A DNA stretch of 64,000 nucleotides, taken from contig JANNPX010000029.1 of the NCBI GenBank assembly GCA_031400455.1, positions 464 through 64,463 on the forward strand, given 5' to 3'. This stretch comes from Chloroflexota bacterium. GTDB lineage: Bacteria > Chloroflexota > Dehalococcoidia > DSTF01 > JACRBR01. Position 1 is the first letter of the stretch. Every line of letters starts with the position of its first letter. The notes beneath the pieces are model-generated. The model ran no database searches and was not told the origin of the DNA. It saw nothing but the letters and a program-made list of their open reading frames with translations. The translations under genes and the position numbers were made by a program. This document shows, one piece after another, positions 1-64,000 of the stretch.

Positions 1-49
1 CTTTAGTGGACGGGTTTTTTGATACCCGGCGGCGGCCGAAGCAGGAAGA

Positions 50-64
50 GGCACATGATGTGCC
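50..64. promoter_or_regulatory. Perfect 7-bp inverted repeat GGCACAT-G-ATGTGCC upstream of ilvB, covering the tandem ATG ATG at 55-60
   Basis: Read directly: ggcacatgatgtgcc is its own reverse complement around a central g. It lies about 270 nt upstream of the ilvB start. Confidence 0.4.
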
Positions 65-222
65 GAAAACAGGGAATGATGAACAAGCAGATCGCTTCTC
101 CGGAGGGTACCCCGGTCTCGGCGTCCAGCCAGTTGGCACGCCGTGACCGCGATGTAGTACGCCTCTTGTCCGGGGTATCCGGCGAGCAGAACACGCTCGC
201 GCTACTCGGACTCCTCCTTTAG
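55..222 (+). CDS. Candidate leader peptide (56 aa) ending LALLGLLL-stop, upstream of ilvB
   Basis: ATG at 55 is preceded by AGGAAGAGG. The frame ends ...NTLALLGLLL then TAG at 220-222 (6 Leu in the last 8 codons), 110 nt before the ilvB start. This follows the pattern of ilv/leu attenuation leaders. Confidence 0.25.
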   Translation: MMCRKQGMMNKQIASPEGTPVSASSQLARRDRDVVRLLSGVSGEQNTLALLGLLL

Positions 223-331
223 TCGTCCTCGCGCCGCACGCGGATTGCAGGGGACGATGCCCACCAGGGTGGGAACACCAACGACAACGACGGATGCCGC
301 ATCGTGCGGACGAGTCGCAGGAGAAGCAGCA

Positions 332-2062
332 ATGACAAAGATCAAGGGCGCAGAGATCATCATGGAGTGCCTCCGCAAGGAGGGGGTCGAGATCATCTTC
401 GGCTACCCCGGCGGCGCCAACCTCCCGATGTACGACGCGCTGAAGAAGTACCCCGACATCAAGCACGTGCTCGTGCGCCACGAGCAGGCGGCGGCGCATG
501 CCGCCGACGCGTACGCGCGCGTCTCCGGCAAGGCAGGCGTCTGCTGGGCGACGTCCGGCCCCGGCGCGACGAACCTCGTCACGGGCATCGCCAACGCGTG
601 GATGGATTCCGTGCCGCTGGTGTGCATCACAGGCCAGGTCGTCTCGTGGCTGCTCGGCCGCGATGGATTCCAGGAAGCGGACATCACCGGCATCACGATC
701 CCGATCGTCAAGCACAACGTGCTCGTGCTGGACGTCGAGGACATCGCGCCTGCTATCGCCGAGGCGTTCCACATCGCAACGACGGGGCGGCCGGGGCCGG
801 TGCTGGTCGATATCCCGCGCGACGTGCAGCAAGCGCTGTGCGAGTTCAACTATCCGGAGAAGGTGAGCCTGCCGGGCTATCAGCCGACGGTGATGGGGCA
901 TCCGGGTCAGGTGAAGAAGGCGGCGCAGCTCATCGCCGAGTCGGAGAAGCCGCTGATCCTCGCGGGGCACGGCGTCGTCATCGCTCGCGCGGCGGAGGAG
1001 CTGACGGAGCTGGCGGAGAAGGCGCAGATCCCCGTGATCACGACGCTGCTCGGACTGGGCGGCATGGCGGGATCGCACGAGCTGAACATGGGGATGCCGG
1101 GCATGCACGGCATGTATTGGAACAACATGGGCATCCAGGAAGCTGATCTCGTCATCGGTATCGGCATGCGCTTCGATGACCGCGTGACGGGTGCGCTGAA
1201 GGACTTCGCGCCGAACGCGAAGATCATCCACATCGACATCGACCCGGCGGAGATCGGCAAGAACGTCAAGACGATGGTGCCGATCGTCGGCGACGTGAAG
1301 GCGGTGCTGAAGCAGCTGCTGCCGCAGGTCGAGCCGATGCGACACGATGCGTGGCGCGCGTGGTTCGCCGACATGCGGGCGAAGCACCCGTCGATCGCGA
1401 TCCCGGAGAGCGATAAGATCCTGCCGCAGTACGTGATCAAGAAGATCTACGAAATGTCCGGCCCGAAGGCGTACTACGCGACGGGCGTCGGGCAGCATCA
1501 GATGTGGGCGGCGCAGTACTTCTGGGGCGACAACCCGTACTCGTTCGTGACGTCGGGTGGCCTCGGAACGATGGGGTTCGAGGTGCCGGCGGCGATCGGC
1601 GTGCAGTTCGCGCGGCCGCACGACACCGTGTGGGCGTTCTGCGGCGACGGTGGCTTCCAGATGACGATGCAGGAGCTGTCGCTCTGCGCGGAGTACGAAC
1701 TGCCGATCAAGTTCGCCATCATCAACAACCACTATCTGGGCATGGTGCGGCAGTGGCAGGACACGTTCTACGACGGCAACAAGCAGTCGGTGCGGATGTT
1801 CCAGCCGGACTTCGTGAAGCTGGCTGAGGCGATGGGTGTCACCGGCATCCGCGTCACCGAGAAGTCGATGGTGGAGTCGTCGATCGAGGCGGCGCTGCGG
1901 CACCCGGGCGCCGTGTTGCTCGACTTCGAGGTCGAGGAGGCGGAGGACTGCTATCCGATGATGCCGCCCGGCGTCAGCCTGTCGGACACCATCGACCAGC
2001 CGAAGATCGAGACGCGGCCGCGCGAGACCACGCGCGAGCCCGCCGGCGGGAGGGCGCGATGA
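332..2062 (+). CDS. ilvB: Acetolactate synthase large subunit (TPP-dependent)
   Basis: Translation [37 protein letters not shown]... has the GDG and TPP-binding regions typical of the AHAS large subunit. AGGAGA lies 8 nt before the ATG at 332. The 245 start in the ORF track is an upstream TTG extension. Confidence 0.9.
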
Positions 2063-2634
2063 GCGGCAGACTGCACACGATCGTCGCACTGGTGGAGAAC
2101 CGGCCCGGCGTGCTCAACAAGATCGCCAACAAGTGGCGCCAGCGCGCGTTCAACATCGAGAGCCTGACCGTCGGGCCGAGCGAACTGCCGGGGCTGTCGC
2201 GCATGACATTCACGGTGGACGGCATCGCGCACGACATCGAGCAGGTGACGAAGCAGCTCTACAAAGTGATCGAGGTGGTGAAGATCACCGACGTCACGGA
2301 GGAACGCATCGTCGCACGGGAACTCGCGCTCGTGAAGGTTGCGACGACGAAGGACAACCGCGGCGCCGTGATCGAAGTGGTCAACATGTTCCGCGCGAAC
2401 ATCGTGGATGTCGCGGTCGACTCGCTGGTCATCGAAGTGACCGGCGCGGAAGAGAAGATCGACGCGATGATCGCGATGCTGACACCGTTCGGGCTGAAGG
2501 AGTTGGTGCGGACGGGCCGCGTGGCGATGACGCGCGGGGCACAGCCGCCGACGCCGTCCCTCGAGACGAACGGCGTGTATCACAAGTACCGGTCGGCCGG
2601 CGAAGGCAAGCCGAAGGTGGGGAGCCTGATCTAG
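2059..2634 (+). CDS. ilvN: Acetolactate synthase small (regulatory) subunit
   Basis: ACT-domain protein [44 protein letters not shown] overlap with the ilvB stop. Confidence 0.9.
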
Positions 2635-2732
2635 AGGTTGGAAGTTGGAGGTCTGAGCCTCTGACGGGAATCGGACGGGGCCATCAGTCAGTCGGCGCGA
2701 GCGCCTATCAACGAGACAGGAACAACAACGCA

Positions 2733-3731
2733 ATGCCACAGATGTACTACGACAAGGACGCGGATCTTTCGCTGCTCAAGGGGAAGACGATCGGCGTGAT
2801 CGGGTTCGGCAGCCAGGGGCATGCCCACGCGCTGAACCTCAAGGACAGCGGCTGCAACGTCATCGTCGGCCTCTACCCCGGCTCGAAGTCGTGGGCGAAG
2901 GTCGAAGAGGCGGGGCTGCGCGTCGGCAATGTGCGCGAGGTCGCCGAAGAGGCGGACATCATCATGATCCTTGCGCCCGACCAGGTCGCGAAGGACGTGT
3001 ACTACAGCCATATCGCCGACGGCTTGAAGCCGGGCAACATGGTGATGTGGGCGCACGGGTTCAACGTGCACTTCGACCAGGTGCAGACGCCGGACGATAT
3101 CGACGTGACGATGGTCGCGCCGAAGGGGCCGGGGCACCTCGTACGCCGCGTGTACGCCGAGGGCGGCGGCGTGCCGGCGCTCTTCGCCGTACACCAGAAC
3201 GCTACGGAGTCGGCGCGGCAGATCGCGCTGGCATACGCGAAGGGCATCGGCGCGACGCGCGCCGGCGTGCTGGAGACGACGTTCAAAGAAGAGACCGAGA
3301 CGGACCTCTTCGGCGAGCAGGCCGTTCTCTGCGGCGGTACGACGGCGCTCGTAAAGGCGGCGTTCGAGACGCTGTGCGAGGCGGGGTACCAGCCGGAACT
3401 GGCGTACTTCGAGTGCATGCACGAGCTGAAGCTGATCGTCGACCTGATGTACGAGGGCGGCATGGAGTACATGCGCTACTCGATCAGCGACACGGCCGAG
3501 TACGGCGATTACTCTCGCGGGCCGGTAGTGATCGATGCGCACGTCAAAGAGAACATGAAGCGCGTGCTGGGCCAGATCCAGGACGGGACCTTCGCGAAGG
3601 AATGGATCCTCGAGAACCAGGCTGGGCGCCCGAGCTTCAACGCGCTGCGGCGGATCAACGCCTCGCACCAGATCGAAGAAGTGGGCGCGGAGTTGCGCGG
3701 CATGATGCAGTGGTTGAAGAAGAGCCGCTGA
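2733..3731 (+). CDS. ilvC: Ketol-acid reductoisomerase
   Basis: [40 protein letters not shown]... is the classic KARI N-terminus. The ATG at 2733 is in frame with the long ORF 2133..3731. Confidence 0.9.
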
Positions 3732-3748
3732 CATAACGGATTGACGTA

Positions 3749-3814
3749 ATGATGAACGAGTTCACGATGACTACGATGCTCGGCCTCACACTTCAACAGC
3801 CCTCGTCCGCCTGA
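3749..3814 (+). CDS. Candidate short uORF / leader peptide MMNEFTMTTMLGLTLQQPSSA between ilvC and leuA
   Basis: ATGATG begins 18 nt after the ilvC stop. The 21 codons include MLGLTL. A TTGACG -35-like hexamer sits at 3741-3746. Confidence 0.2.
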   Translation: MMNEFTMTTMLGLTLQQPSSA

Positions 3815-3858
3815 GCGGATCGGAGGGCACGGAGTTGGGCGCCGCGCGCCGCGCCGAA

Positions 3859-3874
3859 TGTTTCACGTGAAACA
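3859..3874. promoter_or_regulatory. Perfect 16-bp palindrome TGTTTCACGTGAAACA immediately upstream of the leuA SD/start
   Basis: Read directly. Followed by the GGAGG SD at 3882-3886 and the leuA ATG at 3895. Likely an operator for a dimeric regulator. Confidence 0.45.
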
Positions 3875-3894
3875 ATGCAACGGAGGACATCGTC

Positions 3895-5442
3895 ATGGAC
3901 AAGGTCATCATTTTCGATACGACACTGCGCGACGGCGAGCAGTCGCCGGGCGTCGCGCTGACGGCAGAAGACAAGATGCAGATCGCGCGCCAGCTCGAGC
4001 GGCTGGGCGTGGACATCATCGAGGCGGGCTTCCCGCGCACGTCGCCGGGCGACTTCGAAGCGGTGCAGGCGATCGCGCGCGAGATCAAGGGCGCGCAGAT
4101 CGCAGGGCTCGCGCACGCAAACCCCGAGGCCGTCGATGCGTGCTGGGATGCGGTGAAGGGCGGTGTTCAGCCGCGCATCCACGTCTTTCTGTCGACGAGC
4201 GACATCCACATCATGCACCAGCTGGCGAAAGACAAGGAGACCGTGCTCGAGATGGCGCGGACGATGGTGGCACGCGCCGCGGGCTACTGCAGCGACGTCG
4301 AATTTAGCCCGATGGACGCGACACGTAGCGACCGCAAGTTCGTCTACTGGATGCTGGAGCAGTGCATCGAAGCAGGCGCGACGACGGTGAACATTCCGGA
4401 CACGGTGGGCTACGCCATCCCGGAGGAGTTCGCGGGGTTTATCAAGGACATCTACGAGAACGTGCCGAACATCCACAAGGCTCGCATCTCCGTGCACTGC
4501 CACAACGACCTGGGTCTGGCGGTAGCCAACTCGCTGGCGGCAGTCTCGGTAGGCGCGCGGCAGATCGAGACGTGCATCAACGGCATCGGCGAGCGGGCGG
4601 GGAATGCGGCGCTCGAAGAAGTCGTGATGGCGATCAAGACGCGGCGCGACTTTATGAACGTCGAGACGAACATCAAGACGCAGGAGCTCTACCGGACGAG
4701 CCGCATGGTCGCGGATCTCACGGGCATGAGCATGCAGTGGAACAAGGCAATCGTCGGCGCGAACGCGTTCCGCCACCAGTCCGGCATTCACCAGGACGGC
4801 GTGCTGAAGATGCGCGAGACGTACGAGATCATGGACGCGAAGGAGATCGGCTGGCCGTCCGGCGGCGCGGAGATCGTGCTGGGCAAGGTATCCGGGCGCC
4901 ACGGGTTCAAGTCGCGGCTGGAAGAGCTGGGGTACGACCTCACCGAGGAAGAGCTGTCGCGCGCCTTCATGGCGTTCAAGGAACTGGCGGACAAGAAGGC
5001 GGAGATCGACGACCGCGACCTCGAGGCGATCGTCGCCGACAAGCTGCGTACCCAGACCGAGATCTACCACCTCGACTTCGTGCAGGTGTCGTGCGGCGAC
5101 CACGCCACGCCGACGGCGACGGTACGCCTGATCGCGCCTGACGGGACGGTACGGGCTGACGCCGCGCTCGGTACGGGGCCGGTCGACGCGGTGTATCGCG
5201 CGATCAACCGCATCGTCGATGTCGAGAACGAGCTGACGGAGTTCCACGTCAAGAGCGTCACCGAAGGCATCGACGCGCAGGGTGAAGTGACGATTCGCAT
5301 CGAGGGCGGCGGACGCAGCTATCTGGGCCGCGGTGCGGACACGGACGTGATCGTGGCTTCGGCCAAGGCGTACATGAACGCGCTCAACCGCATGCTGGCG
5401 TTGGACCGGCGGCAGAATTCCGAAATGGCGACGAAGCCGTAG
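3895..5442 (+). CDS. leuA: 2-isopropylmalate synthase
   Basis: [27 protein letters not shown]... with the HxH metal site ([16 protein letters not shown]) and the C-terminal LeuA regulatory domain. Confidence 0.92.
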
Positions 5443-5533
5443 CGACCAAGGGCCACGGCCTGAGGTAAAGGGCGTTGCTCGAAGCCTTGACAGAGACTTA
5501 GTGAACTTGGTAACCTCCGATTTGGGAGGTGCC

Positions 5534-5947
5534 ATGGCCACACGACGAAAGAAAGTCACATATGCAGTTGGCGGAGAGGCGGCCACCGGGGCTCTGCAAG
5601 ACGCGGCCATAGCCTGGCGGGTGGATGCGGAGGAAGACGCTGATGCCGGACGCGGGGCTACGCGGCTCAGCGGAAAGAATCAAATTACGCTGCCGGTGGC
5701 GATGCTACGAACGCTGGGGTGGCGAGCCGGAGACGAGGTGGACCTTATGATAGACGGGGAAGAGATACGGCTGCGGCGGCGGCTGCAAGGCAAGCCGCTC
5801 CTGGACAGGCTGGAAGGCGCCCTCAGTCATGTGCCTGAGTGGCAGACCAAAGAGGGCATACATACCTGGGTGCGCCAGGAGCGCGGCAGTTGGGATCGTG
5901 AGTGGGATTCAGAACCGAAGCCTTCGAGGAGCGGGTCGGCGGACTGA
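5534..5947 (+). CDS. vapB: AbrB/MazE/SpoVT-type antitoxin (VapB-like)
   Basis: The ITLPVAMLRTLGWRAGDEVDLMIDGEEIRLRR swapped-hairpin motif. GGGAGG SD before the ATG at 5534. Directly precedes a PIN-domain gene. Confidence 0.65.
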   Translation: MATRRKKVTYAVGGEAATGALQDAAIAWRVDAEEDADAGRGATRLSGKNQITLPVAMLRTLGWRAGDEVDLMIDGEEIRLRRRLQGKPLLDRLEGALSHVPEWQTKEGIHTWVRQERGSWDREWDSEPKPSRSGSAD

Positions 5948-6447
5948 GGCACATCAGCCTTGATTCGTGCGCGTGCATCTACCTCCTCACTCGGACGGAG
6001 CCGTTCACGGCACCGATACGGAGCTTGTTCGAGCGGGCGGATGCCCGCAGGCTCGCGATCTCGCTGTCGCGTTTGGTGCAGATGGAGTTGTTGGTGCATC
6101 CAATGCGCAGCCGCGATCCGCGAGAGCGCGAGATCATCGTCGATCTCACTGAGCGTGCGGGCGGCGTGCAGACGACCGAGCTGACGCGGACCGTGCTGTT
6201 CCTTGCGGCGGAGATTCGTGCGCACACCCGGCTCAAGACACCCGATGCGATCGTCGTGGCTTCGGCCGCGGCGAACGGTTGCGAAGCGATCATCGGAAAC
6301 GACAAGCGATTTCGGGACCTCGATTCGCTGGCGGGCACGCGGTTGTTGGCGAGTTCCCGGCCCGTAACGTTGCCCGAATACGTGCACCTCGATGACTACG
6401 ATGAAGAACTGAGACGACCAGCACTGACCAGGCGGGGACCGAAATGA
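5902..6447 (+). CDS. vapC: PIN-domain toxin (VapC-like ribonuclease)
   Basis: ...[12 protein letters not shown]... and ...[23 protein letters not shown]... carry conserved PIN acidic residues. The stop TGA overlaps the leuC ATG (ATGA). The annotated GTG start overlaps the vapB 3' end by 46 nt, so the true start may be further downstream. Confidence 0.65.
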
Positions 6448-7850
6448 CGAAGACACTGTCCGAGAAGATCTGGGATGCACACCTTGTGCGGCACGAGGAG
6501 GGGAAGCCCGACCTGCTGTACATCGATCTGCATCTGGTGCACGAAGTGACGTCGGCGCAGGCGTTCGAGGGGTTGCGGCTGGCCGGGCGGAAAGTTCGGC
6601 GGCCCGATCTGACGCTGGCGACGGTGGACCACAACGTCCCGACGCGCGACCGCGACAAGCCGTGGGCAGATCCGCTTTCGACGAAGCAGGTCGAGACGAT
6701 CGCTACGAACGCCGAGGAGTTCGGCGTGCCGTACTTCGGCGTGAACGACCGGCGGCAGGGGATCGTGCACATCATCGGGCCGGAGCAGGGGCTGACGCAG
6801 CCAGGGATGACGATCGTCTGCGGCGATAGCCATACGTCGACGCACGGCGCGTTCGGATCGCTGGCGTTCGGCATCGGCACGTCGGAAGTCGAACATGTGC
6901 TGGCGACGCAGACTCTGGCTCAGGCGACGCCGAAGACGATGTCCGTAGAAGTGAATGGCACGCTGCATGACGGCGTTACGTCGAAGGACGTGATTCTCGC
7001 AATCATTCGCAAGATCGGCGTGGCAGGCGGCGTCGGGCACGTGATCGAGTATCGCGGGGACGTGATCCGGTCGTTCTCGATGGAAGGCCGCATGACGGTC
7101 TGCAACATGTCGATCGAAGGCGGCGCCCGTGCGGGCTTGGTTGCGCCGGACGACACGACGTTCGCGTACGTCGAGGGGCGGCCGTTCGCGCCGAAGGGCG
7201 CCGACTGGGAGCGCGCGCTCGACGGCTGGCGCACGCTGCCGACCGACGAGGGCGCGGCGTTCGACGTGAACATCGAGCTTAAGGGCGAAGACATCGAGCC
7301 GTGCGTGACGTGGGGCACAACGCCCGCGCAGAGTGTGCCGGTGACGGGCCGCATCCCCGATCCGAACAGCTTCTCCGACGAGCGAGTGCGCGAACTGGCG
7401 GAGCGTTCGCTGACGTATATGGACCTCAAGCCGGGCACGGCGATCGAGGACATCACGCTGGACCGCGTGTTTCTCGGGTCGTGCACGAACGGGCGGATCG
7501 AGGATCTTCGCGCGGCGGCTGAAGTCGTGCGCGGGCAGAAGGTTTCGGACCACGTGTACGCGATGGTGGTACCGGGCTCCGGGCTGGTGAAGGCGCAGGC
7601 GGAGCAGGAGGGGCTGGACGCGATCTTCAAGGACGCGGGCTTCGACTGGCGCGACGCCGGCTGCTCGATGTGCCTGGGGATGAACCCCGACATCCTGCTG
7701 CCGGGCGAGCGCTGCGCTTCGACCTCGAACCGCAACTTCGAGGGGCGGCAGGGGCCGGGCGGGCGCACGCACCTCGTCAGTCCGCAGATGGCGGCCGCGG
7801 CGGCGATCGCCGGGCACTTCGTCGATATCCGATCGTGGAGGCGAAACTGA
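6444..7850 (+). CDS. leuC: 3-isopropylmalate dehydratase large subunit
   Basis: [15 protein letters not shown]... with the aconitase-family Cys ligands (SCTNGR, GCSMCLG). Confidence 0.92.
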
Positions 7851-8446
7851 TGGAGCCGTTCAAGAAGGTTCGTGGCAAGATCCTGCCGCTTCCGCGCGCC
7901 GATGTCGACACCGACCAGATCATTCCAGCGAAGTACCTCAAGCGCATCGAGCGTACTGGCTTCGGCGAGTTCGCGTTCGACGCGTGGCGCAAGGACCCGG
8001 ATTTCGTGCTGAACGATGATCGCTACGACGGCGCGGAAGTGCTGGTGACGGGCCCGAACTTCGGCTGCGGGTCGTCGCGCGAGCATGCGCCCTGGGCGCT
8101 GCAGCAGATGGGGCTCAAGGCGATCGTTGCGCCGTCGTTCGCGGACATCTTCCGCAACAACTGCGCGAAGATCGGACTGCTCACCGTCGAGCTGCCGCAG
8201 GACAGCATCGACCGGCTGATCGCCCGCGCGGAGGACTCGCCTGGCTACGAGATGGAGGTCGACCTGGAGACGCAGACCGTGAGCCTCGGCAACGGCAAGT
8301 CGCGCCACTTCGATGTCGACCCCTTCGTGAAGCACTGCCTGCTCAACGGCCTCGACGAGATCGGGCTGACGTTGCAGGAGGGCGACGCAATCGACGCGTT
8401 CGAGTCGAAGCGGTCGGAGCTGCTACCGTCGACGGCGGGGGCGTAG
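7850..8446 (+). CDS. leuD: 3-isopropylmalate dehydratase small subunit
   Basis: [33 protein letters not shown]... ATGA overlap with the leuC stop. Confidence 0.9.
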   Translation: MEPFKKVRGKILPLPRADVDTDQIIPAKYLKRIERTGFGEFAFDAWRKDPDFVLNDDRYDGAEVLVTGPNFGCGSSREHAPWALQQMGLKAIVAPSFADIFRNNCAKIGLLTVELPQDSIDRLIARAEDSPGYEMEVDLETQTVSLGNGKSRHFDVDPFVKHCLLNGLDEIGLTLQEGDAIDAFESKRSELLPSTAGA

Positions 8447-8668
8447 CGCACTTCGTTTAGGAAGGCGCACGCAGACGGGATATCGCGACTCGATACTCTA
8501 TGATTGGCGGCGCAAACACAGGTTCATGGTGATGATGATGTTTGCATCTGCCGCGCCAAAGTCATGCCAAGGGAGCGTCGGCATGGCTGTCAGTGCCAAA
8601 GCCGTGGGCGTCGTCGCCGAGTGTGATATCGGGTTTTTCGGTGCACAGCCCGGTATCAGGGGCTGCTG

Positions 8669-8989
8669 ATGCGTTTCGTCGCAGCCCTGCTCCTAGTCAT
8701 CACGACGACCGGCTGGATCATGGTTGCTGGTCAGGCTGGATTGTTTGTCGTCCCCGGGCTCGTATCCGCCGAATACACTTTGGGCGCCGGCATCGCATTC
8801 ACAATCATCTACGTAATAGCTCCGGTCGTACTGGCAATAGGGTGGAGCCTACTCGTGCAACGGCGCCTGCCGACAGCCAAGCAGGCGGAGATGGCTGTGA
8901 TAGTGGTGGTCGCCCTTCTCGGCCTGGTGGTCTTGGCCCTTCCTGTCGGTCTGGGGCTCAATTGGCTTGTTGAGAATACTGCGCTCTGA
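8669..8989 (+). CDS. Small hydrophobic membrane protein (about 3 TM), hypothetical
   Basis: 106 aa, almost entirely hydrophobic helices. AGGGG before the ATG. Lies in a lower-GC patch 8.46-9.0 kb. Confidence 0.4.
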   Translation: MRFVAALLLVITTTGWIMVAGQAGLFVVPGLVSAEYTLGAGIAFTIIYVIAPVVLAIGWSLLVQRRLPTAKQAEMAVIVVVALLGLVVLALPVGLGLNWLVENTAL

Positions 8990-9059
8990 GACTCGACTTG
9001 AAATAGACGCCCCGATTGAAGCATGTCGTTGACGGCGTCGGAGCGCGCTCTCAATCCGA

Positions 9060-9108
9060 GTCGTCGTCACACAACGAGGGGAGGGCCGCATTGCTGCGAC
9101 CCTCCCTC
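9060..9108 (-). terminator. Candidate intrinsic terminator of htrA
   Basis: 11-bp stem with one mismatch (gggagggccgc / gcgaccctccc) and loop attgct at 9076-9108. On the minus strand it is followed by GUUGUGUG. Confidence 0.3.
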
Positions 9109-9210
9109 TACTCCGCGTTCCGCACCGCCACCCGCCACACCATCCGCGGAGTTTCCGGCTATCCCGTCGTATCTCGGCTCATCTGTTCGTCTCGGTGTTT
9201 GAGCGCGGGA

Positions 9211-10335
9211 TCACGCTGAGGAGTCCCAGGACTTCAGGGTGGCGGTTACTTCTGTATCTTCGCCGTCCCGGTGGATGGTGATGATCACCTTGTCGCCGAC
9301 GGCTTTGGTGTCGATGTAGTCGGCGAGATCGTCGAAGGTCTTCGTCGTGTTGCCGTCGAGGGCGACGATGACGTCGCCGGTGCCGTCGGTAGCGCCGCGG
9401 ATGCCGGCCTGGCCCGCGCCGCTGCCGCTATCGACGGACGCGACGGCGACGCCGTGCTCGATGCCGAGCGTCCTGAGTTCCGCGGGCGTCAGCGTCTTGC
9501 CGGAGATGCCGAGGCGGGCGTGGGTGATCGTCTCGCCGCCGGTGAGCTGCGTGAGGTAGCGCTTCGGCGTGTTGATCGGCACGGCGTACCCGACGCCGGC
9601 GAACGAGTCGGCGCCGCTTGGATTCTCGATGGCGGTGTTGATGCCGATGACTTCGCCCTGCATGTTGATCAGCGCGCCGCCGGAGTTGCCGGGGTTGATG
9701 GCGGCGTCGGCCTGCAGCAAGCCGCGCAGTGGCCGTCCGTTGGCGCTCGACGTGAGCGTGCGGTCGAGGCCGCTGATGACGCCGGTCGTGAAGGTGCCTT
9801 CCAGGCCGAACGGGTTGCCGATGGCGGCGATGACGGAACCGACCTTCACGAGGCTGGAGTCGCCGAGCGTGGCGGGTTGGAGCAGGCTCGCGTCCGCGTC
9901 GGTCTTGACGACGGCGGTATCGTCACCGGGATCCTTGCCGATGACATCGGCGCTGGCGGTGCTGCCGTCCGAGAAGGTGATGGTGACGGTGTCGAAGCCG
10001 TTGACGACGTGGTAGTTCGTCAGGATGTGGCCTTCCTTGTCGAGCACGATGCCGGAGCCGAGGCCGCCGCCCTGACCGCGGACGGTAGAGCCGGCGGCGC
10101 TGCCGGTCGTGATGAGCACGATGGAGGGGCGAACCTTGTCGTAGAGCGCAGTAAAGTCGTCGTTGGACGTTAGCGGCGCGCCCGGCGATCCGCTGGTGTT
10201 CACCTGGCCGGAGGTGGTGGCCGGCGCGACGGTTGCGCTGTTCGTGCTGCCGCCGTCGTCGCGGGCCCAGACGACGCCGCCGACGATGGCGGCGCCGGCG
10301 AGTACGCCGAGCAGTCCTGTCGTGAATGATTTCAT
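9211..10335 (-). CDS. htrA: HtrA/DegP-family trypsin-like serine protease with PDZ domain, secreted
   Basis: Signal/TM N-terminus, catalytic triad contexts HILTNYHV, DTAVVK and GNSGGAL, and a C-terminal PDZ domain. Confidence 0.85.
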   Translation of the reverse strand: MKSFTTGLLGVLAGAAIVGGVVWARDDGGSTNSATVAPATTSGQVNTSGSPGAPLTSNDDFTALYDKVRPSIVLITTGSAAGSTVRGQGGGLGSGIVLDKEGHILTNYHVVNGFDTVTITFSDGSTASADVIGKDPGDDTAVVKTDADASLLQPATLGDSSLVKVGSVIAAIGNPFGLEGTFTTGVISGLDRTLTSSANGRPLRGLLQADAAINPGNSGGALINMQGEVIGINTAIENPSGADSFAGVGYAVPINTPKRYLTQLTGGETITHARLGISGKTLTPAELRTLGIEHGVAVASVDSGSGAGQAGIRGATDGTGDVIVALDGNTTKTFDDLADYIDTKAVGDKVIITIHRDGEDTEVTATLKSWDSSA

Positions 10336-10353
10336 TTACGGTCTCCGTTAGCG

Positions 10354-10383
10354 GTCAGCTAGTCAGCCTGTCAGCTAGTCAGC
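10354..10383. repeat. Tandem direct repeat GTCAGCTAGTCAGC x2 (2-nt spacer) 19-48 nt upstream of the htrA start
   Basis: Read directly: gtcagctagtcagc ct gtcagctagtcagc. Confidence 0.6.
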
Positions 10384-10504
10384 GGGTCGGTCCGTTTGCC
10401 GGCCGTCGCTGCAGTGCTCACTCAGTATGTCGGTTCGGTCGAGGTGATCGTGCTTCAAACATGTTACGCGGCGCGGCGGCGTGGGGATTCCGGCGCAGAA
10501 AGTG

Positions 10505-10534
10505 GAAGAGCCACGCGGGCACACGTGGCTCTTC
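10505..10534. promoter_or_regulatory. Perfect 11-bp-stem hairpin (GAAGAGCCACG / CGTGGCTCTTC, 8-nt loop) in the 620-nt htrA upstream region
   Basis: Read directly. No adjacent U-tract, so it is not an obvious terminator. Confidence 0.35.
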
Positions 10535-10957
10535 GAGGGAGGGTTGATCCGCCATCGCAGCGGACCGGGCCGAGGGAGACTTAGGGACCGGCGTCTCGCC
10601 GTGGCACCGCGTGCCGTTGGGCGCCCGTCGCGAACCGGGAGAACATCGCGAAGCGGGATGGTTGCGGCGCCGTTGGAGGACGCTGCGTTGCCGGTCGGAG
10701 ATCCGCCGAAGCGGAACTCTGAGCACTGCGCTGAGGGCTGCGTACCCGGAAGGTCCGCTTGCTCACTCGCTCCAGCCGTACGCCGTTGCTCATGGGTGCA
10801 GAGTAGGCGGGCGTCGTTATTGGCGGATGAACGGAGGTTATCGGGAGGTTAAACCTGCGGTAGCGTTATAGCCTCGTAGCTATGCCCCTGAACGTAGACG
10901 GGCGAGTTAACGACGATTCGACGTAGCTCGTTGCAAAACTCGGTCTCCAAAGTTGGT

Positions 10958-11407
10958 CTAAGGCCCGGTGTTCGAGCCGGGGCATTTCGAGCTGTCAACA
11001 TGAAACTGCTGCTGGAAGGCGCTGCACCACTCGGCCCATTTGTTGTTATAGACGCCTGCCGCAGCCAGCACGGCGTCATCGGTTCTACAGATGTCTCTTG
11101 CCTCGGCAAAACGATCCGCCGTGGTAGCCAGTTGGTTGCCAAGTTGTACGTGTAGCTCGGCGATTTCCGGTGGTGCCGTAACCTTGAGCCACGTTCGGGC
11201 AGCCTCTCGCATGGCTACCACGATCTCGGAGCAAGTGGCCGCCGTCGTATCGAGCTTGGTGCGTGGATCTCCGGCTGATTGTGTCTGTATGGCGTCCACA
11301 TAGCTGGTCGCATTTGAGTGCGATGAGGCACAGCCTGAAACGGCCACTAACAATCCGATGCCTAGCAGAACCGCCCGTGTGAACTTCACAGCAATAGTAT
11401 CGGCCAA
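10958..11407 (-). CDS. Small lipoprotein (lipobox VSGCASS), hypothetical
   Basis: Signal peptide plus lipobox, with several Cys in the mature part. Lower-GC region. The annotated TTG start overlaps the upstream hairpin element, so the true start is probably a few codons in. Confidence 0.5.
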   Translation of the reverse strand: MADTIAVKFTRAVLLGIGLLVAVSGCASSHSNATSYVDAIQTQSAGDPRTKLDTTAATCSEIVVAMREAARTWLKVTAPPEIAELHVQLGNQLATTADRFAEARDICRTDDAVLAAAGVYNNKWAEWCSAFQQQFHVDSSKCPGSNTGP

Positions 11408-11440
11408 AAGCCCCCCTATTCGGGGGCCTCGTCGGTATCA
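11401..11440 (-). repeat. Copy 1 of a ~35-nt hairpin element (GAGGCCCCCGAATAGGGGGC-TTTTGGCCGATAC on the gene strand)
   Basis: cggccaaaagcccccctattcgggggcctcgtcggtatca. The stem is GCCCCC/GGGGGC. Confidence 0.6.
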
Positions 11441-11465
11441 GTGCTGGTAGCCCGTCGCGCAACTC

Positions 11466-11837
11466 CTAACGGAATTCCCCCGCCGTACAACTGGCGCCGG
11501 TTTCGGTTACAACAACAGGCTGGTCGCGCTTTACTCTGTCCCAATTGCAATCGACACTGGTGCTATCGCTTCTTATGATGGCGAAACGATGGCCGGAGAA
11601 CCACCACCGGCACCAGCGCGGCAGTGTAAAGCTCCCGGCCGAATGGGCGCCGATCTCGTCTAGGCAGTCCGCCTCGCTGCCGGTGAAACCGACGGATACG
11701 CTGTGACTGGATTCATTGCGAATCGCAGCCTTCTCTACCGTCACATGGGTCCACCAGGTGCAGACGCCAACCGCGCAAGTGGCGGCGAACAACATCGCCG
11801 CGAAGGCAACTGGCTTGGGCTTTAGGAATCTTGGCAC
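11466..11837 (-). CDS. Small secreted/membrane-anchored 4-Cys protein, paralog A
   Basis: 123 aa with an N-terminal TM/signal. Shares the motifs DCxWD and VVVTETGASC with the divergent gene at 12028 (DCDWD, IVVTDSGPDC). GTG start. Confidence 0.5.
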   Translation of the reverse strand: MPRFLKPKPVAFAAMLFAATCAVGVCTWWTHVTVEKAAIRNESSHSVSVGFTGSEADCLDEIGAHSAGSFTLPRWCRWWFSGHRFAIIRSDSTSVDCNWDRVKRDQPVVVTETGASCTAGEFR

Positions 11838-11871
11838 ACCCCGATTATCGGCCTTGCCACGCGAAACTTCT

Positions 11872-11917
11872 ATCGGCCACCTGCCCTATTCGGGGGCTCG
11901 TCGTCGGCTCGGCCGGT
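11872..11917 (-). repeat. Copy 2 of the hairpin element
   Basis: tatcggccacctgccctattcgggggctcgtcgtcgg, about 35 nt upstream of the paralog A start. Confidence 0.5.
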
Positions 11918-11988
11918 TAATGCCGCCTCTACGACGCCCAAGGCACAGCGAAACGAAGCTAGCCAGCCGTTTCCCCGTTCCTAGCTTC

Positions 11989-12025
11989 GAGGCCCCCGAG
12001 TAGGGGGCCTTTGGCCGATACTAAG
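11989..12025 (+). repeat. Copy 3 of the hairpin element (opposite orientation, matching the plus-strand gene)
   Basis: cgaggcccccgagtagggggcctttggccgatactaaggc, with a 7-bp perfect stem, immediately before the ATG at 12028. Confidence 0.6.
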
Positions 12026-12027
12026 GC

Positions 12028-12396
12028 ATGACACGATCGGCGCAGGTCGGGTTCGCCGTCATAGTTACCATGCTGGTGGCGGGTGCCGCGCTTCTTCTCT
12101 GGACAGACATCTGGAGAACTAAAACCACTCTCACGATCGAGAATCGAAGCGCCCAAGTCATCAAAGTCGGAATTGGCGACGATGGGATCGGCTGCTGGGA
12201 CAATGAAACAGTTCCCGCCAACACCACTACGCAGGTGACTCTGAAGCTTCATGGTCAGCATATTTTATGCCTTGGCGACGGCATCTATCGTCTGAGCATA
12301 GAGACCGCAAGCGGCCCCCATGATTGCGACTGGGATGCACTTGGCTCTGATCGGACGATCGTTGTCACCGATTCCGGTCCCGACTGTCCGACCTAG
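12028..12396 (+). CDS. Small secreted/membrane-anchored 4-Cys protein, paralog B
   Basis: 122 aa with an N-terminal TM. Paralogous to 11466..11837 (same length, same Cys spacing). Confidence 0.5.
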   Translation: MTRSAQVGFAVIVTMLVAGAALLLWTDIWRTKTTLTIENRSAQVIKVGIGDDGIGCWDNETVPANTTTQVTLKLHGQHILCLGDGIYRLSIETASGPHDCDWDALGSDRTIVVTDSGPDCPT

Positions 12397-12560
12397 GAGT
12401 TTCGCAATGGGCTAAGTAGGACGTTACCTGTTACCGGGTTGCTCGTGACTGGCGTCGGGGCGCGCAGGGGAGAGGCCAACAACGAACCCCTCCCCGCGCT
12501 GCAGGGAGACGGTCGGGCGCACGACGCAGGACACCACTGGAGAACACCGAGGGCGTCGCT

Positions 12561-13505
12561 CTAGATCCGGTCGGTGTTCCAGAAGTGCAGCGGCTCTTCC
12601 TTGAATGCGACCCCGATTGCCGGATCGTCGCCGAAGACCAGCACCATCATCGGATAGCGGAACGTCGGCTGCTCGACGGTCGCAGGCAGGGTGCGGAGAG
12701 CCGTCGATAGCGGGTGATCGTCGGGCGAGAGCGCGACGATGCTTTCGCCGTGCGACTGGGCGCGGCGGCCGGTTGCCGCGAGCAGCGACGCGATGGCCCC
12801 CTGGTGGCCGGGGAGGCATTCGGCTTCGAGGATCTGGTGGCCGTATGGGCGGCAGCGCGAGCGGAGGTAGGCGACGGGGAGGCCGGTGCGTTCGGCGATG
12901 AAGCGTCCGTCCGCGTCTTCGTCGAGCCAGTGGCGCGCGTCTCGCAAGGTGCGGAGCGTCTGCACGACGGCGCCCGTCGTGCCGGCGATTGCGCGGGTGC
13001 GGATCCGGATGATCGCGCGATCGTCCGCTGCGGTCATCGGGCGGATGTCGTAGAGACTAGGCTCCGCGATGGCGGCGGCTTCGCTCGCGTCGGCCTCGAA
13101 ATACGGTTCGCGCACGGTGCGATAGCCGAGGCGCTCGTAGAAGGCGGGGATGCCGGTGAAGAGGAACGAGATCGTCATGCCTTCTCGGCGCAGCTGCTCG
13201 ATGGCGTCACGCATGAGTGCGGTGGCGATGCCGGAGTGACGCGCGTCCGCGTGCGTGGCGACGGAGCCGATGCCGCCGGCGGCAAGCGGTACGCCGCGGA
13301 CGAGCATCGTGCGGGCGAAGATGCGCACGTAGCCGGCGACGCGGCCGTCGACGATGGCGACACGCGCGTGGCGGAGGCGGAACGTCGAGTCGCGTTCCGT
13401 CTGGTTGACGAACATCTGGGGCGCGGCTTCGTCGAAGGCGAGCGCGAGCAGGTCGCAGACTTCGGGCAGCTCGGACTTGCGGGCGGCGCGGATTGTGGGA
13501 TTCAC
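12561..13505 (-). CDS. GNAT-family N-acetyltransferase (Eis-like)
   Basis: An acetyl-CoA-binding core (...RVAGYVRIF...VATHADARHSGIATALMRDAIEQ...) plus a C-terminal extension. GTG start. Confidence 0.6.
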   Translation of the reverse strand: MNPTIRAARKSELPEVCDLLALAFDEAAPQMFVNQTERDSTFRLRHARVAIVDGRVAGYVRIFARTMLVRGVPLAAGGIGSVATHADARHSGIATALMRDAIEQLRREGMTISFLFTGIPAFYERLGYRTVREPYFEADASEAAAIAEPSLYDIRPMTAADDRAIIRIRTRAIAGTTGAVVQTLRTLRDARHWLDEDADGRFIAERTGLPVAYLRSRCRPYGHQILEAECLPGHQGAIASLLAATGRRAQSHGESIVALSPDDHPLSTALRTLPATVEQPTFRYPMMVLVFGDDPAIGVAFKEEPLHFWNTDRI

Positions 13506-13789
13506 GCTGGGAATGCTACGGGAATCGTCGGTGGGGCGGTGCTGGTGACCTCACCCCGACCCTCTCCGCCCGGCGGAGAGGGAGGACGGCTGGGGAGAGC
13601 GGGAGGGCGCACTTGACGCGGGCGGGGCGCTGTACTTATGATCGTGGTACGACTTGAGTAGATGACCTGGCGGTCATACTTGCTGGCGGTTCAAGCCAGT
13701 CGCCGGGCCGAAGTGTGCGCAGATCTGCGTGCTCGCGGCGCGGCTTTTTTCTCGCCCGCGCGCTACGGTTCGATTCTGGTAACGGAACG

Positions 13790-14998
13790 ATGATCGCTAC
13801 GACGACGACACGCAGCATCGCCGATGTGCTGGAGCGCGCGCTTGCAGGCGAGCGCCTGATGGCGGACGACGGCTATCGGCTGATCCACGCCGACGCGACC
13901 GACCTCTCGTCGATGATGGCGGCGGCGTCGGAGCTGCGCGACCGCGGGCACGGGCGCGTCGTCACGTACTCGCGCAAAGTCTTCATTCCGCTGACGAATC
14001 TGTGCCGGCAGAAGTGCGGCTACTGTACGTTCGCGCGCGGACCGCGTGATCCGATCGCGCACACGATGTCGCCGGACGAAGTGCTGGCCGTCGCTCGTGC
14101 GGGTGCACGGCAGGGGTGCAAGGAAGCGCTGTTCTCGCTGGGCGAGCGGCCGGAAGAGATCTACGAGAACGTCCGCGCCGACCTGGCGGGGTTCGGGCAC
14201 GCGACGACATCGTCGTACCTGCGCGAGATGGCGGAGCTGGTGCTGCGCGAGACGGGGCTGCAGCCGCACATCAACCAGGGGCTGATGGAGCGCGACGAGT
14301 TGGTGTCGCTGCGCGAAGTCAGCGCGTCGATGGGCATGATGCTCGAAACGGTGTCGCTGCGGCTGCACGAGAAGGGCGGCGCGCACTGGAACTGCCCGGG
14401 GAAGATCCCCGAGGAGCGGTTGCGCACGATGCGCATGGCCGGCGAGGAGAAGATCGCCTGGACGACGGGCATTCTCATCGGCATCGGCGAGACGCGCGAG
14501 GAGCGGGTCGACTCGCTGGTCGCGATCCGTGATCTGCACGACGAGCATCGGCAGATCCAGGAAGTGATCGTGCAGAACTTCCGCGTCAAGGAAGATATCG
14601 CCATGCGCCACCGCGACGAGCCAAGCGTCTTCGAGATGCTGCGCACGATCGCGACGGCGCGGCTGATCCTCGGGCCGCAGATGAACATCCAGGCGCCGCC
14701 GAACCTGACACCGGACGCGCATGGGATGTACTTGCTTGCTGGCATCAACGACTGGGGCGGCATCTCGCCCGTGACGCGCGATCACATCAACCCGGAGCGC
14801 CCGTGGCCGAACCTGCTCGAGCTCAAGGAGATGTGCGCGGATGCGGGCTTCGAGCTGCGCGAGCGGCTGGGGCTGTACCCGGAGTACGTGCGCGAGGATG
14901 CGGGATACGAAGGCTTCATCTCGGACGGCGTGCGCGCGCAGATCGAGCGGCTTGCTGACAGCGACGGGCTGGTGAAGCGCGAGGAAGAACGATGGTGA
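13790..14998 (+). CDS. cofG: Radical-SAM FO synthase subunit CofG-like (7,8-didemethyl-8-hydroxy-5-deazariboflavin synthase)
   Basis: VTYSRKVFIPLTNLCRQKCGYCTFA matches the CxxxCxYC motif of CofG and the FbiC N-terminal domain. Adjacent to a CofH-like gene. Confidence 0.65.
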   Translation: MIATTTTRSIADVLERALAGERLMADDGYRLIHADATDLSSMMAAASELRDRGHGRVVTYSRKVFIPLTNLCRQKCGYCTFARGPRDPIAHTMSPDEVLAVARAGARQGCKEALFSLGERPEEIYENVRADLAGFGHATTSSYLREMAELVLRETGLQPHINQGLMERDELVSLREVSASMGMMLETVSLRLHEKGGAHWNCPGKIPEERLRTMRMAGEEKIAWTTGILIGIGETREERVDSLVAIRDLHDEHRQIQEVIVQNFRVKEDIAMRHRDEPSVFEMLRTIATARLILGPQMNIQAPPNLTPDAHGMYLLAGINDWGGISPVTRDHINPERPWPNLLELKEMCADAGFELRERLGLYPEYVREDAGYEGFISDGVRAQIERLADSDGLVKREEERW

Positions 14999-15088
14999 TG
15001 AGGCCTCACCCCGGCCTTCGGCTCAGATGGGAATCTTGTTCGAATAGCGGCGGCCCGCGCACACGTTAATTGCGAAAGTGACACGACG

Positions 15089-16441
15089 ATGACAACTAAC
15101 ACGAACGGACACCACAACGACGCGAGCGTGCGGGCGCTTGTCGACGGCACGAAATCGGGTGATCGTGTGGAGTGGTCGCGGCCGCTTCGGGTCGAGCGGG
15201 ACGTGGCGCGGATATTGGATCGCGCGCTGGACGGCGACGATATCAGCGTCGATGACGCTGTCGTGCTGTTCGGGACGCACGGGCCTTCGCTGACGGCGAC
15301 GATACAGGCGGCGGACGAGCTGCGGCGGCGGACGGTCGGTGATGTTGTCACGTACGTGCTCAACCGGAACATCAACTTCACGAACGTCTGCATCAAGCAC
15401 TGCGGCTTCTGCGCCTTCTCGCGCGACCATCGCGAGGAGGAGGGGTACTTCCTGCCGATGCACGAGGTCGTGCGGCGCGCGCGGGAGGCGTACGACCTGG
15501 GCGCGCGCGAGGTGTGCGTGCAGGCGGGGCTGCCGCCGAAGATGGACGGCTACTACTACGTCGAGCTGACGAAGGCGATCAAGGCCGACATGCCGGACAT
15601 GCACATCCACGGCTTCTCGCCCGAGGAGGTGCTGTACGGCTCCATCCGCGCGAAGTGCTCGATCGAGGAGTATCTGCTCGCGCTGAAGGATGCCGGCGTC
15701 GGCAGCCTGCCGGGCACGTCGGCGGAGATCCTGGACCAGGAGATCCGCGACAAGATCTCGGTGGGGCGGATCACGAAGGATCAGTGGATCGATGTCGTGA
15801 CGACTGCGCACCGCGTCGGCATCCGCACGACGTCGACGATCATGTACGGGCACATCGAGACGCCGCGGCACGTGGCGGCGCACATCGGACTGCTGCGCGA
15901 CATCCAGAAGGACACCGGCGGCTTCACGGAGTTCGTGCCGCTGAGCTTCATCGCATCGGAATCGCCGATGTACAGCAAGAACCTCGTCGAGGGACTGCGT
16001 GCGGGCGCGACCGGCGCGGAAGTGATCAAGATGTACGCCGTGTCCCGCATCATGCTGAACAACTGGATCCCGAACCTGCAGGCGTCGTGGGTGAAGGAGG
16101 GGCCGAAGCTCGCGCAGATGGCGCTGGACGCCGGCTGCAACGACTTCATGGGCACGCTGATCAACGAAAGCATCAGCACGTCGGCCGGCGCGATCTACGG
16201 GCAGCGCATGGCGCCGCGCGAGATGCGCGCGCTGATCCGCGAGATGGGGAGAATTCCCGCCGAGCGCGACACGCTGTACGGCATCAAGCGGCAGTTCGGC
16301 ATCGAGCCGGACGACCACTACGACCCGCTCGACCTTGCGGACGGCACGGACGAACGCTTTGGCAGCTACATCAAGCTAACGCACGACGCGAACTTCAAGT
16401 TCGCGGAGCAGTACCAGCGTGCGGAGCCGGTGGCGGGGTAG
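15089..16441 (+). CDS. cofH: Radical-SAM FO synthase subunit CofH-like
   Basis: NRNINFTNVCIKHCGFCAFSRDH (CxxxCxFC). It could instead be MqnC/MqnE, which are homologous. The pairing with a CofG-like gene and cofD elsewhere in the window favours F420. Confidence 0.6.
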   Translation: MTTNTNGHHNDASVRALVDGTKSGDRVEWSRPLRVERDVARILDRALDGDDISVDDAVVLFGTHGPSLTATIQAADELRRRTVGDVVTYVLNRNINFTNVCIKHCGFCAFSRDHREEEGYFLPMHEVVRRAREAYDLGAREVCVQAGLPPKMDGYYYVELTKAIKADMPDMHIHGFSPEEVLYGSIRAKCSIEEYLLALKDAGVGSLPGTSAEILDQEIRDKISVGRITKDQWIDVVTTAHRVGIRTTSTIMYGHIETPRHVAAHIGLLRDIQKDTGGFTEFVPLSFIASESPMYSKNLVEGLRAGATGAEVIKMYAVSRIMLNNWIPNLQASWVKEGPKLAQMALDAGCNDFMGTLINESISTSAGAIYGQRMAPREMRALIREMGRIPAERDTLYGIKRQFGIEPDDHYDPLDLADGTDERFGSYIKLTHDANFKFAEQYQRAEPVAG

Positions 16442-16455
16442 GACACGAGCCGAGC

Positions 16456-16656
16456 CTACGGCTTCGCCACGGCGTCCAGGAGCTTGCGCGAGGCGTCGGC
16501 GATCTCATCAACCGCATCCTGGAAGGCGGCAGAGTTGCGCTGCGATGGCGTGCGGTAGCCGCTCACCTTGCGGACGAATTGCAGCGCCGCAGCGTGGATC
16601 TCGTCGTCGGTGGCTGGCTCTTCGGCCCTTCGCAGGGTCTTGATGCTTCTACACAT
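16456..16656 (-). CDS. Small conserved protein (DUF2277-like), starting MCRSIKTLRRAEEPATDDEIHAAALQFVRKVSG
   Basis: 66-aa ORF with the sequence pattern I recall for an actinobacterial small-protein family. The true start lies inside the longer 103-aa ORF. Confidence 0.45.
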   Translation of the reverse strand: MCRSIKTLRRAEEPATDDEIHAAALQFVRKVSGYRTPSQRNSAAFQDAVDEIADASRKLLDAVAKP

Positions 16657-16738
16657 GGTGGCTGTTCCGGTCGTCGTCAGGGCGGGGTGTGTGGACTCCA
16701 AGATACCACAGGCGACATAACCACAGCGCTCAACGCGG

Positions 16739-18193
16739 TCATGGCGATAGGGGTACGACGGTCTCACCCGAAGGGATGCCGACGTTCGGCGTCGGTGTAC
16801 GAGTCGGCGTTGGCGTCGCCGTCCGCGTCGGCGTGCGCGTCGCAGTTGCCGTGGCGGTTGGCGATGCTCCGGTCAGTGGAAGGGCGCCTGTGGCGTAGTA
16901 CGCGGCGGCCTTCTGGCGGAAGAAGCCTCCGTCATCGTCGGCGTTTAGCGATGCGAGCGTGTTGCCGTTGATCGGCGCGGGGTTCGTGATGCCGTCGCCC
17001 GCGGCGTCACAGGCGCACGTGGTGCCGGACGCACCGCCGCCGAACATGAAGGCGACGACGCCGGCGTTCACGTAGTCCTGCAGATGCGCTCGCGTCGCAT
17101 CATCGAGGAGCCACTCGACGTGGTTGTCCTGGTAGTGGTTCCATGTGTTGTTCATCGCGCGCATCTTCGTGTTGCCGTACGGGATCTGCCAGACGACGAG
17201 GCGCTTCTGCGCGATTCCGGTGAACGCGGCGTAGTAGCGGACAGTGTGGGCGTAGTCGGCGGCGTCGTACCAGGCGTTCGGATTGCCGTCGATCGCCTGT
17301 TTGAAGCCGGCGTCGCGGTCGAGCTGGTCGACGAACGCGATGTCGAAGTTGGTGCCGAGCGACGTGTAGAAGTTGCCGGAGCGCACGCCAAGCGCGTCGA
17401 CCTGCGCGTCCGTCCACGTGCCATAGATGATGTCGTAGTTCGTACCCCAGACGCTGACGTGATACGCCAGCACGACGTTCGGTGCGTAGGTATCGCGTAG
17501 CTTCTTCACAGCCTGCGCGAATCCCGGGACGGTGTTCGGCAATCCAGCCAACTCGACCATGCCGGTCGCGGCCACCTTCGCCGGCACGGTCGCAGCATTG
17601 TCGTTCGTCGCGCGCTGCTGCATATATCCCCACATGTCGGGCTCGACGTGCAGCACGACCTTGTTGTTCGGGAAGGCGCCCGCGCGCTGGAAGAAGAGCT
17701 TGAGGTCGTTGTAGTACGCCGTCATCGTCGCGGCGTTCTGGAGGTTGTTGTACACGCCGTCCGGCTCGTACTGTGCGTCGCCGGGCGACGACTGGCGGAC
17801 CTGGTAGTAGGTGAAGACCGGCAGGATGTTGTTCGCGACGGAGTCCTGGATGTAGTACGTCGCGAAGGCTCCGTTCGTGTTCCAGTTCGCCCAGCCGTTG
17901 CCGGTGTTGACGCCGCCGGCGAGGTACTGATAGCGGAAGCCGAAGTTCGCTGTGCCCTTCATCGCCGCTGCGCCGCCGGGTGCGTCGGCCATGCCGATCT
18001 GTAGCGTCGCTGGCCATCCTGCCGGCAGTGATGGCAGTGCCACGACGCTCACGCCGGTCGTTGCGATGCGAGGCGGCCTGCGGCGGCGCGCCTCCGACAT
18101 GCCTGTGGTCAGCACGAGCGCCACGCATGCCGCGATCGTGACGACGACCGCGAAACGAAGGTGAAGCCGTACGCCAATGTGGTGATGCTGCAT
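16739..18193 (-). CDS. Secreted protein, probably a TIM-barrel glycoside hydrolase, with a C-terminal Pro/Thr-rich linker
   Basis: Signal peptide MQHHHIGVRLHLRFAVVVTIAACVALVL. Aromatic/Asn-rich catalytic-like motifs (HVEPDMWGYM, WQIPYGNT). C-terminal TATATATRTPTRTATPTPTRTPTPN linker. Family not assigned. Confidence 0.4.
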   Translation of the reverse strand: MQHHHIGVRLHLRFAVVVTIAACVALVLTTGMSEARRRRPPRIATTGVSVVALPSLPAGWPATLQIGMADAPGGAAAMKGTANFGFRYQYLAGGVNTGNGWANWNTNGAFATYYIQDSVANNILPVFTYYQVRQSSPGDAQYEPDGVYNNLQNAATMTAYYNDLKLFFQRAGAFPNNKVVLHVEPDMWGYMQQRATNDNAATVPAKVAATGMVELAGLPNTVPGFAQAVKKLRDTYAPNVVLAYHVSVWGTNYDIIYGTWTDAQVDALGVRSGNFYTSLGTNFDIAFVDQLDRDAGFKQAIDGNPNAWYDAADYAHTVRYYAAFTGIAQKRLVVWQIPYGNTKMRAMNNTWNHYQDNHVEWLLDDATRAHLQDYVNAGVVAFMFGGGASGTTCACDAAGDGITNPAPINGNTLASLNADDDGGFFRQKAAAYYATGALPLTGASPTATATATRTPTRTATPTPTRTPTPNVGIPSGETVVPLSP

Positions 18194-18306
18194 GATGAAC
18201 GTCGCGTTGCCGCGACGGAATCCCCTCACACGAGCGCGCGCCGCGAGCAGGTGCCGCGCTCCACCGACCCTGATCGAAGCATCGGCTGGGCAGGCGGGAT
18301 CTGTCG

Positions 18307-18615
18307 CTAGGCGGGGACTGCGGCTTCGATGCAGGTGACGCCGTCCGGCCCGACGACGGCGGCGTGCGCCGTGTTGGGCGCGATGTCGAGCCGGTCTCCG
18401 GGGCGGAGCTTGATCGACTCGGCGGAAGCGACCAGCTGGAATGTGATCGAGCCGCTGAGGCAGAACAGCACCTTGTGGTACGTGTGGGCGTGCTCGGCGT
18501 AGGCGTCGCCTGGTGCGTTCGACCAGCGCGCCGGCCTCAATCCGTCGCGCGCGAACGCGTCTGCGATCTCGGCAGCATCGACGGGTGCGGTTGCTCGTGT
18601 GAGCGTGGCGGCCAT
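18307..18615 (-). CDS. Cupin-domain protein
   Basis: ...AYAEHAHTYHKVLFCLSGSITFQ...PGDRLDIAPNTAHAAV fits the cupin two-His motifs. The true start is MAATLTRATAP. Confidence 0.55.
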   Translation of the reverse strand: MAATLTRATAPVDAAEIADAFARDGLRPARWSNAPGDAYAEHAHTYHKVLFCLSGSITFQLVASAESIKLRPGDRLDIAPNTAHAAVVGPDGVTCIEAAVPA

Positions 18616-18927
18616 GCGGTGAGTGTATGCCGTGCCAGGAGCGGATTGCGCGTTAGCGGGCCTCGCCCGTGTCAAGGAGGATGCCCGTGGCGAGCGCGAT
18701 GCGCCGGTCGAGCCGGCGATCCGGATCGGCGGTGAGGTCCAGCTTGTACTTGTCGCCAAAGCTGAGCTTGCGGTTGAACGTGCCGACCTGCTGCTCCACG
18801 CCGGAGTCATCGACGACGTGCAGATGGAAGTTTGTGCGGACGAGTCCGACAACGATCGAAACGAACGGCACGAACTCGAGGATGCGCCGAAACGCCGCGA
18901 TGACTGCGGTGTCCTCCCGCGCTCCTG

Positions 18928-19287
18928 CTATGGCTTTCGGCTGGGGTCCGCGATGGCCCACGCGCGGCGAAGCCACGAGCGGATGTTGTCTCGATCGAAC
19001 GCGGCAAGCGTTTCGCCGGAGGCTTCGTCGATCAGCGTGTAGATGCGGTGTAGCGCGGCGTACCCGTGCTCCTGCCGGATCCTGAGCAGGGCACGGCTCT
19101 TCGTGTCGTCGTCATAGATGATGACGTCGGCCTTGCGAAGCGGCTTCACGGGGCGCTCGACGTAGAACAGCGGCGCGCCCGCTTCGTCGAAGACGTAGTA
19201 CTTCGACGTCATCCACGCGCGGTGCTTCTGCTTGACCATGAACGTGTCGCGGTGGAGCTTTGTGCTGTCGAGCGCGGAGTCTTCCAT
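18928..19287 (-). CDS. Hypothetical protein (possible LURP-one/DUF567-like fold)
   Basis: MEDSALDSTKLHRDTFMVKQKHRAWMTSKYYVFDEAGAPLFYVERP... The start is uncertain and could extend upstream. Confidence 0.3.
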   Translation of the reverse strand: MEDSALDSTKLHRDTFMVKQKHRAWMTSKYYVFDEAGAPLFYVERPVKPLRKADVIIYDDDTKSRALLRIRQEHGYAALHRIYTLIDEASGETLAAFDRDNIRSWLRRAWAIADPSRKP

Positions 19288-19488
19288 GAATGGAGTATTG
19301 CCGGGCGCGGAGTGAGCCGCCACTGGCCGTGGGCAGCAGTGTGGCTGGGCGACGGGTGGCTCTGACACGGCTGAAAGCCCGCGCTCGATTGTCGGCGCTC
19401 CTATCTCCGGCCCGTATGGCCCTTGTTCGCGGTCTTGCCACGTGGCAGATTTGCGCTGTGCTATATTGGCAAACGAGGCTGGTACACC

Positions 19489-20124
19489 ATGCAGATCACG
19501 CGTCAGGACATCCTCGACTACCTGCGCCGACACTCTGAAGCGACCGTCAAGGACCTCGGCCAGCACCTCGGTCTCACGGCCACCGGGATCCGCCAGCACT
19601 TGACAGTGCTCGAACGCGACGGTCTCGTTGAGGCGCGCGAGGAGCGCGGGCACGTCGGACGGCCAGCTCTCGTATATCGGCTGACGTCGGCCGGCGATGG
19701 GCTCTATCCCAAGAAGTACGACGAACTGGCAAACGCCCTGATCGAGGAGGTGCGGGATCTCCTCGGGCCGGAAGCGCTGCAGCGCCTGATGAAGAAGGTG
19801 GCGGCGCGATTCAGCGCGCCGTATCTACCGCGCCTGGAAGGGCGTCCCGCCGGCGAACGGCTGGCGATGGTGTCGCAGATCGTCGAGGACCGCGGCAACG
19901 TGGCCGAGTCGTCCTGGTCTGGCGACGACTACCTGATCGAGAAATACACATGTCCGTTCTGGAACGTTGCCGTCAAGAACAGCGCCGTCTGCGCGCTGGA
20001 TGTGGAGTTCGTGCGGCAGCTTGCGGGCACCGACGCGCGCCTGAGCACGAGCCTGCTGCGCGGTGACGGGCGTTGCACGTTCCGCATTCGGCCGCGCAAC
20101 GCTGCTGCGATCGCGCGGGCGTAG
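19489..20124 (+). CDS. Winged-helix transcriptional regulator (ArsR/DeoR-like N-terminus) with a Cys-containing C-terminal domain
   Basis: MQITRQDILDYLRRHSEATVKDLGQHLGLTATGIRQHLTVLERDGLV wHTH, and a C-terminus with CPFWN...CALD...C. Confidence 0.55.
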   Translation: MQITRQDILDYLRRHSEATVKDLGQHLGLTATGIRQHLTVLERDGLVEAREERGHVGRPALVYRLTSAGDGLYPKKYDELANALIEEVRDLLGPEALQRLMKKVAARFSAPYLPRLEGRPAGERLAMVSQIVEDRGNVAESSWSGDDYLIEKYTCPFWNVAVKNSAVCALDVEFVRQLAGTDARLSTSLLRGDGRCTFRIRPRNAAAIARA

Positions 20125-20233
20125 GGCGTTCACGGGCGGGGCGATCTCGTATGGGTCGAACGGTTTGTACGGGACGGAGAAGGTCCTTCGCTTCGCTCTG
20201 GACGACAGGGACGCAGGGCGCGAGCCCGCAACG

Positions 20234-21133
20234 CTAGAGACCGGCGCCCGTCCATACCGCGAGAGCGAAGCCGAACGCTAACAGCGAGCCGAAGAGCATG
20301 TGCAGGCCGGCTGTCTGCGCCAGCACGAGGTTCAAGGCGCGAGGCGATGTCTGCTGCGCTTCGAAGCGGACGATGCGGAGCGCGAGCGGCAGCGTGAGCA
20401 GCGTGAGCAGCACGGGCCACGGTGCGGCTCCTGCGATCGTCATGGCGACCACGACGCCGTAGCCGCTCAGCATCAGCACCACGTATTCGTAGTCGGCGAG
20501 CGGCCGGCCTGCCAACGCGGCAAGCGTCCACTTGTGGTGCTCGCGGTCGTTCTCGATGTCCCGCACGTTGTTGGCGTGCAGGATTGCCGCGACGAGCAGC
20601 GCGATGGGCAGCGACGCAATGAACGCTTCCCAGCTCCATGCTTCCGTCTGCACGTAGTACGCGCCGAGGACGATCACCGGCCCCATGAAGACGAAGACGA
20701 CGACTTCGCCGAGGCCGCGGTATGCCAGCGAGAACGGCGAGGCGGTGTAGAAGTAGCCGGCCGCGACGCTGGCCAGTCCAAGCGCGAGCACAGGCCATCC
20801 GGTCTGTGCTGTGATCGTCAGCCCGATCGCGGCGCCGATCGCGAACGCTACGATGCCACCCGCGAGCACGGAGCGAGCCGAGAGCAGTCCGCGCTGGATC
20901 ACGCCGCTCTGCCCCAGCGACTCCTCATTGTCGGTGCCCTTCGCGTGGTCGAAGTAGTCGTTCACCAGGTTGGTGCCGGCGTGGATGGCGATCGACCCGA
21001 GCAACGCCAGCACGAAGAGTAGAGGACGAAATTCGTCCTCTGCAGCTATGGCCGTCCCAACGAGGACGGGGATGACCGAGGCCGTGAATGAGACCGGACG
21101 GACGGCGGTGAGCCATGTGCGTATTCGCTGCAT
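20234..21133 (-). CDS. menA: 1,4-dihydroxy-2-naphthoate polyprenyltransferase (UbiA family)
   Basis: NLVNDYFDHAKGTD and DxxxD motifs, eight or more TM helices, and the N-terminus MQRIRTWLTAVRP typical of MenA. The alternative start MDGVAPV lies at 21178. Confidence 0.75.
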   Translation of the reverse strand: MQRIRTWLTAVRPVSFTASVIPVLVGTAIAAEDEFRPLLFVLALLGSIAIHAGTNLVNDYFDHAKGTDNEESLGQSGVIQRGLLSARSVLAGGIVAFAIGAAIGLTITAQTGWPVLALGLASVAAGYFYTASPFSLAYRGLGEVVVFVFMGPVIVLGAYYVQTEAWSWEAFIASLPIALLVAAILHANNVRDIENDREHHKWTLAALAGRPLADYEYVVLMLSGYGVVVAMTIAGAAPWPVLLTLLTLPLALRIVRFEAQQTSPRALNLVLAQTAGLHMLFGSLLAFGFALAVWTGAGL

Positions 21134-21378
21134 ATACTGATCGTACGGTCGTGGGAATACTGGAGCAACGCCATCCATGCGTTGCCCGAATACGTTCGGG
21201 ATCGACGCCGAAACATAACGTCCGCGCCTGACGTAGAGGGTGCGCCTGGCGGCGGGCCTGCGTATACTGACGCAGATCCGGGGCGGTGGCAGCCTCGTCT
21301 CACATCTCACTTTTACCGGACATCTCGACGCACGGGCACCGCGCGGCGGGCTGCCGCGATCGGGCCCGCCGGAGGGAC

Positions 21379-23481
21379 ATGGCCATTCGTACGTGGGTAG
21401 GGCGCTTCTGCGTGGCCGACGGTCACGTCGAGGAAGAGGGGCCGTGGCTCGGCTCGCTCATCCGGCAGCGCCCCGACGAGGAGGCGGACGAGCTTTACGT
21501 GCTCATCGAGCCGGCCTCGCCGTCAAGCGCCGAGTACACGTCGCAATTGGTCGACGTGATCTCGCAGCTCTACAGCAAGGATCCGCTGTCACTCACGGGC
21601 GCGCTTACGCGCTCGCTTCGCGCTGCGCACGATCACCTGCGCGAATGGAACCAGCGCAGTCTGCCGGAACACCAGGTGGGCGCCGGTGCGAGCTGTCTCG
21701 CGCTGCGAGGCCCGGACGCGTATCTCGCGCAGGTAGGGCCGAGCGTGGCATACATCCGAAGCGCCAGCGGCGATCTACGCCGCATCGAGGCGGACGATCT
21801 CGACTTCGATCACGCGCTCGGTGTCGCGGCCGATTTCGACTCGAAGCTCACGCGGATCAAGCTCGATCCGGGCGACCTCGTGCTCGTTGCGTCGACGCAG
21901 ATCGACGAGATCGCGCCGCGCGAGCACATCGAGCGCATCCTCGCGCGCGGATCGGATGAAGCGCTGCCGGAGTTCTACCTGCTGTGCCGGGATCGCCCGA
22001 ACATGGCGCTCGTGCTGCTCTCGTGCTTCGAAGAGCAGACGGAACAACCCCCGGACTTCCTGACGCGCGACGGCGACAGCGCGGCGCAGGCGGCGAAGAG
22101 CAACATCGACGAACCGCCTGCCGCCATAGGGAGCGTGCTTGTTGAAGCGCCGGTGGGAGCCGGACCGGCTGTTGCGGAGGCATCGCTTGGCGCCGGCGCG
22201 ATGGAAGGCTGGTCGCCGCCAGCACGTCCGATTCACGAGCAGGTTCGGGAGATCACGGATGCGACGGCGCCGGCGCCGGCGACGGGTGTCCGCCTGCGCG
22301 GCGACAGCGCAATCTCACGCTACAAGCGGACGACCGGCCCGCTACAGATGCCGCAGTTTCAGATCCCGCGCTTGGCCGTGTTCGCGGTGCTCGCGCTGGC
22401 GGTCGTGGGGCTGATGGCCTATCTCTATATTCCCGGCTCGCTGAAGGAGAATCGCGAAGCGGACTTCACCGCATCCGTCGCTGCTGCTCGCGAAGACAAT
22501 GCGCGGGCACAGGCGACCAGCGATCGCGGGCTCAAGCGCCAGCTTCTCGACGACGCGCAGGCGGAGCTCGTTGTGGCCGCGAAGATCCACAAGGACGATC
22601 CTGACGTCGTCTCGTTGCAGGCCGATGTCGCTTCCGCGCTGCAGTTGCTGGACAGCGTGTCGGAGGTGAAGGATTTCACGACGGTCGCCGACTTAGCGCA
22701 GCTCGTGACGGGCTCGCTCTCCGTTTTCCGTGCGGTGATCGGCGGGGACCAGGCGTACGTGCTGGACGCGAAGGGGAAGCGCGTGCTACGCGTGCCGCTC
22801 GACGGCAGCACGGCGCCCGAGACGATCATGCAGGAGGGGCAGCTCGGCGGGTTCGTGACGGCGGCGCGGCCCGTGCAGATCGCCTGGTCGGAGCAGACGC
22901 AGGCGCTCGTGATGGTCGATGAGAACCGGCAGGCGTTTGGCTACTTCCCGGCGAGCAAGGGGACACTGCCGCTGACCGTTCGCGGCGTGGACGGCATCGG
23001 TTCGTTCGACGCGATCTCCGGCACGAACGGCAACTTGTACGTGCTGGACCTCAAGGAGAACCAGGTCTGGCGCTACCTGCCCGGACAGGGCGGTTTCGAC
23101 AGTGAGCGCACGGCGCTGCTCGACCAGGTGGATCTGAGCAACGCGACGGAACTGGCAGTCGGCGAGGATGTGTATGTGCTGGACACCAAGCTGGGCATCC
23201 GGCGCTTCCGCGGCAAAGCCGAGACGCCGTTCCCGATCGCGGGCATCGATACGCCGCTGGTGTCGCCTGCGTCGATCGCAGTGCTGCCGGGCTCGAACCG
23301 CATCGTCGTGGCGGACCGCGGCAACAAGCGCATCGTGATCGCGTCGCAGGACGGCGCGTTCATCAAGCAGATCGTCAGCCCGTCGTTTACGGACCTGCGC
23401 GCGGTGTCCGTCGACGAGGGGAAGGGCCTGCTGTACGTGCTCAACGGCGACACGCTGCTGCGGGCCGCCTACGCGCCCTAG
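21379..23481 (+). CDS. PP2C-like Ser/Thr phosphatase domain fused via a TM helix to an extracytoplasmic NHL/beta-propeller-like domain
   Basis: N-terminal FCVADGHVEE..., ...DLVLVASTQIDE..., ...ALVLLSCFE (PP2C-like). A TM segment IPRLAVFAVLALAVVGLMAYL. C-terminal repeats with ...IVVADRGNKRIVIASQDGAFIKQI (NHL-like). GGAGGGA SD before the ATG at 21379. Confidence 0.55.
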   Translation: MAIRTWVGRFCVADGHVEEEGPWLGSLIRQRPDEEADELYVLIEPASPSSAEYTSQLVDVISQLYSKDPLSLTGALTRSLRAAHDHLREWNQRSLPEHQVGAGASCLALRGPDAYLAQVGPSVAYIRSASGDLRRIEADDLDFDHALGVAADFDSKLTRIKLDPGDLVLVASTQIDEIAPREHIERILARGSDEALPEFYLLCRDRPNMALVLLSCFEEQTEQPPDFLTRDGDSAAQAAKSNIDEPPAAIGSVLVEAPVGAGPAVAEASLGAGAMEGWSPPARPIHEQVREITDATAPAPATGVRLRGDSAISRYKRTTGPLQMPQFQIPRLAVFAVLALAVVGLMAYLYIPGSLKENREADFTASVAAAREDNARAQATSDRGLKRQLLDDAQAELVVAAKIHKDDPDVVSLQADVASALQLLDSVSEVKDFTTVADLAQLVTGSLSVFRAVIGGDQAYVLDAKGKRVLRVPLDGSTAPETIMQEGQLGGFVTAARPVQIAWSEQTQALVMVDENRQAFGYFPASKGTLPLTVRGVDGIGSFDAISGTNGNLYVLDLKENQVWRYLPGQGGFDSERTALLDQVDLSNATELAVGEDVYVLDTKLGIRRFRGKAETPFPIAGIDTPLVSPASIAVLPGSNRIVVADRGNKRIVIASQDGAFIKQIVSPSFTDLRAVSVDEGKGLLYVLNGDTLLRAAYAP

Positions 23482-23541
23482 GGCGCCGTCGCAGAATCGC
23501 ATCTCTGATATCGCAGAACCCCGCCGTAGAGGATCTCCCGG

Positions 23542-25224
<1,683 letters not shown>

Positions 25225-25426
25225 GATCTCCTCCGTTTGGGCAGGTTACAGCTTCGAGAGGACGCGGGACAGTAGCGGAGGCCGTTGTGCAGCTTCGACG
25301 ATGTCGGCGGGGCGCTTCAACGATGCGGGCGGGGCGTCCGCGCTCCGTTTGCGGCTTGACCGTTAGGCCCAGTTGACGGATGGTACGTGGACTGAACGAC
25401 GCTCAGTTTACTCGCGGAGGTGTCCT

Positions 25427-26308
25427 GTGCCCCGATCCATCACCCTCGTTGCCGCCGCCCTTGCGTGCGCGGCGCTGATCGCTGCCGCTTGTGGCGGCGA
25501 CAGCAAGAAAGACGCCACGGCTACTCCGGCGGCGCAATCGACCGCCGCGAAGACCAGCGCTGCCACCACCGCGGCAAAGACTCCGGCCGCGGGTGCTACC
25601 TCGAATGCAACCAAGGCTGCGACCGCGGCATCCGGGAGCACGGCCGCGGCAACGGCGCCCGCGCCCGCCGCGACGGCTCCTGCAGCCCCGCCGAGCGGCA
25701 AGACGTACACGGCCGAGCAAGCCACAGCACTGCTATTGGCGGCGTCCCTAAAGCCAACCGATGTCGCTTCCGACTGGACCGTGATGAGCGATACATCGTT
25801 GGATAATGCAGCCGCGGCGGCTGCGGATCCATCGTCGGCGGCGGCGATCGAGCGATGCGGACGCCTGGCGGGGCGTCTCGTTACGAACCAGCCCGCGGAT
25901 ACCGTGTCGGCGTACCTCGGTGGCACGATCGTGACCGCCTTCTCGCAACTCACGGTGTACTCGACGGCGGCGGGTGCGGCGGATTGCTCGGCAGAGGGCG
26001 CAGCGAAGTTCTCGGCGCCAGGCGCGCTGGCGCGCGCGTTCGGCTCGGTGTTCGTGAGTCCGGATGCCGTCGTCGTGACGCCGGTGGACTACCCGACGGT
26101 TGGCGACGGGTCGTTTGCCACGGCGCTGACGGGCGAAATCAACGCAGCCGGTACGGTCGTTGGCTTGCAGATCGTCATCGTCGCATTTCTAAAGGGCAAC
26201 ACATCGGCTGTGGTGGGCATCGCCTACTCGCCGTTGACCATTCCAACGACGACTGAGCTGAAGCCGCTCGTTGATCTGGTGCTGCAGCGGATTACGGCGA
26301 ACCAGTAG
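25427..26308 (+). CDS. Lipoprotein with an Ala/Thr-rich linker, hypothetical
   Basis: GTG at 25427 preceded by GGAGGTG. Signal plus lipobox VAAALACAALIAAACGG. The ORF track start at 25373 is a probable upstream extension. Confidence 0.5.
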   Translation: MPRSITLVAAALACAALIAAACGGDSKKDATATPAAQSTAAKTSAATTAAKTPAAGATSNATKAATAASGSTAAATAPAPAATAPAAPPSGKTYTAEQATALLLAASLKPTDVASDWTVMSDTSLDNAAAAAADPSSAAAIERCGRLAGRLVTNQPADTVSAYLGGTIVTAFSQLTVYSTAAGAADCSAEGAAKFSAPGALARAFGSVFVSPDAVVVTPVDYPTVGDGSFATALTGEINAAGTVVGLQIVIVAFLKGNTSAVVGIAYSPLTIPTTTELKPLVDLVLQRITANQ

Positions 26309-26312
26309 GCCG

Positions 26313-26969
26313 ATGACCGAACGATCGCTGACGGTCGATGTCCCGGGTAGCGGCAGCGTCAGCGCGCTGCGCATCACCGCGAAGGATGCCCGCTGGACGT
26401 TCATTTACGCGCCGGGCGCGGGGTCGAACATCCACGATCCGTTCGGGGCGTACGCCGCGCAGGCGCTGTCGGCGCTGGGCGTGACGATGGTGCGCTTCCA
26501 GTTCCCGTATATGGAGGCAGGTCGCAAGAGCCCGGATCGGCCAGCCGTTCTGGAAGCGACGTGGCGCGCCGTCATCGACTCCACTCGCGATTCGAAGACG
26601 CGGATCGTCGTTGGCGGGCGCTCGATGGGTGGGCGGATCGGCTCGATGGTCGTTGCAGAGGACGGTACGGCCGACGCGATTGCGCTCTTCGCATATCCGC
26701 TGCACCCGCCGGGCAAACCGGAGCAATTGCGGGTCGCGCACTTCACGTCGATCAAGGTGCCGTCGCTGTTCGTGTCCGGGACGAACGACGCGTTTGGTTC
26801 GCCGGATGAACTGCGCGCGGCCACGAAGCACGTGAAGCGCTCGAAGGTGCATCTGCTGGAGGGCGCCGATCATGGCTTTGCTGTGCGGAAGTCGAGCGGG
26901 CGCACGCGCGAGGACGTATGGGCGGAGGCGGTCGATGCGTTCGCGGTGTGGCTCGCGACGGTCGGGTGA
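26313..26969 (+). CDS. Alpha/beta-hydrolase fold protein (dienelactone-hydrolase/KANL3-like)
   Basis: GGRSMGGRIGS nucleophile elbow, and the catalytic region ...GADHGF.... Confidence 0.6.
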   Translation: MTERSLTVDVPGSGSVSALRITAKDARWTFIYAPGAGSNIHDPFGAYAAQALSALGVTMVRFQFPYMEAGRKSPDRPAVLEATWRAVIDSTRDSKTRIVVGGRSMGGRIGSMVVAEDGTADAIALFAYPLHPPGKPEQLRVAHFTSIKVPSLFVSGTNDAFGSPDELRAATKHVKRSKVHLLEGADHGFAVRKSSGRTREDVWAEAVDAFAVWLATVG

Positions 26970-27099
26970 GCGGCCCGGCGCGTGCGCCCGACGGCTGGAG
27001 CGGAGCGGCTCGCCGACGGCGGGAGGCGCGCGCCGACCGGAGAAGATTCTTCGCTTCGCTCTGAATGACCGCGGCCCGAGACACTCGACGGGCTGACGG

Positions 27100-28233
27100 C
27101 TAGCTCAGTTTCTCCTTGAGCTTGCCCATGAGGCCGCGGTCTTCTTGCGGCTTCACGGTCGTGCCCATCGAAGCGGCGAGTTGCTTGAGCAACTCTTTTT
27201 GCTCTTTGGTGGGGCTCTTCGGTGTGACGACGTTGACGTGGACGATCATGTCGCCGCGCCCACCACCACGCAGGTGCGGCACACCCTTCGACTTCACGAT
27301 GAACGTCTCGCCGGTCTGTGTGCCGGCGGGGATGCGCAGGTCGTGCGGGTCTCCGTCGATCGTCGGCACTTCGACCTCGTCGCCGAGGCCGACCTGCGCG
27401 AAGTTGAGGTCGAGATCGAGGATCAGGTCATCCTCGTCGCGCCGGAAGACTTCGTGCGGTTTGACGTTGAGCTGCAGGTAGAGATTGCCGCGCGGTCCGC
27501 CGTGGTTGCCGAGTTCGCCTTCGCCGCTCAGGCGCATCTGCGAGCCGTCGTCGACGCCGCCGGGGATCTTGACCGAGAGGCGGCGTTTGCGCTTCTCGCG
27601 TCCGATGCCACGGCAGTTCTTGCACGGGTGCGTGACGACACGGCCTTCGCCCCGGCAGCGATCACACATGGCGACGTTGACGAACTGGCCGAAGATGCTC
27701 TGCTGCGCACGACGAACTTCGCCGCTGCCATTGCACTGCGCACAGCGCTCCGGCTCCGTGCCGGGCTCGGCGCGCAGGCCGTTGCAGACGGAGCAGAGTT
27801 CTGCGGACTGGATCTCGAACTCCTTCTCGGCGCCGAACACGGCTTCCTCGAAGGTGATCGTTATCGAGCGACGAGCATCCGCTCCACGCGCCGGACCGCG
27901 CTGCGTGCGCGAGCCCGCGCCGCCGAAGAAGGCATCGAAGATGTCGCCGAGGCCGCCGAAGCCGAAGCCTTCGAATCCGCGCGCAAACCCGTCGGCGCCG
28001 GGCTGCGTCGCAGCGTGTCCGAAGCGGTCGTACATGGCGCGCTTCTCCGGATCGGAGAGCACTTCGTACGCCTCGCTGACCTCTTTGAACTTGGCCTCGG
28101 CGCCGGCTTCCTGGTTGCGGTCCGGGTGGAACTGCATCGCCAGCTTGCGGAAGGCCTTCTTCATCTCCTCGGCGCTGGCGCCGCGCGCCACACCGAGGAC
28201 ATCGTAGTAGTCTTGCTTTTGCTCTGTAGCCAT
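27100..28233 (-). CDS. dnaJ: Chaperone DnaJ (type I, with the CxxCxGxG zinc finger)
   Basis: J-domain with HPD (QFHPDRN), a G/F region, four CxxCxG repeats and a C-terminal domain. Confidence 0.9.
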
Positions 28234-28331
28234 CTAGCCTGTATCGCCCCGCATACGTCAGATCCGTATTGGTGCTCCATTGTAGCGAAGGGCAGGCTCC
28301 CGCGGATATTGCGTCGGTTCGCCGTGGACGA

Positions 28332-28364
28332 CGAGAGGGACGCGCGATCTGCGCGCCCCTCTCG
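28332..28364 (-). terminator. Candidate GC-rich hairpin after the sigma/anti-sigma/SIMPL operon
   Basis: cgagaggg...ccctctcg 8-bp outer stem, 25 nt after the SIMPL gene stop. No U-tract. Confidence 0.25.
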
Positions 28365-28387
28365 TTCGGCCGGTGATAGCCGGCGTG

Positions 28388-29137
28388 CTAGTTGATGTTC
28401 CAGGTGACCGAGACGTTGATGATGACGTCCAGCTCACCGACCTGAATGGGCGTTTCCGGTGCGGCATCGCGGGCGCTCAGCTCCGCGCCGGCGCTCGCCC
28501 CGTAGTAGTAGGGGCCTGGTGAGTAGCTGGACTCCGAGATGAACAGCGCCTCGCCGACGTTCACGCCTGCGGCCTTCGCCAGCGTCTCCGCCTTCGCCTT
28601 GGCGTCGGCCACCGCGGCCTCCCGAGCCTGCTTCTGCAGTTCGGTCGGGTTGTCGATCGTGAACGCAAGATTCTGGATGGTGGTGTTGTTTCCGCCCGCA
28701 GTGACGGCGTCGTCGACCACTTGGCTGGTCTTGTTGATGTCGCGCAGCTTGACGCTGAGGACATTTGTCACCTGGAAGCCGCGCAACTCCTGTTTGTTGT
28801 TGTTGTAGTCGTACTGTGGCTGGATGCTGAGTTGCTGGGTCTGGACGTCCTTGTCCTCGACGCCGTTCGCCTTGAGCGACTTAATTATCGCGTCGAGCGA
28901 GGTGGCTGCCTGGTCACGCGCTTCTTGCACGGTGCTCGCTTCCGCCATCACGCCGAGTGACAGGTTGGCGATGTCCGGCTTGCCGCTGACCTTCCCCTCG
29001 CCGTTGACGCTGATGCCCTTTTGGGACTGATCTTGCGCTCCCACACTCGTTACCTCATCGCCGCAGCCAACGGCCGCGATCGACAGCGCTAACAGCACAC
29101 CCAACCCGGCGACTGCCCCTAGCTTCCTGCGATTCAT
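28388..29137 (-). CDS. SIMPL-domain (DUF541, YggE-like) lipoprotein
   Basis: MNRRKLGAVAGLGVLLALSIAAVGCG lipobox, and the characteristic two-repeat SIMPL sequence. The start ATG overlaps the stop of the upstream anti-sigma gene (ATGA). Confidence 0.7.
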   Translation of the reverse strand: MNRRKLGAVAGLGVLLALSIAAVGCGDEVTSVGAQDQSQKGISVNGEGKVSGKPDIANLSLGVMAEASTVQEARDQAATSLDAIIKSLKANGVEDKDVQTQQLSIQPQYDYNNNKQELRGFQVTNVLSVKLRDINKTSQVVDDAVTAGGNNTTIQNLAFTIDNPTELQKQAREAAVADAKAKAETLAKAAGVNVGEALFISESSYSPGPYYYGASAGAELSARDAAPETPIQVGELDVIINVSVTWNIN

Positions 29138-29967
29138 AATGCTTCTTCTCCTCTGTGTCTCCACCAACGGATGGCAATGGCGGCCGCGATCAGTGCGGCT
29201 GCGACCCCGATTATCTGTATGACGATGAGCGCTGTCGATTTGTTCCCGTCGTCCTCCGGCGCAGCGGCGGCGGCCGCCTGAATCTGCACGGCCGCCGTGG
29301 CGACAGCTCGGGCGGCGTCGGAGGCGAACATATTCGTCGTGCTGTACTGAAGTGACGCGTCAGCGCCTCCAGCGGCTTCAGAAGTTGGTTGAAGGGATGG
29401 CACTGCGGCTTCCGGCGGTGCAACCTCGCCCGTGGACGGCGCGATTTCGCGGGAATCCAGCGCGCTTGGCCCATTCGCATCGGCAGCGGCACCGCTGCCC
29501 ATGTCGAGCGCGGCGCCCGCAGCACCGTCGAGTGCAGCGGTTGGGCCCGGCGCTGAAGCGACGGCCTCCGAGCCGTGCTGCGACTTCGCCGACTCTTGCG
29601 AGCTGCTGGAGCTGCCATCCGAATAGAGTGACGCGCCGACGACGACTGCTACGACGACGCTGGCGAATGCGCCTGCCGCGGGCGCCCAGCGCAGCATCGG
29701 CGAGCGCGGCGCGGTGACCGGCACGGTGTCGGCAACGCGCAGCCGGAATGAGCGCGGCGCCGTCGCTTCCGGCATCGAGCGCAGGGCCGCGCGGGTGGCG
29801 CGCAGGCCGTCAAGCTGGGCGCCGCAGGCATCGCAAGTCGCGACGTGCGCGTCGAGGCGTGCCGATGCGGGCGCATCGAGCATGCCGTCAAGCTGCGCCG
29901 ACAGCGCGTTGACGTCGGGCTGATGCCTACGAAAGGATCGCAACAGGTTGTTCACACGTAACCCCAT
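29134..29967 (-). CDS. Anti-sigma factor (zf-HC2 N-terminus, one TM, extracytoplasmic domain)
   Basis: ...HVATCDACGAQLDGL... zinc-finger motif, then a TM and an Ala/Ser-rich C-terminus. Sits directly after an ECF sigma gene. Confidence 0.65.
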   Translation of the reverse strand: MGLRVNNLLRSFRRHQPDVNALSAQLDGMLDAPASARLDAHVATCDACGAQLDGLRATRAALRSMPEATAPRSFRLRVADTVPVTAPRSPMLRWAPAAGAFASVVVAVVVGASLYSDGSSSSSQESAKSQHGSEAVASAPGPTAALDGAAGAALDMGSGAAADANGPSALDSREIAPSTGEVAPPEAAVPSLQPTSEAAGGADASLQYSTTNMFASDAARAVATAAVQIQAAAAAAPEDDGNKSTALIVIQIIGVAAALIAAAIAIRWWRHRGEEAL

Positions 29968-30016
29968 GGCAAGGCCGTACGCTGATCACGGTCTTGATGA
30001 TATGACGCTGCACCGC

Positions 30017-30619
30017 TCACGAATGTTCCCCCGGCCCAAGCTCGCGCCGCAGCTTCTCCCGCCCGCGCGCGATGCGAGACTTGACGGTGCCGACCGACGT
30101 CCGCATCGTCGCGGCGATCTCCTCGTACGCGAAGCCTTGCATGTCGCACATCACGACGGCCAGGCGCTGATCCGCCGGCAATCGCAGCAGGGCACGCTGT
30201 ACGGTGTCGTGCAGCTCGCTCCGAAGCGCCTCCGTTTCCGGGCCGGCAGCGGCGTCCGCAACGTCGATCGGGTCGTCGCTGCCAGGGGCCGGCGCGTCCA
30301 GCGATACGGCGGGCCGGCGGCCGCGGCGGCGCAGTTCGTCGATGCTGGCGTTGGACGCGATTCGCATCAGCCACGGGCGAAACGCGCCGCCCTTGAAGGT
30401 GCGAATGTTGCGGTACGCGGACAGAAATGCGTCCTGCGCCGCATCTTCGGCGGATGCCGGACTGCCGAGCATACGGAGACACAGGTTGTAGACCGCACGC
30501 TGGTGGAGATCTACGAGCCGGTTGAAGGCGTCGAGATCACCTTCCCGGGCAAGGCGAAGCGCGTCCGATTCGCCATCCGGATCGCTGGAGGTGGGCCCCG
30601 GAGCAGGATTTCCTATCAA
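30017..30619 (-). CDS. ECF (sigma-70 family group 4) sigma factor
   Basis: Region 2 (...AQDAFLSAYRNIRTF...) and region 4 (...EIAATMRTSVGTVKSRIARGREKLR). Confidence 0.85.
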   Translation of the reverse strand: MIGNPAPGPTSSDPDGESDALRLAREGDLDAFNRLVDLHQRAVYNLCLRMLGSPASAEDAAQDAFLSAYRNIRTFKGGAFRPWLMRIASNASIDELRRRGRRPAVSLDAPAPGSDDPIDVADAAAGPETEALRSELHDTVQRALLRLPADQRLAVVMCDMQGFAYEEIAATMRTSVGTVKSRIARGREKLRRELGPGEHS

Positions 30620-30681
30620 TCGCGCAGATTCTAACAGAGTGTGACGGTGCGCCCTCGGCCGCGTGCTAGAATGCAGAGCTT

Positions 30682-31704
30682 ATGTCCAACGATCCCACCG
30701 GCCCGGACGATCCGTCAGGGCATTCCCCGCAACCAATAGAACCCGTAGCGGAGCAGCCCGATTCCGAGGGCACGGCATCCACGCGACCGCCGGCGGAGTC
30801 GCCGATCTTCGCGGCCACCCCACCTGAGCCCGCAATGGACGCGTCATCAGTAGCGGAGCCGGATGTCGACGAAGCGGCACCCGAAGCCGGTGAATCGCCG
30901 CTCGTCGAGGCCTGGCCGCGGCCCGAGCCGGTGGACCCGTACCTCGATGTGCCGGCGTCGCTCGAGCTTTCGTACACAGATGCTGACATAGGACTGAGCC
31001 CGAAGGCGTATGACCGGGTCTACTCGTACGAGGCGATCCAGAAGAAGAGGCGCCGCAGCAGCGGAAGCCGCGCGCGCAAGGTCGGCCGGGAGCTGGCCGA
31101 GACCGTCATCCTGGCGCTGCTCATCTTCTTCGCCGTGAAGGCTGTCGTTCAGAACTTTCGCGTCGAAGGCGCCAGCATGGAGCCGACGATGCACAACAAC
31201 GAGTACCTGCTCGTGAACAAGGCGCTGTACCTTCGCGTTAACCTCGACCGCATCCACGATTTCCTGCCGTTTCTGCCCGGTGGAAACGATGACGAGCACC
31301 ATGTATTCCGCGCTCCGCGCCGCGGCGACATCGTCGTGTTCAAGTTCCCGCTCGATCCGAGCCGGGACTTCATCAAGCGCGTCATCGGTGTGCCGGGCGA
31401 TACCGTCGAAGTGCGCGACGAGACGGTGTTTATCAACGGCAGCCCGCTGAAAGAGGACTACATCAAGGACAAGCCGAACTACACCTACGCGCCGAAAACG
31501 GTGCCGGAGGGGATGTACTACGTGCTGGGCGACAACCGGCGCAACAGCTTCGACTCGCACGCGTGGGGCAACAGCTGCACTCCGCAGCAACTCTGCGACT
31601 TCGTGCCGGAGGAGAACATCATCGGCCAGGCGTGGGTGTCGTACTGGCCGTTCGACGAGCTCGGCTTCATCCCGAACCGCGTGATCAACCCGCAAGCGCC
31701 GTAA
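30682..31704 (+). CDS. lepB: Signal peptidase I with a long acidic/Pro-rich N-terminal extension
   Basis: Conserved boxes ...EGASMEPTM... (Ser), ...RGDIVVFKFP..., ...KRVIGVPGD... (Lys), ...VLGDNRRNSFDSHAWG.... Confidence 0.85.
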   Translation: MSNDPTGPDDPSGHSPQPIEPVAEQPDSEGTASTRPPAESPIFAATPPEPAMDASSVAEPDVDEAAPEAGESPLVEAWPRPEPVDPYLDVPASLELSYTDADIGLSPKAYDRVYSYEAIQKKRRRSSGSRARKVGRELAETVILALLIFFAVKAVVQNFRVEGASMEPTMHNNEYLLVNKALYLRVNLDRIHDFLPFLPGGNDDEHHVFRAPRRGDIVVFKFPLDPSRDFIKRVIGVPGDTVEVRDETVFINGSPLKEDYIKDKPNYTYAPKTVPEGMYYVLGDNRRNSFDSHAWGNSCTPQQLCDFVPEENIIGQAWVSYWPFDELGFIPNRVINPQAP

Positions 31705-31746
31705 CGCACGAACATCCACGACCGATCGCTGAGTCATTGCGCGTAG

Positions 31747-31784
31747 GGGCGCTCCGTAGAGCGCCCTTCTCCGTTATTCGTTTC
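31747..31784 (+). terminator. Intrinsic terminator of lepB
   Basis: GGGCGCTC-cgta-GAGCGCCC perfect 8-bp stem followed by TTCTCCGTTATTCGTTTC. Confidence 0.55.
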
Positions 31785-31980
31785 ACGCTACGCGCCCTTC
31801 TCCGTTGTGTGCCGTCGCACGGAACGCGGGCGCCGCACTAGGGGCGCACAGCCGTGCGCCCCTACTTGTATGCGGCACGGCGGTTGATGAGATGCGGCTC
31901 GCCGATGCTGGTCAGCTACGTGTCTCGGCGGGATCCGCGCGGGCTGGAAAGCCCGTGCTACGTGCTTGTTGTAGGGCTTC

Positions 31981-33045
31981 CTACTTGTATGCGACGAAGG
32001 CCGCGTACAGCGGCTGGTCGAGATGCAACTCGCGTATGCCGGTGAGGCCGGCGCCCGTCGCCATCTCTTCGAACTCCGCGCGCGAGAAGAAGCCGACGGC
32101 GTGGCCGCCCTTCGCGACGGCCTGTGGAATCTCGTAGAACAGGTCGATGTGCGAGAGCACGGCGTTGTAGGGTCCGACGCAGTCCTCGATGTTTTCCGCG
32201 CCGCGGATCTCCGTCACGAGCAGGATGCCGTCGTCCTTCAGCGCGCGACGGGCGTTGGCGAGGACGATGCGCGCGTCGTCCATCTCGTGCAGGGAGATCT
32301 GGGCGTAGATGAAGTCAAACGCGTCTTCGCTGGTGAGATCTTCGCCGCGCATTTCTTCCGCGTGCACGTGTTCTCCCAGGCCCGCCCCTTCGATGCGGGC
32401 GCGCGCCAGTTCGATCGAGACGGCGTCGGGGTCGACACCGGTGACGGTGCAGGCGGGGAACGTGCGAGCGAGCGATACGAGTCCTGCGCCCGCGCCACAG
32501 CCCAGCTCCAGGATCGTGCCGCCGGCGGTCAGGCGCTCCGCCAGCTCCGGCATGGCGGGCAGCAGCACGGCGGGCAGGAACAGCTCGTACGCGGCCTTGC
32601 TGAATGAGTGGATGGTCTCGACCATCTCCTGCCCGTACTCGGCGAACGGGATGCCTTCGCCGCTGGTGAAGCAGTCGCCGACGCGATCGGCGAGCCGCGA
32701 TTCGACAGCGTGGTTCGTGACGAGACCGGCCTGGTACTGGAAGTCGGTATCGTCGAGGAGCAGCGCCTCCATGAAGGACGCCATGATCAACCGCTGCGTC
32801 CCGGCGTCGTACTCGAGCACTTCGCCCGCGACGGCGGTGCGCGCCCAGGCGCGGACGTAGCGTGCGTCGAGCCCGGTCTGCTCGACGAGTTCGTCTAGCG
32901 TCAGGCCGTCATCCTGCGCGGTGATCTTTTCGAAGAGGCCGAGCTTGATGCCGTAGTACGCCATGCGCAGGCTGGCCGCGCCGGCTGCCCAGTCGAAGAT
33001 CTTCGCCGCCTGCTCGTCCTTGGTCACGAATGATGAGTCTGGCAT
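31981..33045 (-). CDS. Class I SAM-dependent O-methyltransferase (family-2 OMT type with an N-terminal dimerisation/wHTH domain)
   Basis: ...GGTILELGCGAGAGLVSLARTF... (motif I), and ...LHEMDDARIVLANARRALKDDGILLVTE... typical of the OMT C-terminus. Confidence 0.65.
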   Translation of the reverse strand: MPDSSFVTKDEQAAKIFDWAAGAASLRMAYYGIKLGLFEKITAQDDGLTLDELVEQTGLDARYVRAWARTAVAGEVLEYDAGTQRLIMASFMEALLLDDTDFQYQAGLVTNHAVESRLADRVGDCFTSGEGIPFAEYGQEMVETIHSFSKAAYELFLPAVLLPAMPELAERLTAGGTILELGCGAGAGLVSLARTFPACTVTGVDPDAVSIELARARIEGAGLGEHVHAEEMRGEDLTSEDAFDFIYAQISLHEMDDARIVLANARRALKDDGILLVTEIRGAENIEDCVGPYNAVLSHIDLFYEIPQAVAKGGHAVGFFSRAEFEEMATGAGLTGIRELHLDQPLYAAFVAYK

Positions 33046-33118
33046 CGATGCTCCACGCTGCATGCGGCTGATCGCTCAGCCGCGTCTCGGTCCGCCGCAC
33101 TGTACCGGCAGGGCCGCG

Positions 33119-33781
33119 CTAGTCGGCGCTCTTCCGCGCCCATACGGCGAACAGCGGATCGTTGGGTGCGCCGCTGTCGATGCTGCGGTTCTCGGCGGTG
33201 GGCTCTTCGAAGCCGCCGGCGTGCTTGAAGTACGAGATGATGAGGCCGGCGCGCTCGCGGTCGTCAAGCGAGCGCCAGATGCGGACCGCCTTCGTCGGGA
33301 ACATGCGGTTGCTGTACGTGACGATGAACGGGGCGCCGGGCTTCAGGACGCGGCAGACGTCGCGGAACGTATCGAGCGGCTTCGTCATGTACTGCACGGA
33401 CACGGTCACGACCGCACCGTCGAACTCGTCATCGCCGAAGGGCATCGCCGGTTTCGTGTTGAGGTTGTGTACGAGGTACTCCGTGAGTTGGTCGTTCGCG
33501 CGCAGCTCCTCGTCGTTCATGCCGAGGCCGCAGAGCCGCTTCCACTCCAGTTCGGGCGGCATATGCGACTTGTAGCTCGACATGAGGTCGAGGATCGCGC
33601 CGCGTTGCGGCAGCAGCTCGCCGTAGAGTTGGCTGGCGGCTTCGATGGCGTAGTCGTCGATGTGGACGAGCAGCCGCGGCTGGGCGTAGAACATCGCGTC
33701 GGGCGAGTCATCCGCGCGCTCGAAGAAATGTGGTTTGAATGGGGAGTCGGTCATGGCATCACCCGGGGTCATTGCGTCCAT
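33119..33781 (-). CDS. Putative SAM-dependent methyltransferase-like protein (degenerate motif I)
   Basis: ...RGAILDLMSSYKSHMPPE...VLKPGAPFIVTYSN... has a Rossmann-MTase-like layout. Start chosen at MDAMTPGD. Upstream residues in the ORF track overlap the previous gene. Confidence 0.4.
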   Translation of the reverse strand: MDAMTPGDAMTDSPFKPHFFERADDSPDAMFYAQPRLLVHIDDYAIEAASQLYGELLPQRGAILDLMSSYKSHMPPELEWKRLCGLGMNDEELRANDQLTEYLVHNLNTKPAMPFGDDEFDGAVVTVSVQYMTKPLDTFRDVCRVLKPGAPFIVTYSNRMFPTKAVRIWRSLDDRERAGLIISYFKHAGGFEEPTAENRSIDSGAPNDPLFAVWARKSAD

Positions 33782-33818
33782 CGCGCGGCGTGGGCTGAGC
33801 GCATTGCGCGCTTCTTTC

Positions 33819-36800
33819 TCACTTCGTCGCTTCGGCCGTCGCAAGCAACACTTCCGCGATCTCGAGGTGCTTCGGCATGCCGATGTCGCGATACATTGCG
33901 ATGGCCTCGTTGAGGAGCACGCGCGCACGCTCGCGATCGCCGGGAGCGTCGCGTTCGAGCAGCATCCAGGCGTACCAGCGCCGCACTTCGGGCTGTTCGA
34001 TGCGATGCGGCAGGTCGTGCGCCTGGCGCAGGGACGTGTCGAAGTGCTGCTCTGCCACCGCCCACTGGTGTCCGCAGGCAGCCGCAATCCCCGCCGACTT
34101 CTCTAGCAGTGACGGCAGCCAGTCAATGACCGCTCCAGCCGCCATTGTTTCCACCGCGAATGGGTACAGCTCGGCGACCTCCTCGTAGCACTTCAGGAGC
34201 GCCAGCCCTTCGATAGCCGCCAGGTACATCGCGCTGGAGGCGAAATCCAGCTGAGCACCAAGGCCGGGCAGATCGCTCCGTCGCTCCCTCCAAATCGCGA
34301 GCGCCTCGTCCCTGGCGGCACTATACGCCCGTAGTTTGAAGCGGCCGCTGGCCTGCAGCAGCTCCACTGCGGGAATGTCTACTTCAACGACCCGACTCAG
34401 GTGTTCCTCGGCGTTGCCCCAATGCCCGCGCCAGAACTCCGCCACCGCTACCCCAAAGTCGAAGGCGCCGATGTTAAATGCGTTGCTCGATGCGACCGCG
34501 GCCCGAAGGGCCTCCTGGCAGGTGTCTGCGAACGCCTCGAGGTCGCCAGAACGCATCACACGTATCTGGCCCGCAAGATTTGCGGATAGCTGGCAGCAGC
34601 CTTCGTTCCCAAACGGCGCGAGCTTTTCGTTTTCGCGCGCGATCTCCTCCGCTTCATCAAGCCGTCCAATCGAGACGGCGGCCAAGAGCACGTTCTGAAA
34701 CACGGTGGTCGCGTCGTACGGCGCGCCCGCTGCCAGCAACAGCCGCCCTCCGCGCAGGCCGTCGTCGAATGCTTCGGCGTGACGCCCTAGCAGCGAGCCG
34801 TTATCCGCCTTGTACAGCAGGACCATCCCGAGCGCGTGTTGGTCGCCCAGCTCCTCCGCGAGCTTGAGCGCCTCGCCAAATGTCGCCTGTGCGGCGGCGT
34901 AGTCTGCGCCTGGAAGCCAGCACGAGATACCAGCCTCTGCCGCGAGGAGAATGCAACGGTCAGCGTTGACGTGCTCTCCGAGAGCGGCGAGTCCGCGCCT
35001 GGCCACAAGCAATGCTTGTTCAGCGCGTCCTGCCCACAACAGATCCATCGACGTTGTGGCGCAGATCCTACCGACGGCCTCGCCTTGCCCGAGCGATTCG
35101 TAGATCCCCATCGCCGCGTCCCAGTCGCTCAGTGCATCATCCAGGCGGTTGAGGCTGCGCAGCGCGCCGGCGCGTGTATTGAGGAGGTCGGCGCGAGCCT
35201 TGCGGTCTTCCGGATCGACGACGGAGAGGCCATTGTCGCAGAGCTTCAGCGCGTCCTCGAACGCGGCGGCCTTCAGCGCGAGACCGGCAGCCATAACGAT
35301 GTAGAGCATCGTCTTCTCCGGGTCCGCCGCGGCGCCGGCCTGGAAGAGATGGTGCGCGAGGTCCGCCGCGTGCTCGTCGAGCGACCGCGCGTACACGCGC
35401 TCGATGGCGTCGGCGACGCGGAGATGGATCCGCTGGCGCCGCGGCATCGAAAGGCCGCTAAGCAACGTCTGGCGGAACAACTCGTGCGCGAACGCTATCG
35501 TGGCATCGCGTCCGTCATCGGCGGAGCCCACGATGTGTGCCGCCTGCGCTGCGTCGATGGCGTCCAGCACGGCGTCCGCGGTGTCTTCGCTTGCAGCCTC
35601 CAGCAGATCGAAGCGGAAGACGCGCCCGATTACGGCGGCGCTTCCGAGTACGCGCTTCGCGTCTTCACCCAACCGTTCCAGGCGGCGGCCAATGACCAGG
35701 CGCACACCCTCCGGCACCTCGAGTTCGCCTACGACGAGGCTCGCCTTCCAGTTGCCCTGGTCGTCGAAGAGCTTTCCTTCCTCCGCGAGATGACGAACGA
35801 CTTCTTCGACGAAGAAGGGGTTGCCCTCGGTCTCGCTCTCGATCACGTCGACGAGCTTCTGCGGCGGCGCCTGTCCGCTCATCGCCTGCAGCATCGCCTG
35901 CACGCCCGCCTCGGGCAGACGCCGCAGTGCAATGCGGTGTGCCAGCCTGCGCCGCAGCAGCGACTCGAGCGAGCGGGCGAGTGGCCGCCCCACGTCGAGG
36001 TCGACGTCGCGATACGTGCCGAGCATCAGCACAGGCATCGACGCGACCTGCTGTGCGAGGTGTTCCAGCACGAAGAGAGTGGCGTCGTCGGCCCAGTGGA
36101 GGTCGTCGAAGATGAGGAGCAGCGGCGTGACGCGGCTCGCGCGCCCGATGAATTCGCCCAGGCTGTTCAGGAGGAATCGCCGCTCCTGCTCGGGAGGGAG
36201 TTCCACCGGCATCGGAATGTCGTCGAAGATGTGGCGCAACTCCGGCATGATGCGGGCGACCTCGGCCGCGTTCTCGCCGAGAGCCGCGCGAAACGTCTCC
36301 TTCGGCGCCGAGCGCAGAAACGCTTCGAGCATCTCGACGAGCGGTGTATAGGGAGCGGCGCCTTCCATCTCGTAGCAGTGGCCCAGCCGCACGGCGGCGC
36401 CGAGACGCTGCGCCTCGACGGCGATCTCTTCGGCGAGGCGCGTCTTACCCACGCCCGGCTCACCGCCGATCACGACCAGCGCGCCCTGCCCACGAACGGC
36501 CGCCGCCATCAGCTGCCGGAGCTGCGACAGTTCGTCCGCGCGTCCGACGTAGGGCGTGCGGTCGGGCAGCGCGCCGGGCCGGGCTGCTGGCATTTCCCAC
36601 ACGACCTCGTACAGATGCCACGGGTCCGAAAAGCCCTTCAGCGCGAACTCACCCCGGTCCTTGAGCTCGATGTTGCTCGCCGCGCCGAGAAGCATGCGGA
36701 GTCCGTCCGAGATGAGGATCTGGCCCGGTTCAGCGGCGGACTGGATCCGCGCCGCCGCGTTGACGGTCGACCCGAAGAGGTCCGCTTCCTCGCGCACCAC

Positions 36801-37136
36801 CTCGCCTGTGTTGAGACCGATGCGCATCCGCGCCGCGGACGAGGGCGCCTGCTGGATGCGGAGCGCGAGCGCGCGCTGGATATCGATCGCGCATGCCACC
36901 GCGCGGCGCGCCGAGATGAACGCCGCCATCATGCCATCGCCGAGACCCTTCACTTCATGGCCGCGGTGCTTTGCCACGTGCTCGCGCACGAGTTCATGCA
37001 GGGAACGGAGGAGGTCGCGCGCGGGCCCGTCGCCGAGGCGGTTCGTCAGGTCGGTCGAGCCTTCGACGTCACTGAAGAGGACGGTGACCGTGCCTTCGGG
37101 CAGTTCCTGCGCGATGGCCTCGATGCCATCAGTCAT
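33819..37136 (-). CDS. Class III adenylate/guanylate cyclase domain fused to a P-loop NTPase (STAND/MalT-like) and a TPR-like helical domain (1105 aa)
   Basis: N-terminal cyclase domain (VTVLFSDVEGSTDLT, ...KGLGDGMMAAF..., ...GSTVNAAARIQS...), Walker A VVIGGEPGVGKTRLAEE, then about 800 aa of helical repeats. Its start overlaps the stop of the upstream gene (ATGA). Confidence 0.8.
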   Translation of the reverse strand: MTDGIEAIAQELPEGTVTVLFSDVEGSTDLTNRLGDGPARDLLRSLHELVREHVAKHRGHEVKGLGDGMMAAFISARRAVACAIDIQRALALRIQQAPSSAARMRIGLNTGEVVREEADLFGSTVNAAARIQSAAEPGQILISDGLRMLLGAASNIELKDRGEFALKGFSDPWHLYEVVWEMPAARPGALPDRTPYVGRADELSQLRQLMAAAVRGQGALVVIGGEPGVGKTRLAEEIAVEAQRLGAAVRLGHCYEMEGAAPYTPLVEMLEAFLRSAPKETFRAALGENAAEVARIMPELRHIFDDIPMPVELPPEQERRFLLNSLGEFIGRASRVTPLLLIFDDLHWADDATLFVLEHLAQQVASMPVLMLGTYRDVDLDVGRPLARSLESLLRRRLAHRIALRRLPEAGVQAMLQAMSGQAPPQKLVDVIESETEGNPFFVEEVVRHLAEEGKLFDDQGNWKASLVVGELEVPEGVRLVIGRRLERLGEDAKRVLGSAAVIGRVFRFDLLEAASEDTADAVLDAIDAAQAAHIVGSADDGRDATIAFAHELFRQTLLSGLSMPRRQRIHLRVADAIERVYARSLDEHAADLAHHLFQAGAAADPEKTMLYIVMAAGLALKAAAFEDALKLCDNGLSVVDPEDRKARADLLNTRAGALRSLNRLDDALSDWDAAMGIYESLGQGEAVGRICATTSMDLLWAGRAEQALLVARRGLAALGEHVNADRCILLAAEAGISCWLPGADYAAAQATFGEALKLAEELGDQHALGMVLLYKADNGSLLGRHAEAFDDGLRGGRLLLAAGAPYDATTVFQNVLLAAVSIGRLDEAEEIARENEKLAPFGNEGCCQLSANLAGQIRVMRSGDLEAFADTCQEALRAAVASSNAFNIGAFDFGVAVAEFWRGHWGNAEEHLSRVVEVDIPAVELLQASGRFKLRAYSAARDEALAIWRERRSDLPGLGAQLDFASSAMYLAAIEGLALLKCYEEVAELYPFAVETMAAGAVIDWLPSLLEKSAGIAAACGHQWAVAEQHFDTSLRQAHDLPHRIEQPEVRRWYAWMLLERDAPGDRERARVLLNEAIAMYRDIGMPKHLEIAEVLLATAEATK

Positions 37137-40100
37137 TCTGTCACCCGTACCGCATAGATCGAGTGCACGCCCGAAAGGCCCTTCAACTCCACCTCGCGCG
37201 GCTCGCCGAACATCGCCGCGCCGACGCTGCTCTCGACGAGAGCGCGCAACAGCGACGACACGAGGATCTCGCCGCCGACGGCTTTGCCGGCGACGCGGGA
37301 TGCCATGATCACGTTCTTGCCGTAGAAGTCGTCGTCGTCCTTGATGACTTCGCCGGCGTGGAGGCCGATGCGCACCTTCACGTGCTCGCCGTTCGTAGCA
37401 TTGTGCCCGTCGAAGGCACGCTGGATCGCGATGGCGCAGTCGAGGCCCTTCTTCGCGGACTGGAAGGCGACCATGAAGCCGTCACCCATCGTCTTCACTT
37501 CGTAGCCGCCGTGCGCCTGCAACTGAGCGCGGATCAGGGCGTTGTGTTTGCGGAGCAGATCCTGCCACGCCTGGTCGCCGAGGCGCTCGGTGAGCACGGT
37601 CGAGTCCTCGATGTCGCTGAACATGATCGTGACGGTGCCGTCCGGCGCCGCGTGCGACGCGATCTCCGGCCGTTCGCGCTCGACGCTATCGGCGACCGCG
37701 GCGATCGACGTGTAGATGTCGGTCGTGATCGTGCTGATGCCCTGATCGCGCATGCGCAGCCGCATCGCCTCTTCGAGCGCCGGCTGCATCTTCATCGCCT
37801 GAAACTCGCCGAGCGCAAAGTTCAGGTGCTCGACCGCCTCGGCGCGCTCGTCCGGGTAGTGCTCGAACAGGGTGCGGGCGATGGCGAGGCGCGTGAGCGC
37901 GATCTCCGGCCGATCGTCAGCTCCGGCCGCCACGTCGAGCGAGGTCGCGAAATGCTTTCGTGCAGCGGCGAAATCGCCGAGCAGCAGCGCCGCGAGGCCG
38001 AGTTGGCGCGCCACTGTGCCGACGAAGTCGATTGAATACAGGTGGTCGGCTATGGCCAAGCGTTGGGACAGCAGTGATGCTGACTCAACATCGCGCGCGA
38101 TCACAGATGCGGCGAGCAGATAGACCAGCGAACCAGTGTCCGTCCAGTCGTCCTCGACTTGGATGCCGCGCGCCGCAATGATGCGCCGAACTTCGCTTCG
38201 CGCTTCGTCGAGCTGACCGGCCGCGGCCAGGACGAGCGCGAGGGTAGGTTCACCCGTCACCCACGACAGGAAGGACTCGCGACGAGCGAGGACTTCGTCA
38301 AAATGGCCGAGCCTCGTGAGCGCCGGGGCGGCTGCCCCGTGGGCCATGATCTGCCCGAACACGCCGACTCCGAGCGCTTCGGCCTGATCGCCGAAATCCA
38401 ATGCGACCTGAACAAGTTTCTCCAGATCGCCGGCCCGTACGAGGCGGCTCGCCTGGGCCGCAATAAGCCATATCTTGACGTACGGATCGCCCACGCGGTG
38501 TGCGTACTCCTCCAGTTCGTGGTACGCCGCCTCGCGCAGTGGTTGCCCTTTCGCGTCAACGAGGCGCTGGAAACACATCGCGAGGTTTTGGGCCAGAAAG
38601 CCCGGGCGCTGACGAACGCGCGGCAGGCTGAGAAACTCCTCGGCAACCCTGACGGTTTCGTCGTGAATCTCGGGCGGAAACTGCCCGACGAGGAAGCTTG
38701 TCATTGCCCAGTTGAGCGCTTCGGGGTCGGCTATCTGCCTAGCGAGTTCGAGCCCGCGCCTCTGCAATTCCAAGGTTTCTCGGACTCGCCCGTGCGCATA
38801 GTGGATCCAGGATTCGGCGACGATCGCAGAGACTCGCTCCGGGCTCCCCGGCGTCGAAAGGTCATTTTGGCGCTTGACCCAGAGCGCGTACTCGGGGCTG
38901 CCGAAGACAGGGCCTGCGCCAAAATAGATCAGTCCATCGATTGCACGCTGCGCGGCGATCGCTGCCCGCCGATCGTCGCCCATGCGCTCGGCGGTTGCAT
39001 ACATCTCCGGCGCTATCTCATCCGAAACGCGCTGCGGCTCGCCCGCTGAGAGCAGCGCGTAGGCAAGCGCTTCCAGCAGTTCGTAGCGCCTCCCGCCATC
39101 GTTCGGGTCCAGCACGTCCTGCACCTGCAGTGCCTGTTGCAGCAGGCGGGCCGCCTCGCCGTGAGCGTAGACGCTCGCCGCACGCGTCGCTGCGAGTTCG
39201 CCATAGTGGACGGCTTTGCGCAGGTCTTCCTCGGTCGATGAATGCGCGAAGTGCTCCGCCAGTTCCGCCGCGTGCTCATCGAGGCGCGACGCGTAGTGCG
39301 TTTCCAGCGCCTTCGCGACGTCGTTGTGCAGGCGCAGGCGGCGTGGTGCGATCATCTCGCTGTACAGCGTCTGGCGGAAGTACGCGTGCGTGAAGCGATA
39401 GCGGACATCGCGCCCCTGCGTGTGCTCCTCAAGCAGCGAGACGCCGACCGCTTCTTCGATTGCGCTCAGCAACTGCTCCTCCGGCACGTTTGCGACGGCG
39501 CGCAGCACATCGAGCGAGAAGTCGCGCCCCATGACCGCGGCGATGCTGAGGATGCGGTTGCACTCGTCGCCGAGCCGCGACAGCCGCTTGCCGATGACGT
39601 CGCGCAAGCCTTCCGGGATCTGTGTGAGCAGCGACGCATTCGCCACCCATTGGCCGCCTTCGCGCTGCGCCAGGCCGGATTCCAGGATGTAGCGCGCCAC
39701 CTCCTGAATGAAGAGCGGGTTGCCCTCCGTCTGTCGGTAGATCGCCTCCGCGAGCACGTACGGCACGTCCTGGCCGGCGATGTTCGAGAGCATTCGTTGC
39801 ACTTCGTCGGGTGTGAGGCCGCGCAGGGCGATGCGCGTGAAGTTCTCGACGCGCCGCAGATCGGCGAGCGCTGCCGACAGCGGGTGCTTTCGGTCCACTT
39901 CGACATCGCGATAGGTGCCGACGATCAGGAGACGCGTGCCGGCGAGGTTGCGCGCGAGATGCACGAGCAACTCCATCGTCCCCTTGTCGCCATCCTGCAA
40001 GTCCTCGAGGACGATGCAAAGCGCCTGGGCATTCGATGCGTTGCGCAAGAACGTCGCCACAGCCTGGAAGAGCCGGAACCGCTCCTCCTCCGGGTTGCCG

Positions 40101-41560
40101 GGCGGCGGCAGCTCGACCGCCACGCGATCGCGGATCTCCGAGACGATGCGCGCCACTTCGCCCGCTCCCGTGCCGAGCTCTTCCTCCAGCGCATCGCTCT
40201 CGCGCACCAGCGCGTACGATCGCATTGCCTCGACGAACGGAAGGTACGGCAGCGCCAGCGATCCCTCTTCGTAGCAGTGGCCTACGAGCGTCCGGCCGCC
40301 GCGCATCGCCACGTACGTCAGCAGTTGTTCCGTAACGGTCGTTTTGCCGATGCCGGGCTCGCCAACGACCATCACCAGCGCGCCTTGGCCGGAGAGCGCG
40401 CCGTCGAACGCGGCCTGGAGCTGCTTCAGCTCGGCCTCGCGGCCGACGAATGTGCGCTGGTAGATCGCCCCGCTCGCCGCATCTTCGGATGGCTCGGCTG
40501 CGGTCGTCGGGGACTGCACGTCGATCGAAGCGAGTGCCTGCACGACGTCGGTCGCGCTGGCCGGACGCTGCGCCGGATCCTTGGCGAGCAGGCGCAGGAT
40601 CAGCGCCTCGAGTCCAGACGGACACTCGCTCGTGTGCCACGTCGGCGCAACAGGCGGCGTATTGACGTGCTGCGAGATAACGGCGACGATGTCGTCGCCG
40701 ACGAACGGCGGCCGGCCCGTCACCATCTCGTAGAGCACGCAGCCCAAGGCGTACAGGTCGCTTGAGTCGGTGGTGACGCCGCCCATCGCCTGCTCCGGCG
40801 GCATGTACGCTGCCGTGCCGACCATGGTGCCCTGCATCGTCATGCGTGTCTTGTCGAGCGTCACCGCCAGCCCGAAGTCGCCGATCTTCACGATGCCCGC
40901 GTCGGTGAGCCAAACATTGCCGGGCTTCAGATCGCGATGGATGATGCCGTGCTTGTGCGCGTGCTCCAGCCCCTGCGCGACCTGCGACGCGATCCGCACC
41001 GCATCGGTGATCGGCACGCGCCGCCGTTCCGCCGCGTCGATCAGCCCGGTGAGTTCGCCGCCCGCCATGTACTGGCTGACGATGTACGGCTCGACCACGC
41101 CGCCAGCGGCCGTCTCCTCGCCCGTGTCGAACACGGTGACGATGTTCGCATGGTCGCCTAGTTTGCCCATCGCCTGCGCCTCGCGCCGGATGCGCGTCAC
41201 GCCGTCCGCGTCCAGGCCGTCCGTCTTGATCGCCGCGAACGCGACGTCGCGGTCGAGCTTCGTGTCGTGAGCGAGGTAGACACGCTTTCGGCCGCCTTCC
41301 CCCAGGAAGGACTGCACGGTGTAGCGGCCGTCGCCAAAGGATGCGGGGAGGGGCCGTGCGGCCGGAGGCTTGGGCTGGGACAGCGTGGCAGCCGCATCCG
41401 CCGTCAGCGACGCGCGGCATCGTTTGCAGAACTTGGCCGTGGGTGAGTTGGTCGTGCCACAGGCCGCGCAGGGGCGAACGAGGTCGCCTCCGCACTCCTC
41501 ACAGAAGTCCGCATCGGTCGGGTTCACGTGGCCGCAGGCCGAACACTGCATCGTCATCAC
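37133..41560 (-). CDS. Giant signalling protein (1475 aa): double zinc-ribbon, Ser/Thr protein kinase, P-loop NTPase (STAND), TPR-like region, C-terminal class III cyclase domain
   Basis: CSACGHV...CEECGG and CAACGT...CKRC zinc ribbons. Kinase motifs (VAFAAIK, HRDLKPGN, DFGLA, APE). Walker A VVGEPGIGKTTVTEQ. C-terminal cyclase domain (TIMFSDIEDSTVLT, YEVKTMGDGFM, GKNVIMASR). Confidence 0.8.
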   Translation of the reverse strand: MMTMQCSACGHVNPTDADFCEECGGDLVRPCAACGTTNSPTAKFCKRCRASLTADAAATLSQPKPPAARPLPASFGDGRYTVQSFLGEGGRKRVYLAHDTKLDRDVAFAAIKTDGLDADGVTRIRREAQAMGKLGDHANIVTVFDTGEETAAGGVVEPYIVSQYMAGGELTGLIDAAERRRVPITDAVRIASQVAQGLEHAHKHGIIHRDLKPGNVWLTDAGIVKIGDFGLAVTLDKTRMTMQGTMVGTAAYMPPEQAMGGVTTDSSDLYALGCVLYEMVTGRPPFVGDDIVAVISQHVNTPPVAPTWHTSECPSGLEALILRLLAKDPAQRPASATDVVQALASIDVQSPTTAAEPSEDAASGAIYQRTFVGREAELKQLQAAFDGALSGQGALVMVVGEPGIGKTTVTEQLLTYVAMRGGRTLVGHCYEEGSLALPYLPFVEAMRSYALVRESDALEEELGTGAGEVARIVSEIRDRVAVELPPPGNPEEERFRLFQAVATFLRNASNAQALCIVLEDLQDGDKGTMELLVHLARNLAGTRLLIVGTYRDVEVDRKHPLSAALADLRRVENFTRIALRGLTPDEVQRMLSNIAGQDVPYVLAEAIYRQTEGNPLFIQEVARYILESGLAQREGGQWVANASLLTQIPEGLRDVIGKRLSRLGDECNRILSIAAVMGRDFSLDVLRAVANVPEEQLLSAIEEAVGVSLLEEHTQGRDVRYRFTHAYFRQTLYSEMIAPRRLRLHNDVAKALETHYASRLDEHAAELAEHFAHSSTEEDLRKAVHYGELAATRAASVYAHGEAARLLQQALQVQDVLDPNDGGRRYELLEALAYALLSAGEPQRVSDEIAPEMYATAERMGDDRRAAIAAQRAIDGLIYFGAGPVFGSPEYALWVKRQNDLSTPGSPERVSAIVAESWIHYAHGRVRETLELQRRGLELARQIADPEALNWAMTSFLVGQFPPEIHDETVRVAEEFLSLPRVRQRPGFLAQNLAMCFQRLVDAKGQPLREAAYHELEEYAHRVGDPYVKIWLIAAQASRLVRAGDLEKLVQVALDFGDQAEALGVGVFGQIMAHGAAAPALTRLGHFDEVLARRESFLSWVTGEPTLALVLAAAGQLDEARSEVRRIIAARGIQVEDDWTDTGSLVYLLAASVIARDVESASLLSQRLAIADHLYSIDFVGTVARQLGLAALLLGDFAAARKHFATSLDVAAGADDRPEIALTRLAIARTLFEHYPDERAEAVEHLNFALGEFQAMKMQPALEEAMRLRMRDQGISTITTDIYTSIAAVADSVERERPEIASHAAPDGTVTIMFSDIEDSTVLTERLGDQAWQDLLRKHNALIRAQLQAHGGYEVKTMGDGFMVAFQSAKKGLDCAIAIQRAFDGHNATNGEHVKVRIGLHAGEVIKDDDDFYGKNVIMASRVAGKAVGGEILVSSLLRALVESSVGAAMFGEPREVELKGLSGVHSIYAVRVTE

Positions 41561-41740
41561 TCCAGCGATTCGGGACGGGGGGTCTCAGGAGCCTCACTAT
41601 ATGGATGCCCGCCCGTTATCGGAACCGGCGGGCCGTCGCCTGTTGACAGGTGCTACTCGTTGCGAGTCTGTGAAAATCGCGCACTTCAGGTTGCGGGGCG
41701 GGCGCTGCTCTCCGAGAATGAGAGCGAGAGGTGGTGGATC

Positions 41741-42025
41741 ATGCCAGCGATGTCCGAGGCGGACGTAGAGGCGCGTCTCGACGAGCTGGAAGGCTGGGAG
41801 CGGGACGACGACGAGATTGAGAAGGAATTCCGGTTCGACGGTTTCGACGCGTCCATGGCGTTCGCGAACCGCGTGGCCGATCTGGCACGAGCGGCCGACC
41901 ACCACCCGGATATCAGCATCAAGTACAACCGCGTCAAGCTCACCCTCTCGACGCACAGCGAAGGCGGCATAACGGAGAAGGACTTCGCGCTTGCCGTGGA
42001 GATCGAAGGCGTCGCGCAAGCCTGA
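41741..42025 (+). CDS. Pterin-4a-carbinolamine dehydratase (PCD/DCoH)
   Basis: 94 aa: ...WERDDDEIEKEFRFDGFDASMAFANRVADLARAADHHPDISIKYNRVKLTLSTH... is characteristic of PCD. Confidence 0.8.
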   Translation: MPAMSEADVEARLDELEGWERDDDEIEKEFRFDGFDASMAFANRVADLARAADHHPDISIKYNRVKLTLSTHSEGGITEKDFALAVEIEGVAQA

Positions 42026-42054
42026 CGCTGCGCACGCCGTACCCCTGAGGTGAT

Positions 42055-42867
42055 GTGGACAACGAGACCCCGGAGAAATCGGACGCCGTGGGCGCGTGGG
42101 TGAAGCGTAACGTCAACTGGCTGGCGCTCGCCTTCGGCCTGACGTTCTTCGTCGTGCCGCATGTCTCCCCGTTCGAGGGCTTGAATTACTACCTCAGTTC
42201 GCCGCAGCGCCTCAGCCGCTGGATGCTCGGCAAGCTCGAGAACCTCTTCGCGGACTACGGCTACTACGTCGTTTTTCTCGGCGTGTTCCTCGAGAACGCG
42301 ATGTTCCTCGGGTTCCTCGTCCCAGGATCTGTGATTCTGATCCTTGCTGGACTCTCGGCGGAGAACGGCTCCATCAACCTCTGGTTCGTGTTCGGGCTCG
42401 CCATCGCTGCCACGATCCTGGGCGACACGATCAGCTACGTGATCGGCCGCATGGGGTGGGCGAGGGCGTTGGAGAAGGGCGCGGGCGGCGAGGTTATGGC
42501 TCGCCTGCGCAGCGCGATGGAGACAAATTACGTCTGGATCATTCTCGGATACCACTGGGCGGGGTATTCGCGCGCGGTGGGTCCGGCGGCGGCCGGACTG
42601 TTCGGGATCCCGTTCCGACGCTGGGCGCCGCTGGACTATCTGGGAGGCACGCTCTGGGCGATCGGGTTCACGATGCTCGGAGTGCTGCTGGGGCTCATGG
42701 GTGTGGAGTTCAGCGACACGAAGACGCTCGTGAGGTTGTTTGAGTTCCTGTTCCTGGGACTGTTCGTGGTGGCAATATTGGTCGCGTGGTACCGGACGTC
42801 GAAGAGCGAGCCCGGCATCGGCGTGCGGCAGCCGGCCACCGTCGTGATTCCGGTTGACGACGACTAG
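42055..42867 (+). CDS. DedA/SNARE-associated (TVP38) family membrane protein
   Basis: ...YYVVFLGVFLENAMFLGFLVPGSVILILAG... DedA signature. GTG start after a GAGG SD. Confidence 0.75.
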   Translation: MDNETPEKSDAVGAWVKRNVNWLALAFGLTFFVVPHVSPFEGLNYYLSSPQRLSRWMLGKLENLFADYGYYVVFLGVFLENAMFLGFLVPGSVILILAGLSAENGSINLWFVFGLAIAATILGDTISYVIGRMGWARALEKGAGGEVMARLRSAMETNYVWIILGYHWAGYSRAVGPAAAGLFGIPFRRWAPLDYLGGTLWAIGFTMLGVLLGLMGVEFSDTKTLVRLFEFLFLGLFVVAILVAWYRTSKSEPGIGVRQPATVVIPVDDD

Positions 42868-43462
42868 CAGCCACTCGCACCGCACGTTGACGCCGGAGGA
42901 CGATCGGAGACAACACCGTGATAGGCTGTACGCCGTGAGCGTGCTTCCAGACTATCTGCGTCCCGGACTCGATCTCGTGATCGTCGGCATCAATCCCGGC
43001 ACGAAGTCGGCCGCTGCTCGCCATCACTATGCCGGTCCCGGTAACCACTTCTGGCCACTTCTGCACGAATCCGGTCTCGTCACCGAGCCGCTGAGCTTCG
43101 GAGAGGATGCGCGCGTGCTGGAGTGGGGCATCGGCCTGACCAACATGGTGTCGCGCGCCTCGCCGTCGATCACCGATCTGTCGCTCGACGAGATGCGCGC
43201 CGGTTCCCACGTACTGCGGCGCAAGCTGCTGCGATACGCGCCGAGAATCGTCTGCTTCAACGGCAAGCGCATCTATGAAGTGTTCGCCGGGCACGCCTGC
43301 GATCTCGGACTGCAGGCGGAACGCATCGGCGCAGCGCAGGTGTACGTCATGCCATCGACGAGCGCGCGTGCGGCGGCTTACCAGCGCGCCGACAAGCTGA
43401 AGTTCTTCGTGGAGTTGCGGGAGCTCGTGCGGTCGCTCGAGCGTCAGCCGGTGGCATCGTGA
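42854..43462 (+). CDS. mug: G/U mismatch-specific DNA glycosylase (UDG family 2, Mug/TDG)
   Basis: ...IVGINPGTKSAAARHHYAGPGNHFW... motif. Start uncertain. The annotated start overlaps the DedA end by 14 nt. Confidence 0.7.
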   Translation: MTTTSSHSHRTLTPEDDRRQHRDRLYAVSVLPDYLRPGLDLVIVGINPGTKSAAARHHYAGPGNHFWPLLHESGLVTEPLSFGEDARVLEWGIGLTNMVSRASPSITDLSLDEMRAGSHVLRRKLLRYAPRIVCFNGKRIYEVFAGHACDLGLQAERIGAAQVYVMPSTSARAAAYQRADKLKFFVELRELVRSLERQPVAS

Positions 43463-44052
43463 GCCAGATGCCGGCGGAGCAACCGGCGCAGCAATCCGAG
43501 ATTCCGGTCTTTTCGCCGCGCCTCGACGAGTTGATGGCGGCGATGATCAAGGGCACCGCGCCGAACGTCGGGCGGTTCTGCGGGCACTGCTATACGCCGC
43601 TGGGCAAGAAGCGCGAAGAGTGCCGGCACTGCGGCACCTCGACGAGCGACTACGCGCCGGTCGAGAAGCTGCCGATGGAGTTCGGCGCGCTGTACCGCCG
43701 CATGCGGAAGCGCGAGAGCCTGATCGTCAACTCGTTCGCGTTCGCAGGGCTTGGGCTGGGCGTCGTGCTGTTCACGGCGCTGGTCGCCGTCGCGGTCTAC
43801 CGTTTCGACCAGTCGTTGTGGTGGCTGGCGTTTGCGACGCTGGTGCTGATGGTCGGCGGGCGTGTGTTCGCCGGGTTGCTGGGCGGCTGGATCGGCGACA
43901 ACGTCGGTTACACCTACGCCCGCAAGAAGCTGATCGTTGAATGGCACGAGTACGAGCGCCAGCGCGACGTCGAGCAGGGGCGCCGACCCGCGCCGCCAGA
44001 TGCCGGAAGCCCCGAGCAGGCAAGCGCGTCGGCCGCCTCGGGCGCGGGGTAG
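43459..44052 (+). CDS. Zinc-ribbon (CGHC...CRHC) membrane protein, hypothetical
   Basis: 197 aa with one Cys4 ribbon and two TM helices. GTGA overlap with the mug stop. Confidence 0.5.
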   Translation: MSQMPAEQPAQQSEIPVFSPRLDELMAAMIKGTAPNVGRFCGHCYTPLGKKREECRHCGTSTSDYAPVEKLPMEFGALYRRMRKRESLIVNSFAFAGLGLGVVLFTALVAVAVYRFDQSLWWLAFATLVLMVGGRVFAGLLGGWIGDNVGYTYARKKLIVEWHEYERQRDVEQGRRPAPPDAGSPEQASASAASGAG

Positions 44053-44063
44053 CGCGGCGCCAC

Positions 44064-44969
44064 ATGCACTACATCGAGATCACGGCCGCCGTCCCAACGG
44101 CAGACGCAGAGCGCGCGTCGGAGGTGCTTCGCGCTCACACGGGGCTCGACGTATCGATCGAGATCCCCTTCACGCAGGCAGATCTTGAGTCGGACGCCGT
44201 GCTGAGCACGGGCGGCACGGCGCTGCTGCACGCGTATGTTGCCGCGGATGATGCGGGGCGCGCGCTGGCCCCATCGACAGGCGCGGCTTTCGCGCGTGCG
44301 GGGCTGCAGGCGGAGATCGCCCAGCGCGACGTTGCGGAGGAGGACTGGGCGGAGTCATGGAAGGAGCACTTCCATGTCGAGCGGTTTGGTGCACGCATCG
44401 TCGTGGTGCCGTCGTGGCGCACGTACGAGCCGCAGCCCCGCGATGTGATCCTCACGCTCGATCCGGGGATGGCGTTCGGGACGGGCCAACACGAGACCAC
44501 GCGCATGTGCCTTGAGGCGCTCGAGGCGGCGATGCTTCCTGACGTGCGGGTGCTGGATGTCGGCTGCGGTTCGGGCATCCTGGGCATCGCGGCTCTGAAG
44601 CTGGGCGCGCGCGAGGTGTACGCCGTGGATGTCGATCCGAACTGCGTGCGCGTGACGGAGGAGAACGCCGCAATGAACGGCGTTGGGGACTTGCTGCATG
44701 TGGGGGTCGGGAGCATGGGCTCATCGTGGCCGTTCGACGCACCTGCGGAGGGGTTCGATGTGGTGGTCGCGAACATCATCGCGCGCATCATCATCGAGAT
44801 GGCAGACGCGCTCGTCGCGGCTCTGGCGCCGGCCGGGCGACTGATCGCGTCGGGCATCATCGGCGAACGCGAGATCGAAGTGGGTGAAGCGCTCGCTGCC
44901 GCTGGTGCTCGCGTCGAGTCGGTGCGTGTGATGGGCGACTGGCGCTGTATCGAGGCAGTGCGCGCATGA
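44064..44969 (+). CDS. prmA: Ribosomal protein L11 methyltransferase
   Basis: ...ILTLDPGMAFGTGQHETTRMCLEALE...VLDVGCGSGILGIAA... PrmA signature. Confidence 0.85.
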   Translation: MHYIEITAAVPTADAERASEVLRAHTGLDVSIEIPFTQADLESDAVLSTGGTALLHAYVAADDAGRALAPSTGAAFARAGLQAEIAQRDVAEEDWAESWKEHFHVERFGARIVVVPSWRTYEPQPRDVILTLDPGMAFGTGQHETTRMCLEALEAAMLPDVRVLDVGCGSGILGIAALKLGAREVYAVDVDPNCVRVTEENAAMNGVGDLLHVGVGSMGSSWPFDAPAEGFDVVVANIIARIIIEMADALVAALAPAGRLIASGIIGEREIEVGEALAAAGARVESVRVMGDWRCIEAVRA

Positions 44970-45715
44970 CGCGCCGCTTCTACATCGACGCACCGACGCT
45001 GGACGCCGCATCGATCGAGATCGACGGTGCACTGGCGCACCGCATGGCGACGGTGCTGCGAATGCGCGCTGGCGATGAGGTGATCCTGTTCGACGGCAGC
45101 GGCGAGGACGTGCGGGTGCGGCTCGACGACGTGCGCGATCGGCGTGTGGTGGCCGTTGAGGTCGCGCGCGGGCCAGGGCCGCGTGAGCCGCGGCTCAAGG
45201 CGCACCTCTATCAGTCGATCACGAAAGGCGATCGCTTTGAGTGGCTGCTGGAGAAGGCGACCGAATTGGGCGTCAGCGGGATCACGCCACTGGTTGCCGC
45301 TCGGGCTGTCGTCAAGACTGCGGGAGAAGGCAACCGCGCCGAGCGGTGGCGCCGTATCGTCGTCGAGGCGGCCGAGCAGTGTGAGCGCAGCAGCGTGCCG
45401 CAGATCGGCGTACCGCAGTCATTTGATGCGGCGCTTGAGTCGGCGGGCGGCGTGCTGGTGCTGCCGTATGAAGATGCGGGTGACGCCGCGCCGAACATTA
45501 ACGACATCCTGAACCGGCGCGTCGATGATGTGTTCGCCCTGGCGGAAGTCAGCGTATTGATCGGGCCGGAGGGCGGCTTCGAGCCCGGAGAGGTCGAGCG
45601 CGCCCGGGCGGCGGGCGCGGAGATCGTCACGCTGGGCGATCGCGTGCTGCGCTCCGAGACGGCGGGACTCGTTGCCGCGACGCTCATCATGCAGTCGGTG
45701 GGCGAGCTGGGCTAG
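44966..45715 (+). CDS. rsmE: 16S rRNA (uracil1498-N3)-methyltransferase
   Basis: MTRRFYIDAP..., ...LYQSITKGDRFEWLLEKATELGV..., ...LIGPEGGF.... ATGA overlap with prmA. Confidence 0.85.
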   Translation: MTRRFYIDAPTLDAASIEIDGALAHRMATVLRMRAGDEVILFDGSGEDVRVRLDDVRDRRVVAVEVARGPGPREPRLKAHLYQSITKGDRFEWLLEKATELGVSGITPLVAARAVVKTAGEGNRAERWRRIVVEAAEQCERSSVPQIGVPQSFDAALESAGGVLVLPYEDAGDAAPNINDILNRRVDDVFALAEVSVLIGPEGGFEPGEVERARAAGAEIVTLGDRVLRSETAGLVAATLIMQSVGELG

Positions 45716-45787
45716 CCTCAGCGCGTCGACCGGTTGCGCTACCCGCGCCCGGCGTTGTCACGGGATGACTCTAGTTCCGCGGACGGT

Positions 45788-46432
45788 TCATGCAGCTTTG
45801 GCGGTTGCGGGTACGGCCGCGAGTTTCGGTGTGCGCTTCGCCACTGAGCGGGACGCGAGGATGCGGAAGAACGTGAGAAAGAGCACGGCTGCGGCGGAGG
45901 CGAGATAGGAGTACTGAACGTACGCCTTCTTCGTGTCCGTGCCGGCCCAGGCGCCGTGGGCCAGCGCCATAACGAAGATCGCGAAGGTGGCGTAATGGAT
46001 GAGGCGCCACATGTTCTGGCCGATCATGCCTTTCACGTAAAACGACACGGTAATGAAGATGGATGCGTAGAACGTCACGATGCCGAGCGCAACGGCATTG
46101 GTGCGGTAGTTTGACTCGAATGGCACGAGCATCTGCTTGAAGGTGAACTTGGCGTAGGGGTCGGGGATCATGATGAGGGCGTGGAAGACCATCGCGAGCA
46201 GGACGAAGATCGAGAGGAACTTGTGAACGTCGAAGACCCACGGCCGCGCCAGCATGCCGTCGAAGACACGGGAGCTGACTGCCAGGCCCATGGCCACGGA
46301 CGCGAAGAGTAGCCAGAAGGCCGTGAAGCCAGACGAGCGTCCCAGATACCACCACACGTGGACCCACGGTCCGCTCGCGGCGGCCGGCGTGAGCGCCTGC
46401 AGCGCGGGAGGGATCACAGCGTCAGGGAACAT
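45788..46432 (-). CDS. Ferric-reductase/MsrQ-like di-heme transmembrane protein
   Basis: Five or six TM helices with two His pairs in alternate helices (vHkflsifvllamvfH, HX13H; iHyatfaifvmalaH, HX12H), as in bis-heme b ferric-reductase domain proteins. Confidence 0.6.
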   Translation of the reverse strand: MFPDAVIPPALQALTPAAASGPWVHVWWYLGRSSGFTAFWLLFASVAMGLAVSSRVFDGMLARPWVFDVHKFLSIFVLLAMVFHALIMIPDPYAKFTFKQMLVPFESNYRTNAVALGIVTFYASIFITVSFYVKGMIGQNMWRLIHYATFAIFVMALAHGAWAGTDTKKAYVQYSYLASAAAVLFLTFFRILASRSVAKRTPKLAAVPATAKAA

Positions 46433-46510
46433 GAGCGCGGGCTACTCCTTGCATCGTTCCGGGCCGCACGAGCGGCCCGGAGGGTCGATTCAGACAGTGA
46501 AAGTGTCGGT

Positions 46511-47122
46511 CTACGAGCCGGTCGACGGGATAGGCGTCGGCTGTGGAACCGGCGTCGGCCGCGGCGGTGGCGGCGCCGGTGGCGGCGCGGCTGGTGGTGG
46601 CGGCGCGGCCGTTGGCGGCGGCGCGGGATCGGCGGGCTTCGGCGGAGGGGCTGACGCGGGAGGTGGTGGCAGCTCAGGCGCCCCGGGCGCGGGCTGGGAT
46701 GGCGCTCGTGGTGCCGGATCTGATGCGCCCGGCTTCGATGACTTGGAGGGTGACGGCTGCTGCGTGGTGGTCCCTGGCGCGGACGCCGCAGGCGCGGAGT
46801 CGGCGACGACGGCGTCATCAGTGGCAGCCAGCGCCTGGGTGTCCGTGTTGACGTACTTCGTGACGACAACGACCTGCCGAATGATGGTTTGCTGCGGCGG
46901 TTCGGGCGTCGGCGGAGCCGTCGTCGGCGCGGGCGGTGGTGCCGAGACGGCCGCGAGGAATTGCAGAGCCGCCGCGTAGTCGTCCTGCTGCTTCTTCGCG
47001 GACGCCGCCCGGGAGGCGCTGATGTCCGGCCACGCGAACGCGCTCCAGATCAGCGCCGTCAGGACAACGCTGCACGCGACCGTCAGGAGTTTGGTCTTCC
47101 AGAACTTCGTCATCAGTTGCAT
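46511..47122 (-). CDS. Membrane-anchored Pro-rich extracytoplasmic protein (paralog of the next gene)
   Basis: N-terminal TM, then ...AAALQFLAAV...VVVVTKYV..., then a long PAPxPP low-complexity tail. AGGAGC SD. Confidence 0.55.
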   Translation of the reverse strand: MQLMTKFWKTKLLTVACSVVLTALIWSAFAWPDISASRAASAKKQQDDYAAALQFLAAVSAPPPAPTTAPPTPEPPQQTIIRQVVVVTKYVNTDTQALAATDDAVVADSAPAASAPGTTTQQPSPSKSSKPGASDPAPRAPSQPAPGAPELPPPPASAPPPKPADPAPPPTAAPPPPAAPPPAPPPPRPTPVPQPTPIPSTGS

Positions 47123-47131
47123 CGAGCGCTC

Positions 47132-47902
47132 CTAGTTGTCCAACTCGATCTCGGTCACCGTGCAGCCGCCGGACTGCGTCGTGTGGACATGCGCACGCAC
47201 ACCAACATGCAGCGCCGATGCGTGTGCCGTCGAGTCGAGGGCGCGTGTCTGGACGCCGTTCGACCATGTGACAAGCTTTCCGCCACTGATCGGCGCCATC
47301 GCCGTCACAAGCGATTCGAACTCGTCGTTGCAAGCCGCCTGCGCGGGCGGCGCTGTCGGCTGCGGAGCCGGTGGCGCCGACGTTGGCGGTGCGGCGGGCT
47401 GGGTCGCCGAGGGCGCGGGCTTCGGCGTTGATGTCGGCGCGACCGAGCTCGGAGCGGATGTCGGCGCCTTGGGGGGCGGTGCTCCCACCGTAGGCTGCTT
47501 GTCATCGCCTTCATCGACGGGCTCGTTTTCGGAACGAGGCGCCTCCGCCGCGGGGGCCTGGGTAGGTGCGCCCACCGCCTGCGCCGCAGGTCCGGTACGG
47601 CGAGGGGCGCCTGCCACGGGCGTCTCGTACAGGTAGACGTACTCTGTGATCACGCGCGGGCCCGAAGGCTGGGAGCTTGCGCTTGTCCCAGCCTGTGCGG
47701 TCTGGTCCGCCACAGCGGCGAGATAGCGCAGCGCGGCATCGACGTCGCCAGGGGGCGGTTGTCCGGCAGCCTGCGCCCTTTGCGTGGTCGCAGACTTCTT
47801 CGCGTCGCTGAAGAAGCCGGCGTTGACGCCGAGCGCGACGAGCGAGAACGTCACAATCGTGGTGAAGGCGAGGGAGAGGGCGAGGGCGACGCGTCGAGGC
47901 AT
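47132..47902 (-). CDS. Membrane-anchored Pro-rich protein with a C-terminal ~70-aa globular domain. Candidate ApbE substrate
   Basis: N-terminal TM, ...DAALRYLAAVADQ...VITEYVYLY..., Pro-rich linker, then ...CNDEFESLVTAMAPISGGKLVTWSNGVQTRALDSTAHASALHVGV...GGCTVTEIELDN. Directly downstream of apbE. Confidence 0.5.
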   Translation of the reverse strand: MPRRVALALSLAFTTIVTFSLVALGVNAGFFSDAKKSATTQRAQAAGQPPPGDVDAALRYLAAVADQTAQAGTSASSQPSGPRVITEYVYLYETPVAGAPRRTGPAAQAVGAPTQAPAAEAPRSENEPVDEGDDKQPTVGAPPPKAPTSAPSSVAPTSTPKPAPSATQPAAPPTSAPPAPQPTAPPAQAACNDEFESLVTAMAPISGGKLVTWSNGVQTRALDSTAHASALHVGVRAHVHTTQSGGCTVTEIELDN

Positions 47903-47910
47903 GGTGGTGC

Positions 47911-48867
47911 TCACTTTCCCGCCGGGAGTCCGGGCCAATCCGCGCTCTGCGCGCAGCTGCCGTCGTCCCGCACGATGAATCCCGGTGTACGTTGCGCGTC
48001 GAGGAAGGCGAGCCCTTCGTCCACGCCGAGGATGAGGGCGGTCTTGGCGAACACGTCCGCTTCGACGGTGGTAGGTGCGACGACGGATACGGCGCGAACG
48101 CCTGAGTCCGCGGGCCGTCGCGTCCGCGGGTCGATGATGTGGTGCAGCCGCACGCCCGCGCGTCGCCAGTTGCGGGTCGCCGTTGTCGATGTGGCGAGCG
48201 CCTGGTTGCGGAGGCGGAGGATGCCCAGCGGCGCATCGCCCGGGGCTGGCGCGACGCTCACGAGCCATCCGTCACCGTTCGGCCCACTGCCCGATGCGCG
48301 CATGTCCCCGCCCGCAGAGACAAGAACATCGCGCGCCTCACGCAGGTGCGTCATGGCGCAATCCACCGCATAGCCTTTCCCTATCCCACCGAAGTCGATG
48401 GTGAGGCCGGCGGGTGCGCTAACGTGCGCGCCGTCGATGGTGATGTCCGCGATCGATGCTCGCGCGTGCGTGCACACGTCCGCGGGCGATGCGTCATCAC
48501 GAGACATTTCTTCGAACGAGCGGTCGTAGCCGGCAGCAACAAGATCGTCGAGGATTGCAGACTCGAAGACGCCGCGCGTCCGGTGATGCATCTCGATTGA
48601 CCGGCGCAAGAGATCGACGAACGCGGGCGAGGCTTCGAAGCTGGTGTTGGGCCGCGCGTTGAAGCAGGAGAGTTCGCTCGTCGGCGCGAATCGGGTGAAT
48701 CGCGATTCGACTTCGTGGAACATCTGCTCGGCATCGGCGAGAAGCGGAGCGACGTCCGCGCGCATCGCGTAGAGATCGATGTGCGTGTTCATCACGCGAA
48801 AGCGGCGGACGATCTGCAGTTCGCCCCACGATGTCGGGATCGGCAGCGTTGCGATGTGGTCTGGCAT
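47911..48867 (-). CDS. apbE: FAD:protein FMN transferase (ApbE family)
   Basis: ...LTIDFGGIGKGYAVD... and ...LHHIIDPRT... ApbE signature motifs. Confidence 0.8.
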   Translation of the reverse strand: MPDHIATLPIPTSWGELQIVRRFRVMNTHIDLYAMRADVAPLLADAEQMFHEVESRFTRFAPTSELSCFNARPNTSFEASPAFVDLLRRSIEMHHRTRGVFESAILDDLVAAGYDRSFEEMSRDDASPADVCTHARASIADITIDGAHVSAPAGLTIDFGGIGKGYAVDCAMTHLREARDVLVSAGGDMRASGSGPNGDGWLVSVAPAPGDAPLGILRLRNQALATSTTATRNWRRAGVRLHHIIDPRTRRPADSGVRAVSVVAPTTVEADVFAKTALILGVDEGLAFLDAQRTPGFIVRDDGSCAQSADWPGLPAGK

Positions 48868-49056
48868 GGCGTAACCCCTCGCCTACCGTTATCTGGTCTT
48901 GACCGTCGCAAGTAACAGGTGGATGCCCTGTTATTTTCGGCCGGGCGCGCTGCGAAAAGGACGCGCGTCAGTGCGAATGCGACGAGATCGAGACCTGACC
49001 ACCCGCTGAAAGTATCGGCGGATGGTCAGGGAACTGTCGGACGCCGGCAGCGCAGC

Positions 49057-49101
49057 ATGTGTGAACAACAAGACAGCACGCCGAGATCTCGGCGTGCTGT
49101 C
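49057..49101 (-). terminator. Intrinsic terminator of the ECF sigma/anti-sigma operon
   Basis: 30-bp perfect palindrome GACAGCACGCCGAGATCTCGGCGTGCTGTC (49072-49101), followed on the minus strand by UUGUUGUUC. Confidence 0.5.
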
Positions 49102-49155
49102 CGAACGCGCGCGCGACCGGGTGGTCGCCAGGTCGCACGGAGCGTCTACGCTGGG

Positions 49156-50214
49156 CTAGTTGTGGTCTTCGGTCGGCTCGGGCTTTTGGGTAGGCTCGGG
49201 CTTCTCGGTGGGTTCTGGCGCTTCCGTTGGCTCAAGCGAATGTGATTCGGTCGACTGCGCGGCCGGCTCGGCATCGTCGCCGGGTGATGGCGTCTTCGTG
49301 CTGTCTTCGTGAGCTCCGCCGTCGTCAGTGGTGGCGGATGGCGATGGCCCGTCGTGATCAGGGCCGTCATCGTCGCTGTTGCCGTCGTCGGACTGAGGCG
49401 TGGCGCCGTCATTGCCGTCGTCCCCCGATTCGTCCGGTTCAGGCGTGCGCGCATTCTCGCCGTCGTGGCCGCGATCGTCGGTGCTCGTCGGGCGCGTGCG
49501 ATCCTCGGTTCCGGGTGTTAGTTCGGGCACGAGGTTTGGATCGAGAGTGGCGGGAGTCGGTGCGACGGCCACGATGCGCGCGGCGCGCAGCGTCCCGCCC
49601 ACGCCACGTGACGCGCGCACCCTGGCGGTCTGGCCGAGCGCGAGATCGGCGACGCCTGCGCGTACCTCGCCGATGCGGATCTCCGTTGTGGTGTCTATGA
49701 CGACGACTTCGTCCGCGCTGGATGTGCGAAGTGTGAGGCTGTCGGCCTCGAGTGCGACTATCGTGCCGCGGATCTCGACAACGTTGTCGGATGAAATCGC
49801 GAGGACGTGGAGGAAGCCCGGTACGGGGACGGGGCTGCGGTCGCCAGCAGCAGATGCGAAGCCGATGCCGCCGAAGAGCAGGACGGCGAGGCCGGCGGCG
49901 GCAGCCTGTAACCGCAGGTGACGGGCGCCGAGCGCGGTCCAGAACCCGGCGAGCATCGACGCGCGCTGCGGCGTCGGAGCGTCGAGCGCGGCGAACATCG
50001 CCTGCGCTGCATTCGCCCGCGACTGCGGCGACGGGGCTGTGCCCGGAAGTGCGAGGACTGGCTGGAGCGCCGAGAGCGGCGCGCGCATGGCGTCCGCGTG
50101 TTGCGGGTACGCGCGGAGGACGCTGTCGAGGGACTCGCCACGAGCGATGCGAGTAGCGGCGGCGTCGACGGCGTCATCCAAGGAGGAGTCGCGAGGGCGC
50201 GGTGAGTCAGCCAT
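49156..50214 (-). CDS. Anti-sigma-factor-like membrane protein with an acidic repetitive C-terminus (PEPTEKPEPTQKPEPTE)
   Basis: Overlaps the ECF sigma stop by 8 nt. One TM (LAVLLFGGIGFASAA), an extracytoplasmic domain, then a D/E/P/T-rich tail. Confidence 0.55.
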   Translation of the reverse strand: MADSPRPRDSSLDDAVDAAATRIARGESLDSVLRAYPQHADAMRAPLSALQPVLALPGTAPSPQSRANAAQAMFAALDAPTPQRASMLAGFWTALGARHLRLQAAAAGLAVLLFGGIGFASAAGDRSPVPVPGFLHVLAISSDNVVEIRGTIVALEADSLTLRTSSADEVVVIDTTTEIRIGEVRAGVADLALGQTARVRASRGVGGTLRAARIVAVAPTPATLDPNLVPELTPGTEDRTRPTSTDDRGHDGENARTPEPDESGDDGNDGATPQSDDGNSDDDGPDHDGPSPSATTDDGGAHEDSTKTPSPGDDAEPAAQSTESHSLEPTEAPEPTEKPEPTQKPEPTEDHN

Positions 50215-50770
50215 CGATGACCCTCCGCAGTGACTGCAGCGCCCGCGTCTGTGTGACTTTCACGGCTCCCTCACTCTTATCCATAACGGCGGCGGTTTCA
50301 GCGACGTTAAGCCCGTGCACGAATCGGAGCAGGATGACGTCGCGGTATTCGTCCTTGAGTTGGCCGAGGGCGTGAGAGACGTCGCGCATGTCATCGCCGG
50401 GTGCGATCGCATCGCGCGCGCTCAGGGTCTGCGCGACGCGCTCATCCGTGAGCGAGTGGGCGGGACGGCTGGCCCGGCGTTTCATATGATCGGCGATTTC
50501 GTTACGCGCGATGCGGAAGAGCCATGCGCTCACAGGCAGTCCTCGATACCGAAACGAGTCGATCCCTTTGACTGCTTCCGTGAAGACCGTCGAGGCGAGA
50601 TCATCGGCGTCGGCACGGTCACCGATCCGAAGAAGTGCGAAGTGAAAGATCCGCTCGTGTTGCTCATCGAACAACTGCTGCCAGGCTGTTTGGTCACGCG
50701 CGGCCAAAGCAGTGGCCAGGTCCTCCTCGTTCTCGTACGGACGAGCGGCCGAGATGGCGGGATCCCCCAT
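50207..50770 (-). CDS. ECF sigma factor
   Basis: ...IFHFALLRIGDRADADDLASTVFTEAVKGIDSF... (region 2), and ...LNVAETAAVMDKSEGAVKVTQTRALQSLRR (region 4). Confidence 0.85.
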   Translation of the reverse strand: MGDPAISAARPYENEEDLATALAARDQTAWQQLFDEQHERIFHFALLRIGDRADADDLASTVFTEAVKGIDSFRYRGLPVSAWLFRIARNEIADHMKRRASRPAHSLTDERVAQTLSARDAIAPGDDMRDVSHALGQLKDEYRDVILLRFVHGLNVAETAAVMDKSEGAVKVTQTRALQSLRRVIDG

Positions 50771-51007
50771 CAGCGTGTGTTCTGTATCAGGCGAGCCATC
50801 CTAGAGACGATATCCGGACAAGGGGGGTCTAGGTTACAGCCGAATGGCGCTATTTTTCGGGTTCTGACTGTTATTGCCGCGTAGACGTTTGCTCACTCGG
50901 AGCGCTCCCGCGTCCCCATTGTCGGAGGTCGGCCTGACGGTATGGGCCGAATGGCGCATACTCTACTCGACCGGCAGATCCATCGCCGCCAGCGGGAGTC
51001 ATAAGAG

Positions 51008-52672
<1,665 letters not shown>

Positions 52673-52696
52673 CGCGAGTTGCCCAAACGACCTGAG

Positions 52697-53533
52697 CTAG
52701 CTCATGGGCGTGCCGCCGGTGACGTTCAGTGTCTGCCCGGTAATCCACGCGGCATCGTTTGACGCGAAGAACGCCACGGCCCCGGCGATATCCGCCGGCG
52801 TGCCCTGACGCCCCAGCGCGATCGTCTGCACGACCGCCTTCTTCAGGGCGCCGGCATCGGCGTGGAAGCGCGCTGCCATGTGGTCGAACGTGCCGTCCAT
52901 CATGTCCGTATCGACGGAACCCGGTGCGATGCAGTTCACCGTGATCTGATGCGGCGCCGCTTCGAGTGCGAGCATCTGGGTGAGGCCGACGACGCCCCAT
53001 TTCGTTGCGCAATAGGCGCCATACTGCGGGTACGCCGTTCGCCCCGCCGCTGACGAGATGTTGATGATTCGGCCACCGCGTCCGGCTTCGACCATCTTGC
53101 GCATCGCGCGGCTGGTAAGCAGAAACACGCCGTTGAGGTTCACGTCGACCACCTCGTACCATTCGCGGTCGTCGATCTCCCAGAGATTCTTCTCGCCGCA
53201 GTAGGCAAGCCCGGCGTTGTTCACGACGATGTCGATGCGGCCGAACTTCGCCATCGTTTCGGCGACGACGCGATCGACATCCGCGGCGTTCGTCAGGTCG
53301 GCATCGATGCCGATCGCGGCGCCGCTGGCGGCCTCGATCTCGGTGGCGACCGATCCGGCGCCGCGCCAGCCGATCGCTTTCTCGTCGTCCGGGTACTGTT
53401 CTGGTGCGCGCGGCGACCCAAGCGCGACGACGCGAGCCCCTTGAGCGGCAAGTGCCAGCGAGATACCGCGGCCGATTCCGCGATAGCGTGCTGCGCCGCT
53501 GACGATCGCGACCTTGCCTTGGAGTGACGACAT
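52697..53533 (-). CDS. Short-chain dehydrogenase/reductase (SDR)
   Basis: MSSLQGKVAIVSGAARYRGIGRGISL (TGxxxGxG-like), ...NNAG..., and the catalytic YxxxK (YCATK). AAAGGAG SD before the ATG at 53533. Confidence 0.8.
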   Translation of the reverse strand: MSSLQGKVAIVSGAARYRGIGRGISLALAAQGARVVALGSPRAPEQYPDDEKAIGWRGAGSVATEIEAASGAAIGIDADLTNAADVDRVVAETMAKFGRIDIVVNNAGLAYCGEKNLWEIDDREWYEVVDVNLNGVFLLTSRAMRKMVEAGRGGRIINISSAAGRTAYPQYGAYCATKWGVVGLTQMLALEAAPHQITVNCIAPGSVDTDMMDGTFDHMAARFHADAGALKKAVVQTIALGRQGTPADIAGAVAFFASNDAAWITGQTLNVTGGTPMS

Positions 53534-53561
53534 TGAGGGCTCCTTTGTTCGTACGTACGAG

Positions 53562-54527
53562 TTAGTGCGAGTGCAGGTGAAGGCCGGTGTCGGCGGGCGG
53601 GACGATGACCCCGCCGCGCTCCATGATGCCGGGCTCATCCGGATCAACGTGGATGCTGATCGTGGCGCCGGGCACGCTTGATTGCAGGTCCGCTTCGAAG
53701 TGCTCGACCAACAAGTGCGCTTCGCTCACGGAGAGCGCCGGGTCTACGAGTACGTGCACGTCAATGTAGGTCTCGCGTCCAGACTTGCGAGTGCGCAGTG
53801 CGTGGTAGCCGCGCATGCCGTGCGCTTCATGCGACAGGCATTCCTCGATGAGCCGGACCGTCGCTTCCGGTAGCGCAGAGTCAGTGAGTTCGCGTAGCGC
53901 GTTGCGCACGATGGCCGCTGCTGTCCAGGTGAGGAACGCCGCCAGCAGCAGCGCGACGATCGGGTCGAAGATGTGCTTGCCGGTGATGCCGACGAGCACC
54001 AGTCCGGCGCCGATGGCGACGGCCTGCACGACGTTCGTCATCAGGTGCCGGGCGTCGGCGGCGATAGCGACCGAGCCGCTGATGCGTGCGGCGCGGCGCG
54101 AATAGGCGGCGACGCCGAGGTTCACGACGGCAGTGATGCCAATGGCAATGAGCGACGGCACGACGACGATCTCGACGTCGTCCGCCAACGCGCGCCGAAT
54201 CGCTGCGAAGGCGATGAACACGGCGCCGGCTGCGATCAGCCCCGCCTGCGAGATGGCGGCGAGGCTCTCCGCCTTCCCGTGGCCGTATGGGTGCTCCTCG
54301 TCGGCTGGCTGGAGCGCCATCCGCACGGTGATGAACGCGAGCGCCGACGCCAGCAGATCCTCCGCGCTGTCGACGCCGTCACCGAGCAGCGCGATCGAGC
54401 CGAACGCTAGGCCGAACCCGACCTTCAGCGCCATCAGCACGGCGTTCGATGCGAGCGACAGCATCGCGGCGCGGCTTGCGATGTCTGCCGGGATGATGCG
54501 GCGTTGGGTGGCGGCAGTGGTGGGCAT
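53562..54527 (-). CDS. Cation diffusion facilitator (CDF) family metal efflux transporter
   Basis: Six TM helices with ...HPYGHGKAESLAA..., and a C-terminal cytoplasmic domain with a His-rich end (HLHSH). Confidence 0.8.
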   Translation of the reverse strand: MPTTAATQRRIIPADIASRAAMLSLASNAVLMALKVGFGLAFGSIALLGDGVDSAEDLLASALAFITVRMALQPADEEHPYGHGKAESLAAISQAGLIAAGAVFIAFAAIRRALADDVEIVVVPSLIAIGITAVVNLGVAAYSRRAARISGSVAIAADARHLMTNVVQAVAIGAGLVLVGITGKHIFDPIVALLLAAFLTWTAAAIVRNALRELTDSALPEATVRLIEECLSHEAHGMRGYHALRTRKSGRETYIDVHVLVDPALSVSEAHLLVEHFEADLQSSVPGATISIHVDPDEPGIMERGGVIVPPADTGLHLHSH

Positions 54528-54553
54528 CGCGCTCAGGATACGGCGGCAGCGGC

Positions 54554-55486
<933 letters not shown>

Positions 55487-55505
55487 GCGCGCCGCGGGGG
55501 GATCG

Positions 55506-56789
55506 TCATGAGACCGCGGCTCGCTCGCGGACGGGCTCCGGGCGGCGTGGGAACGGACGGTCGTGCTTGTCGATCTCCTCTTGCTCATTCGCCTCGGCGC
55601 GGCTCCAGAGGGCGAGCGCGGCGAACCCGAACACCGCGGTGAGTATTCCGAACATGAGGAAGACCGCGCGCAGGCCCCAAACATCGGCGACGATGCCGCC
55701 CAGCGGCTGGACGCCGGCGAAGATGATGTTCGCGACGACGGCTTGCACGGAAAGAATCGTCGCGCGGCGCTCGCTGGGGATGCGCTTGTTGATGTACGTC
55801 GCGAGCAGCGGGTTTTGCATGCCGGCCGACACACCCATGCCGAGGAACGCGACGAAGATCCACGAGCGGTCGATGCCGGCGAGCGCGAAGCTGCACAGCA
55901 TCAGCAGCACCGGCATCGCGAAGAATGCGCTGCGCTGGCCGACGCGCGTCAGGAACTGATGCGCCAGCAGCGCGGAGACGATGCCCGCGCCGCGCACCGG
56001 CGCTTGCCACAGTCCCAGGTCGCCGGTCGTGACGCCGTGATCGCTGAGGAAGGGCTGCTGGAACACCATCGGCCCGAAGGCGGCCGCGGAGATCACACCG
56101 CTGTACAGGATGATGTACCGCAGCGAGGGCAGCTTCCACGCGTCGTGGATGCCGGAGAAGAGTGTCTGGAAGTAGCGCTCGTGCGTCTCCTCCTGCTCGT
56201 GCCTTGGCTCGTGCATCGAGAACGCGATGGGCGTGGCGATCGCCGCGATCACGGCGCTCACGATGATCACGGAGGAGTAGTCGGTGAGCTCCGCCAGTGG
56301 CGCGCCCAGCAGGATCGCGCACAGCGCTGCGCCGGATCGTAGCGCCCAGAGGCGGCTATTGATGCGCTGGAAGTCCTCCTCGCGGTCGACTTGCTTGAGG
56401 CTGTCGTAGAGCAGCGCGGTGTCGGAGCCCGATTGGAACGTGAGCGCGAGCCCCCACGCGGTGTAGGAGAGCAGGATGATGGCGTAGTTGTCCGCGATGG
56501 CGAAGATGAACAGCGCCAGGGCGAAGAGCGAGCTTCCGAGCATCAGCGACCAGCGGCGCCCGAAGCGGTCGGCGACGGCGCCCGTCGGCACCTCGGCGAA
56601 CACCATCAGCAGGAAGAACGGCGTATCCAGCACCGTGATCTGGGTGAGCGAGAGCCCGCGCTTCACCTGCAGGTACACGACCCAGATGGGCAGCCAGAGC
56701 TGGAACTCCATCAGGAAGCGGTAGACGTACGACTTCCAGACGTTGGATTCGTACCCCATGTCGTCGCGGATGCGGGCGAGCAGATCCAT
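55506..56789 (-). CDS. MFS transporter
   Basis: Twelve predicted TM helices. ...VADRFGRRWSLMLGS... MFS motif A. Confidence 0.75.
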   Translation of the reverse strand: MDLLARIRDDMGYESNVWKSYVYRFLMEFQLWLPIWVVYLQVKRGLSLTQITVLDTPFFLLMVFAEVPTGAVADRFGRRWSLMLGSSLFALALFIFAIADNYAIILLSYTAWGLALTFQSGSDTALLYDSLKQVDREEDFQRINSRLWALRSGAALCAILLGAPLAELTDYSSVIIVSAVIAAIATPIAFSMHEPRHEQEETHERYFQTLFSGIHDAWKLPSLRYIILYSGVISAAAFGPMVFQQPFLSDHGVTTGDLGLWQAPVRGAGIVSALLAHQFLTRVGQRSAFFAMPVLLMLCSFALAGIDRSWIFVAFLGMGVSAGMQNPLLATYINKRIPSERRATILSVQAVVANIIFAGVQPLGGIVADVWGLRAVFLMFGILTAVFGFAALALWSRAEANEQEEIDKHDRPFPRRPEPVRERAAVS

Positions 56790-56879
56790 ACGGGCGAGTA
56801 TATCGAGGCGTATGGCGGGGCTGATAGCGCATGAGGGGCTCCGCGGAGCCCCTCATGTCAATATCGGTGCGTGCTGGTG

Positions 56880-57527
56880 CTAGCGCGGAGCGAAGATGAA
56901 CACGCCCGGCGCGTACGTGTTCGTTGTGCCGACGAAGAGCTGGAGCACAATCGCAAAGACGGCGAATCCAGCGGCGTTCGCGATGAGCACCTTCGCGGGC
57001 GGCGCGTCAGTAGCGGACTGGAGCGCGATCTGCGTCGTGCCGAACGTCAGACCCAGAGCGGCCAGGCCGATGCCGTAGTCGAGACCGGGGATGAACATCG
57101 CGACCATCAACGCCAGCGGCGCCGTAGCGAACCCCATCACGCGTACCAGCTCGTTGACATCGGCGCGCGCGCGAAATATCTGCGTCAGCATGACGTAGGT
57201 GACGCCCATCCAGCCGATCGCCCACACGATGATGGCGAGGATGCTTCCGAGGATGGCGGACTTGAGCAGGAAGTCGCCGGTGTCCGGTGCGTAGTCCTGC
57301 ATCAGGTACCACAGCCAACCGCCGATTCCGGCAAGAAACGTGGCTACCACGACTACCACGATCGCGGGGATCGTGCTGTTCTTGTCGCCTTTTACCTCAT
57401 CGAATACGGTCGTATCGAGCATCGCGAGGCGGCGGAGCCTCTGCATCAGCGAGTTGACATCCATGCCCCCGGCTTTTTCCATCATGGTCCTGCACCTCCT
57501 TGTGACGGCCGTGTCCCGGCCGGACAA
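56880..57527 (-). CDS. Yip1-domain family membrane protein
   Basis: Cytosolic N-terminus then five TM helices (...IVVVVVATFLAGIGGWLWYL..., ...ILGSILAIIVWAIGWMGVTYVML...). Start uncertain (several in-frame Met). Confidence 0.5.
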   Translation of the reverse strand: MSGRDTAVTRRCRTMMEKAGGMDVNSLMQRLRRLAMLDTTVFDEVKGDKNSTIPAIVVVVVATFLAGIGGWLWYLMQDYAPDTGDFLLKSAILGSILAIIVWAIGWMGVTYVMLTQIFRARADVNELVRVMGFATAPLALMVAMFIPGLDYGIGLAALGLTFGTTQIALQSATDAPPAKVLIANAAGFAVFAIVLQLFVGTTNTYAPGVFIFAPR

Positions 57528-57601
57528 CGCTGATCCTCCAAACGATCAAACGCCTACCTAATACAACACTTCTACTACACTTCGGGATCCTTGTCTAGTA
57601 C

Positions 57602-57690
57602 TGGGCCGGGGGACCGGGCGTTGGAGGCTGGAGTTTGGGGGTTGGAGATTGGGGTCGGTTCGGCGGTGGGTTCGGATTCTCGGCCGGATG
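57602..57690. repeat. G/T-rich quasi-repetitive tract (TTGGRG units). C/A-rich and G-poor on the rsmG transcript strand
   Basis: ttggaggctggagtttgggggttggagattggggtcggttcggcggtgggttcgg, read directly. 25-115 nt downstream of the rsmG stop. Confidence 0.5.
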
Positions 57691-57715
57691 ATGCGACTCC
57701 AGTCCGCCAGCGCGC

Positions 57716-58429
57716 TCACAGCGGCGATTTCGCCGGAACGCCGGGGCGGCGCGGGTACTCTGCGGGCGTCTCGCGCTGCTTCACGACCGCGACGAGCGTT
57801 TGCGGCGGGCCGGGGATGGCGAGCGGCGCCGTGAACACCTTCCCGCCCAGCACGGACAGTGCGCGAGCCGACGCGGCGATCTCGGCGTCCGCCCGTGAGC
57901 CCTTGGGCGTGACGACGCGGCCGCCGACGCGGGCGAACGGCAGCGTTAGTTCGAGCAGCACGGGCAGCGGCGCGACGGCGCGGGCCACCACCAGGTCGAA
58001 GCGTCCGCGGAGGCTCGGGTCGTGGCCGAGGGTCTCGGCGCGTCCGCAGAGGACGGGCGTATCGGCGAGCGGGAGCGTTTCGACCAGGGCACGGAGGAAG
58101 TCCGCCTTCTTCGCCGTCGCCTCCAGCAGCGAGAGCCGGATACCGGGCCAAACGACCTTCCAGACCGCGCCCGGAAAGCCGGCGCCGGCGCCGACGTCAA
58201 GCACGCTCGAATCGGGGCGCAGCACCTCACGCTCGCGCAGCGCGGCACCGAGCGCGATCGCCTCCAATATGTGGCGGCGTTCCACGACTGCTGGAGTCGC
58301 GTCAGCTACGAGATTCATGCGATCCGACCATTCCGCGAGCAGCGACGTGTAGGCATCGAACTGGCGCAGTTGAGCATCGGTCAGGCGGACGCCGTAAGCG
58401 TCGGATCCGTGCAAAAGCGTGTCGCCCAT
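57716..58429 (-). CDS. rsmG: 16S rRNA (guanine527-N7)-methyltransferase
   Basis: ...VLDVGAGAGFPGAVWKVVWP...RAVAPLPVLLEL... GidB/RsmG signature. Confidence 0.85.
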   Translation of the reverse strand: MGDTLLHGSDAYGVRLTDAQLRQFDAYTSLLAEWSDRMNLVADATPAVVERRHILEAIALGAALREREVLRPDSSVLDVGAGAGFPGAVWKVVWPGIRLSLLEATAKKADFLRALVETLPLADTPVLCGRAETLGHDPSLRGRFDLVVARAVAPLPVLLELTLPFARVGGRVVTPKGSRADAEIAASARALSVLGGKVFTAPLAIPGPPQTLVAVVKQRETPAEYPRRPGVPAKSPL

Positions 58430-58501
58430 GGTCGGATGATAGCAGCGGCGTTTGACGCCCCTTCAAGATCGCGCCTACAATCAGCAGCAGGAGGGGTCTT
58501 T

Positions 58502-59323
58502 ATGGTAGGTGAAGTCGCCGTCGACGCAGAGCCCGTAGAGTTGCAGGATCTCGCGCGTACATATCTCGCTGGGCTTAAGCCCGCAGCGCGAGAGGCAGCG
58601 CAGCCCGAAGTGCTCAAGTTCGTCCGGTGGGTTGGCCCGGAAAAAGACCTCTCGATTATGCGCGCCCATGAGGTGTCGCAGTACGCCGAGAACTTCCCTC
58701 CCTCTGTTTCTGATGCAGCCAAGCGCGCGGATTTTGTCCGTGCGTTTTTGAAGTGGTCGAAAGACAAGGGCATCACGCGCGAGAACCTCGGCACGCACCT
58801 GCGTGTGCGCAAGGCGTCGAAGTCCAGCTCCAACGCGCAGACGATGGAAGAGCAGCCGATCTACCTGACGCGCGACGGTCACGATGCGCTCGTCAAGGAG
58901 TTCGAGTCGCTGAAGGATCGCCGGCCCCTGATTCAGGCCGATTTGGCGCGCGCCATGGCCGACAAGGACTTCCGCGAGAACGCGCCGCTGGACGCCGCCC
59001 GCAACGAGCAGGGCCACCTGGAGGCGCGCATCAAGGACATCGATGCGACGCTGCGCCGTGCCGTCGTGCTCGACCACGGAGCGGAGCATCCCGGCGACGC
59101 CTCGCAGATCGGCGACCTCGTGACGATCAAGGATCTGCGCACCGGCTCGGAGAAGGGCTACACGCTCGTCAACTCCGACGAAGTGCGCTCTGGCGCCGGC
59201 AAGATCTCCATCGCCTCACCAGTAGGCAAGGCTGTCTACGGCCACCGCAGCGGCGAAGAAGTAGAAGTAGAAGCGCCGTCCGGCACGTTCCGCGTGCGGA
59301 TCGAGTCGATCCAGTCGCCGTAG
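58502..59323 (+). CDS. greA: GreA-family transcription elongation factor with a ~110-aa N-terminal extension
   Basis: The C-terminal 160 aa match GreA (...IYLTRDGHDALVKEFESLK..., ...GDLVTIKDLRTGSEKGYTLV..., ...SIASPVGKAVYGH...). AGGAGGGG SD before the ATG at 58502. Confidence 0.7.
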   Translation: MVGEVAVDAEPVELQDLARTYLAGLKPAAREAAQPEVLKFVRWVGPEKDLSIMRAHEVSQYAENFPPSVSDAAKRADFVRAFLKWSKDKGITRENLGTHLRVRKASKSSSNAQTMEEQPIYLTRDGHDALVKEFESLKDRRPLIQADLARAMADKDFRENAPLDAARNEQGHLEARIKDIDATLRRAVVLDHGAEHPGDASQIGDLVTIKDLRTGSEKGYTLVNSDEVRSGAGKISIASPVGKAVYGHRSGEEVEVEAPSGTFRVRIESIQSP

Positions 59324-59352
59324 GTCAGACATAACGCTGCGAATCGATCGAA

Positions 59353-59377
59353 GCCGGCTCAACGAGCCGGTTTTTTC
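59353..59377 (+). terminator. Intrinsic terminator of greA
   Basis: GCCGGCTC-aac-GAGCCGG followed by TTTTTT. Confidence 0.7.
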
Positions 59378-59453
59378 GTTGCGCGCACTTGTCCGGCGAT
59401 GGGCAATCGCGCGTATCATCGCTCCAACGTTGTGTAACGCAGAGGGGGGCATC

Positions 59454-60134
59454 ATGATTCGTCGTTCCATGTTCGCCGTGATCGTTCTGGCCGTCGGCGT
59501 CGTCGCCGGTGTCGGCATCTACCAGTTCCGTCAAGTCGACGCGGCACCGAGCCTGCCCGTCACCATCCAGGACGCGGATGTGGATGCCGATGGCCAGATC
59601 AGCATCCTCGACTTGGCAGGGGCCGCTCGCTATTACGGGCAAGCGGTGCCGAACGTCGCGCGGCCCGTCGCGGAGCAGAACCTCGACGCCAATGGCAACA
59701 TCAAGGTGCATGAACAGGGGGTCGTAGTAGCGACGGTAAAGCGGATGTCACGAGTCATACCTGTCACCACGGCTTTCACCGTGACGTCGGCCGACAATCT
59801 CAATCCGGACTTGATCAGCGGGTGGATCGATGTGAGGGACTGCAAGTATCTCTATTGGTCGTTCGATGCAACATTGTTGGGATCGTTTGCAGGCAATACT
59901 GAGACTGTGGCTGTCTTGATGAGGGCGTCGCTGGATGGCACCACGACGATCTCGACTTCAATCGGAATGGCGAGTCACGGGTGGAATCCGGGTAGTACGC
60001 CGCCTAGGCACTCGTATCTCCCATCAAGCTTCGTCGGCAATGCTCCATACATTCAGCTGGCCGGCTACGTAGATGCCGATGGCGCGCCAGCACCAGTAGA
60101 GGTCGGCATAAGTCTGTTCTGCACGAGCGACTGA
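59454..60134 (+). CDS. Secreted protein with a dockerin-like Ca-binding module plus a ~130-aa domain of unknown function
   Basis: Signal peptide MIRRSMFAVIVLAVGVVAGVGIY. Two dockerin-type repeats, DADVDADGQISILDLAGAARYYGQ and NLDANGNIKVHEQ. AGAGGGGGG SD. Confidence 0.5.
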   Translation: MIRRSMFAVIVLAVGVVAGVGIYQFRQVDAAPSLPVTIQDADVDADGQISILDLAGAARYYGQAVPNVARPVAEQNLDANGNIKVHEQGVVVATVKRMSRVIPVTTAFTVTSADNLNPDLISGWIDVRDCKYLYWSFDATLLGSFAGNTETVAVLMRASLDGTTTISTSIGMASHGWNPGSTPPRHSYLPSSFVGNAPYIQLAGYVDADGAPAPVEVGISLFCTSD

Positions 60135-60159
60135 ATGCGCGGTGCCACGCCTCCACCGT

Positions 60160-60900
60160 CTATTGCGATGTTGTCTGCGCGTTGGCCAGCTCGCGGTGAA
60201 CTTGGTCAACGAAAACCGTCACCAGTTCCGTGAGGTCGTTTCCGCGTCTCAGCCATGGCTCGTCAACGCTGCCCAATACCCTGAGCTGCAATTGCGCGAC
60301 TCGCTCGAGAGACACCTGCGACTGGACTAGCAGGAAATACAGACAGAACCGGAGCGCCCGTTCCTCGAAAAACCCTCCAAAGTGGAGGTAAGTCGTCTCT
60401 GGGTCCCAATGCATCAGCCACCGGAGCCCGCCACCATTCGGGTGCGTGAATTTACTTAGTACGGCATATGTCTCGCGGGCCTTATCGCCGACTAGGCCAC
60501 CGATTTCTTTGAACATCGTTTCGAAGTCTATTGGTGGTTTGGCATTCTCGTGTTCTGGGAGAATGCCGGCGAGCCATCGGCCGCATCTATCAGGCCGAGC
60601 CTCTACGTGACAAGTCGTAGCCCAGTCTTCGAGAGCGCCGCGGCAAAGAGAGAGACTCTGCACTGGATACCCCGTGAGCGCGTCTTCTCTGGCGCGCCAA
60701 AGAGAGTTAAAGGTCCGCACAAGCAGAAGCGACACCAAGAAGTTGAGCCCGCGGTCCTGCGCTCGGCCTGCGAGGGGCGACATTCCGTGGTTGAGATGAA
60801 GTAGTAAGTCGTCAAGCAGCGAGATTTCAGTGGGCATCGCGGCTTCACTTTGCGATCTTATTTGCCGATCCAATGTCTCAACGTCGATTTGTCTCGCCAT
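60160..60900 (-). CDS. Hypothetical protein in a lower-GC region
   Basis: 246-aa ORF from ATG 60900 (AAAGGA SD). About 60% GC in sampled stretches against about 70% elsewhere. No family recognised with confidence. Confidence 0.4.
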   Translation of the reverse strand: MARQIDVETLDRQIRSQSEAAMPTEISLLDDLLLHLNHGMSPLAGRAQDRGLNFLVSLLLVRTFNSLWRAREDALTGYPVQSLSLCRGALEDWATTCHVEARPDRCGRWLAGILPEHENAKPPIDFETMFKEIGGLVGDKARETYAVLSKFTHPNGGGLRWLMHWDPETTYLHFGGFFEERALRFCLYFLLVQSQVSLERVAQLQLRVLGSVDEPWLRRGNDLTELVTVFVDQVHRELANAQTTSQ

Positions 60901-61430
60901 CGGCGGTCGTCCTTTCGGCGAACTAGTCGCGAGCCGCGGCAGCCACGTTCGGAAGCCAGAAGGATGTCGCGGCGTTCCAGAGCGCGGGAGTGCGGCTGTG
61001 CGTTTCAAGATACACATGCGACGCCGCTCAATGAGGTGATGTCCCACGTTGCGGCAGCTAAGGCAGAATTGAACTGCGACTACGCCGCGAAGGGCGGGCC
61101 GATCGGCGACGAGCCGACACGAACCGACGCGATAGCCAGACTGGCGAAGTTGCTGGCAATTCCCGCCCGCCTGTCTGCTTCCCTCACCTCATAGTGATCC
61201 GATGCGGCGCGCCGAGCGGATAGAGGTGTCGGCGAATTCGACCGTCGCGGACAAAGGTCGAATCTGCCGGAGCCGGCTGTCATTCCGAAATACGGCCATG
61301 CGTCCCGCGCTTCGGGGGCCGAATGGGTGTATGAACGGCAACGGAACGGCGAGATGATGAGCGCGTCGAGGGCCACCGGAGCCCCCGGAAGATTAACCAT
61401 GCACAACTGATTCGTTATGGAGGACCCTAC

Positions 61431-62090
61431 GTGAAGCGAAGGACACTCGATTTCATCTTTGCCGGCGGTGGGCTACTGATTGCCGCGCTGCTCGTCATCT
61501 TCGGGCTGGTGATGCAGGACCAGTACGATTTCGCCCAGGACTACGTCAAAACCGAACTCGGGGCGCAGAAGATCACGTTCGCCGCAGAGCCCAAGCCCGA
61601 TGAGATCAGCTGGAAGCCCGAATCGAAGTGCCTGACGGAGAACGCGGGCAAGCTGATGGAAACCGGCAAGCAGGCCGAGTGCTACGCCAGCTATTACATC
61701 GCCCTTCACATGCGGAATTCCGCGAAGGAGGCGTACCCTCCGGGAACGTACAACGACGACACGTACGCGACAATGGGCGCGAAGCGCACCGCCCTACAGA
61801 AGACCTATGACGCGGCGCTGGCGGACAAGGGCGCTACGGATCCAGCGACCGTCGAAGCCAAGAAGCAGCTCGATGCGGCCACAGGCCTGCGGAGCACCTT
61901 CCAGACCGGTGAGACGCTCCGCGGCCTGCTCCTCACGACGTACGGATTCAGCATCTTCGGCGACAAGGCCGGGCTTGCGGCGATGATCTGCTTCATCGCG
62001 GCGGCGCTGATCGCGGTGCTGTCGGCGGCAGGCTTCGTCCATGCCTTCCTGACGTCGCCGGACAAGGTGGTCTTGGGGAGCGGGAAGTAG
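61431..62090 (+). CDS. Two-TM membrane protein with a Cys-containing extracytoplasmic domain, hypothetical
   Basis: GTG start after GGAGG. N- and C-terminal TM helices. Confidence 0.5.
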   Translation: MKRRTLDFIFAGGGLLIAALLVIFGLVMQDQYDFAQDYVKTELGAQKITFAAEPKPDEISWKPESKCLTENAGKLMETGKQAECYASYYIALHMRNSAKEAYPPGTYNDDTYATMGAKRTALQKTYDAALADKGATDPATVEAKKQLDAATGLRSTFQTGETLRGLLLTTYGFSIFGDKAGLAAMICFIAAALIAVLSAAGFVHAFLTSPDKVVLGSGK

Positions 62091-62124
62091 ACGCTGCACA
62101 CGCAGGCGTTCCTGTAACGGCGTC

Positions 62125-62430
62125 GAACACGCCTCGTGAGTTGGCCGTATGGGCCGCGCACGAGGCGTGTTCGCATCTGGACTACCAACAAGGGTTGCAC
62201 TCGCGCGCTAAAGGGAGGTCGCTTGAGCGATAGGTCGCTTGATTGAGCACACCGAAGGACTGAGAATGCCGTGCGCCCCGTCCTAAGGGCGCAGTGGCGG
62301 GGTGGTCGTACTGACGGAGGCGGGGCCTGAAGTGCGACCGCCCCTTCTTGCCTTTCGGGCAACAAGAAAACTCTCGTAGCGTGGCGGGGAGCGTCCGTGC
62401 TGCCGAACGCAACGCTACGAGAGCATGGGT
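62125..62430. ncRNA. Candidate structured non-coding RNA region (class unknown)
   Basis: Several perfect inverted repeats within about 300 nt: GAACACGCCTCGTG/CACGAGGCGTGTTC (14 bp), CTCTCGTAGCGT/ACGCTACGAGAG (12 bp), TTGCC-tttcg-GGCAA, GGTACT-tct-AGTACC, plus the direct repeat GGTCGCTTGA x2. No plausible ORF. Strand not determined. Confidence 0.3.
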
Positions 62431-62572
62431 ACTTCTAGTACCTATCGCCGACGATTCGCAAGTCGAAACGTACATAACTTCATTACGATCACATTACGCA
62501 AGACTGTAGTGCGTAAATCGATGAGCGATCGTGCTTTGGTTCAGGCTCAGGCGGCGTCGCGGGGCATGACGT

Positions 62573-63223
62573 CTACCGCAGGAACTGGAAGAAGCGCACG
62601 CCCGCCTCGAACGGCGGCGGTTCGGCGGTGAGGCGATGCGACCCGACGCGATAGCTGCGCTCGTCGGATGCGTCGAAGCGCGCCTCCTCGAAGCCGCGTG
62701 CGATGAACCAGCGGCAGATCTCCGGCGCCAGGTCGTCGTCGGGCCTGCCGTAGCGCGTCCAGATCACCGTAGCTCCGGACCCGCACAACATCGGCAGGTG
62801 GTTGATCGTGCGCTCGATGTCCTTGTGGCTGATGTTGCCGAAGATACCGCACGCCAGCAGGATGTCGGCCGGCGGCACTCCGGCGTAGCTGTCGGTCGTC
62901 GACGCGTCGGCGCAGCGCACGCTCACGCCGTCGAGTCCCGCTGCGCGTGCGCTCGTGCGCGCTGCTTCCGCCAGCGCGTCGTCCAGCTCGACGAGCACGG
63001 CGGTGACGTCATGGCGTCGCGGATGCTCGGCCAGCACGCCGATCACATCGCGCCCCTGCCCGGCGCACATGCTGGTGATGCGGATCGGCCCCGCCAGCGT
63101 GGCGCGCACGTCCAGCGCCGCGCGCACGTGCGCCTGCACAACGCGCAGCCGCTCCGACAGGCGCGAGTCCGGATCATCGTACGCGGCGTGCCACTGCTGC
63201 CAGTTGGTCGAGGCCTCGGTCAC
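62573..63223 (-). CDS. Class I SAM-dependent methyltransferase
   Basis: GTG start at 63223 preceded by AGGAGC. ...ITSMCAGQGRDVIGVL... (motif I) and ...ADILLACGIFGNI.... The ORF track start at 63436 would overlap tRNA-Cys and is rejected. Confidence 0.6.
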   Translation of the reverse strand: MTEASTNWQQWHAAYDDPDSRLSERLRVVQAHVRAALDVRATLAGPIRITSMCAGQGRDVIGVLAEHPRRHDVTAVLVELDDALAEAARTSARAAGLDGVSVRCADASTTDSYAGVPPADILLACGIFGNISHKDIERTINHLPMLCGSGATVIWTRYGRPDDDLAPEICRWFIARGFEEARFDASDERSYRVGSHRLTAEPPPFEAGVRFFQFLR

Positions 63224-63376
63224 GGGTGCTCCTGGGTGAGACGCATGAATCGGGTTCGCGCGCGAACACACGTAAATCATCGCCGAAGCGGTCGCCTGCA
63301 TGCAATGTGATGGCATCGGCTGCCGATAAAGCACGAAAGCCGCTCGACAGTGAGCGGCTTTCGTATCTGGGAACGA

Positions 63377-63450
<74 letters not shown>

Positions 63451-63520
63451 GTTATTCCGCGGGCCGCTTGAATACGAATCCGCCCGGCGGAACTCGGGCG
63501 GACGCGGTCGAATCTGCATG

Positions 63521-63609
63521 TGGTGCCGAGGAGGAGATTTGAACTCCTACACCCTTGCGGGCACGGCCCCCTCAAGACCGCGTGTCTGCCTATTCCACCA
63601 CCTCGGCGC
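63521..63609 (-). tRNA. tRNA-Leu (anticodon GAG), long variable arm
   Basis: Reverse complement GCGCCGAGGTGGTGGAATAGGCAGACACGCGGTCTTGAGGGGGCCGTGCCCGCAAGGGTGTAGGAGTTCAAATCTCCTCCTCGGCACCA. Anticodon stem CGGTC/GGCCG, loop TTGAGGG. Class II tRNA, closely matching the layout of E. coli tRNA-Leu. Confidence 0.8.
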
Positions 63610-63749
63610 AAGCTGTCGCGTAAGCGCCAGTGCACCAGCAGTATAGTCGGTACTTCTCGCGCCGCAAAACACGCCTCCCCGGTACTATGGTCGCGCCAGC
63701 GAGAGTCGCGCCAGCGAGCGCGCCGCGGCCGTCAGCGAGAGGATCGGGC

Positions 63750-64000
63750 ATGCATCGAACGGTGGCGGCGGCGATTCTTGCGGCGCTCATCGTCGCGGGT
63801 GCGGCGACGTCCGCGTGCGGCCTCATAGGAGGCGCCGGCACGAAGGTCGTGATCCCGGCGGACTACCACACCGCCGACCCGACGTACACGCTGCTCTACA
63901 GCACCATTGGCTACGAGAGCGCGGCGACGAAGCGCGTGCTGATCCGCCAGAACGACACGACCGTCGCGGCCAGCCAGGGCTTTGCCTTCGCCTGGCGTCT
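63750..64000 (+). CDS. Lipoprotein/secreted protein, 5' partial (runs off the window end)
   Basis: GAGAGGA SD, ATG 63750. MHRTVAAAILAALIVAGAATSACG signal plus lipobox. Confidence 0.45.
   Translation, partial: MHRTVAAAILAALIVAGAATSACGLIGGAGTKVVIPADYHTADPTYTLLYSTIGYESAATKRVLIRQNDTTVAASQGFAFAWR

Follow-up and report, generated by a model that had tools for sequence, protein, structure and literature searches.

A candidate leucine leader-peptide element and a parS-consensus palindrome in the ilvC-leuA spacer of a Chloroflexota bacterium

The ilvC-leuA spacer and its surroundings

The window, by which we mean the whole 64,000-nucleotide stretch of DNA analysed here (GC content, 65.6%), carries the genes ilvB (332-2062), ilvN (2059-2634), and ilvC (about 2700-3731, with the stop codon TGA at 3729-3731), all identified by Pfam, followed on the plus strand by leuA (3895-5442), which codes for 2-isopropylmalate synthase and contains the Pfam domains HMGL-like, HCS_D2, and LeuA_dimer. 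The identities of leuC and leuD were also confirmed with Pfam. Between ilvC and the leuA start codon (ATG at 3895) lies a spacer of 163 nt (3732-3894). An initial annotation of this DNA had listed in the spacer a -35-like hexamer, TTGACG, a small ORF starting with ATGATG, a palindrome, and a Shine-Dalgarno (SD) sequence, and all four are indeed there. TTGACG occupies positions 3741-3746 on the plus strand, 3 nt upstream of the start of the small upstream ORF (uORF), and the leuA SD sequence, GGAGG (3882-3886, plus strand), lies 8 nt before the ATG and is invariant among the closest relatives.

The upstream regions of 160 leuA loci, 80 of them from species-representative genomes and 80 from metagenomes, were then compared. 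The LeuA protein of the window showed 83 to 94% identity to proteins of uncultured Chloroflexota/Dehalococcoidia, none closer being found in the collections searched. In the closest relatives (loci L002, L003, L004, and L005), the spacer is about 80 nt longer than that of the window, and the additional segment contains a near-perfect 9-bp hairpin, GGACAGGTC-TTCC-GACCTGTCC, just past the ilvC stop codon (about positions 430-460 of L002 and the equivalent positions of L003 to L005, alignment columns 44-72). This hairpin segment is absent from the window, where the uORF begins 17 nt past the ilvC stop codon.

Several other genes of the window were recorded along the way. A toxin-antitoxin-like pair, consisting of a protein with a MazE/AbrB-type antitoxin domain and a PIN-domain protein, lies at 5501-6447, between leuA and leuC; at the equivalent place in locus L081 (11651-12693) there is a ClpX-zinc-finger protein together with a PIN protein. 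A tRNA gene (63380-63450) is listed along with ilvD and two ECF-type sigma factor genes (23542-25224, 30017-30619, and 50207-50770), all on the minus strand; ilvD is thus on the opposite strand and 20 kb away.

A scan of positions 3400-4100 found no sigma-70-like promoter, and TTGACG has no -10 partner. Because the hexamer is so close to the uORF start, a promoter located there would initiate transcription within the uORF. TTGACG is probably not a promoter element, and the promoter signal that the initial annotation had read into it is left unsupported. The same scan revealed no terminator-like site on the plus strand and no U-tract after any hairpin; the sole terminator-like site, at the ilvC stop codon, belonged to the minus strand. 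The leuA leader was not found to have an intrinsic terminator, with its stem and U-tract, that competes with an antiterminator.

The leader ORF and its RNA structure

The uORF (3749-3814, plus strand; ATGATG...TGA, 21 codons) encodes the peptide MMNEFTMTTMLGLTLQQPSSA. Its candidate regulatory codons are CUC GGC CUC ACA CUU (L G L T L) at 3779-3793 on the plus strand, the final three of which make up a conserved L-x-L. In at least 52 distinct Chloroflexota/Dehalococcoidia sequences, a same-frame ORF upstream of leuA ends with the motif ...L-x-L-[RQ]-x-P-S-[ST]-A, and the motif recurs in front of leuA regardless of whether ilvC precedes it. An AUG upstream of L-x-L, in frame and before any stop codon, was present for the Leu frame in 46 of the 52 sequences, whereas the two other frames had one in just 2 of 52 each. 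Judged from the sequences, this frame specificity is strong evidence that the uORF frame is read. The Leu codons CUC and CUU are kept (CUC-NNN-CUU) around a middle codon that may be ACA, AAU, GCG, GUC, AGG, GGC, or AAC. The N-terminal part of the leader peptide varies freely between species in sequence and length, and the position of the stop codon ranges, depending on the species, from just before the hairpin P1 described below to about 106 nt downstream of the P1 start. CUU accounts for 5.5% of the Leu codons in the genes of the window and is thus a rare codon retained in the leader. An upstream ORF with Leu codons conserved across species, as expected of a leader-peptide attenuator, therefore appears to be in place. 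The uORF with its LGLTL segment, to which the initial annotation had drawn attention, turned out to be the conserved core of the leader region, and the proposal that the spacer regulates leuA in cis, specifically and apart from ilvBNC, is supported. A second small ORF starting from UUG at 3835 was dropped, since L081 has no start codon at the equivalent position.

The start of the uORF had also been likened to that of the ilvB uORF, and this likeness holds: the ilvB leader ORF (76-222), encoding MMNKQIASPEGTPVSASSQLARRDRDVVRLLSGVSGEQNTLALLGLLL, likewise opens with ATGATGAAC. Leu takes six of the last eight codons of the ilvB leader, and its final CUC CUC CUU is a complement of the SD sequence of ilvB, AGGAG, at 319-323. 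A tandem AUGAUG opens 10 of the 52 leader ORFs. In the window, AUGAUGA (3749-3757) is complementary to UCAUCAU in leuA codons 5 to 7 (V-I-I, 3907-3914), and the minimum-free-energy fold pairs the two, with the whole leader enclosed; this pairing could be due to chance, because Ile-Ile is conserved in LeuA.

In the minimum-free-energy fold of the window, the strand overlapping the Leu codons (3781-3794, plus strand) forms a helix, P0, with the strand GGAGUUGGGCGCCG at 3831-3844 (plus strand), which in turn shares nucleotides with the 5' side of P2. Between the two P0 strands lies the P1 hairpin, GCCCUCGUCCGC-CUGA-GCGGAUCGGAGGGC (3799-3828, plus strand), whose 5' arm is built from the codons past L-x-L (CCC UCG ...) and whose loop holds the uORF stop codon UGA (3812-3814). 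The folding energy of P0 plus P1 (3781-3844) was -35.3 kcal/mol (z = -2.85). The 3' partner in P0 varies by species yet stays complementary: pairs of strands from the same species were more stable than cross-species pairs (permutation p = 0.011), and the compensatory pairs CUUCGCC:GGCGAA, CUUCCG:CGGAAG, and GCAGUUGCUC:GAGCAACUGC could be seen by eye. The conservation of CUC...CUU could be due in part to the role of this segment as a P0 strand.

The P1 hairpin folded in all 46 of the 46 distinct sequences, with energies from -14.6 to -28 kcal/mol. Its outer 6 bp are near-invariant, with a single compensatory change from C-G to U-A, and MAFFT combined with RNAalifold recovered just this invariant outer stem, since bulges shift the register. 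In place of that procedure, covariation in P1 was tested without an alignment, by comparing native hairpins with chimeric (cross-species) ones. The inner stem was found to covary, with an energy of -8.3 kcal/mol for the native hairpins versus -5.7 kcal/mol for the chimeric ones, and none of 10,000 permutations was as stable. In the fetched loci, the P1 motif occurred a single time per locus, invariably in front of leuA, and in the window the copy described here is the only one at a leader. The Leu codons thus overlap a strand of a conserved and covarying P0/P1 structure, as they do in an attenuator.

The P2 region (3830-3856, plus strand) is a GC-rich hairpin region whose sequence differs between species. 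By inspection, relatives have at this position a GC-rich stem-loop of differing sequence, in most species without a U-tract; in the window, P2 was no better than shuffled sequence (z = 0.02). P2 was also considered as an intrinsic terminator and was ruled out for want of a U-tract. A comparison with Rfam, covering the whole window at the gathering threshold and positions 3650-3950 at E <= 10, found no T-box, Leu leader, or riboswitch, both searches returning only noise.

The uORF and P0/P1 probably constitute a leucine leader-peptide attenuator-like element that tunes leuA to the leucine supply. We infer a leucine-responsive, ribosome-mediated control of leuA, with translation of the uORF, stalling, and a structural switch as its components. 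When charged tRNA-Leu is scarce, a ribosome would stall on the Leu codons and prevent P0 and the base of P1 from closing, so that the leader downstream would refold and the expression of leuA (plus leuCD, if co-transcribed) would rise independently of ilvBNC. When leucine is ample, the ribosome would reach the stop codon, P0/P1 would re-form, and expression would be low. The controlled step could be translation initiation or transcript elongation (the latter, for example, via Rho). A control point for leuA inside the gene cluster makes biological sense, because ilvBNC also serve the synthesis of valine and isoleucine.

Translational attenuation resembling that of the actinobacterial LEU element is indicated by the related clades, because in these the strand with the Leu codons pairs with the leuA SD region. 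In a second clade, UUGCUCAACCU, the strand with the Leu codons, exactly complements AGGUUGAGCAA at the leuA SD; in several species of the first clade (L010, L011, L012, L014, and L025), the Leu strand pairs beside or over the SD; and among Dehalococcoidales-type relatives, it is the 5' portion of the leader that base-pairs with this SD. In the window, the pairing between the Leu strand and the SD is weak, just CCUC:GAGG being possible. When a ribosome footprint at the Leu codons was modelled in 48 sequences, the predicted accessibility of the translation start region increased modestly from 0.377 to 0.436 (p = 0.0016), while a control block placed upstream of the Leu codons in the same model had no effect on accessibility. 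For the window itself, however, the modelled stall freed neither the SD (0.47 to 0.46) nor the start region (0.40 to 0.26). The stall model thus supports SD unmasking on average across the family and not for the window.

Some further pairings and a related leader deserve mention here. The first codons of the L081 leader ORF (AUG GAA CUC CGC UCG; about 9830-9850) hold a perfect 9-nt complement of CGAGCGGAG, located by the leader stop codon (9935-9947), so that in L081 the segment after P1 has a second possible partner besides the Leu-codon strand. In eight Dehalococcoidales-type loci (L043, L057, L059, L061, L075, L077, L078, and L080), a sister leader, ...G-R-x-K-L-[IV]-L-T-x-P-S-P, is found upstream of leuA, with CCCCUCUCC/GGAGAGGGG as its P1. 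In L043, L057, and L059, the ORF of the sister leader overlaps leuA, ending 8 nt beyond the AUG of that gene, which hints at translational coupling.

The LEU element of actinobacterial leuA (Seliverstov et al. 2005, PMC1262725) has a uORF with a run of Leu codons that pairs with the leuA SD; in the same paper, mutation data from Streptomyces are said not to fit classical attenuation, and the mechanism is treated as unsettled. The Chloroflexota leader shares with the LEU element the Leu-codon uORF before leuA, a compact structure with the Leu strand in a stem, the lack of a canonical terminator, and, in the related clades, the pairing of the Leu-codon strand with the leuA SD. It differs from that element in belonging to another phylum, in having no run of Leu codons but two or three scattered ones, and, in the window, in the pairing of the Leu strand with a segment beside P1 instead of the SD; the likeness is one of design. 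With the classical attenuators (leuL and trpL of Escherichia coli), the leader has in common a short ORF with codons for the end-product amino acid within a structured RNA strand, as well as the use, in the window, of a rare Leu codon. Unlike them, the leader of the window has no intrinsic terminator or U-tract and no evident 2:3 antiterminator pairing, and it lies inside the operon, in the ilvC-leuA spacer, instead of at the operon start. In Firmicutes and some Deltaproteobacteria, ilv-leu or leuA genes have Leu-specific T-box leaders (PMC2494555), which also exert leucine-specific control of leuA in a 5' leader. The mechanism proposed here differs in involving a translated ORF rather than tRNA binding, and the T-box covariance model gave no match in the Rfam searches described above.

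Two other explanations of the conserved leader were weighed against ribosome-mediated control. The uORF-P0/P1 region could be a structured RNA binding a protein or a small ligand in a riboswitch-like manner, as was at one time suggested for the LEU element, the ORF being incidental or serving only to open the structure. That the GCCCUC/GAGGGC of P1 is near-invariant beyond the needs of pairing, that the window has neither a terminator nor a clear sequestering helix, and that the authors of the LEU-element report preferred a protein factor (PMC1262725) would all suit such an RNA, but the AUG signal is strongly frame-specific (46/52 versus 2/52), the Leu codons are kept and the one between them is not, there are no conserved unpaired nucleotides outside the leader codons, and nothing in Rfam matched, so that we regard this explanation as unlikely. 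It is far less probable still, in our estimation, that the hairpins are the 3' end or a stabilising or processing structure of the ilvBNC transcript and that the spacer has no leucine-specific role: the spacer does directly follow ilvC, and the stable P0/P1 (-35 kcal/mol) could protect a 3' end, but the leader also precedes leuA where the upstream gene is not ilvC, and it is found once per locus, in a fixed distance class from the leuA start.

The palindrome next to the leuA Shine-Dalgarno sequence

The second feature of the spacer is the palindrome TGTTTCACGTGAAACA at 3859-3874, which matches the ParB/Spo0J consensus of parS, a partition site universal to bacterial chromosomes, at 16 of 16 positions. 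This very sequence is the parS of Hyphomonas and also the idealised consensus, while the parS sequences reported for Bacillus subtilis and Corynebacterium glutamicum and for Mycobacterium smegmatis are TGTTNCACGTGAAACA and GTTTCACGTGAAAC, respectively (PMC7022226; bioRxiv 10.1101/724823). Seventeen ParB proteins from diverse clades all preferred the parS consensus sequence, and parS sites are nearly always close to oriC (bioRxiv 10.1101/724823); ParB binding usually has little effect on adjacent genes (PMC7022226). In the full-text literature, the palindrome core TTCACGTGAA led mostly to ParB/parS papers among the matches listed. By an estimate from base composition (GC, 0.656; the sequence itself is AT-rich), the number of exact parS matches expected by chance is about 2e-6 per 64 kb. 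A perfect 16-bp palindrome is in itself nothing unusual in the window, which has four; the other three, CGCCGAGATCTCGGCG, TCGGCATCGATGCCGA, and GGGCTCCGCGGAGCCC (49079-49094, 53298-53313, and 56836-56851), are all GC-rich.

No second copy of the palindrome was found in the window at up to 3 mismatches, and no full parS at up to 1 mismatch elsewhere in 1.73 Mb of related DNA beyond the leuA leaders; the arm pattern GTTTCANNTGAAAC was likewise confined to leuA leaders in the fetched loci. The site thus yielded none of the additional copies from which the initial annotation had hoped to define a regulon. Its conservation upstream of orthologous leuA genes, the lack of which the initial annotation had named as counting against an operator, was likewise seen in very few cases, so that the operator idea fails by that standard. 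The palindrome is present at the orthologous place in one other species, L081 (of which L087 is an identical copy), as CGTTTCACGTGAAACA, with 15 of 16 parS positions. L002 and L004 keep both arms with AC instead of CG in the centre (in L002, GTTTCAACTGAAAC), the palindrome has degenerated in L003, and it has been lost from L001 and L005. More than 45 other leaders that still carry the uORF and P1 have no palindrome, all the more distant leaders being among those without the site. The leuA DNA of L081 is 86.9% identical to that of the window and the adjacent P2 differs, yet parS is kept, so that in L081/L087 its conservation exceeds the neutral expectation. In a neighbour-joining tree of the seven-species group, the window and L081 fell in different sub-branches, which suggests an ancestral parS that decayed repeatedly.

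The palindrome is very probably the binding site of a dimeric DNA-binding protein, as the initial annotation had held, and this part of its proposal stands; the repressor or activator dedicated to leuA, which formed the other part, does not, given the exact parS consensus. Because of that identity, the binding protein would be ParB rather than a leuA-dedicated regulator. By its sequence, the palindrome is a site of an already known kind, parS, and the best reading of it is a lineage-specific ParB loading site within the leuA 5' leader, ParB binding being predicted from the consensus. ParB dimers would nucleate on the DNA at 3859-3874 and load as sliding clamps, and the loaded ParB would help to organise and segregate the chromosome. 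The placement of parS within the leuA leader would then be an accident of the lineage and not a regulatory device of leuA.

Compared with the chromosomal parS/ParB systems (Spo0J; B. subtilis, Caulobacter crescentus, Hyphomonas, and Corynebacterium), the site is alike in its full consensus match and in being a single palindromic site on a chromosome segment with housekeeping genes. It differs in that no cluster of sites was seen in the window and in lying within the transcribed leader of an amino acid operon, 8 nt from the SD; in B. subtilis, too, parS sites are often within genes. A Pfam search of 49 ORF translations from the window and of 10 ORFs in the 10 kb upstream in L081 found no ParB, ParA, or DnaA domains. 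A tblastn search of the window and the fetched loci with Spo0J gave no match, and the GC skew showed no sign change within the 64-kb window and so gave no indication of an origin there.

Three other accounts of the palindrome were considered alongside that of a ParB loading site without a role in leuA control. According to the initial annotation, it would be the operator of a dimeric transcription factor acting on leuA apart from ilvBNC. The perfect inverted symmetry of the site, its position 8 nt ahead of the SD, and the retention of its arms in four species agree with this, but such an operator would be a conserved and/or repeated site, and the palindrome is missing from the more than 45 orthologous leaders with uORF and P1 and has no further copy in the 64 kb or in the fetched related DNA. 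Moreover, the sequence is identical to the parS consensus, and the site lies downstream of the leader and not at a promoter, none having been found. We consider an operator highly improbable. Boxes for CodY, Cra/LacI-family proteins, TnrA, and Rex were ruled out by the order or spacing of their half-sites.

The palindrome could also act only as a hairpin, P3, of the leader RNA, its parS identity being coincidental or secondary. Its place is indeed within the transcribed leader, with P2 on one side and the SD on the other; L081 can lengthen the stem by 4 bp; and in L002 and L004 the two central (loop) bases are changed but neither 6-nt arm is, two random substitutions being expected to fall both in the central pair of the 14-nt core in an estimated 1% or so of cases. 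The AC centre of L002 and L004 may be tolerable for an RNA hairpin loop and weaker for ParB binding, and these arms, kept around a changed centre, are the sole observation that leaves room for an added role at the RNA level. Against a role as a hairpin only, the 6-bp structure is weak (-4.7 kcal/mol, z = -1.4), neither compensatory nor G-U changes occur in its arms, most leaders lack it, and the match to parS is exact with the very low chance expectation given above; we take this account to be very unlikely. Somewhat less improbable, and still doubtful in our view, is a dual role, in which the same 16 nt would serve as a ParB loading site on the DNA and as hairpin P3 of the leucine attenuator on the leuA mRNA, the leader being separately an undescribed Leu sensor across the class Dehalococcoidia whose SD-mimicking P1 would place it outside classical attenuation. 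Such a dual role would explain why L002 and L004 kept the arms after the loss of the central CG. If it holds, two central substitutions would be enough to turn a leader hairpin into a centromere site or the reverse, and ParB occupancy and ilv-leu transcription might affect each other.

Two features of one spacer

We consider it likely that the spacer holds two independent features, a leucine leader-peptide attenuator-like element and a parS site. For the palindrome, the lesson is a practical one: a perfect palindrome with a CACGTG core by a bacterial gene start should be compared with parS before it is named an operator. As a parS site, it would in turn be a marker for the partition and SMC-loading region in uncultured genomes.

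The leader would make the spacer a leucine-specific control point within the ilvBNC-leuA gene cluster. The leader family, an L-x-L peptide together with a GCCCUC...GAGGGC hairpin, lies upstream of leuA in many uncultured Dehalococcoidia-type Chloroflexota, bacteria that are essentially without experimental genetics. It appears to be undescribed, as it has no Rfam match and no paper on it was found, and it still falls within a well-known kind of system. As a leader family without a terminator, like the LEU element, it could help to settle how such leaders work.

Follow-up and report, generated by a model that had tools for sequence, protein, structure and literature searches.

Type II toxin–antitoxin (TA) modules are usually accessory elements, mobile and patchy in distribution, and the role of those carried on chromosomes is a long-standing question, partly because most are mobile, redundant and quickly lost. 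Two genes resembling such a module lie between leuA and leuC in a 64,000-nt stretch of DNA from a Chloroflexota bacterium (GCA_031400455.1, JANNPX010000029.1:464-64463; hereafter the window), which raises the question of what a TA pair is doing inside a core biosynthetic operon. The gene order in the window is ilvB-ilvN-ilvC-leuA-ORF-ORF-leuC-leuD, all on the + strand. The upstream neighbour leuA (2-isopropylmalate synthase; 3895..5442, +) scores 781 bits against NCBIfam NF002086 and contains the Pfam HMGL-like and LeuA_dimer domains; downstream, leuC (6444-7850, +) matches the NCBIfam leuC equivalog at 786-799 bits together with Pfam Aconitase, and leuD (7850-8446, +) matches Pfam Aconitase_C. 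The two intervening ORFs are a vapB-like gene of 137 aa (5534..5947, +) and a PIN-domain, VapC-like gene of 181 aa (5902..6447, +). A preliminary description of the locus had proposed an AbrB/MazE-type antitoxin gene and a PIN gene here on the same strand, the latter starting with a GTG that overlaps vapB by 46 nt and ending on a stop codon that overlaps the leuC start. Our coordinates and Pfam matches agree on each point: the PIN gene starts at 5902 and the vapB stop codon lies at 5945-5947, and the PIN stop and leuC start codons share the sequence ATGA at 6444-6447 (+).

The PIN protein was identified from its Pfam match, invariant alignment columns and predicted structure. It matches PF01850 at 61.2 bits, with a cut-off of 23.6. 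The preliminary description had made its VapC identity hinge on the acidic tetrad, and this tetrad is intact: no substitution of D21, E62, D115 or D134 occurs in any of 32 sequences, of which 19 are close and 13 distant homologues, and N133 is likewise invariant among the 19 close ones. The AlphaFold2 (AF2) model is confident (pLDDT 88, pTM 0.82), and its top Foldseek matches are VapC toxins at TM 0.70-0.77. The best 40 PDB matches have target-normalised TM values of 0.60-0.77 at 13-20% identity; VapC toxins of VapBC complexes account for about two thirds of them, including Rickettsia felis VapBC2 on promoter DNA, the Shigella and Salmonella VapC proteins, and Mycobacterium tuberculosis VapC11, VapC15 and VapC20, and the remainder are archaeal PIN-domain proteins and one Cas9-associated PIN. 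At 181 aa the window protein is longer than these PDB matches (120-147 aa). Its additions to a minimal VapC are an N-terminal helix (residues 5-12), which is encoded within the vapB overlap, and a C-terminal strand that carries P-x-Y-[VI]-H-L-D-D-Y (V in the window), a motif marking the whole subfamily. The last 10 residues are Arg-rich, variable and disordered, and coincide with the leuC ribosome-binding site.

Support for an AbrB fold in the VapB-like protein is real but modest at the sequence level. The protein scores 28.8 bits against Pfam MazE_antitoxin/SpoVT-AbrB (PF04014; cut-off 24.7), distant VapB homologues reach 36-38 bits with the same model, and the NCBIfam model TIGR01439 gives the window protein 22.7 bits, below its cut-off of 28.3. 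In an alignment of 26 homologues, a variable, disordered N-terminus (residues 1-35), part of an extension of about 40 aa, precedes an AbrB/SpoVT domain at approximately residues 39-82 with an invariant LSxKNQITLP loop; the part following the domain, a candidate toxin-binding region, comprises two helices (87-96 and 106-124) and an invariant ERDSWDREWD at its end. The AF2 model is poor (pLDDT 60 overall, 70-83 across residues 40-110), and a fold search with this monomer model gave no significant match. The gene is preceded by a Shine-Dalgarno sequence, GGGAGG, that can be read at 5524..5529 (+), 4 nt ahead of the ATG at 5534. Pfam scores, the intact tetrad and the VapC-like predicted fold thus uphold the family identity first proposed for the two genes, and on its sequence, predicted fold, active-site residues and gene architecture the pair belongs to the VapBC kind.

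Comparison with characterised modules shows both how close and how distant the pair is. Structurally, the PIN model is closest to the VapC chains of the Shigella flexneri and Salmonella VapBC modules (MvpAT; PDB 3tnd and 6ifc) and of R. felis VapBC2 (3zvk), at E 2e-6 and target TM 0.70-0.76; in these modules, as here, the PIN gene lies downstream of the antitoxin gene, and the four acidic residues are common to their VapC proteins and the window PIN. The VapB antitoxins of 3tnd, 6ifc and 3zvk are of the AbrB type. The differences are nevertheless substantial. Identity between the window PIN and these VapC proteins is only 14-16%; they have about 132 residues, whereas the window protein has 181 with its N- and C-terminal extensions; and the variable N-terminal extension sets the window VapB apart from theirs. 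Furthermore, the Shigella, Salmonella and R. felis modules are plasmid-borne or accessory two-gene operons, whereas the window pair has become a fixed part of a biosynthetic operon and leads directly into leuCD.

The two TA genes are tightly interlocked. An in-frame TGA directly precedes the GTG at 5902 (5899-5901), so this GTG is the first possible start of the PIN gene. It lies inside the vapB codons for an invariant R-E-W (cgt GAG TGG), and a tGGGAt 6 nt upstream would serve as its Shine-Dalgarno sequence. The resulting dual-coding overlap between the 3′ end of vapB and the 5′ end of the PIN gene (5902..5947, +; 46 nt) has a conserved start context, as the same GTG is preceded by tgggaTCGtga in 10 of 13 loci. 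An overlap is kept in all 13, at 46 nt in seven core loci and 19-52 nt elsewhere (L172 would be an eighth locus with a 46-nt overlap if its TTG is the start); the differences in length come from the varying VapB tail after the ERDSWDREWD motif. Because the PIN start arrangement is embedded there, conservation of S-W-D-R-E-W-D is likely to reflect in part a dual constraint, on the protein and on the PIN translation signals.

At the other end of the PIN gene, the preliminary description had leuCD translation depending on ribosomes that read through vapC. Part of this claim stands, as 10 of 12 lineages place the leuC start −8 to +5 nt from the PIN stop. Coupling is not universal, however, because two lineages (L170 and L176) have gaps of 26-30 nt; in addition, leuC has its own Shine-Dalgarno sequence, and there is no support for a hairpin that would mask the leuC ribosome-binding site where the PIN gene meets leuC, the fold there being weaker than that of shuffled sequences (z=+1.06). 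A strict translational dependence of leuC on the PIN gene is therefore plausible on the sequence but goes further than the conserved spacing itself.

We then considered the spacer between leuA and vapB, which is 64-152 nt long and poorly conserved overall (47% mean column identity). Against this background, gCTTGAC (CTTTAC in three loci, CTTGAA in one) is present in 13/13 loci, including those whose PIN is 39% identical to that of the window, and in all 13 it is followed, 18 nt after the −35 element (17 in three loci), by TAnnnT; in 10 of the 13, TGG stands ahead of TAnnnT, forming an extended −10. The composite motif has a single occurrence in the 64-kb window, where 0.10 would be expected by chance. 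A generic promoter scan made no call in the spacer, because the −10 hexamer TAACCT only weakly matches TATAAT, so that the promoter is called from conservation only. On that basis the spacer carries its own predicted promoter, with a sigma-70-like −35 and an extended −10. Given this predicted promoter, read-through from leuA need not be the sole source of leuCD transcripts; transcription from upstream is expected to continue past leuA as well, since no terminator was found after that gene.

The same elements form part of a regular array of four short boxes, all read on the + strand. Box 1 (CCAAG, 5446..5450), a putative operator half-site, starts 4 nt after the leuA stop; box 2 (TAAAG, 5466..5470; CCAAG or TCAAG in relatives) is an inverted copy of the −35 box; box 3 (5486..5492), conserved in 13/13 loci, consists of CTTGA and includes the predicted −35 hexamer TTGACA (5487-5492); and box 4 (5506..5516) combines CTTGG with the predicted extended −10, TGgTAACCT (5508-5516; hexamer TAACCT at 5511-5516), again recognised from conservation. 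In five core loci the boxes lie at exactly +6, +26, +46 and +66 past the leuA stop, and L004 and L168 keep the 20-bp period with a shifted offset. The array is symmetric (CCAAG, CCAAG, CTTGA, CTTGG), its right half being the −35 and −10, and in L165 a left half-site GTAAAGC stands opposite a −35 of the form GCTTTAC. The DNA-binding loop of VapB is invariant across the same lineages as the boxes. The four boxes are thus likely to be an operator for VapB or a VapB-PIN complex; the R. felis structure 3zvk is of a VapBC complex on its own promoter DNA, and similar behaviour may be supposed here.

RNA-based control of the operon was considered as well. At gathering thresholds, the only Rfam match was a tRNA 57 kb away, and a search of positions 1-8600 in E-value mode returned two chance-level matches (E about 0.25); a known RNA leader, attenuator or T-box in the leu operon was accordingly set aside, there being no Rfam family match. 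A hairpin over the vapB ribosome-binding site in the window (ACCTCC/GGAGGT, −21.2 kcal/mol, z=−3.7) was also rejected as a conserved element, as z in relatives ranges from −1.9 to +0.2 and RNAalifold gives no consensus pairs; it is specific to the window.

How widely the arrangement is shared bears directly on its origin. The preliminary description had left room for a strain-specific insert, to be checked by leuA-leuC synteny, but all 14 readable contexts of the PIN subfamily, with PIN identities to the window of 39-86%, have the order leuA-vapB-PIN-leuC, and the insert is instead clade-wide. In addition to the window, the pair occupies the leuA-leuC gap in loci whose PIN is 69-86% identical to that of the window (L001/L002, L003, L004, L085, L168, L173/L174), 46-47% identical (L086, L175), 41% identical (L172) and 39% identical (L165-167, L169-171, L176/177), and also on contig P0017, where the context is known from the gene table only. 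The PIN of P0017 is possibly truncated; an apparent truncation in L172 proved to be a gene-calling artefact, the full ORF being intact. The host clade consists of uncultured Chloroflexota, probably Dehalococcoidia, and one subfamily member bears the NCBI label VapC-family toxin in a Dehalococcoidia metagenome-assembled genome (MAG).

Broad searches returned few close relatives. A PIN search of 5.8 billion proteins yielded 20 matches, 18 of them at 39-88% identity, and when 1.84 billion cluster representatives were scanned exhaustively with HMMER, 7 matches reached E<=1e-30 and 139 reached E<=1e-10; the C-terminal extension (P-x-Y-[IV]-H-L-D-D-Y) is present in about 50 cluster representatives of 160-185 aa. 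Among 78 metagenome loci carrying a generic PIN gene (<=36% identity), not one has a leu gene as neighbour. Two loci, L097 and L098, were candidates for C-terminally extended relatives outside leu operons and were rejected: the VapC at L098, the one inspected, is of ordinary type, has 162 aa and lies away from leu genes. A mobile origin of the pair was likewise rejected, as tblastn matches on plasmids are to generic PINs only (26-31% identity) and phages gave no match.

In outgroup Chloroflexota/Dehalococcoidia MAGs, the nearest among the LeuC matches listed, leuA abuts leuC with gaps of 11-210 nt, and neither a PIN or AbrB gene nor the spacer promoter motif is present in that gap; LeuC in these MAGs is 67-73% and LeuA 62-70% identical to the window proteins. 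Because all readable relatives carry the pair and these outgroups do not, the insert appears to be a derived, clade-wide character. Found at one housekeeping locus in 14/14 contexts, the pair does not behave like a typical type II TA module, which is accessory, mobile and patchily distributed. A TA pair inside a core biosynthetic operon had already been called unusual in the preliminary description, and clade-wide vertical inheritance makes it more so than was assumed there. Full-text literature searches found no account of a TA pair located within a leu operon; the VapBC kind itself is already known, and what is new is a VapBC pair fixed inside the leucine operon.

Sequence divergence of the two genes follows that of their neighbours. 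Distances between LeuA proteins correlate with those between PIN proteins (Mantel r=0.86, p=0.004) and between VapB proteins (r=0.84, p=0.001), and an HtrA-like protease and an acyl-CoA dehydrogenase form downstream synteny common to the relatives. Together with the 14/14 contexts, this makes vertical inheritance at the leu locus since one capture the best reading of the sequence data. Identity within the clade is 80-94% for LeuA and LeuC but drops to 35-50% for PIN and VapB. Nei-Gojobori estimates of dN/dS are 0.08-0.25 for PIN and 0.17-0.35 for vapB, the overlap being left out, against 0.02-0.09 for leuA, leuC and leuD; as judged from these ratios, vapB and PIN are under purifying selection. 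The TA genes also have a higher dS (0.8-1.9 vs 0.45-0.77 in the leu genes) and, in every lineage, a lower GC3 (0.67-0.82 vs 0.81-0.91 in the leu neighbours). We take these two features as signs of a weaker codon bias, although a degree of allele exchange may have contributed.

We lean, with guarded confidence, towards the explanation that a VapBC module was captured once and has been kept as an autoregulated unit, vapB-PIN-leuCD, whose PIN is an endonuclease of translation RNA that is freed when VapB is depleted. A VapBC-type pair would have entered the leuA-leuC spacer in the ancestor of this uncultured Chloroflexota clade and since then been passed down vertically as a fixed component of the leu operon. 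From the internal promoter, vapB, PIN, leuC and leuD would be transcribed together, alongside the read-through that arrives from ilvBNC-leuA. Canonical VapBC complexes repress their own promoter, and the VapB-PIN complex may similarly bind the four CCAAG/CTTGG boxes and repress the internal promoter. Depletion of VapB, for example by proteolysis or by slowed translation at amino-acid shortage, would then derepress the promoter and raise leuCD expression. The freed PIN, presumably a Mg2+-dependent endoribonuclease, would meanwhile cut translation RNA such as tRNA and slow growth; VapCs are known as site-specific tRNA or rRNA nucleases (PMC5175351, PMC6265470).

One may postulate instead that a selfish, addictive VapBC cassette inserted itself into the leuA-leuC gap and became locked in since its deletion would harm leuCD, with no further function for the host. 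Several features fit such a history: in the outgroups among the matches listed leuA tightly abuts leuC, so that the insert would have replaced the leuA-leuC junction; the leuC ribosome-binding site now lies within the 3′ end of the PIN gene and the predicted promoter ahead of vapB; and the TA genes have weaker codon bias (lower GC3) and higher dN/dS than their neighbours. Lock-in of this kind would preserve the DNA, the promoter and the reading frame but not the nuclease site, however, as mutations abolishing the toxin would be neutral or beneficial. The tetrad and the C-terminal motif of VapB are instead invariant across lineages that are only 30-40% identical, and dN/dS is well below 1. Addiction would be unable to maintain a toxin active site at this locus, because the locus is non-mobile and vertically inherited, and retention of the tetrad there through about 60% divergence suggests that the host benefits from the nuclease activity as such. 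We consider this cassette scenario unlikely.

Another scenario dispenses with toxicity altogether: the AbrB-type protein would be a leu transcription factor, and the PIN a non-toxic RNA processor that, for instance, cleaves ilv-leu mRNA and thereby sets the LeuA:LeuCD stoichiometry. The exclusive association of the subfamily with the leu locus (every one of the 14 contexts), the failure to find mobile relatives, and extensions on both proteins that are unlike the matched VapB and VapC chains in the PDB are all in keeping with this. Gene order, overlap, a DNA-binding domain followed by C-terminal helices, and a VapC-like fold are nevertheless canonical for TA pairs, and the Rfam searches gave no leu leader or other known RNA element on which the PIN could act; we regard a role of this sort as rather improbable.

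A more specific form of regulation would be a leucine-starvation circuit, in which VapB turnover sets leuCD transcription from the four-box promoter and the freed PIN specifically cuts a tRNA-Leu isoacceptor or ilv-leu mRNA. Among the top structural matches, M. tuberculosis VapBC11 (PDB 6a7v) has the highest query-normalised TM (0.60; target TM 0.77), and VapC11 is a tRNase that cuts tRNA-Leu(CAG) (PMC6265470, PMC5175351), so that specificity for leucine tRNA is possible for a VapC; neither paper mentions a leu-operon location for vapBC11. The target of the window PIN cannot be inferred from VapC11, because the two are 18% identical. The PIN proteins do have a higher Leu content than the leu enzymes (9-13% vs 6-7%), but a leucine-codon sensor was rejected, as the use of rare codons (7 TTG in the window PIN) is not conserved across loci. 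We hold the leucine circuit to be improbable; if it is true, a former TA module would have turned feedback regulator in a lineage without a recognisable leader, attenuator or T-box.

An anti-phage abortive-infection module that resides in the leu operon by chance is very unlikely: many type II TA systems are reported to be active in phage defence (PMC10440598), but neither protein matched a PADLOC-DB defence model at E <= 0.01, the pair lies outside a defence island, and defence genes turn over rapidly, whereas this pair is strictly vertically inherited at a single housekeeping locus.

The explanation we favour, a captured VapBC module kept as an autoregulated unit with leuCD, has partial parallels in other bacteria. 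NtrPR of Sinorhizobium meliloti consists of an AbrB-type antitoxin and a PIN toxin, and its loss alters the expression of metabolic and nitrogen-fixation genes; it is thus a VapBC module with a proposed metabolic-regulatory role, as in our reading, but forms a stand-alone two-gene operon that is neither part of a biosynthetic operon nor translated together with one. In Escherichia coli relA-mazEF, a chromosomal TA pair lies directly downstream of a core starvation-response gene and is partly co-transcribed with it. MazE has the same AbrB/MazE fold as the window antitoxin, whereas the toxin is MazF and not a PIN; moreover, mazEF stands at the end of its unit rather than upstream of essential biosynthetic genes, and its arrangement is narrowly conserved.

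In the Chloroflexota clade described here, a VapBC subfamily is apparently confined to one housekeeping position, where its proteins have diverged to below 40% identity with the nuclease site intact and the pair supplies a predicted promoter and the translational context for two essential genes of leucine biosynthesis. The locus shows how a selfish cassette can become part of a core operon, and it is a natural setting for direct tests both of selection acting on a TA pair and of the pair's connection with a defined metabolic pathway.

The overlap between the vapB-like gene (5534-5947) and the VapC-like PIN gene (5902-6447) is used twice over. At 5887-5907, the same bases that encode the invariant VapB motif S-W-D-R-E-W-D also form the Shine-Dalgarno sequence (GGGA) and GTG start of the PIN gene, and this shared coding is kept in 10 of the 13 loci; the VapB protein sequence and the PIN translation signals are thus under mutual constraint. 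On the P0017 contig (JGI 3300045391), where the leuA-vapB-PIN-leuC order is known from the gene table, the PIN protein is called as a 122-aa fragment that lacks the N-terminal 60 residues, D21 included; the call begins 147 nt past vapB and overlaps leuC. Either the toxin has decayed in one lineage, or the short PIN is an artefact of gene prediction like that resolved in the related locus L172.

The composition and divergence of the toxin-antitoxin genes set them apart from their neighbors. In every lineage compared (the window and the related loci L001, L003, L170, L172, L173, and L176), GC3 was lower in the toxin-antitoxin genes (0.67-0.82) than in the flanking leu genes (0.81-0.91), and dS was higher (0.8-1.9 versus 0.45-0.77), a contrast that persists despite long co-residence. 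Past leuD, a gene for a trypsin-PDZ (HtrA-like) protease is retained in L001, L003, L169, L173, and L176, which are all of the in-clade loci that extend far enough downstream, and this marker supports shared synteny; in the window, a 374-aa ORF on the minus strand (9211-10335) is a candidate counterpart by position.

Members of the clade differ in the operon genes that precede leuA. There is no ilvC between ilvN and leuA in L003 (5240-5985) or L169/L170 (5588-6342), while L176 has an additional 132-aa ORF between ilvC and leuA (3421-3819) that has no Pfam match and whose N-terminal sequence looks like a lipoprotein signal peptide. Immediately upstream of ilvB in L001 lies a gene for a 319-aa PIN_12 (PF16289) protein (552-1511), a second PIN gene beside the same operon that is unrelated to the one between leuA and leuC. 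LeuC of L170 (8930-10393; 487 aa as called) has only 72% identity to the window LeuC, in contrast to 88% for LeuA, which points to either a mis-called start or a separate history of leuC in this locus. Far from the operon, at a distance of 57 kb, the window carries adjacent tRNA-Cys(GCA) and tRNA-Leu(GAG) genes on the minus strand (63377-63607), of which Rfam at gathering thresholds reported tRNA-Cys(GCA) alone.

Ahead of vapB, an inverted repeat (ACCTCC at 5513-5518, GGAGGT at 5525-5530) pairs the -10 region of the predicted internal promoter with the vapB Shine-Dalgarno sequence. The RNA fold of 5500-5545 is strong (-21.2 kcal/mol, z = -3.7) and specific to the window: the hairpin is not conserved among relatives, and no RNAalifold consensus was found. 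It would be present only in RNA reading through from leuA and absent from transcripts of the internal promoter. The two-box pattern CTTGR-N15-CTTGG occurs at one further place in the window, 23579, against a chance expectation of 0.29.

The antitoxin itself has been remodeled in one lineage. In L001 (7507-8046; protein P0040) and L002 (967-1506), the variable N-terminus gives way to a C4 zinc finger of the ClpX type (PF06689; 58.5 bits against a Pfam cut-off of 27) fused to the AbrB domain, which may tie this antitoxin directly to recognition or degradation by ClpX.

Follow-up and report, generated by a model that had tools for sequence, protein, structure and literature searches.

Flavinylation by ApbE is the basis of Nqr, Rnf, NosR and extracellular electron transfer. 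Among the systems described so far, the closest to the locus analyzed here are the MsrQ-like flavinylation-associated transmembrane electron-transfer systems (Méheust et al. 2021, PMC8238504; Huang et al. 2024, PMC11334425), in which apbE is clustered with a membrane protein of the PF01794 superfamily carrying four conserved haem-ligating His, and electrons are presumed to cross the membrane to an extracytosolic flavin. In the published survey no known acceptor was present in about 4% of the genomes encoding ApbE, and ApbEs without a signal peptide were discarded (PMC8238504); such a pipeline would have missed the ApbE of the present operon, since it dropped signal-less genes.

The operon and its upstream neighbors occupy the following positions in the window, by which we mean the whole analyzed stretch of 64,000 nucleotides.

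50811..50837, minus strand: promoter-like motif GTAACCT-N14-CGGATA upstream of the ECF sigma gene (pattern search)
50207..50770, minus strand: ECF-type sigma factor, 187 aa (Sigma70_r2 4.5e-14, Sigma70_r4 6e-12, Sigma70_ECF 8e-4)
49156..50214, minus strand: anti-sigma-like membrane protein with one TM segment, DUF5666 (residues 149-214, E=1.6e-4) and an Asp/Glu/His/Pro-rich tail
49071..49102, minus strand: terminator-like hairpin between the anti-sigma gene and apbE, 14-bp stem and T-rich tail
48890..48916, minus strand: promoter-like motif GTTACTT-N14-CAGATA, 23 nt upstream of the apbE ATG (pattern search)
47911..48867, minus strand: apbE, leaderless FAD:protein FMN transferase homologue, 318 aa (Pfam ApbE 1.8e-53)
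47132..47902, minus strand: B, with an RR-containing signal-anchor, the strand motif VITEYVYLYE, a Pro-rich stalk and a C-terminal, probably divergent DUF5666 domain
46511..47122, minus strand: C, with a Lys-rich N-terminus and signal-anchor, the strand motif IIRQVVVVTK, a Pro/Ala tether and a conserved C-terminal tail
45788..46432, minus strand: D, predicted five-helix di-haem cytochrome b of the ferric-reductase / cyt b561 / STEAP / NOX fold, 214 aa

The four minus-strand reading frames from apbE to D lie where the first-pass annotation had placed them. Its gaps of 8-10 nt hold for apbE-B (8 nt) and B-C (9 nt), but C and D are separated by 78 nt, a spacer with in-frame stops and its own AAGGAG. 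This operon appears to be a new variant of the MsrQ-like flavinylation systems. Unlike them, it has no NAD-binding domain or NuoF-like partner and, as had been noted before, no classical acceptor (no hits to FMN_bind, DUF2271 or DUF3570); its ApbE has no signal peptide, its D has five helices (six in some orthologues), and it includes two Pfam-less families of Pro-rich tethers. The published systems are mainly actinobacterial, whereas the present one belongs to Chloroflexota.

This cluster was found again in over 90 related loci whose flanks differ, far beyond what chance would give, and it is conserved in soil Chloroflexota. Co-conservation, on which the first-pass annotation had made its reading depend, is borne out: in 38 of the 47 loci having at least 3.3 kb of flank, an apbE on the same strand precedes D by 1.8-3.1 kb, and all four look-ups centered on ApbE (4/4) show apbE followed by three Pfam-less genes. 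There are one to three copies of B per locus, and C is present beside D in nearly every one. Nine paralogous C-D clusters have no apbE in cis, four of them also without any B. A distant exception is L038, where a leaderless ApbE gene overlaps a D-like gene, and B and C are absent.

The two promoter-like motifs have a common pattern, GT[ATG]AC[CTA][TCA]-N13-17-[CGA][AG]GAT[AT], and a search of both strands of the 64-kb window gave only these two matches, upstream of the sigma gene and of apbE (mean in shuffles 0.86). Across 1.67 Mb of related loci, 16 of 19 occurrences stand directly upstream of apbE. Among 44 unique apbE upstream regions the motif was found in 13 (strict form) or 19 (loose form), compared with 0.12 and 0.6 in shuffles; it also precedes the sigma genes of two other loci (L075 and L032), and homologues of the sigma factor adjoin the cluster in about 19 loci. 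The sigma factor consists of sigma-70 regions 2 and 4 only, and its gene overlaps the anti-sigma-like gene by 8 nt. In their overlapping genes, single-pass anti-sigma-like protein and a -35 element with AAC common to the sigma gene and its putative target operon, the two resemble known pairs of ECF sigma and membrane anti-sigma factors. They differ from these in the sensor part, which is built from DUF5666 and an acidic/His-rich tail, the same modules as in the B proteins that would be regulated; the DUF5666 region aligns with the C-terminal domains of B type, and the counterpart in locus L120 has a DUF5666 hit. A motif common to apbE and the sigma gene and found nowhere else in the window ties the sigma/anti-sigma pair (49156-50770) to the system. 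From this shared motif we infer that the sigma factor is active on this operon.

The apbE gene is genuine. Both signatures recognized earlier, DFGGIGKGYAVD and HHIIDPRT, are present, and the protein scores 182.2 bits against the Pfam ApbE model (PF02424; cut-off 25.6). Solved ApbEs are matched down to 2.9e-23, the value for that of V. cholerae (6nxi), whose H257G mutant (6nxj) was also aligned. The catalytic residues are kept: Ser227, His243 and Asp271 align with the Ser/His/Asp triad of 6nxi (S241, H257 and D285; triad as defined in PMC12052999). Among 31 members of the clade S227, H243 and K164, the Lys of GGIGKG, are invariant, and D271 is conserved in at least 90%. F60 aligns with the flavin-stacking Tyr of the V. 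cholerae enzyme, and the Mg2+ ligand Asp (position of T. pallidum D284) is retained. The Mg2+-ligand Thr (position of T. pallidum T288), which is Thr in the three best-matching solved ApbEs, is replaced by an invariant Lys275 in the clade. In Ftp_Tp of T. pallidum the substitution T288A abolished activity (PMC4436053), and the chemistry of the present ApbE may therefore differ.

No signal peptide or hydrophobic N-terminal segment was found in 40 unique ApbE orthologues read from the upstream stop, and for 92 homologues from the database the median length of the N-terminal lead is 25 aa, with a single borderline case (18 aa). In the window the ATG follows the upstream stop by 5 codons and the ApbE domain begins at residue 26. 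Having no export signal, the ApbE of this clade should act in the cytoplasm, and the description of the locus as a standard extracytosolic flavinylation system is not supported. Cytoplasmic ApbEs are documented: that of Klebsiella pneumoniae and the ApbE domains of trypanosomatid fumarate reductases likewise have no export signal (PMC12052999). These, however, act on a folded FMN_bind domain that belongs to a soluble reductase of the cytoplasm, while the operon partners here are all membrane or exported proteins without such a domain.

This precedent of a cytoplasmic ApbE acting on a soluble fumarate reductase (PMC12052999) would fit a substrate encoded elsewhere, for example a cytoplasmic FMN_bind reductase as in Klebsiella; or else the Lys275 variant could have lost FMN transfer to protein and be an FAD-binding or processing partner, which the replaced Mg2+-ligand Thr would favor. 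In both cases the reductase formed by B, C and D would be haem-based, independent of flavin and only co-regulated with apbE, and the existence of C-D clusters without apbE in cis agrees with this. From the cluster loci themselves, we regard such an arrangement as rather unlikely. The genes remain tightly linked over a range of 40-84% ApbE identity, here with 8-9 nt gaps and a dedicated promoter, the catalytic Ser, His and Asp and the GGIGKG Lys are conserved, and five of the seven MAG-derived clusters without apbE share their MAG with a cluster that has it.

The earlier identification of D as a bis-haem protein of the ferric-reductase superfamily, with HX13H and HX12H pairs and five or six helices, is supported. 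The pairs are H70-X13-H84 and H146-X12-H159, all four His being invariant in 79 homologues, and the AlphaFold model has five long helices. D itself has no Pfam hit at E<=1, but 40 of the 79 homologues hit PF01794 (best 3.5e-6) and 28 hit PF01292. Its fold matches Dcytb, STEAP and NOX, although sequence identity is only 8-18%. Sequence and model indicate that D is a two-haem cytochrome b, folded like ferric and cupric reductases, with predicted haem sites. It has the fold and the His pairs (spacing 13 and 12) in common with Dcytb / cytochrome b561, the membrane domains of STEAP1-4, NOX and SpNOX, and MsrQ, and differs from di-haem metalloreductases in having no fused reductase domain, in the missing N-terminal helix of the window protein and in its dedicated single-pass partner C. 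The N-terminus lies outside and the C-terminus inside. The conserved outer face comprises H25, an extra conserved His, with W28, Y29, R32, D91 and D166, and S54, R55, D58, G59, W65, K134, Q139, W142 and R143 are strongly conserved in the cytoplasmic loops. D has no dehydrogenase domain, and its electron donor is therefore likely a quinol or a soluble reductase.

Neither B nor C has a Pfam or NCBIfam hit. The earlier description of B is correct: in a protein of 256 aa, a hydrophobic anchor at the N-terminus is followed by a Pro-rich middle region and by a domain of about 67 aa at the C-terminus. The positive-inside rule gives an N-in/C-out topology in 73/73 family members. The domain (about 47135-47335) contains two Cys and AHVH. 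In profile searches FMN_bind was not found; DUF5666 (PF18914) was matched by orthologous domains (29.6-39.7 bits, threshold 27), by closer relatives at 17-20 bits, and not by the window domain (no match at E<=10). The orthologous and window domains nevertheless align together, and also with the DUF5666 of the neighboring anti-sigma-like protein. These alignments make the domain at the C-terminus of B a probable, divergent beta-domain of the DUF5666 family.

The first-pass annotation had tentatively placed the flavin on this domain, as a new acceptor modified extracellularly near LDSTAHAS. It is the sole folded extracytoplasmic domain of the operon, and its gene stands directly downstream of apbE. 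However, LDSTAHAS aligns with a variable loop, and conservation in the domain falls on Glu, Phe, Gly, Val, His, Ala and Glu; none of the conserved positions is Ser or Thr. A conserved motif was sought in B proteins and none was found. In 25 of 73 orthologues an Asp/Glu/His-rich tail replaces the domain, and the four apbE-less clusters mentioned above have no B at all. Because the loop is variable and the domain is so often replaced by acidic/His tails, B is not a credible acceptor, and ApbE is not exported; we consider this version very improbable. The blocks AALRYLAAV/AALQFLAAV and VITEYV/VVTKYV shared by B and C are present as described, but the paralogy claimed for the two proteins has no statistical support from BLASTP (E=2.2) or profile-profile comparison (probability 25%). 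The ALRYLAA block is a feature of the C family (17 of 73 proteins) and among B proteins occurs only in this lineage and in L044.

C is, as described earlier, an anchored Pro-rich protein, of 203 aa. Its topology is N-in/C-out in 73/73 cases by the positive-inside rule, which would place the tail outside the membrane, and the tether is a hypervariable Pro/Ala stretch of about 60-130 residues. The end of the protein is a different matter: in 73 unique proteins, picked with a loose tail pattern, the last residue of the motif (position 0) is Ser in 73/73, position -3 is Thr or Ser in 73/73, and position -1 is Ala or Gly in 70/73. Most commonly the protein ends directly in T-[K/R]-[A/G]-S; the window protein ends in S-T-G-S (codons 46514-46525). 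In an unfiltered set, 71 of 77 Pro/Ala-rich ORFs ending just before D have the motif, and five of the other six end in Ser. Within C proteins the background frequency of [S/T]-x-[A/G]-Ser is 0.4%. The terminal Ser is encoded by TCN in 43 cases and by AGY in 35, and this use of both codon types argues for selection on the protein rather than on a ribosome-binding site. The tail is also retained where C is not adjacent to D (L045) and across the 78-nt gap of the window. Two variants run past the Ser (KAS-GAP and SGS-APP), so that the constant feature is the hydroxyl, not a free carboxylate.

Short unstructured tags are modified by ApbE, best at protein termini (PMC12052999), and FMN_red acceptors have their flavinylation site on an unstructured C-terminal extension (PMC11334425). 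The tail of C resembles these extensions and the engineered Flavin-tag (PMC12052999) in being a short, unstructured C-terminal Ser/Thr motif. Theirs, however, is the canonical D-x-x-[S/T]-G-A-[S/T], and the candidate tail has no flavin-binding domain nearby, has Arg or Lys at -2 in 60 of 73 proteins (Gly in 3) and has no Asp at -6. A search of the likely coding ORFs in the 64-kb window gave no D..[ST]G[AS][ST]. Some members do carry canonical [S/T]G[A/G]S tails: SGAS in L111, TGAS in L023 and P0250, SGGS in L021 and L060, and TGGS in L119. We propose that the C-terminal Ser of C, overlooked by the first-pass annotation, is the likeliest FMN acceptor.

A leaderless ApbE might instead attach FMN to D, or to the cytoplasmic N-terminus of C, creating a flavin entry site in place of the non-covalent FAD that lies below the inner haem in STEAP and NOX; the tail of C would then serve only for docking or assembly at the outer face of D. 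The cytoplasmic loops of D are strongly conserved despite the absence of a dehydrogenase domain, a motif, [KR][FY]xx[ST]K, is conserved in the N-terminal part of C, and in L038 the leaderless ApbE accompanies a D-like protein without B or C. Yet the Ser/Thr of the N-terminal motif is present in only 63 of 73 C proteins (Ala, Trp or Leu in the remainder). In D the surroundings of S53/S54 (A-V-S-S-R) are unlike [S/T]GA[S/T], S54 is Asn in L038 itself, and no further invariant cytoplasmic Ser or Thr was found. The flavinylation-like, sometimes canonical tail of C would also be left unexplained, and we consider modification of D or of the C N-terminus unlikely.

Our leading reading, to which we give a probability of only about 0.4, is that soil Chloroflexota use this operon, under the control of the ECF sigma factor, to build an electron-export module in the membrane, with FMN on the terminal Ser of C. 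ApbE would join FMN to this Ser through a phosphoester bond, in the cytoplasm and ahead of export of the unfolded tail. Outside the cell the tethered flavin would accept electrons from the outer haem of D, at its conserved outer face, and pass them to an acceptor held by the tails or domain of B, most likely a metal cation, for example Fe(III) or Cu(II). That B binds metal and that metal is reduced is suggested here only by composition and by the activities of the structural relatives of D.

The main problem of flavinylated C is the conflict of compartments, for a leaderless ApbE predicted to be cytoplasmic is set against a proposed acceptor site that would be exported. We know of no precedent for flavinylation before export. 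The full sequence of events, in which the disordered tail of C is flavinylated in the cytoplasm, the FMN tail is exported, and a leashed flavin shuttle above a two-haem conduit ferries electrons to metal ions on acidic/His-rich or DUF5666 tethers, is in our opinion doubtful as a whole.

The operon gives a concrete and easily tested candidate for one missing class of acceptor, a terminal Ser on a disordered tether, and raises the question of where flavinylation occurs relative to export. It also gives DUF5666 and two Pfam-less protein families a setting, and connects them with a dedicated ECF sigma regulon of abundant, uncultured Chloroflexota from soil. If modification before export is true, export of FAD would be unneeded, and the acceptor class, the order of events and the architecture of extracellular electron transfer would all be new. 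If the tethered flavin holds, electrons would be moved past the membrane by a new design, and the engineered Flavin-tag would have its counterpart in nature.

The four minus-strand genes at 45788-48867 lie close together and are designated here apbE, B, C and D:

47911-48867, minus strand, apbE, ORF of 318 amino acids
47132-47902, minus strand, B, ORF of 256 amino acids
46511-47122, minus strand, C, ORF of 203 amino acids
45788-46432, minus strand, D, ORF of 214 amino acids

The intergenic gaps are 8 nt (apbE-B), 9 nt (B-C) and 78 nt (C-D). The last spacer contains three in-frame stops and the sequence AAGGAG serving D. Since C and D share a frame, a fusion or read-through product was considered; it is ruled out by these stops and by the absence of natural C-D fusions. 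Longer D homologues have their extra length only as C-terminal extensions, and none is fused to C. In a public assembly an identical 4.1-kb contig carries the same four gene calls. The G+C content of the window is about 65%, and the operon is flanked by housekeeping genes (prmA, RNA methyltransferase, UDG, pterin dehydratase, FMO-like oxidoreductase, SDR). Elsewhere in the window there are two very long minus-strand ORFs with coding-like GC3, at 33819-37481 (about 1220 codons) and 37133-41584 (about 1480 codons), and a tRNA gene at 63380-63450 (minus strand), the sole Rfam match at the gathering threshold.

A search with an alignment of D homologues retrieved 31 genome and 80 metagenome loci, all from metagenome-assembled genomes of Chloroflexota/Dehalococcoidia or from soil and sediment metagenomes. 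Their housekeeping flanks vary from locus to locus. When the count was limited to loci having 3.3 kb or more of sequence upstream of D, apbE was found on the same strand 1.8-3.1 kb from D in 38 of 47, and the remaining nine were paralogous C-D clusters. Among the MAG-derived clusters lacking apbE, five of seven came from a MAG that also holds an apbE-containing cluster. Look-ups centred on ApbE gave the same picture in four cases out of four: behind apbE come three genes without a Pfam match, similar in size to B, C and D. Almost all loci have C and D, the copy number of B ranges from zero to three, and gene order varies (for example, apbE-B-C-B'-D in locus L045).

Some loci showed further peculiarities. 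In L030 (4630-6574) a B-type gene and an adjoining ORF of 333 amino acids are apparently duplicated in tandem, immediately ahead of a paralogous C-D pair. In L028 (7744-8652, minus) and L033 (7706-8452, minus) a Pro/Thr-rich ORF ending in RTCGSTPPPPEPCP lies beside paralogous C-D clusters without apbE. Genes for ETF alpha and beta, some of them in fragments, are divergent and just upstream of apbE in L002 (3125-4939), L006 (3700-5509) and L007 (3334-5510), which may point to a cytoplasmic electron donor or be a coincidence. The distant homologue L038 (5881-7498 and 8542-10485) has an ApbE that lacks a leader, keeps the usual ATSG motif and overlaps an apparently frameshifted six-helix D-like gene. 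B and C genes are absent from this locus, and a long ORF near the pair resembles, by eye, a heavy-metal P-type ATPase.

D is a predicted two-haem cytochrome b. Its His pairs H70-X13-H84 and H146-X12-H159 are invariant among 79 homologues, at least 90% of which also share a fifth His, H25. The AlphaFold model (pLDDT 87.6, pTM 0.81) has five long helices, and Foldseek matched it to SpNOX and STEAP2 with probability 1.0. The window protein itself is below Pfam thresholds; PF01794 was matched by 40 and PF01292 by 28 of its 79 relatives. No dehydrogenase domain is present. The charge distribution predicts an outside N-terminus and an inside, Lys/Arg-rich C-terminus, and this topology also fits the orthologues that have a sixth helix at the N-terminus. 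On the outer face so defined the conserved residues are H25, W28, Y29, R32, P90-D91-P92 and G164-T165-D166, and on the inner face S54, R55, D58, G59, W65, K134, Q139, W142 and R143. Five D homologues (P0053, P0062, P0082, P0089 and P0096) have Pro/Ala-rich C-terminal extensions of 60-130 residues, predicted to be on the cytoplasmic side.

ApbE matched the Pfam ApbE profile strongly (182 bits), and its closest solved relatives are the V. cholerae and Pseudomonas enzymes. The catalytic triad of V. cholerae ApbE, S241/H257/D285 (PMC12052999), corresponds to S227, H243 and D271 here; S227 and H243 never vary among 31 clade members, at least 90% of which also have D271. The lysine of GGIGKG is kept across the clade. 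F60 aligned to the Tyr of the "STY" segment, which is in contact with flavin in FAD-binding ApbEs (PMC4767422). The Thr that serves as Mg2+ ligand in T. pallidum Ftp, where the T288A mutant is inactive (PMC4436053), is replaced by an invariant Lys275, and the position equivalent to Ftp E244 is Thr, Ala or Ser. The clade may thus have an altered metal site or mechanism.

The first-pass annotation had assumed that ApbE is exported. In 40 unique orthologues no export signal was found, the stretch from the upstream stop to the domain start being short and hydrophilic. A signal peptide hidden behind an earlier start is excluded, as the distance from the upstream stop to the domain is 5-70 codons and includes no hydrophobic stretch. 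For 92 homologues from databases, the median length of the N-terminal lead was 25 residues, and one borderline hydrophobic case was seen. We therefore predict a cytoplasmic enzyme, for which there is a precedent (PMC12052999).

Which protein, then, could accept the flavin? No likely coding ORF of the window contains the canonical flavinylation motif, D-x-x-[S/T]-G-A-[S/T], and no positionally conserved copy exists in the bodies of B and C. Both are membrane-anchored: the positive-inside rule predicts N-in/C-out orientation in 73 of 73 B and 73 of 73 C proteins. They had been described earlier as paralogues; homology could not be demonstrated, and paralogy is not supported. Their strand motifs and their ends carry complementary charges.

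B begins with an M-x-R-R-x-A-L anchor (RR in 65/73), followed by an acidic juxtamembrane strand such as VITEYVYVD, a Pro-rich stalk and an end that varies. A simple test of composition on the 73 proteins classed this end as Asp/Glu/His-rich in 25 and as containing a DUF5666-type HxH in 12; the other 36 have mostly more DUF5666-like domains or weakly acidic tails. In 37 of the 73 B-type proteins the terminus is -DD. Long runs such as HEHEHEHEHEYEYEY or DDDDDDDHDDDDDDD were seen in many B-type proteins, for example at L018 6054-6521, L036 2198-2569 and L113 2739-3242; set on Pro-rich stalks, these runs resemble metal-binding tails.

The C-terminal domain of B had been put forward as an acceptor of a new kind, flavinylated near "LDSTAHAS". 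In the window this domain has no Pfam match of its own, to FMN_bind or otherwise; orthologous domains scored 30-40 bits against DUF5666, and all of them, the window domain included, align, with conserved Glu, Phe, Gly, Val, His, Ala and Glu. "LDSTAHAS" falls in a variable loop of the alignment, and the domain is often absent. On these grounds we rejected it as the acceptor. Two Cys at the domain ends in window B and in L039 are consistent with an extracytoplasmic location. A literature search found no published function for DUF5666.

C starts with a Lys-rich [KR][FY]xx[ST]K segment and an anchor, often with A-W-P-D, and continues through a basic strand such as IIRRVVVVRR (56/73) into a Pro/Ala tether (median Pro+Ala 52%). 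Its most constant part is the C-terminal tail. In 73 unique proteins, a set chosen with a loose tail pattern, the last residue (position 0) is Ser in 73 and position -3 is Thr or Ser in 73, with Ala or Gly at -1 in 70 and Arg or Lys at -2 in 60. An unfiltered count gave an [ST]x[AG]S tail in 71 of 77 Pro/Ala-rich ORFs ending just before D; in five of the other six Ser is still last. A raw listing of loci missed by the filter showed the same tail in most. Within C proteins the motif has a frequency of 0.4%. A C query of the representative library returned 10 relatives only, and the family is therefore narrow.

The tail might reflect an overlapping ribosome-binding site for D or translational coupling. 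The terminal Ser is encoded by both codon families (TCN 43, AGY 35), every codon of Ala, Gly and Thr is in use, and the tail is kept where another gene stands between C and D (L045) or where 78 nt separate them, as in the window. Some tails have canonical cores: SGAS in L111, TGAS in L023 and P0250, SGGS in L021 and L060, and TGGS in L119. Two variants run three residues beyond the Ser, so that the constant feature is the hydroxyl rather than a free carboxylate. These observations together show selection at the protein level, and the coupling artefact was rejected. As an alternative acceptor, the cytoplasmic [ST]K of C is weakened by the presence of Ser/Thr in only 63 of 73 proteins.

Upstream of apbE lie putative regulatory elements:

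50837-50811, minus strand, promoter-like motif before the sigma gene
50207-50770, minus strand as apbE, ECF sigma gene
49156-50214, minus strand, gene of an anti-sigma-like single-pass protein, overlapping the sigma gene by 8 nt
49102-49071, minus strand, strong terminator-like hairpin with a 14-bp stem and a T-rich tail
48916-48890, minus strand, promoter-like motif before apbE

The hairpin, between the anti-sigma-like gene and apbE, implies two transcription units. The anti-sigma-like protein has a TM segment, a DUF5666 domain and an acidic/His/Pro-rich tail, modules in common with B. Homologous sigma genes stand beside the cluster in about 19 loci, mostly just downstream of D. The motif, GT[ATG]AC[CTA][TCA]-N13-17-[CGA][AG]GAT[AT], occurs exactly twice on both strands of the window. 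Of 44 unique loci, 13 (strict) or 19 (loose) have it upstream of apbE (0.12 and 0.6 in shuffles). Related loci totalling 1.67 Mb contain it 19 times, 16 of them immediately in front of apbE and two in front of sigma genes. Autoregulation from their own promoter is common among ECF sigma factors. As the motif is common to the sigma gene and apbE, we infer that the operon belongs to the ECF sigma regulon. In L028 a copy of this promoter-like motif (8480-8454) precedes the Pro/Thr-rich ORF, which may be a further member.

We propose the terminal Ser of C as the site at which ApbE attaches FMN. Since the enzyme is predicted to be cytoplasmic, attachment would precede export of the unfolded C tail. 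The outer haem of D would then reduce the tethered flavin, which would in turn pass electrons to an acceptor bound to B. This acceptor is probably a metal ion, as suggested by the tails rich in Asp, Glu and His, by the His conserved in DUF5666 and by the metalloreductases related to D. Unstructured terminal acceptor sites are known from FMN_red extensions (PMC11334425), and the Flavin-tag works best at termini (PMC12052999). The main weaknesses of the model, judged from sequence, are the conflict of compartment between a predicted cytoplasmic ApbE and a predicted exported C tail, the Arg/Lys at -2 where the canonical motif has Gly, and the apparently altered ApbE metal site.

Among described systems the MsrQ-like flavinylation cluster (PMC8238504), in which ApbE is paired with a PF01794-type cytochrome, as it probably is here, comes closest. 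Unlike it, the present cluster has no FMN_bind-type acceptor, an ApbE predicted not to be exported and no NAD-binding partner; two tether families without Pfam matches and a probable ECF regulon are additional features. Our literature searches found no description of such a cluster, and nothing relevant on ApbE with proline-rich proteins or on ApbE with Chloroflexi and ferric reductase. The candidate role of the C tail as flavin acceptor is a specific hypothesis that can be tested cheaply.

Follow-up and report, generated by a model that had tools for sequence, protein, structure and literature searches.

A probable mosaic of accessory DNA between a GreA-like gene and tRNA-Cys in an uncultured Dehalococcoidia genome

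Genes and features of the interval

The DNA analysed here, referred to as the window, is a stretch of 64,000 nucleotides from a Chloroflexota bacterium (GCA_031400455.1). Close to its end, the interval between a GreA-like gene and tRNA-Cys is accessory DNA, which contains the following features, three of the genes being called dock, hyp246, and TM2.

59354-59376, plus strand: intrinsic terminator of the GreA-like gene, read from the sequence (stem CCGGCTC/GAGCCGG, then T6)
59454-60134, plus strand: dock, dockerin-like secreted or membrane-anchored protein of 226 aa (Pfam, hydrophobicity)
59721-61165, no strand: lineage-specific cassette of 1.45 kb, foreign in composition, with 57.9% GC (blastn, GC3, tetranucleotide distance)
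60160-60900, minus strand: hyp246, cytoplasmic all-alpha protein of 246 aa, distant relative of DUF5677
61058-61146, minus strand: methyltransferase pseudo-fragment of 89 nt, the last ~29 codons (blastn, HMM alignment)
61166-61430, plus strand: promoter and 5' region of TM2 (conservation)
61431-62090, plus strand: TM2, 219 aa, two transmembrane segments (hydrophobic at residues 9-27 and 182-200)
62124-62173, plus strand: hairpin with a perfect 15-bp stem downstream of TM2, conserved in L092, L091, L094, and L097
62187-62572, no strand: orphan insert of 386 nt, strongly self-complementary, 58.3% GC (absent from relatives, fold z)
62573-63223, minus strand: SAM-dependent methyltransferase-like gene, 216 aa, GTG start, GC3 0.90 (weak Pfam matches, homologues)
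63335-63376, minus strand: hairpin (63335-63362) and 12-nt flank ATCTGGGAACGA, directly 3' of tRNA-Cys
63377-63450, minus strand: tRNA-Cys(gca), with its 3' end at 63377 as putative attachment site (ARAGORN; Rfam 69.3 bits; conserved in L092)
63521-63607, minus strand: tRNA-Leu(gag), upstream partner of tRNA-Cys, the pair being also found in L092 and L102

The gene content given in an earlier note on this DNA is borne out, namely a dockerin-like secreted protein (secreted or anchored), a 246-aa hypothetical protein, a membrane protein with two hydrophobic segments, an ORF-free structured stretch of ~480 nt, and a SAM-dependent methyltransferase, which is best described as methyltransferase-like.

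The dock protein has a single hydrophobic helix at the N-terminus, two EF-hand-type loops that are visible in the sequence (DVDADGQISILD and NLDANGNIKVHE), and, at the C-terminus, a beta-sandwich of jelly-roll type that contains two conserved Cys. It resembles the Dockerin type I module (PF00404) in its two EF-hand-like calcium-loop motifs, and 9 of 19 family members match Dockerin_1 (best E 5.7e-10). It differs from that module in its own score, which at 18.9 bits lies below the Pfam cut-off of 22.9, in that the module is combined with a membrane anchor and with a small domain of jelly-roll fold, and in the lack of an evident cohesin or cellulosome context. The family is rare, with only 43 representatives among 1.84e9 proteins. 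The AF2 model has a pLDDT of 70 (80-89 for the C-terminal domain), and its Foldseek matches are jelly-roll capsid and BC2L-C lectin folds, with E of 1e-4 to 4e-3. For hyp246, the protein of the window has no match to Pfam DUF5677 (PF18928), which is matched by 14 of 36 family members (best E 4.5e-6). The HEPN signature, a four-helix bundle with a catalytic Rx4-6H motif, was not found in hyp246.

TM2 belongs to a large and vertically distributed Chloroflexota family (3527 homologues), has a native composition (GC3 0.85), and is found at the same position in L092 with 91% amino acid identity. Its 5' region is conserved from 61166 in L092, from 61279 in L091 and L097, and from 61318 in L094; comparison with these four gave no conserved RNA structure in 61166-61430. 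The hairpin at 62124-62173 is probably a terminator common to the convergent genes. The genes upstream of TM2 differ from contig to contig in every case, and therefore TM2 is possibly not the original chromosomal neighbour of the tRNA.

The GTG start of the methyltransferase gene is supported by the length of its homologues, which is ~216 aa. Its matches to Methyltransf_25 (E 3.6e-3) and Methyltransf_20 (E 2.3e-3) are both below the Pfam cut-off, and no PDB relative was found by sequence. Among its 2531 homologues, some are called SAM-dependent methyltransferase by NCBI and many have precomputed PF12147 or PF13649; other members of the family have no tRNA linkage. The leader of the gene stops 12 nt short of the 3' end of tRNA-Cys. 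The composition of the gene is native, which counts against an origin in an integrated element.

Base composition and comparison with relatives

The earlier note described a lower-GC island from 59.4 to 63.3 kb, at about 58-60% GC against about 70% elsewhere, ending at tRNA-Cys. The dip is real, but it is smaller and shorter than this. The window has 65.6% GC and the DNA outside 59400-63300 has 65.8%, so that a background of 70% is too high, and 59400-63300 itself has 61.9%. The true low-GC block is 59330-62572, with 60.0% GC; sliding windows of 3.2 kb average 65.6% (sd 1.6%), and none of them is lower than this block (z about -3.6). The methyltransferase part, 62573-63300, has 69.8% GC, and therefore the low-GC DNA stops short of the tRNA: what adjoins tRNA-Cys is the methyltransferase gene, while the low-GC cassette lies 2.2 kb off. 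A second patch of equally low GC is found at ~10.3-12.8 kb.

Codon usage delimits the atypical DNA further. GC3 is 0.80 for GreA and for the N-terminal part of dock, 0.645 for the C-terminal part of dock, 0.628 for hyp246, 0.85 for TM2, and 0.90 for the methyltransferase, with 0.819±0.064 for background genes. Atypical GC3 (0.63-0.645, z about -3) occurs together with atypical tetranucleotide usage (z about +3) at 59721-61165, the tetranucleotide outlier being limited to about 59.25-61.25 kb. Only this segment and the 386-nt insert are atypical in composition, and the sliding-window and codon-usage check suggested earlier thus finds the dip, but a foreign composition only at 59721-61165 and not across the whole interval. 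Low GC3 (0.66-0.71) is also found in the C-terminal domain of the L092 dock and in the second dock paralogue of L092. Given that GC3 is low in both lineages, the dock gene family may itself account for part of the dip, which to that extent would not signal transfer.

The sister lineage, represented by L092 and L082, is collinear with the window at about 85-88% nucleotide identity and has dock, TM2, and the methyltransferase in matching order between GreA and tRNA-Cys, with a similar local GC dip. The spacer between GreA and dock, in which the terminator of the GreA-like gene is located, is conserved with L092, within a collinear block of 8.4 kb, and collinearity with L092 is broken at exactly three places. 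The other closest relatives that were compared, L002-L010 (GreA at 75-90% amino acid identity), have none of dock, hyp246, TM2, the methyltransferase, or a tRNA within up to 10 kb downstream of GreA. In five of these nine an enoyl-CoA hydratase gene directly follows GreA, in two it comes after 1.5-3.4 kb of extra DNA, and downstream of GreA in L003 and L006 it was not seen. Synteny with L002-L010 stops exactly at the 3' end of GreA; of the genes that would be expected to follow, the window contains none. L091, L094, and L097 carry a unit of TM2, repeat, and methyltransferase without GreA or dock. The synteny comparison therefore cuts both ways for the island of the earlier note, since the genes are absent beside GreA in L002-L010, and dock, TM2, and the methyltransferase are in place, with the same dip, in L092 and L082.

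The lineage-specific cassette, the structured insert, and the tRNA-Cys junction

The segment 59721-61165 is the only stretch without a homologue in the collinear sister lineage. In blastn, identity to L092 and L082 falls from about 87% to none at 59720 and is back at 61166, and at this site both have an unrelated segment of 1.38 kb that encodes a variant dock C-terminus and a second dockerin-like protein. The cassette contains the dock C-terminal domain, hyp246, and the 89-nt methyltransferase pseudo-fragment. The two dock C-terminal domains share 29% identity, against 91-96% for the flanking genes, and are still homologous, with the same Cys and LYC motif. Close homologues of hyp246 adjoin tyrosine integrases in two other contigs. 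Its homologues have integrases and other mobile-element genes as neighbours, and their GC stays at about 57-60% in host loci that range from 56 to 70%. An enrichment of DUF5677 beside serine recombinases has been reported for defence-rich mobile Bacillota contigs (bioRxiv 10.1101/2025.10.07.681051), and the hyp246 family likewise adjoins recombinases. In the pseudo-fragment, the peptide ...SGYRVGSCRLVADRP... corresponds to RSYRVGSHRLTAEPP of the intact methyltransferase gene (61083-61136 versus 62603-62655 in blastn, 79.6% over 54 nt, E 3e-5), and blastn also matches the fragment to the methyltransferase 3' ends of L082 and L083. A tRNA-like match of 18/22 at 61105-61126 lies inside the pseudo-fragment and is within chance.

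On these observations, 59721-61165 is probably a recently exchanged cassette, and we infer that the exchange occurred by homologous recombination. The first crossover would lie directly after NIKVHEQG, which is the best conserved among the coding motifs of the dockerin-like family, and the second just upstream of the TM2 promoter region, so that a new jelly-roll C-terminal domain, the DUF5677-like hyp246, and the methyltransferase stub would have been imported. The source would be a locus with hyp246 directly downstream of a methyltransferase, probably an integrase-bearing element of another Dehalococcoidia. The arrangement is similar to replacement-type flexible genomic islands and hypervariable surface-protein cassettes, which recombine homologously in conserved flanks: non-homologous cassettes occupy one locus in sister lineages, the GC of the cassette is lower, and one crossover falls within a coding motif that is conserved, which would limit the swap to the binding-type domain at the C-terminus and the gene next to it. 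It differs from them in its very small size (1.45 kb), in that only two alleles were seen, and in the presence of an integrase-associated gene and a pseudogene stub, which point to a source in a mobile element.

The ORF-free structured stretch is 62091-62572, and most of it is a lineage-specific insertion of 386 nt. No convincing gene is found there, the mechanical ORFs having no GC3 periodicity, and its fold z is -4.5 on the plus strand and -4.3 on the minus strand, compared with a mean of -0.27 (sd 1.1, minimum -2.9) for 57 stretches of the window of equal length. The insert is absent in L082, L092, L091, L094, and L097, has no similarity to the spacers of the relatives, and lies where relatives have a decayed copy of the tRNA-Cys 3' end. 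It is flanked by a 5-bp direct repeat, CTACC, the right-hand copy of which includes the methyltransferase stop codon. No second copy was found in the window, 172 loci, phages, plasmids, and viral contigs, and an Rfam covariance-model search returned no family (best E 0.14-0.18, far below gathering scores). A MITE or an IS-derived element was considered and rejected: the 5-bp repeat is present, but no terminal inverted repeats and no multiple copies were found. The insert is like MITEs, other small non-autonomous insertions, or small structured RNAs in being lineage-specific, repeat-bounded, non-coding, and structured, and unlike them in having neither terminal inverted repeats, nor a second copy, nor an Rfam family. 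The tRNA repeat may have been lost in the ancestor common to this lineage and L092, and the 386-nt sequence would then have been inserted at the former repeat junction in this lineage, with a 5-bp duplication. That the insert would be a new kind of small structured element (a non-autonomous mobile sequence free of inverted repeats or a lineage-specific structured RNA gene), targeting the remnant of an old tRNA-Cys attachment site between convergent genes, appears distinctly unlikely.

At the tRNA end, as the earlier note had stated, the window contains neither an integrase (no Phage_integrase match, no tblastn remnant) nor a significant repeat of the tRNA-Cys end, the best match being 18/22 and within chance. 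A partial repeat that had been anticipated near 59.4 kb was searched for and none was found there; relatives have it between TM2 and the methyltransferase. No repeat was found in L092. Given that the window has neither repeat nor integrase, the integration history rests on relatives with a truncated methyltransferase, namely L091, L094, and L097, in which the far side of the gene does not reach tRNA-Cys. Just beyond the methyltransferase stop codon, L091 (22/26 identical) and L094 (24/27), and weakly also L097, have a decayed copy of the 3' end of tRNA-Cys, which adjoins the methyltransferase 3' remnant; none of 500 shuffles reaches the scores of L091 and L094. In a blast of the tRNA end and its flank against 1.96 Mb, the spacers of L091 and L094 are the best hits apart from the true tRNA-Cys genes (E of 6e-6 and 3e-4), both matches extending 8-11 nt into the flank, and ATCTGGGAACGA is duplicated along with the tRNA end in both. 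The fragments of L091, L094, and L097 escape detection by the Rfam tRNA model. As candidate sources of the L091 and L094 fragments, tRNA-Leu and tRNA-Glu gave no match. In L094, a Phage_integrase gene (E 4.5e-17) lies 40 nt past the methyltransferase remnant. In L092 and L082, an extra enoyl-CoA hydratase gene and a gene for a beta-helix protein sit exactly at the 3' end of tRNA-Cys. None of the relatives' loci that were compared showed an empty tRNA-Cys site.

Given that the repeat of the relatives sits between TM2 and the methyltransferase, the tRNA-associated remnant, which probably exists, is the high-GC methyltransferase segment and not the low-GC block. The segment boundaries, the base composition, the distribution among relatives, the tRNA fragment of the relatives, and the adjoining integrases are direct observations. 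In the direction and order of events that we infer, the segment from 63376 down to 62573 would be what an old element left behind: its integration into the tRNA-Cys 3' end would have rebuilt the tRNA, with the displaced tRNA 3' end and flank left as a direct repeat beside the TM2 terminator. TM2, with its promoter and terminator, would be resident DNA. The integrase and other cargo would later have been deleted in this lineage; the additional 2.45 kb that the sister lineage has at the tRNA end, and the integrase of another relative, would have been retained. Such a remnant resembles tRNA-associated islands and integrative elements with tyrosine integrases (P4-type, ICE-type), given that it starts at the tRNA-Cys 3' end, that its other end in relatives is a direct repeat comprising the final ~27 nt of the tRNA and 8-11 nt of flank, that cargo at the tRNA end varies by lineage, and that a tyrosine integrase adjoins the repeat in one relative. 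It differs from them in that integrase and repeat are both missing from the window, the gene that survives is native in composition, the piece is smaller than 1 kb, and the low-GC DNA lies outside the repeat-bounded segment.

Origin of the interval

A single old, decayed island at 59.4-63.3 kb, as proposed earlier, or two successive ones at tRNA-Cys, would have its far boundary at the 3' end of GreA and would have lost integrase and repeats by decay. This would account for the absence of dock, hyp246, TM2, the methyltransferase, and tRNA-Cys downstream of GreA in L002-L010, for the enoyl-CoA hydratase found there instead in seven of the nine, and for the block abutting tRNA-Cys; the pseudo-fragment, as a second methyltransferase 3' stub, fits two units each ending in a methyltransferase. 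It is nonetheless unlikely, since TM2 and the methyltransferase have native GC3 and separate the low-GC cassette from the tRNA, TM2 comes from a large vertically distributed family, and L091, L094, and L097 carry the TM2-repeat-methyltransferase unit without GreA or dock. Furthermore, the only repeat of the tRNA-Cys end to be found is the one that relatives have between TM2 and the methyltransferase, with none near 59.4 kb, elsewhere in the window, or in L092. What stands of the earlier proposal is that the DNA is accessory and part of it foreign, and that an old integration at tRNA-Cys is likely.

Alternatively, there may have been no horizontal transfer. The dip would then arise from long spacers (about 1 kb of the block) and from fast-evolving genes for secreted proteins whose codon usage is relaxed, while local divergence and deletion would explain how the interval came to differ from L092. 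The low GC3 of the L092 dock domains and the homology of the C-terminal domains agree with this. It is made very unlikely by the abrupt loss of detectable identity at two sharp boundaries, the replacement of hyp246 by another gene in L092 and L082, the integrase-adjoining homologues of hyp246 that keep their own GC whatever the host, and the foreign methyltransferase stub in the cassette. Equally improbable is an inversion or translocation which, in the ancestor common with L092, joined the neighbourhoods of GreA and of TM2 and tRNA-Cys with no mobile element. The end of synteny with L002-L010 exactly at GreA, the absence of the expected genes from the window, and the other neighbours of the TM2-methyltransferase unit in other contigs speak for such a breakpoint, which leaves unexplained the duplicated 3' end of tRNA-Cys, the integrase that adjoins it in L094, the link of the hyp246 family to integrases, and the three indel or replacement differences from the sister lineage. 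A breakpoint of this kind is compatible with a mosaic, as an additional earlier event.

We therefore favour, with reasonable confidence, a recombination-prone variable region of at least four pieces with separate histories over one island. The interval in this uncultured Dehalococcoidia genome would probably be a mosaic of a swapped 1.45-kb cassette, two native genes, an orphan insert of 386 bases, and a methyltransferase, probably all that remains of an old element integrated at tRNA-Cys. Such a mosaic beside tRNA-Cys would be an ordinary kind of genome plasticity.

Genes and composition of the interval

The interval between the gene of a GreA-like factor and tRNA-Cys holds four protein-coding genes.

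Features of the interval, its flanks and a second atypical patch of the window (coordinates, strand, description)
57716-58429, -, rsmG, upstream of the block
58502-59323, +, GreA-like factor, upstream of the block
59454-60134, +, dock, dockerin-like, first gene of the block
60160-60900, -, hyp246, 246-aa hypothetical protein (family of 35 members)
61431-62090, +, TM2, protein with two hydrophobic segments (3527 homologues, mainly Chloroflexota)
62573-63223, -, methyltransferase-like gene, GTG start (2531 homologues of ~216 aa, in Chloroflexota and Actinomycetota)
63377-63450, -, tRNA-Cys(gca), ARAGORN
63521-63607, -, tRNA-Leu(gag), ARAGORN
10958-11407, -, hypothetical in the 10250-12750 patch (GC3 0.62 over the stop-to-stop frame 10961-11437)
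11466-11837, - and 12028-12396, +, two apparently paralogous ~122-aa proteins in the same patch

The position of tRNA-Cys confirms that the 59.4-63.3 kb interval of the earlier note runs up to the 3' end of this gene. The tRNA-Leu(gag) call is missing from the Rfam runs, which gave tRNA-Cys; the gene is probably real, given that ARAGORN finds the tRNA-Leu/tRNA-Cys pair also in the relatives L092 and L102. The GreA-like factor carries a ~119-aa N-terminal extension before its GreA_GreB_N and C-terminal domains, which looks conserved in the group, as matches begin in the first ~40 residues in many of 80 Dehalococcoidia/Chloroflexota loci.

The dock protein has a single, N-terminal hydrophobic helix and a sub-threshold match to Dockerin_1, a family matched by 9 of 19 relatives (best E 5.7e-10). 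It belongs to a rare family, with 43 representatives among 1.84 billion proteins. Its predicted structure (pLDDT 70, and 80-89 in the C-terminal domain) contains a jelly-roll beta-sandwich which, in structural comparison of the model, resembles the folds of jelly-roll viral capsids and of the BC2L-C lectin. The motif RPVAEQNLDxxGNIKVHEQG (59640-59720) is nearly invariant across the family alignment, is found in 2-3 copies in some members and fits the EF-hand loop pattern. The hyp246 protein has a direct match in none of the protein libraries searched, and DUF5677 is matched by 14 of 36 sequences in its family alignment; the hyp246 model is all-alpha and confident (pLDDT 94), and no specific structural relative of it was found. 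Searches of the four block proteins against NCBIfam, PHROGs and PADLOC gave no significant match, the weak ones being a tail-fibre PHROG (E 0.087), AbiEi (E 0.04) and the mad2 methyltransferase domain (E 1e-7). Likewise, no PDB entry matched hyp246, the methyltransferase or TM2 by sequence, hyp246 and dock had no match in viral contigs, and no conserved RNA structure was found in the TM2 leader. Mechanical open reading frames in the two long spacers were rejected as genes, given that they lack a third-position GC excess. A reading of dock and hyp246 as a polymorphic toxin/immunity pair was also discarded because hyp246 lies on the opposite strand, the dock C-terminal domains of the window and the sister lineage remain homologous jelly-rolls, and hyp246 exists elsewhere without dock.

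The earlier note described 59.4-63.3 kb as a single low-GC island against a background of about 70% GC. The window as a whole measures 65.6%, which is lower than that figure. The dip itself is real, the lowest 3.2-kb stretch (59330-62572, 60.0% GC) lying ~3.6 sd under the average over all windows of this length, but GC is as high as 69.8% in the last 0.7 kb (62573-63300) of the interval in the note. Sliding-window GC is equally low in a second patch at ~10.3-12.8 kb. This patch (10250-12750, ~59-60% GC, tetranucleotide z up to 4.6) is more strongly atypical than the one studied here and encodes small lipoprotein-like or membrane-anchored hypotheticals.

Third-position GC (GC3), referred to the background genes of the window (0.819+-0.064), separates the genes of the block. 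It is 0.80 for both GreA and the N-terminal part of dock, 0.645 for the C-terminal part of dock (z -2.7), 0.628 for hyp246 (z -3.0), 0.85 for TM2 and 0.90 for the methyltransferase; TM2 orthologues on other contigs have values of 0.81-0.85. Tetranucleotide distance is highest at 59.25-61.25 kb (z about 3) and has returned to background in 1.5-kb windows starting at or beyond 60.75 kb.

Synteny with relatives and the cassette at 59721-61165

The GreA-like protein assigns the window to uncultured Dehalococcoidia. All relatives compared are metagenome contigs, some of them long-read assemblies with frameshifts. The window shares the gene order MFS, Yip1, RsmG and GreA with L002, L005, L006, L007, L008 and L010 (GreA amino acid identity 75-90%), and upstream collinearity is limited to RsmG and GreA in L003, L004 and L009. 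The four block genes, and any tRNA, are absent from all nine of these closest loci over the 0.7-10 kb examined downstream of GreA. In seven of them the genes of the window are replaced by an enoyl-CoA hydratase, which follows GreA immediately in L002, L004, L007, L008 and L010 and comes only after an additional 1.5-3.4 kb in L005 (1.5 kb of degenerate open reading frames) and L009 (a 755-aa gene); an acyl-CoA ligase-like gene comes next in most of these loci. The sequence of L003 stops 0.7 kb past GreA, and L006 carries other genes downstream. RsmG and GreA lie ~1.5 kb apart in L006, with an open reading frame between them (3895-5073, 393 aa) that is transposase-like by inspection only. The extra DNA in L005, L006 and L009 indicates that the flanks of GreA vary across the clade. 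The interval from GreA to tRNA-Cys is accessory DNA.

The absence of the segment from relatives thus holds downstream of GreA in the nine closest loci, but a much closer sister lineage reached via TM2 is collinear with window positions 51413-64000 apart from three places. This lineage is represented by two contigs that share 98% identity, L092 (215 kb) and L082 (6 kb), and its amino acid identities to the window are 96% for GreA, 91% for RsmG and 91% for TM2; tRNA-Cys and tRNA-Leu are both conserved in L092. At the first place, window positions 59721-61165 stand opposite an unrelated 1.38 kb, which encodes a variant dock C-terminus (29% amino acid identity to that of the window) and a second dockerin-like gene, both of them low in GC3 as well (0.66 and 0.71, respectively). 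At the second, 62187-62572 is missing from L092. At the third, an additional 2.45 kb is placed in L092 exactly between the leader of the methyltransferase gene and the 3' end of tRNA-Cys. This extra DNA (L092 11541-13991, also L082 1-2512) encodes an enoyl-CoA hydratase with an N-terminal extension (GC3 0.79) and a NosD/beta-helix protein (GC3 0.70), and is bounded by a 7-bp TTTGGAG repeat that takes in the end of the tRNA. This DNA may have survived as cargo of the old element that probably integrated at tRNA-Cys, or may have been inserted separately.

Taken with this alignment, the GC3 and tetranucleotide outliers show that the compositionally foreign DNA coincides with the sole segment not common to the sister lineage, the cassette at 59721-61165. 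Its left edge (59720) falls directly after NIKVHEQG, the most conserved motif of the dock family, and its right edge (61166) lies 265 nt upstream of TM2. The motif bearing NIKVHEQG is the crossover point of the exchange. Just inside the right boundary, by 20 nt, is a stub of 89 nt of methyltransferase 3' end (61058-61146), upstream of hyp246 and on the same strand. The proposed origin of the cassette is recombination with a related genome or element that would have carried a methyltransferase, hyp246 and a dock-type gene side by side.

The neighborhoods of hyp246 homologues are indicative of mobile elements. The homologues in L086 and L173 (76% identity) each face a tyrosine integrase in convergent orientation; these two integrases share 85% identity, and a second integrase and an HTH_17 gene are also present in L086. 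These are the closest homologues on long contigs (L086 90-1757; L173 84-1046), the integrase of L173 is truncated, and their contexts suggest a family of Dehalococcoidia integrative elements with a DUF5677-like gene at one end. Other homologues have a serine recombinase at a distance of 5 kb, adjoin a PIN/PhdYeFM pair or form part of a ParB/DUF87/DUF3768 block. The GC of the family stays at ~57-60% in loci that span 56 to 70% GC.

The probable tRNA-Cys remnant and the 386-nt insert

Three further relatives (L091, L094 and L097; TM2 84-88% amino acid identity) retain TM2 and its 15-bp-stem terminator, followed by a 41-55-nt spacer and then the methyltransferase 3' end alone (38-86 codons). Within the spacer the 3' end of tRNA-Cys recurs as a decayed copy, oriented as the gene, which matches at 22 of 26 positions in L091 and 24 of 27 in L094, scores that none of 500 shuffles reached; no comparable match to tRNA-Leu or tRNA-Glu was found. 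When the last 31 nt of the tRNA and 12 nt of flank were compared by blast with all 1.96 Mb fetched, the L091 and L094 spacers ranked directly after the two true tRNA-Cys genes (E 6e-6 and 3e-4), each alignment extending 8-11 nt into the flank. The Rfam tRNA model did not detect the L091 and L094 spacers, the 27-nt fragments being too short to score. A Phage_integrase gene (E 4.5e-17) lies in L094, 40 nt past the methyltransferase remnant. Integration of tyrosine-integrase elements into a tRNA 3' end classically leaves a full tRNA on one side and, on the opposite side, a displaced 3' copy with flank. The DNA bracketed by tRNA-Cys and its 3' copy is the methyltransferase segment; tRNA-Cys was probably the site of an old integration. 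The upstream neighbor of TM2 is different in every contig, namely a >1830-aa protein with YD/RHS-type repeats, by inspection (L097 1-5490), a 426-aa repetitive protein (L094 3024-4301) and a baeRF_family10 protein (L091 8536-9684), which makes the upstream side of TM2 also a variable spot in several lineages.

The window itself has no integrase gene, tblastn with three integrases from relatives found no remnant there, and a search for a partial tRNA-Cys repeat found none, including near 59.4 kb, in agreement with the earlier note. The best match, at 61105-61126 (18/22), was rejected because it is within chance and inside the methyltransferase stub. The repeat is cleanly deleted in L092 and L082, and no empty tRNA-Cys site was seen among the relatives compared. 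Parsimony across six lineages is the basis for the order of events.

The 386-nt sequence at 62187-62572 is absent from all five relatives with the junction compared (L082, L092, L091, L094 and L097). Its insertion in the lineage of the window is the most parsimonious reading, given that the junction in the sister lineage lacks it. A CTACC direct repeat flanks the sequence, and the right copy of this repeat includes the methyltransferase stop codon; no inverted termini were found. The sequence folds far better than its shuffles (z -4.5 and -4.3 for the two strands) and better than each of the 57 background windows sampled. In Rfam searches of the window, of 59-64 kb and of the insert by itself, at both gathering and E-value thresholds, tRNA-Cys was the sole match, and the insert belongs to no Rfam family. 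No further copy was found in the window, the 172 loci, phages, plasmids or viral contigs, and similarity to the spacers of relatives is not significant. The insert is the sole item here with some potential for novelty.

A mosaic beside tRNA-Cys

The reading as one old, decayed island at tRNA-Cys stands insofar as the DNA is accessory and an old integration is likely, but the low-GC DNA and the tRNA-linked remnant are different pieces. The tRNA-adjacent remnant is the high-GC methyltransferase, and the low-GC signal comes from the separate 1.45-kb exchanged cassette, spacers and the orphan insert. The dip itself combines a single real transfer with native DNA, both genes and spacers. Mosaics of this kind are already well known, and the chief value of the analysis is the correction that an apparent single island beside a tRNA splits into separate pieces when relatives are compared. 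It also brings to light a small hot spot of recombination in uncultured soil/groundwater Dehalococcoidia and describes two little-known protein families: dock, rare and secreted, with dockerin and jelly-roll parts and a C-terminal domain swapped as a cassette, and hyp246, DUF5677-like and travelling beside integrases.
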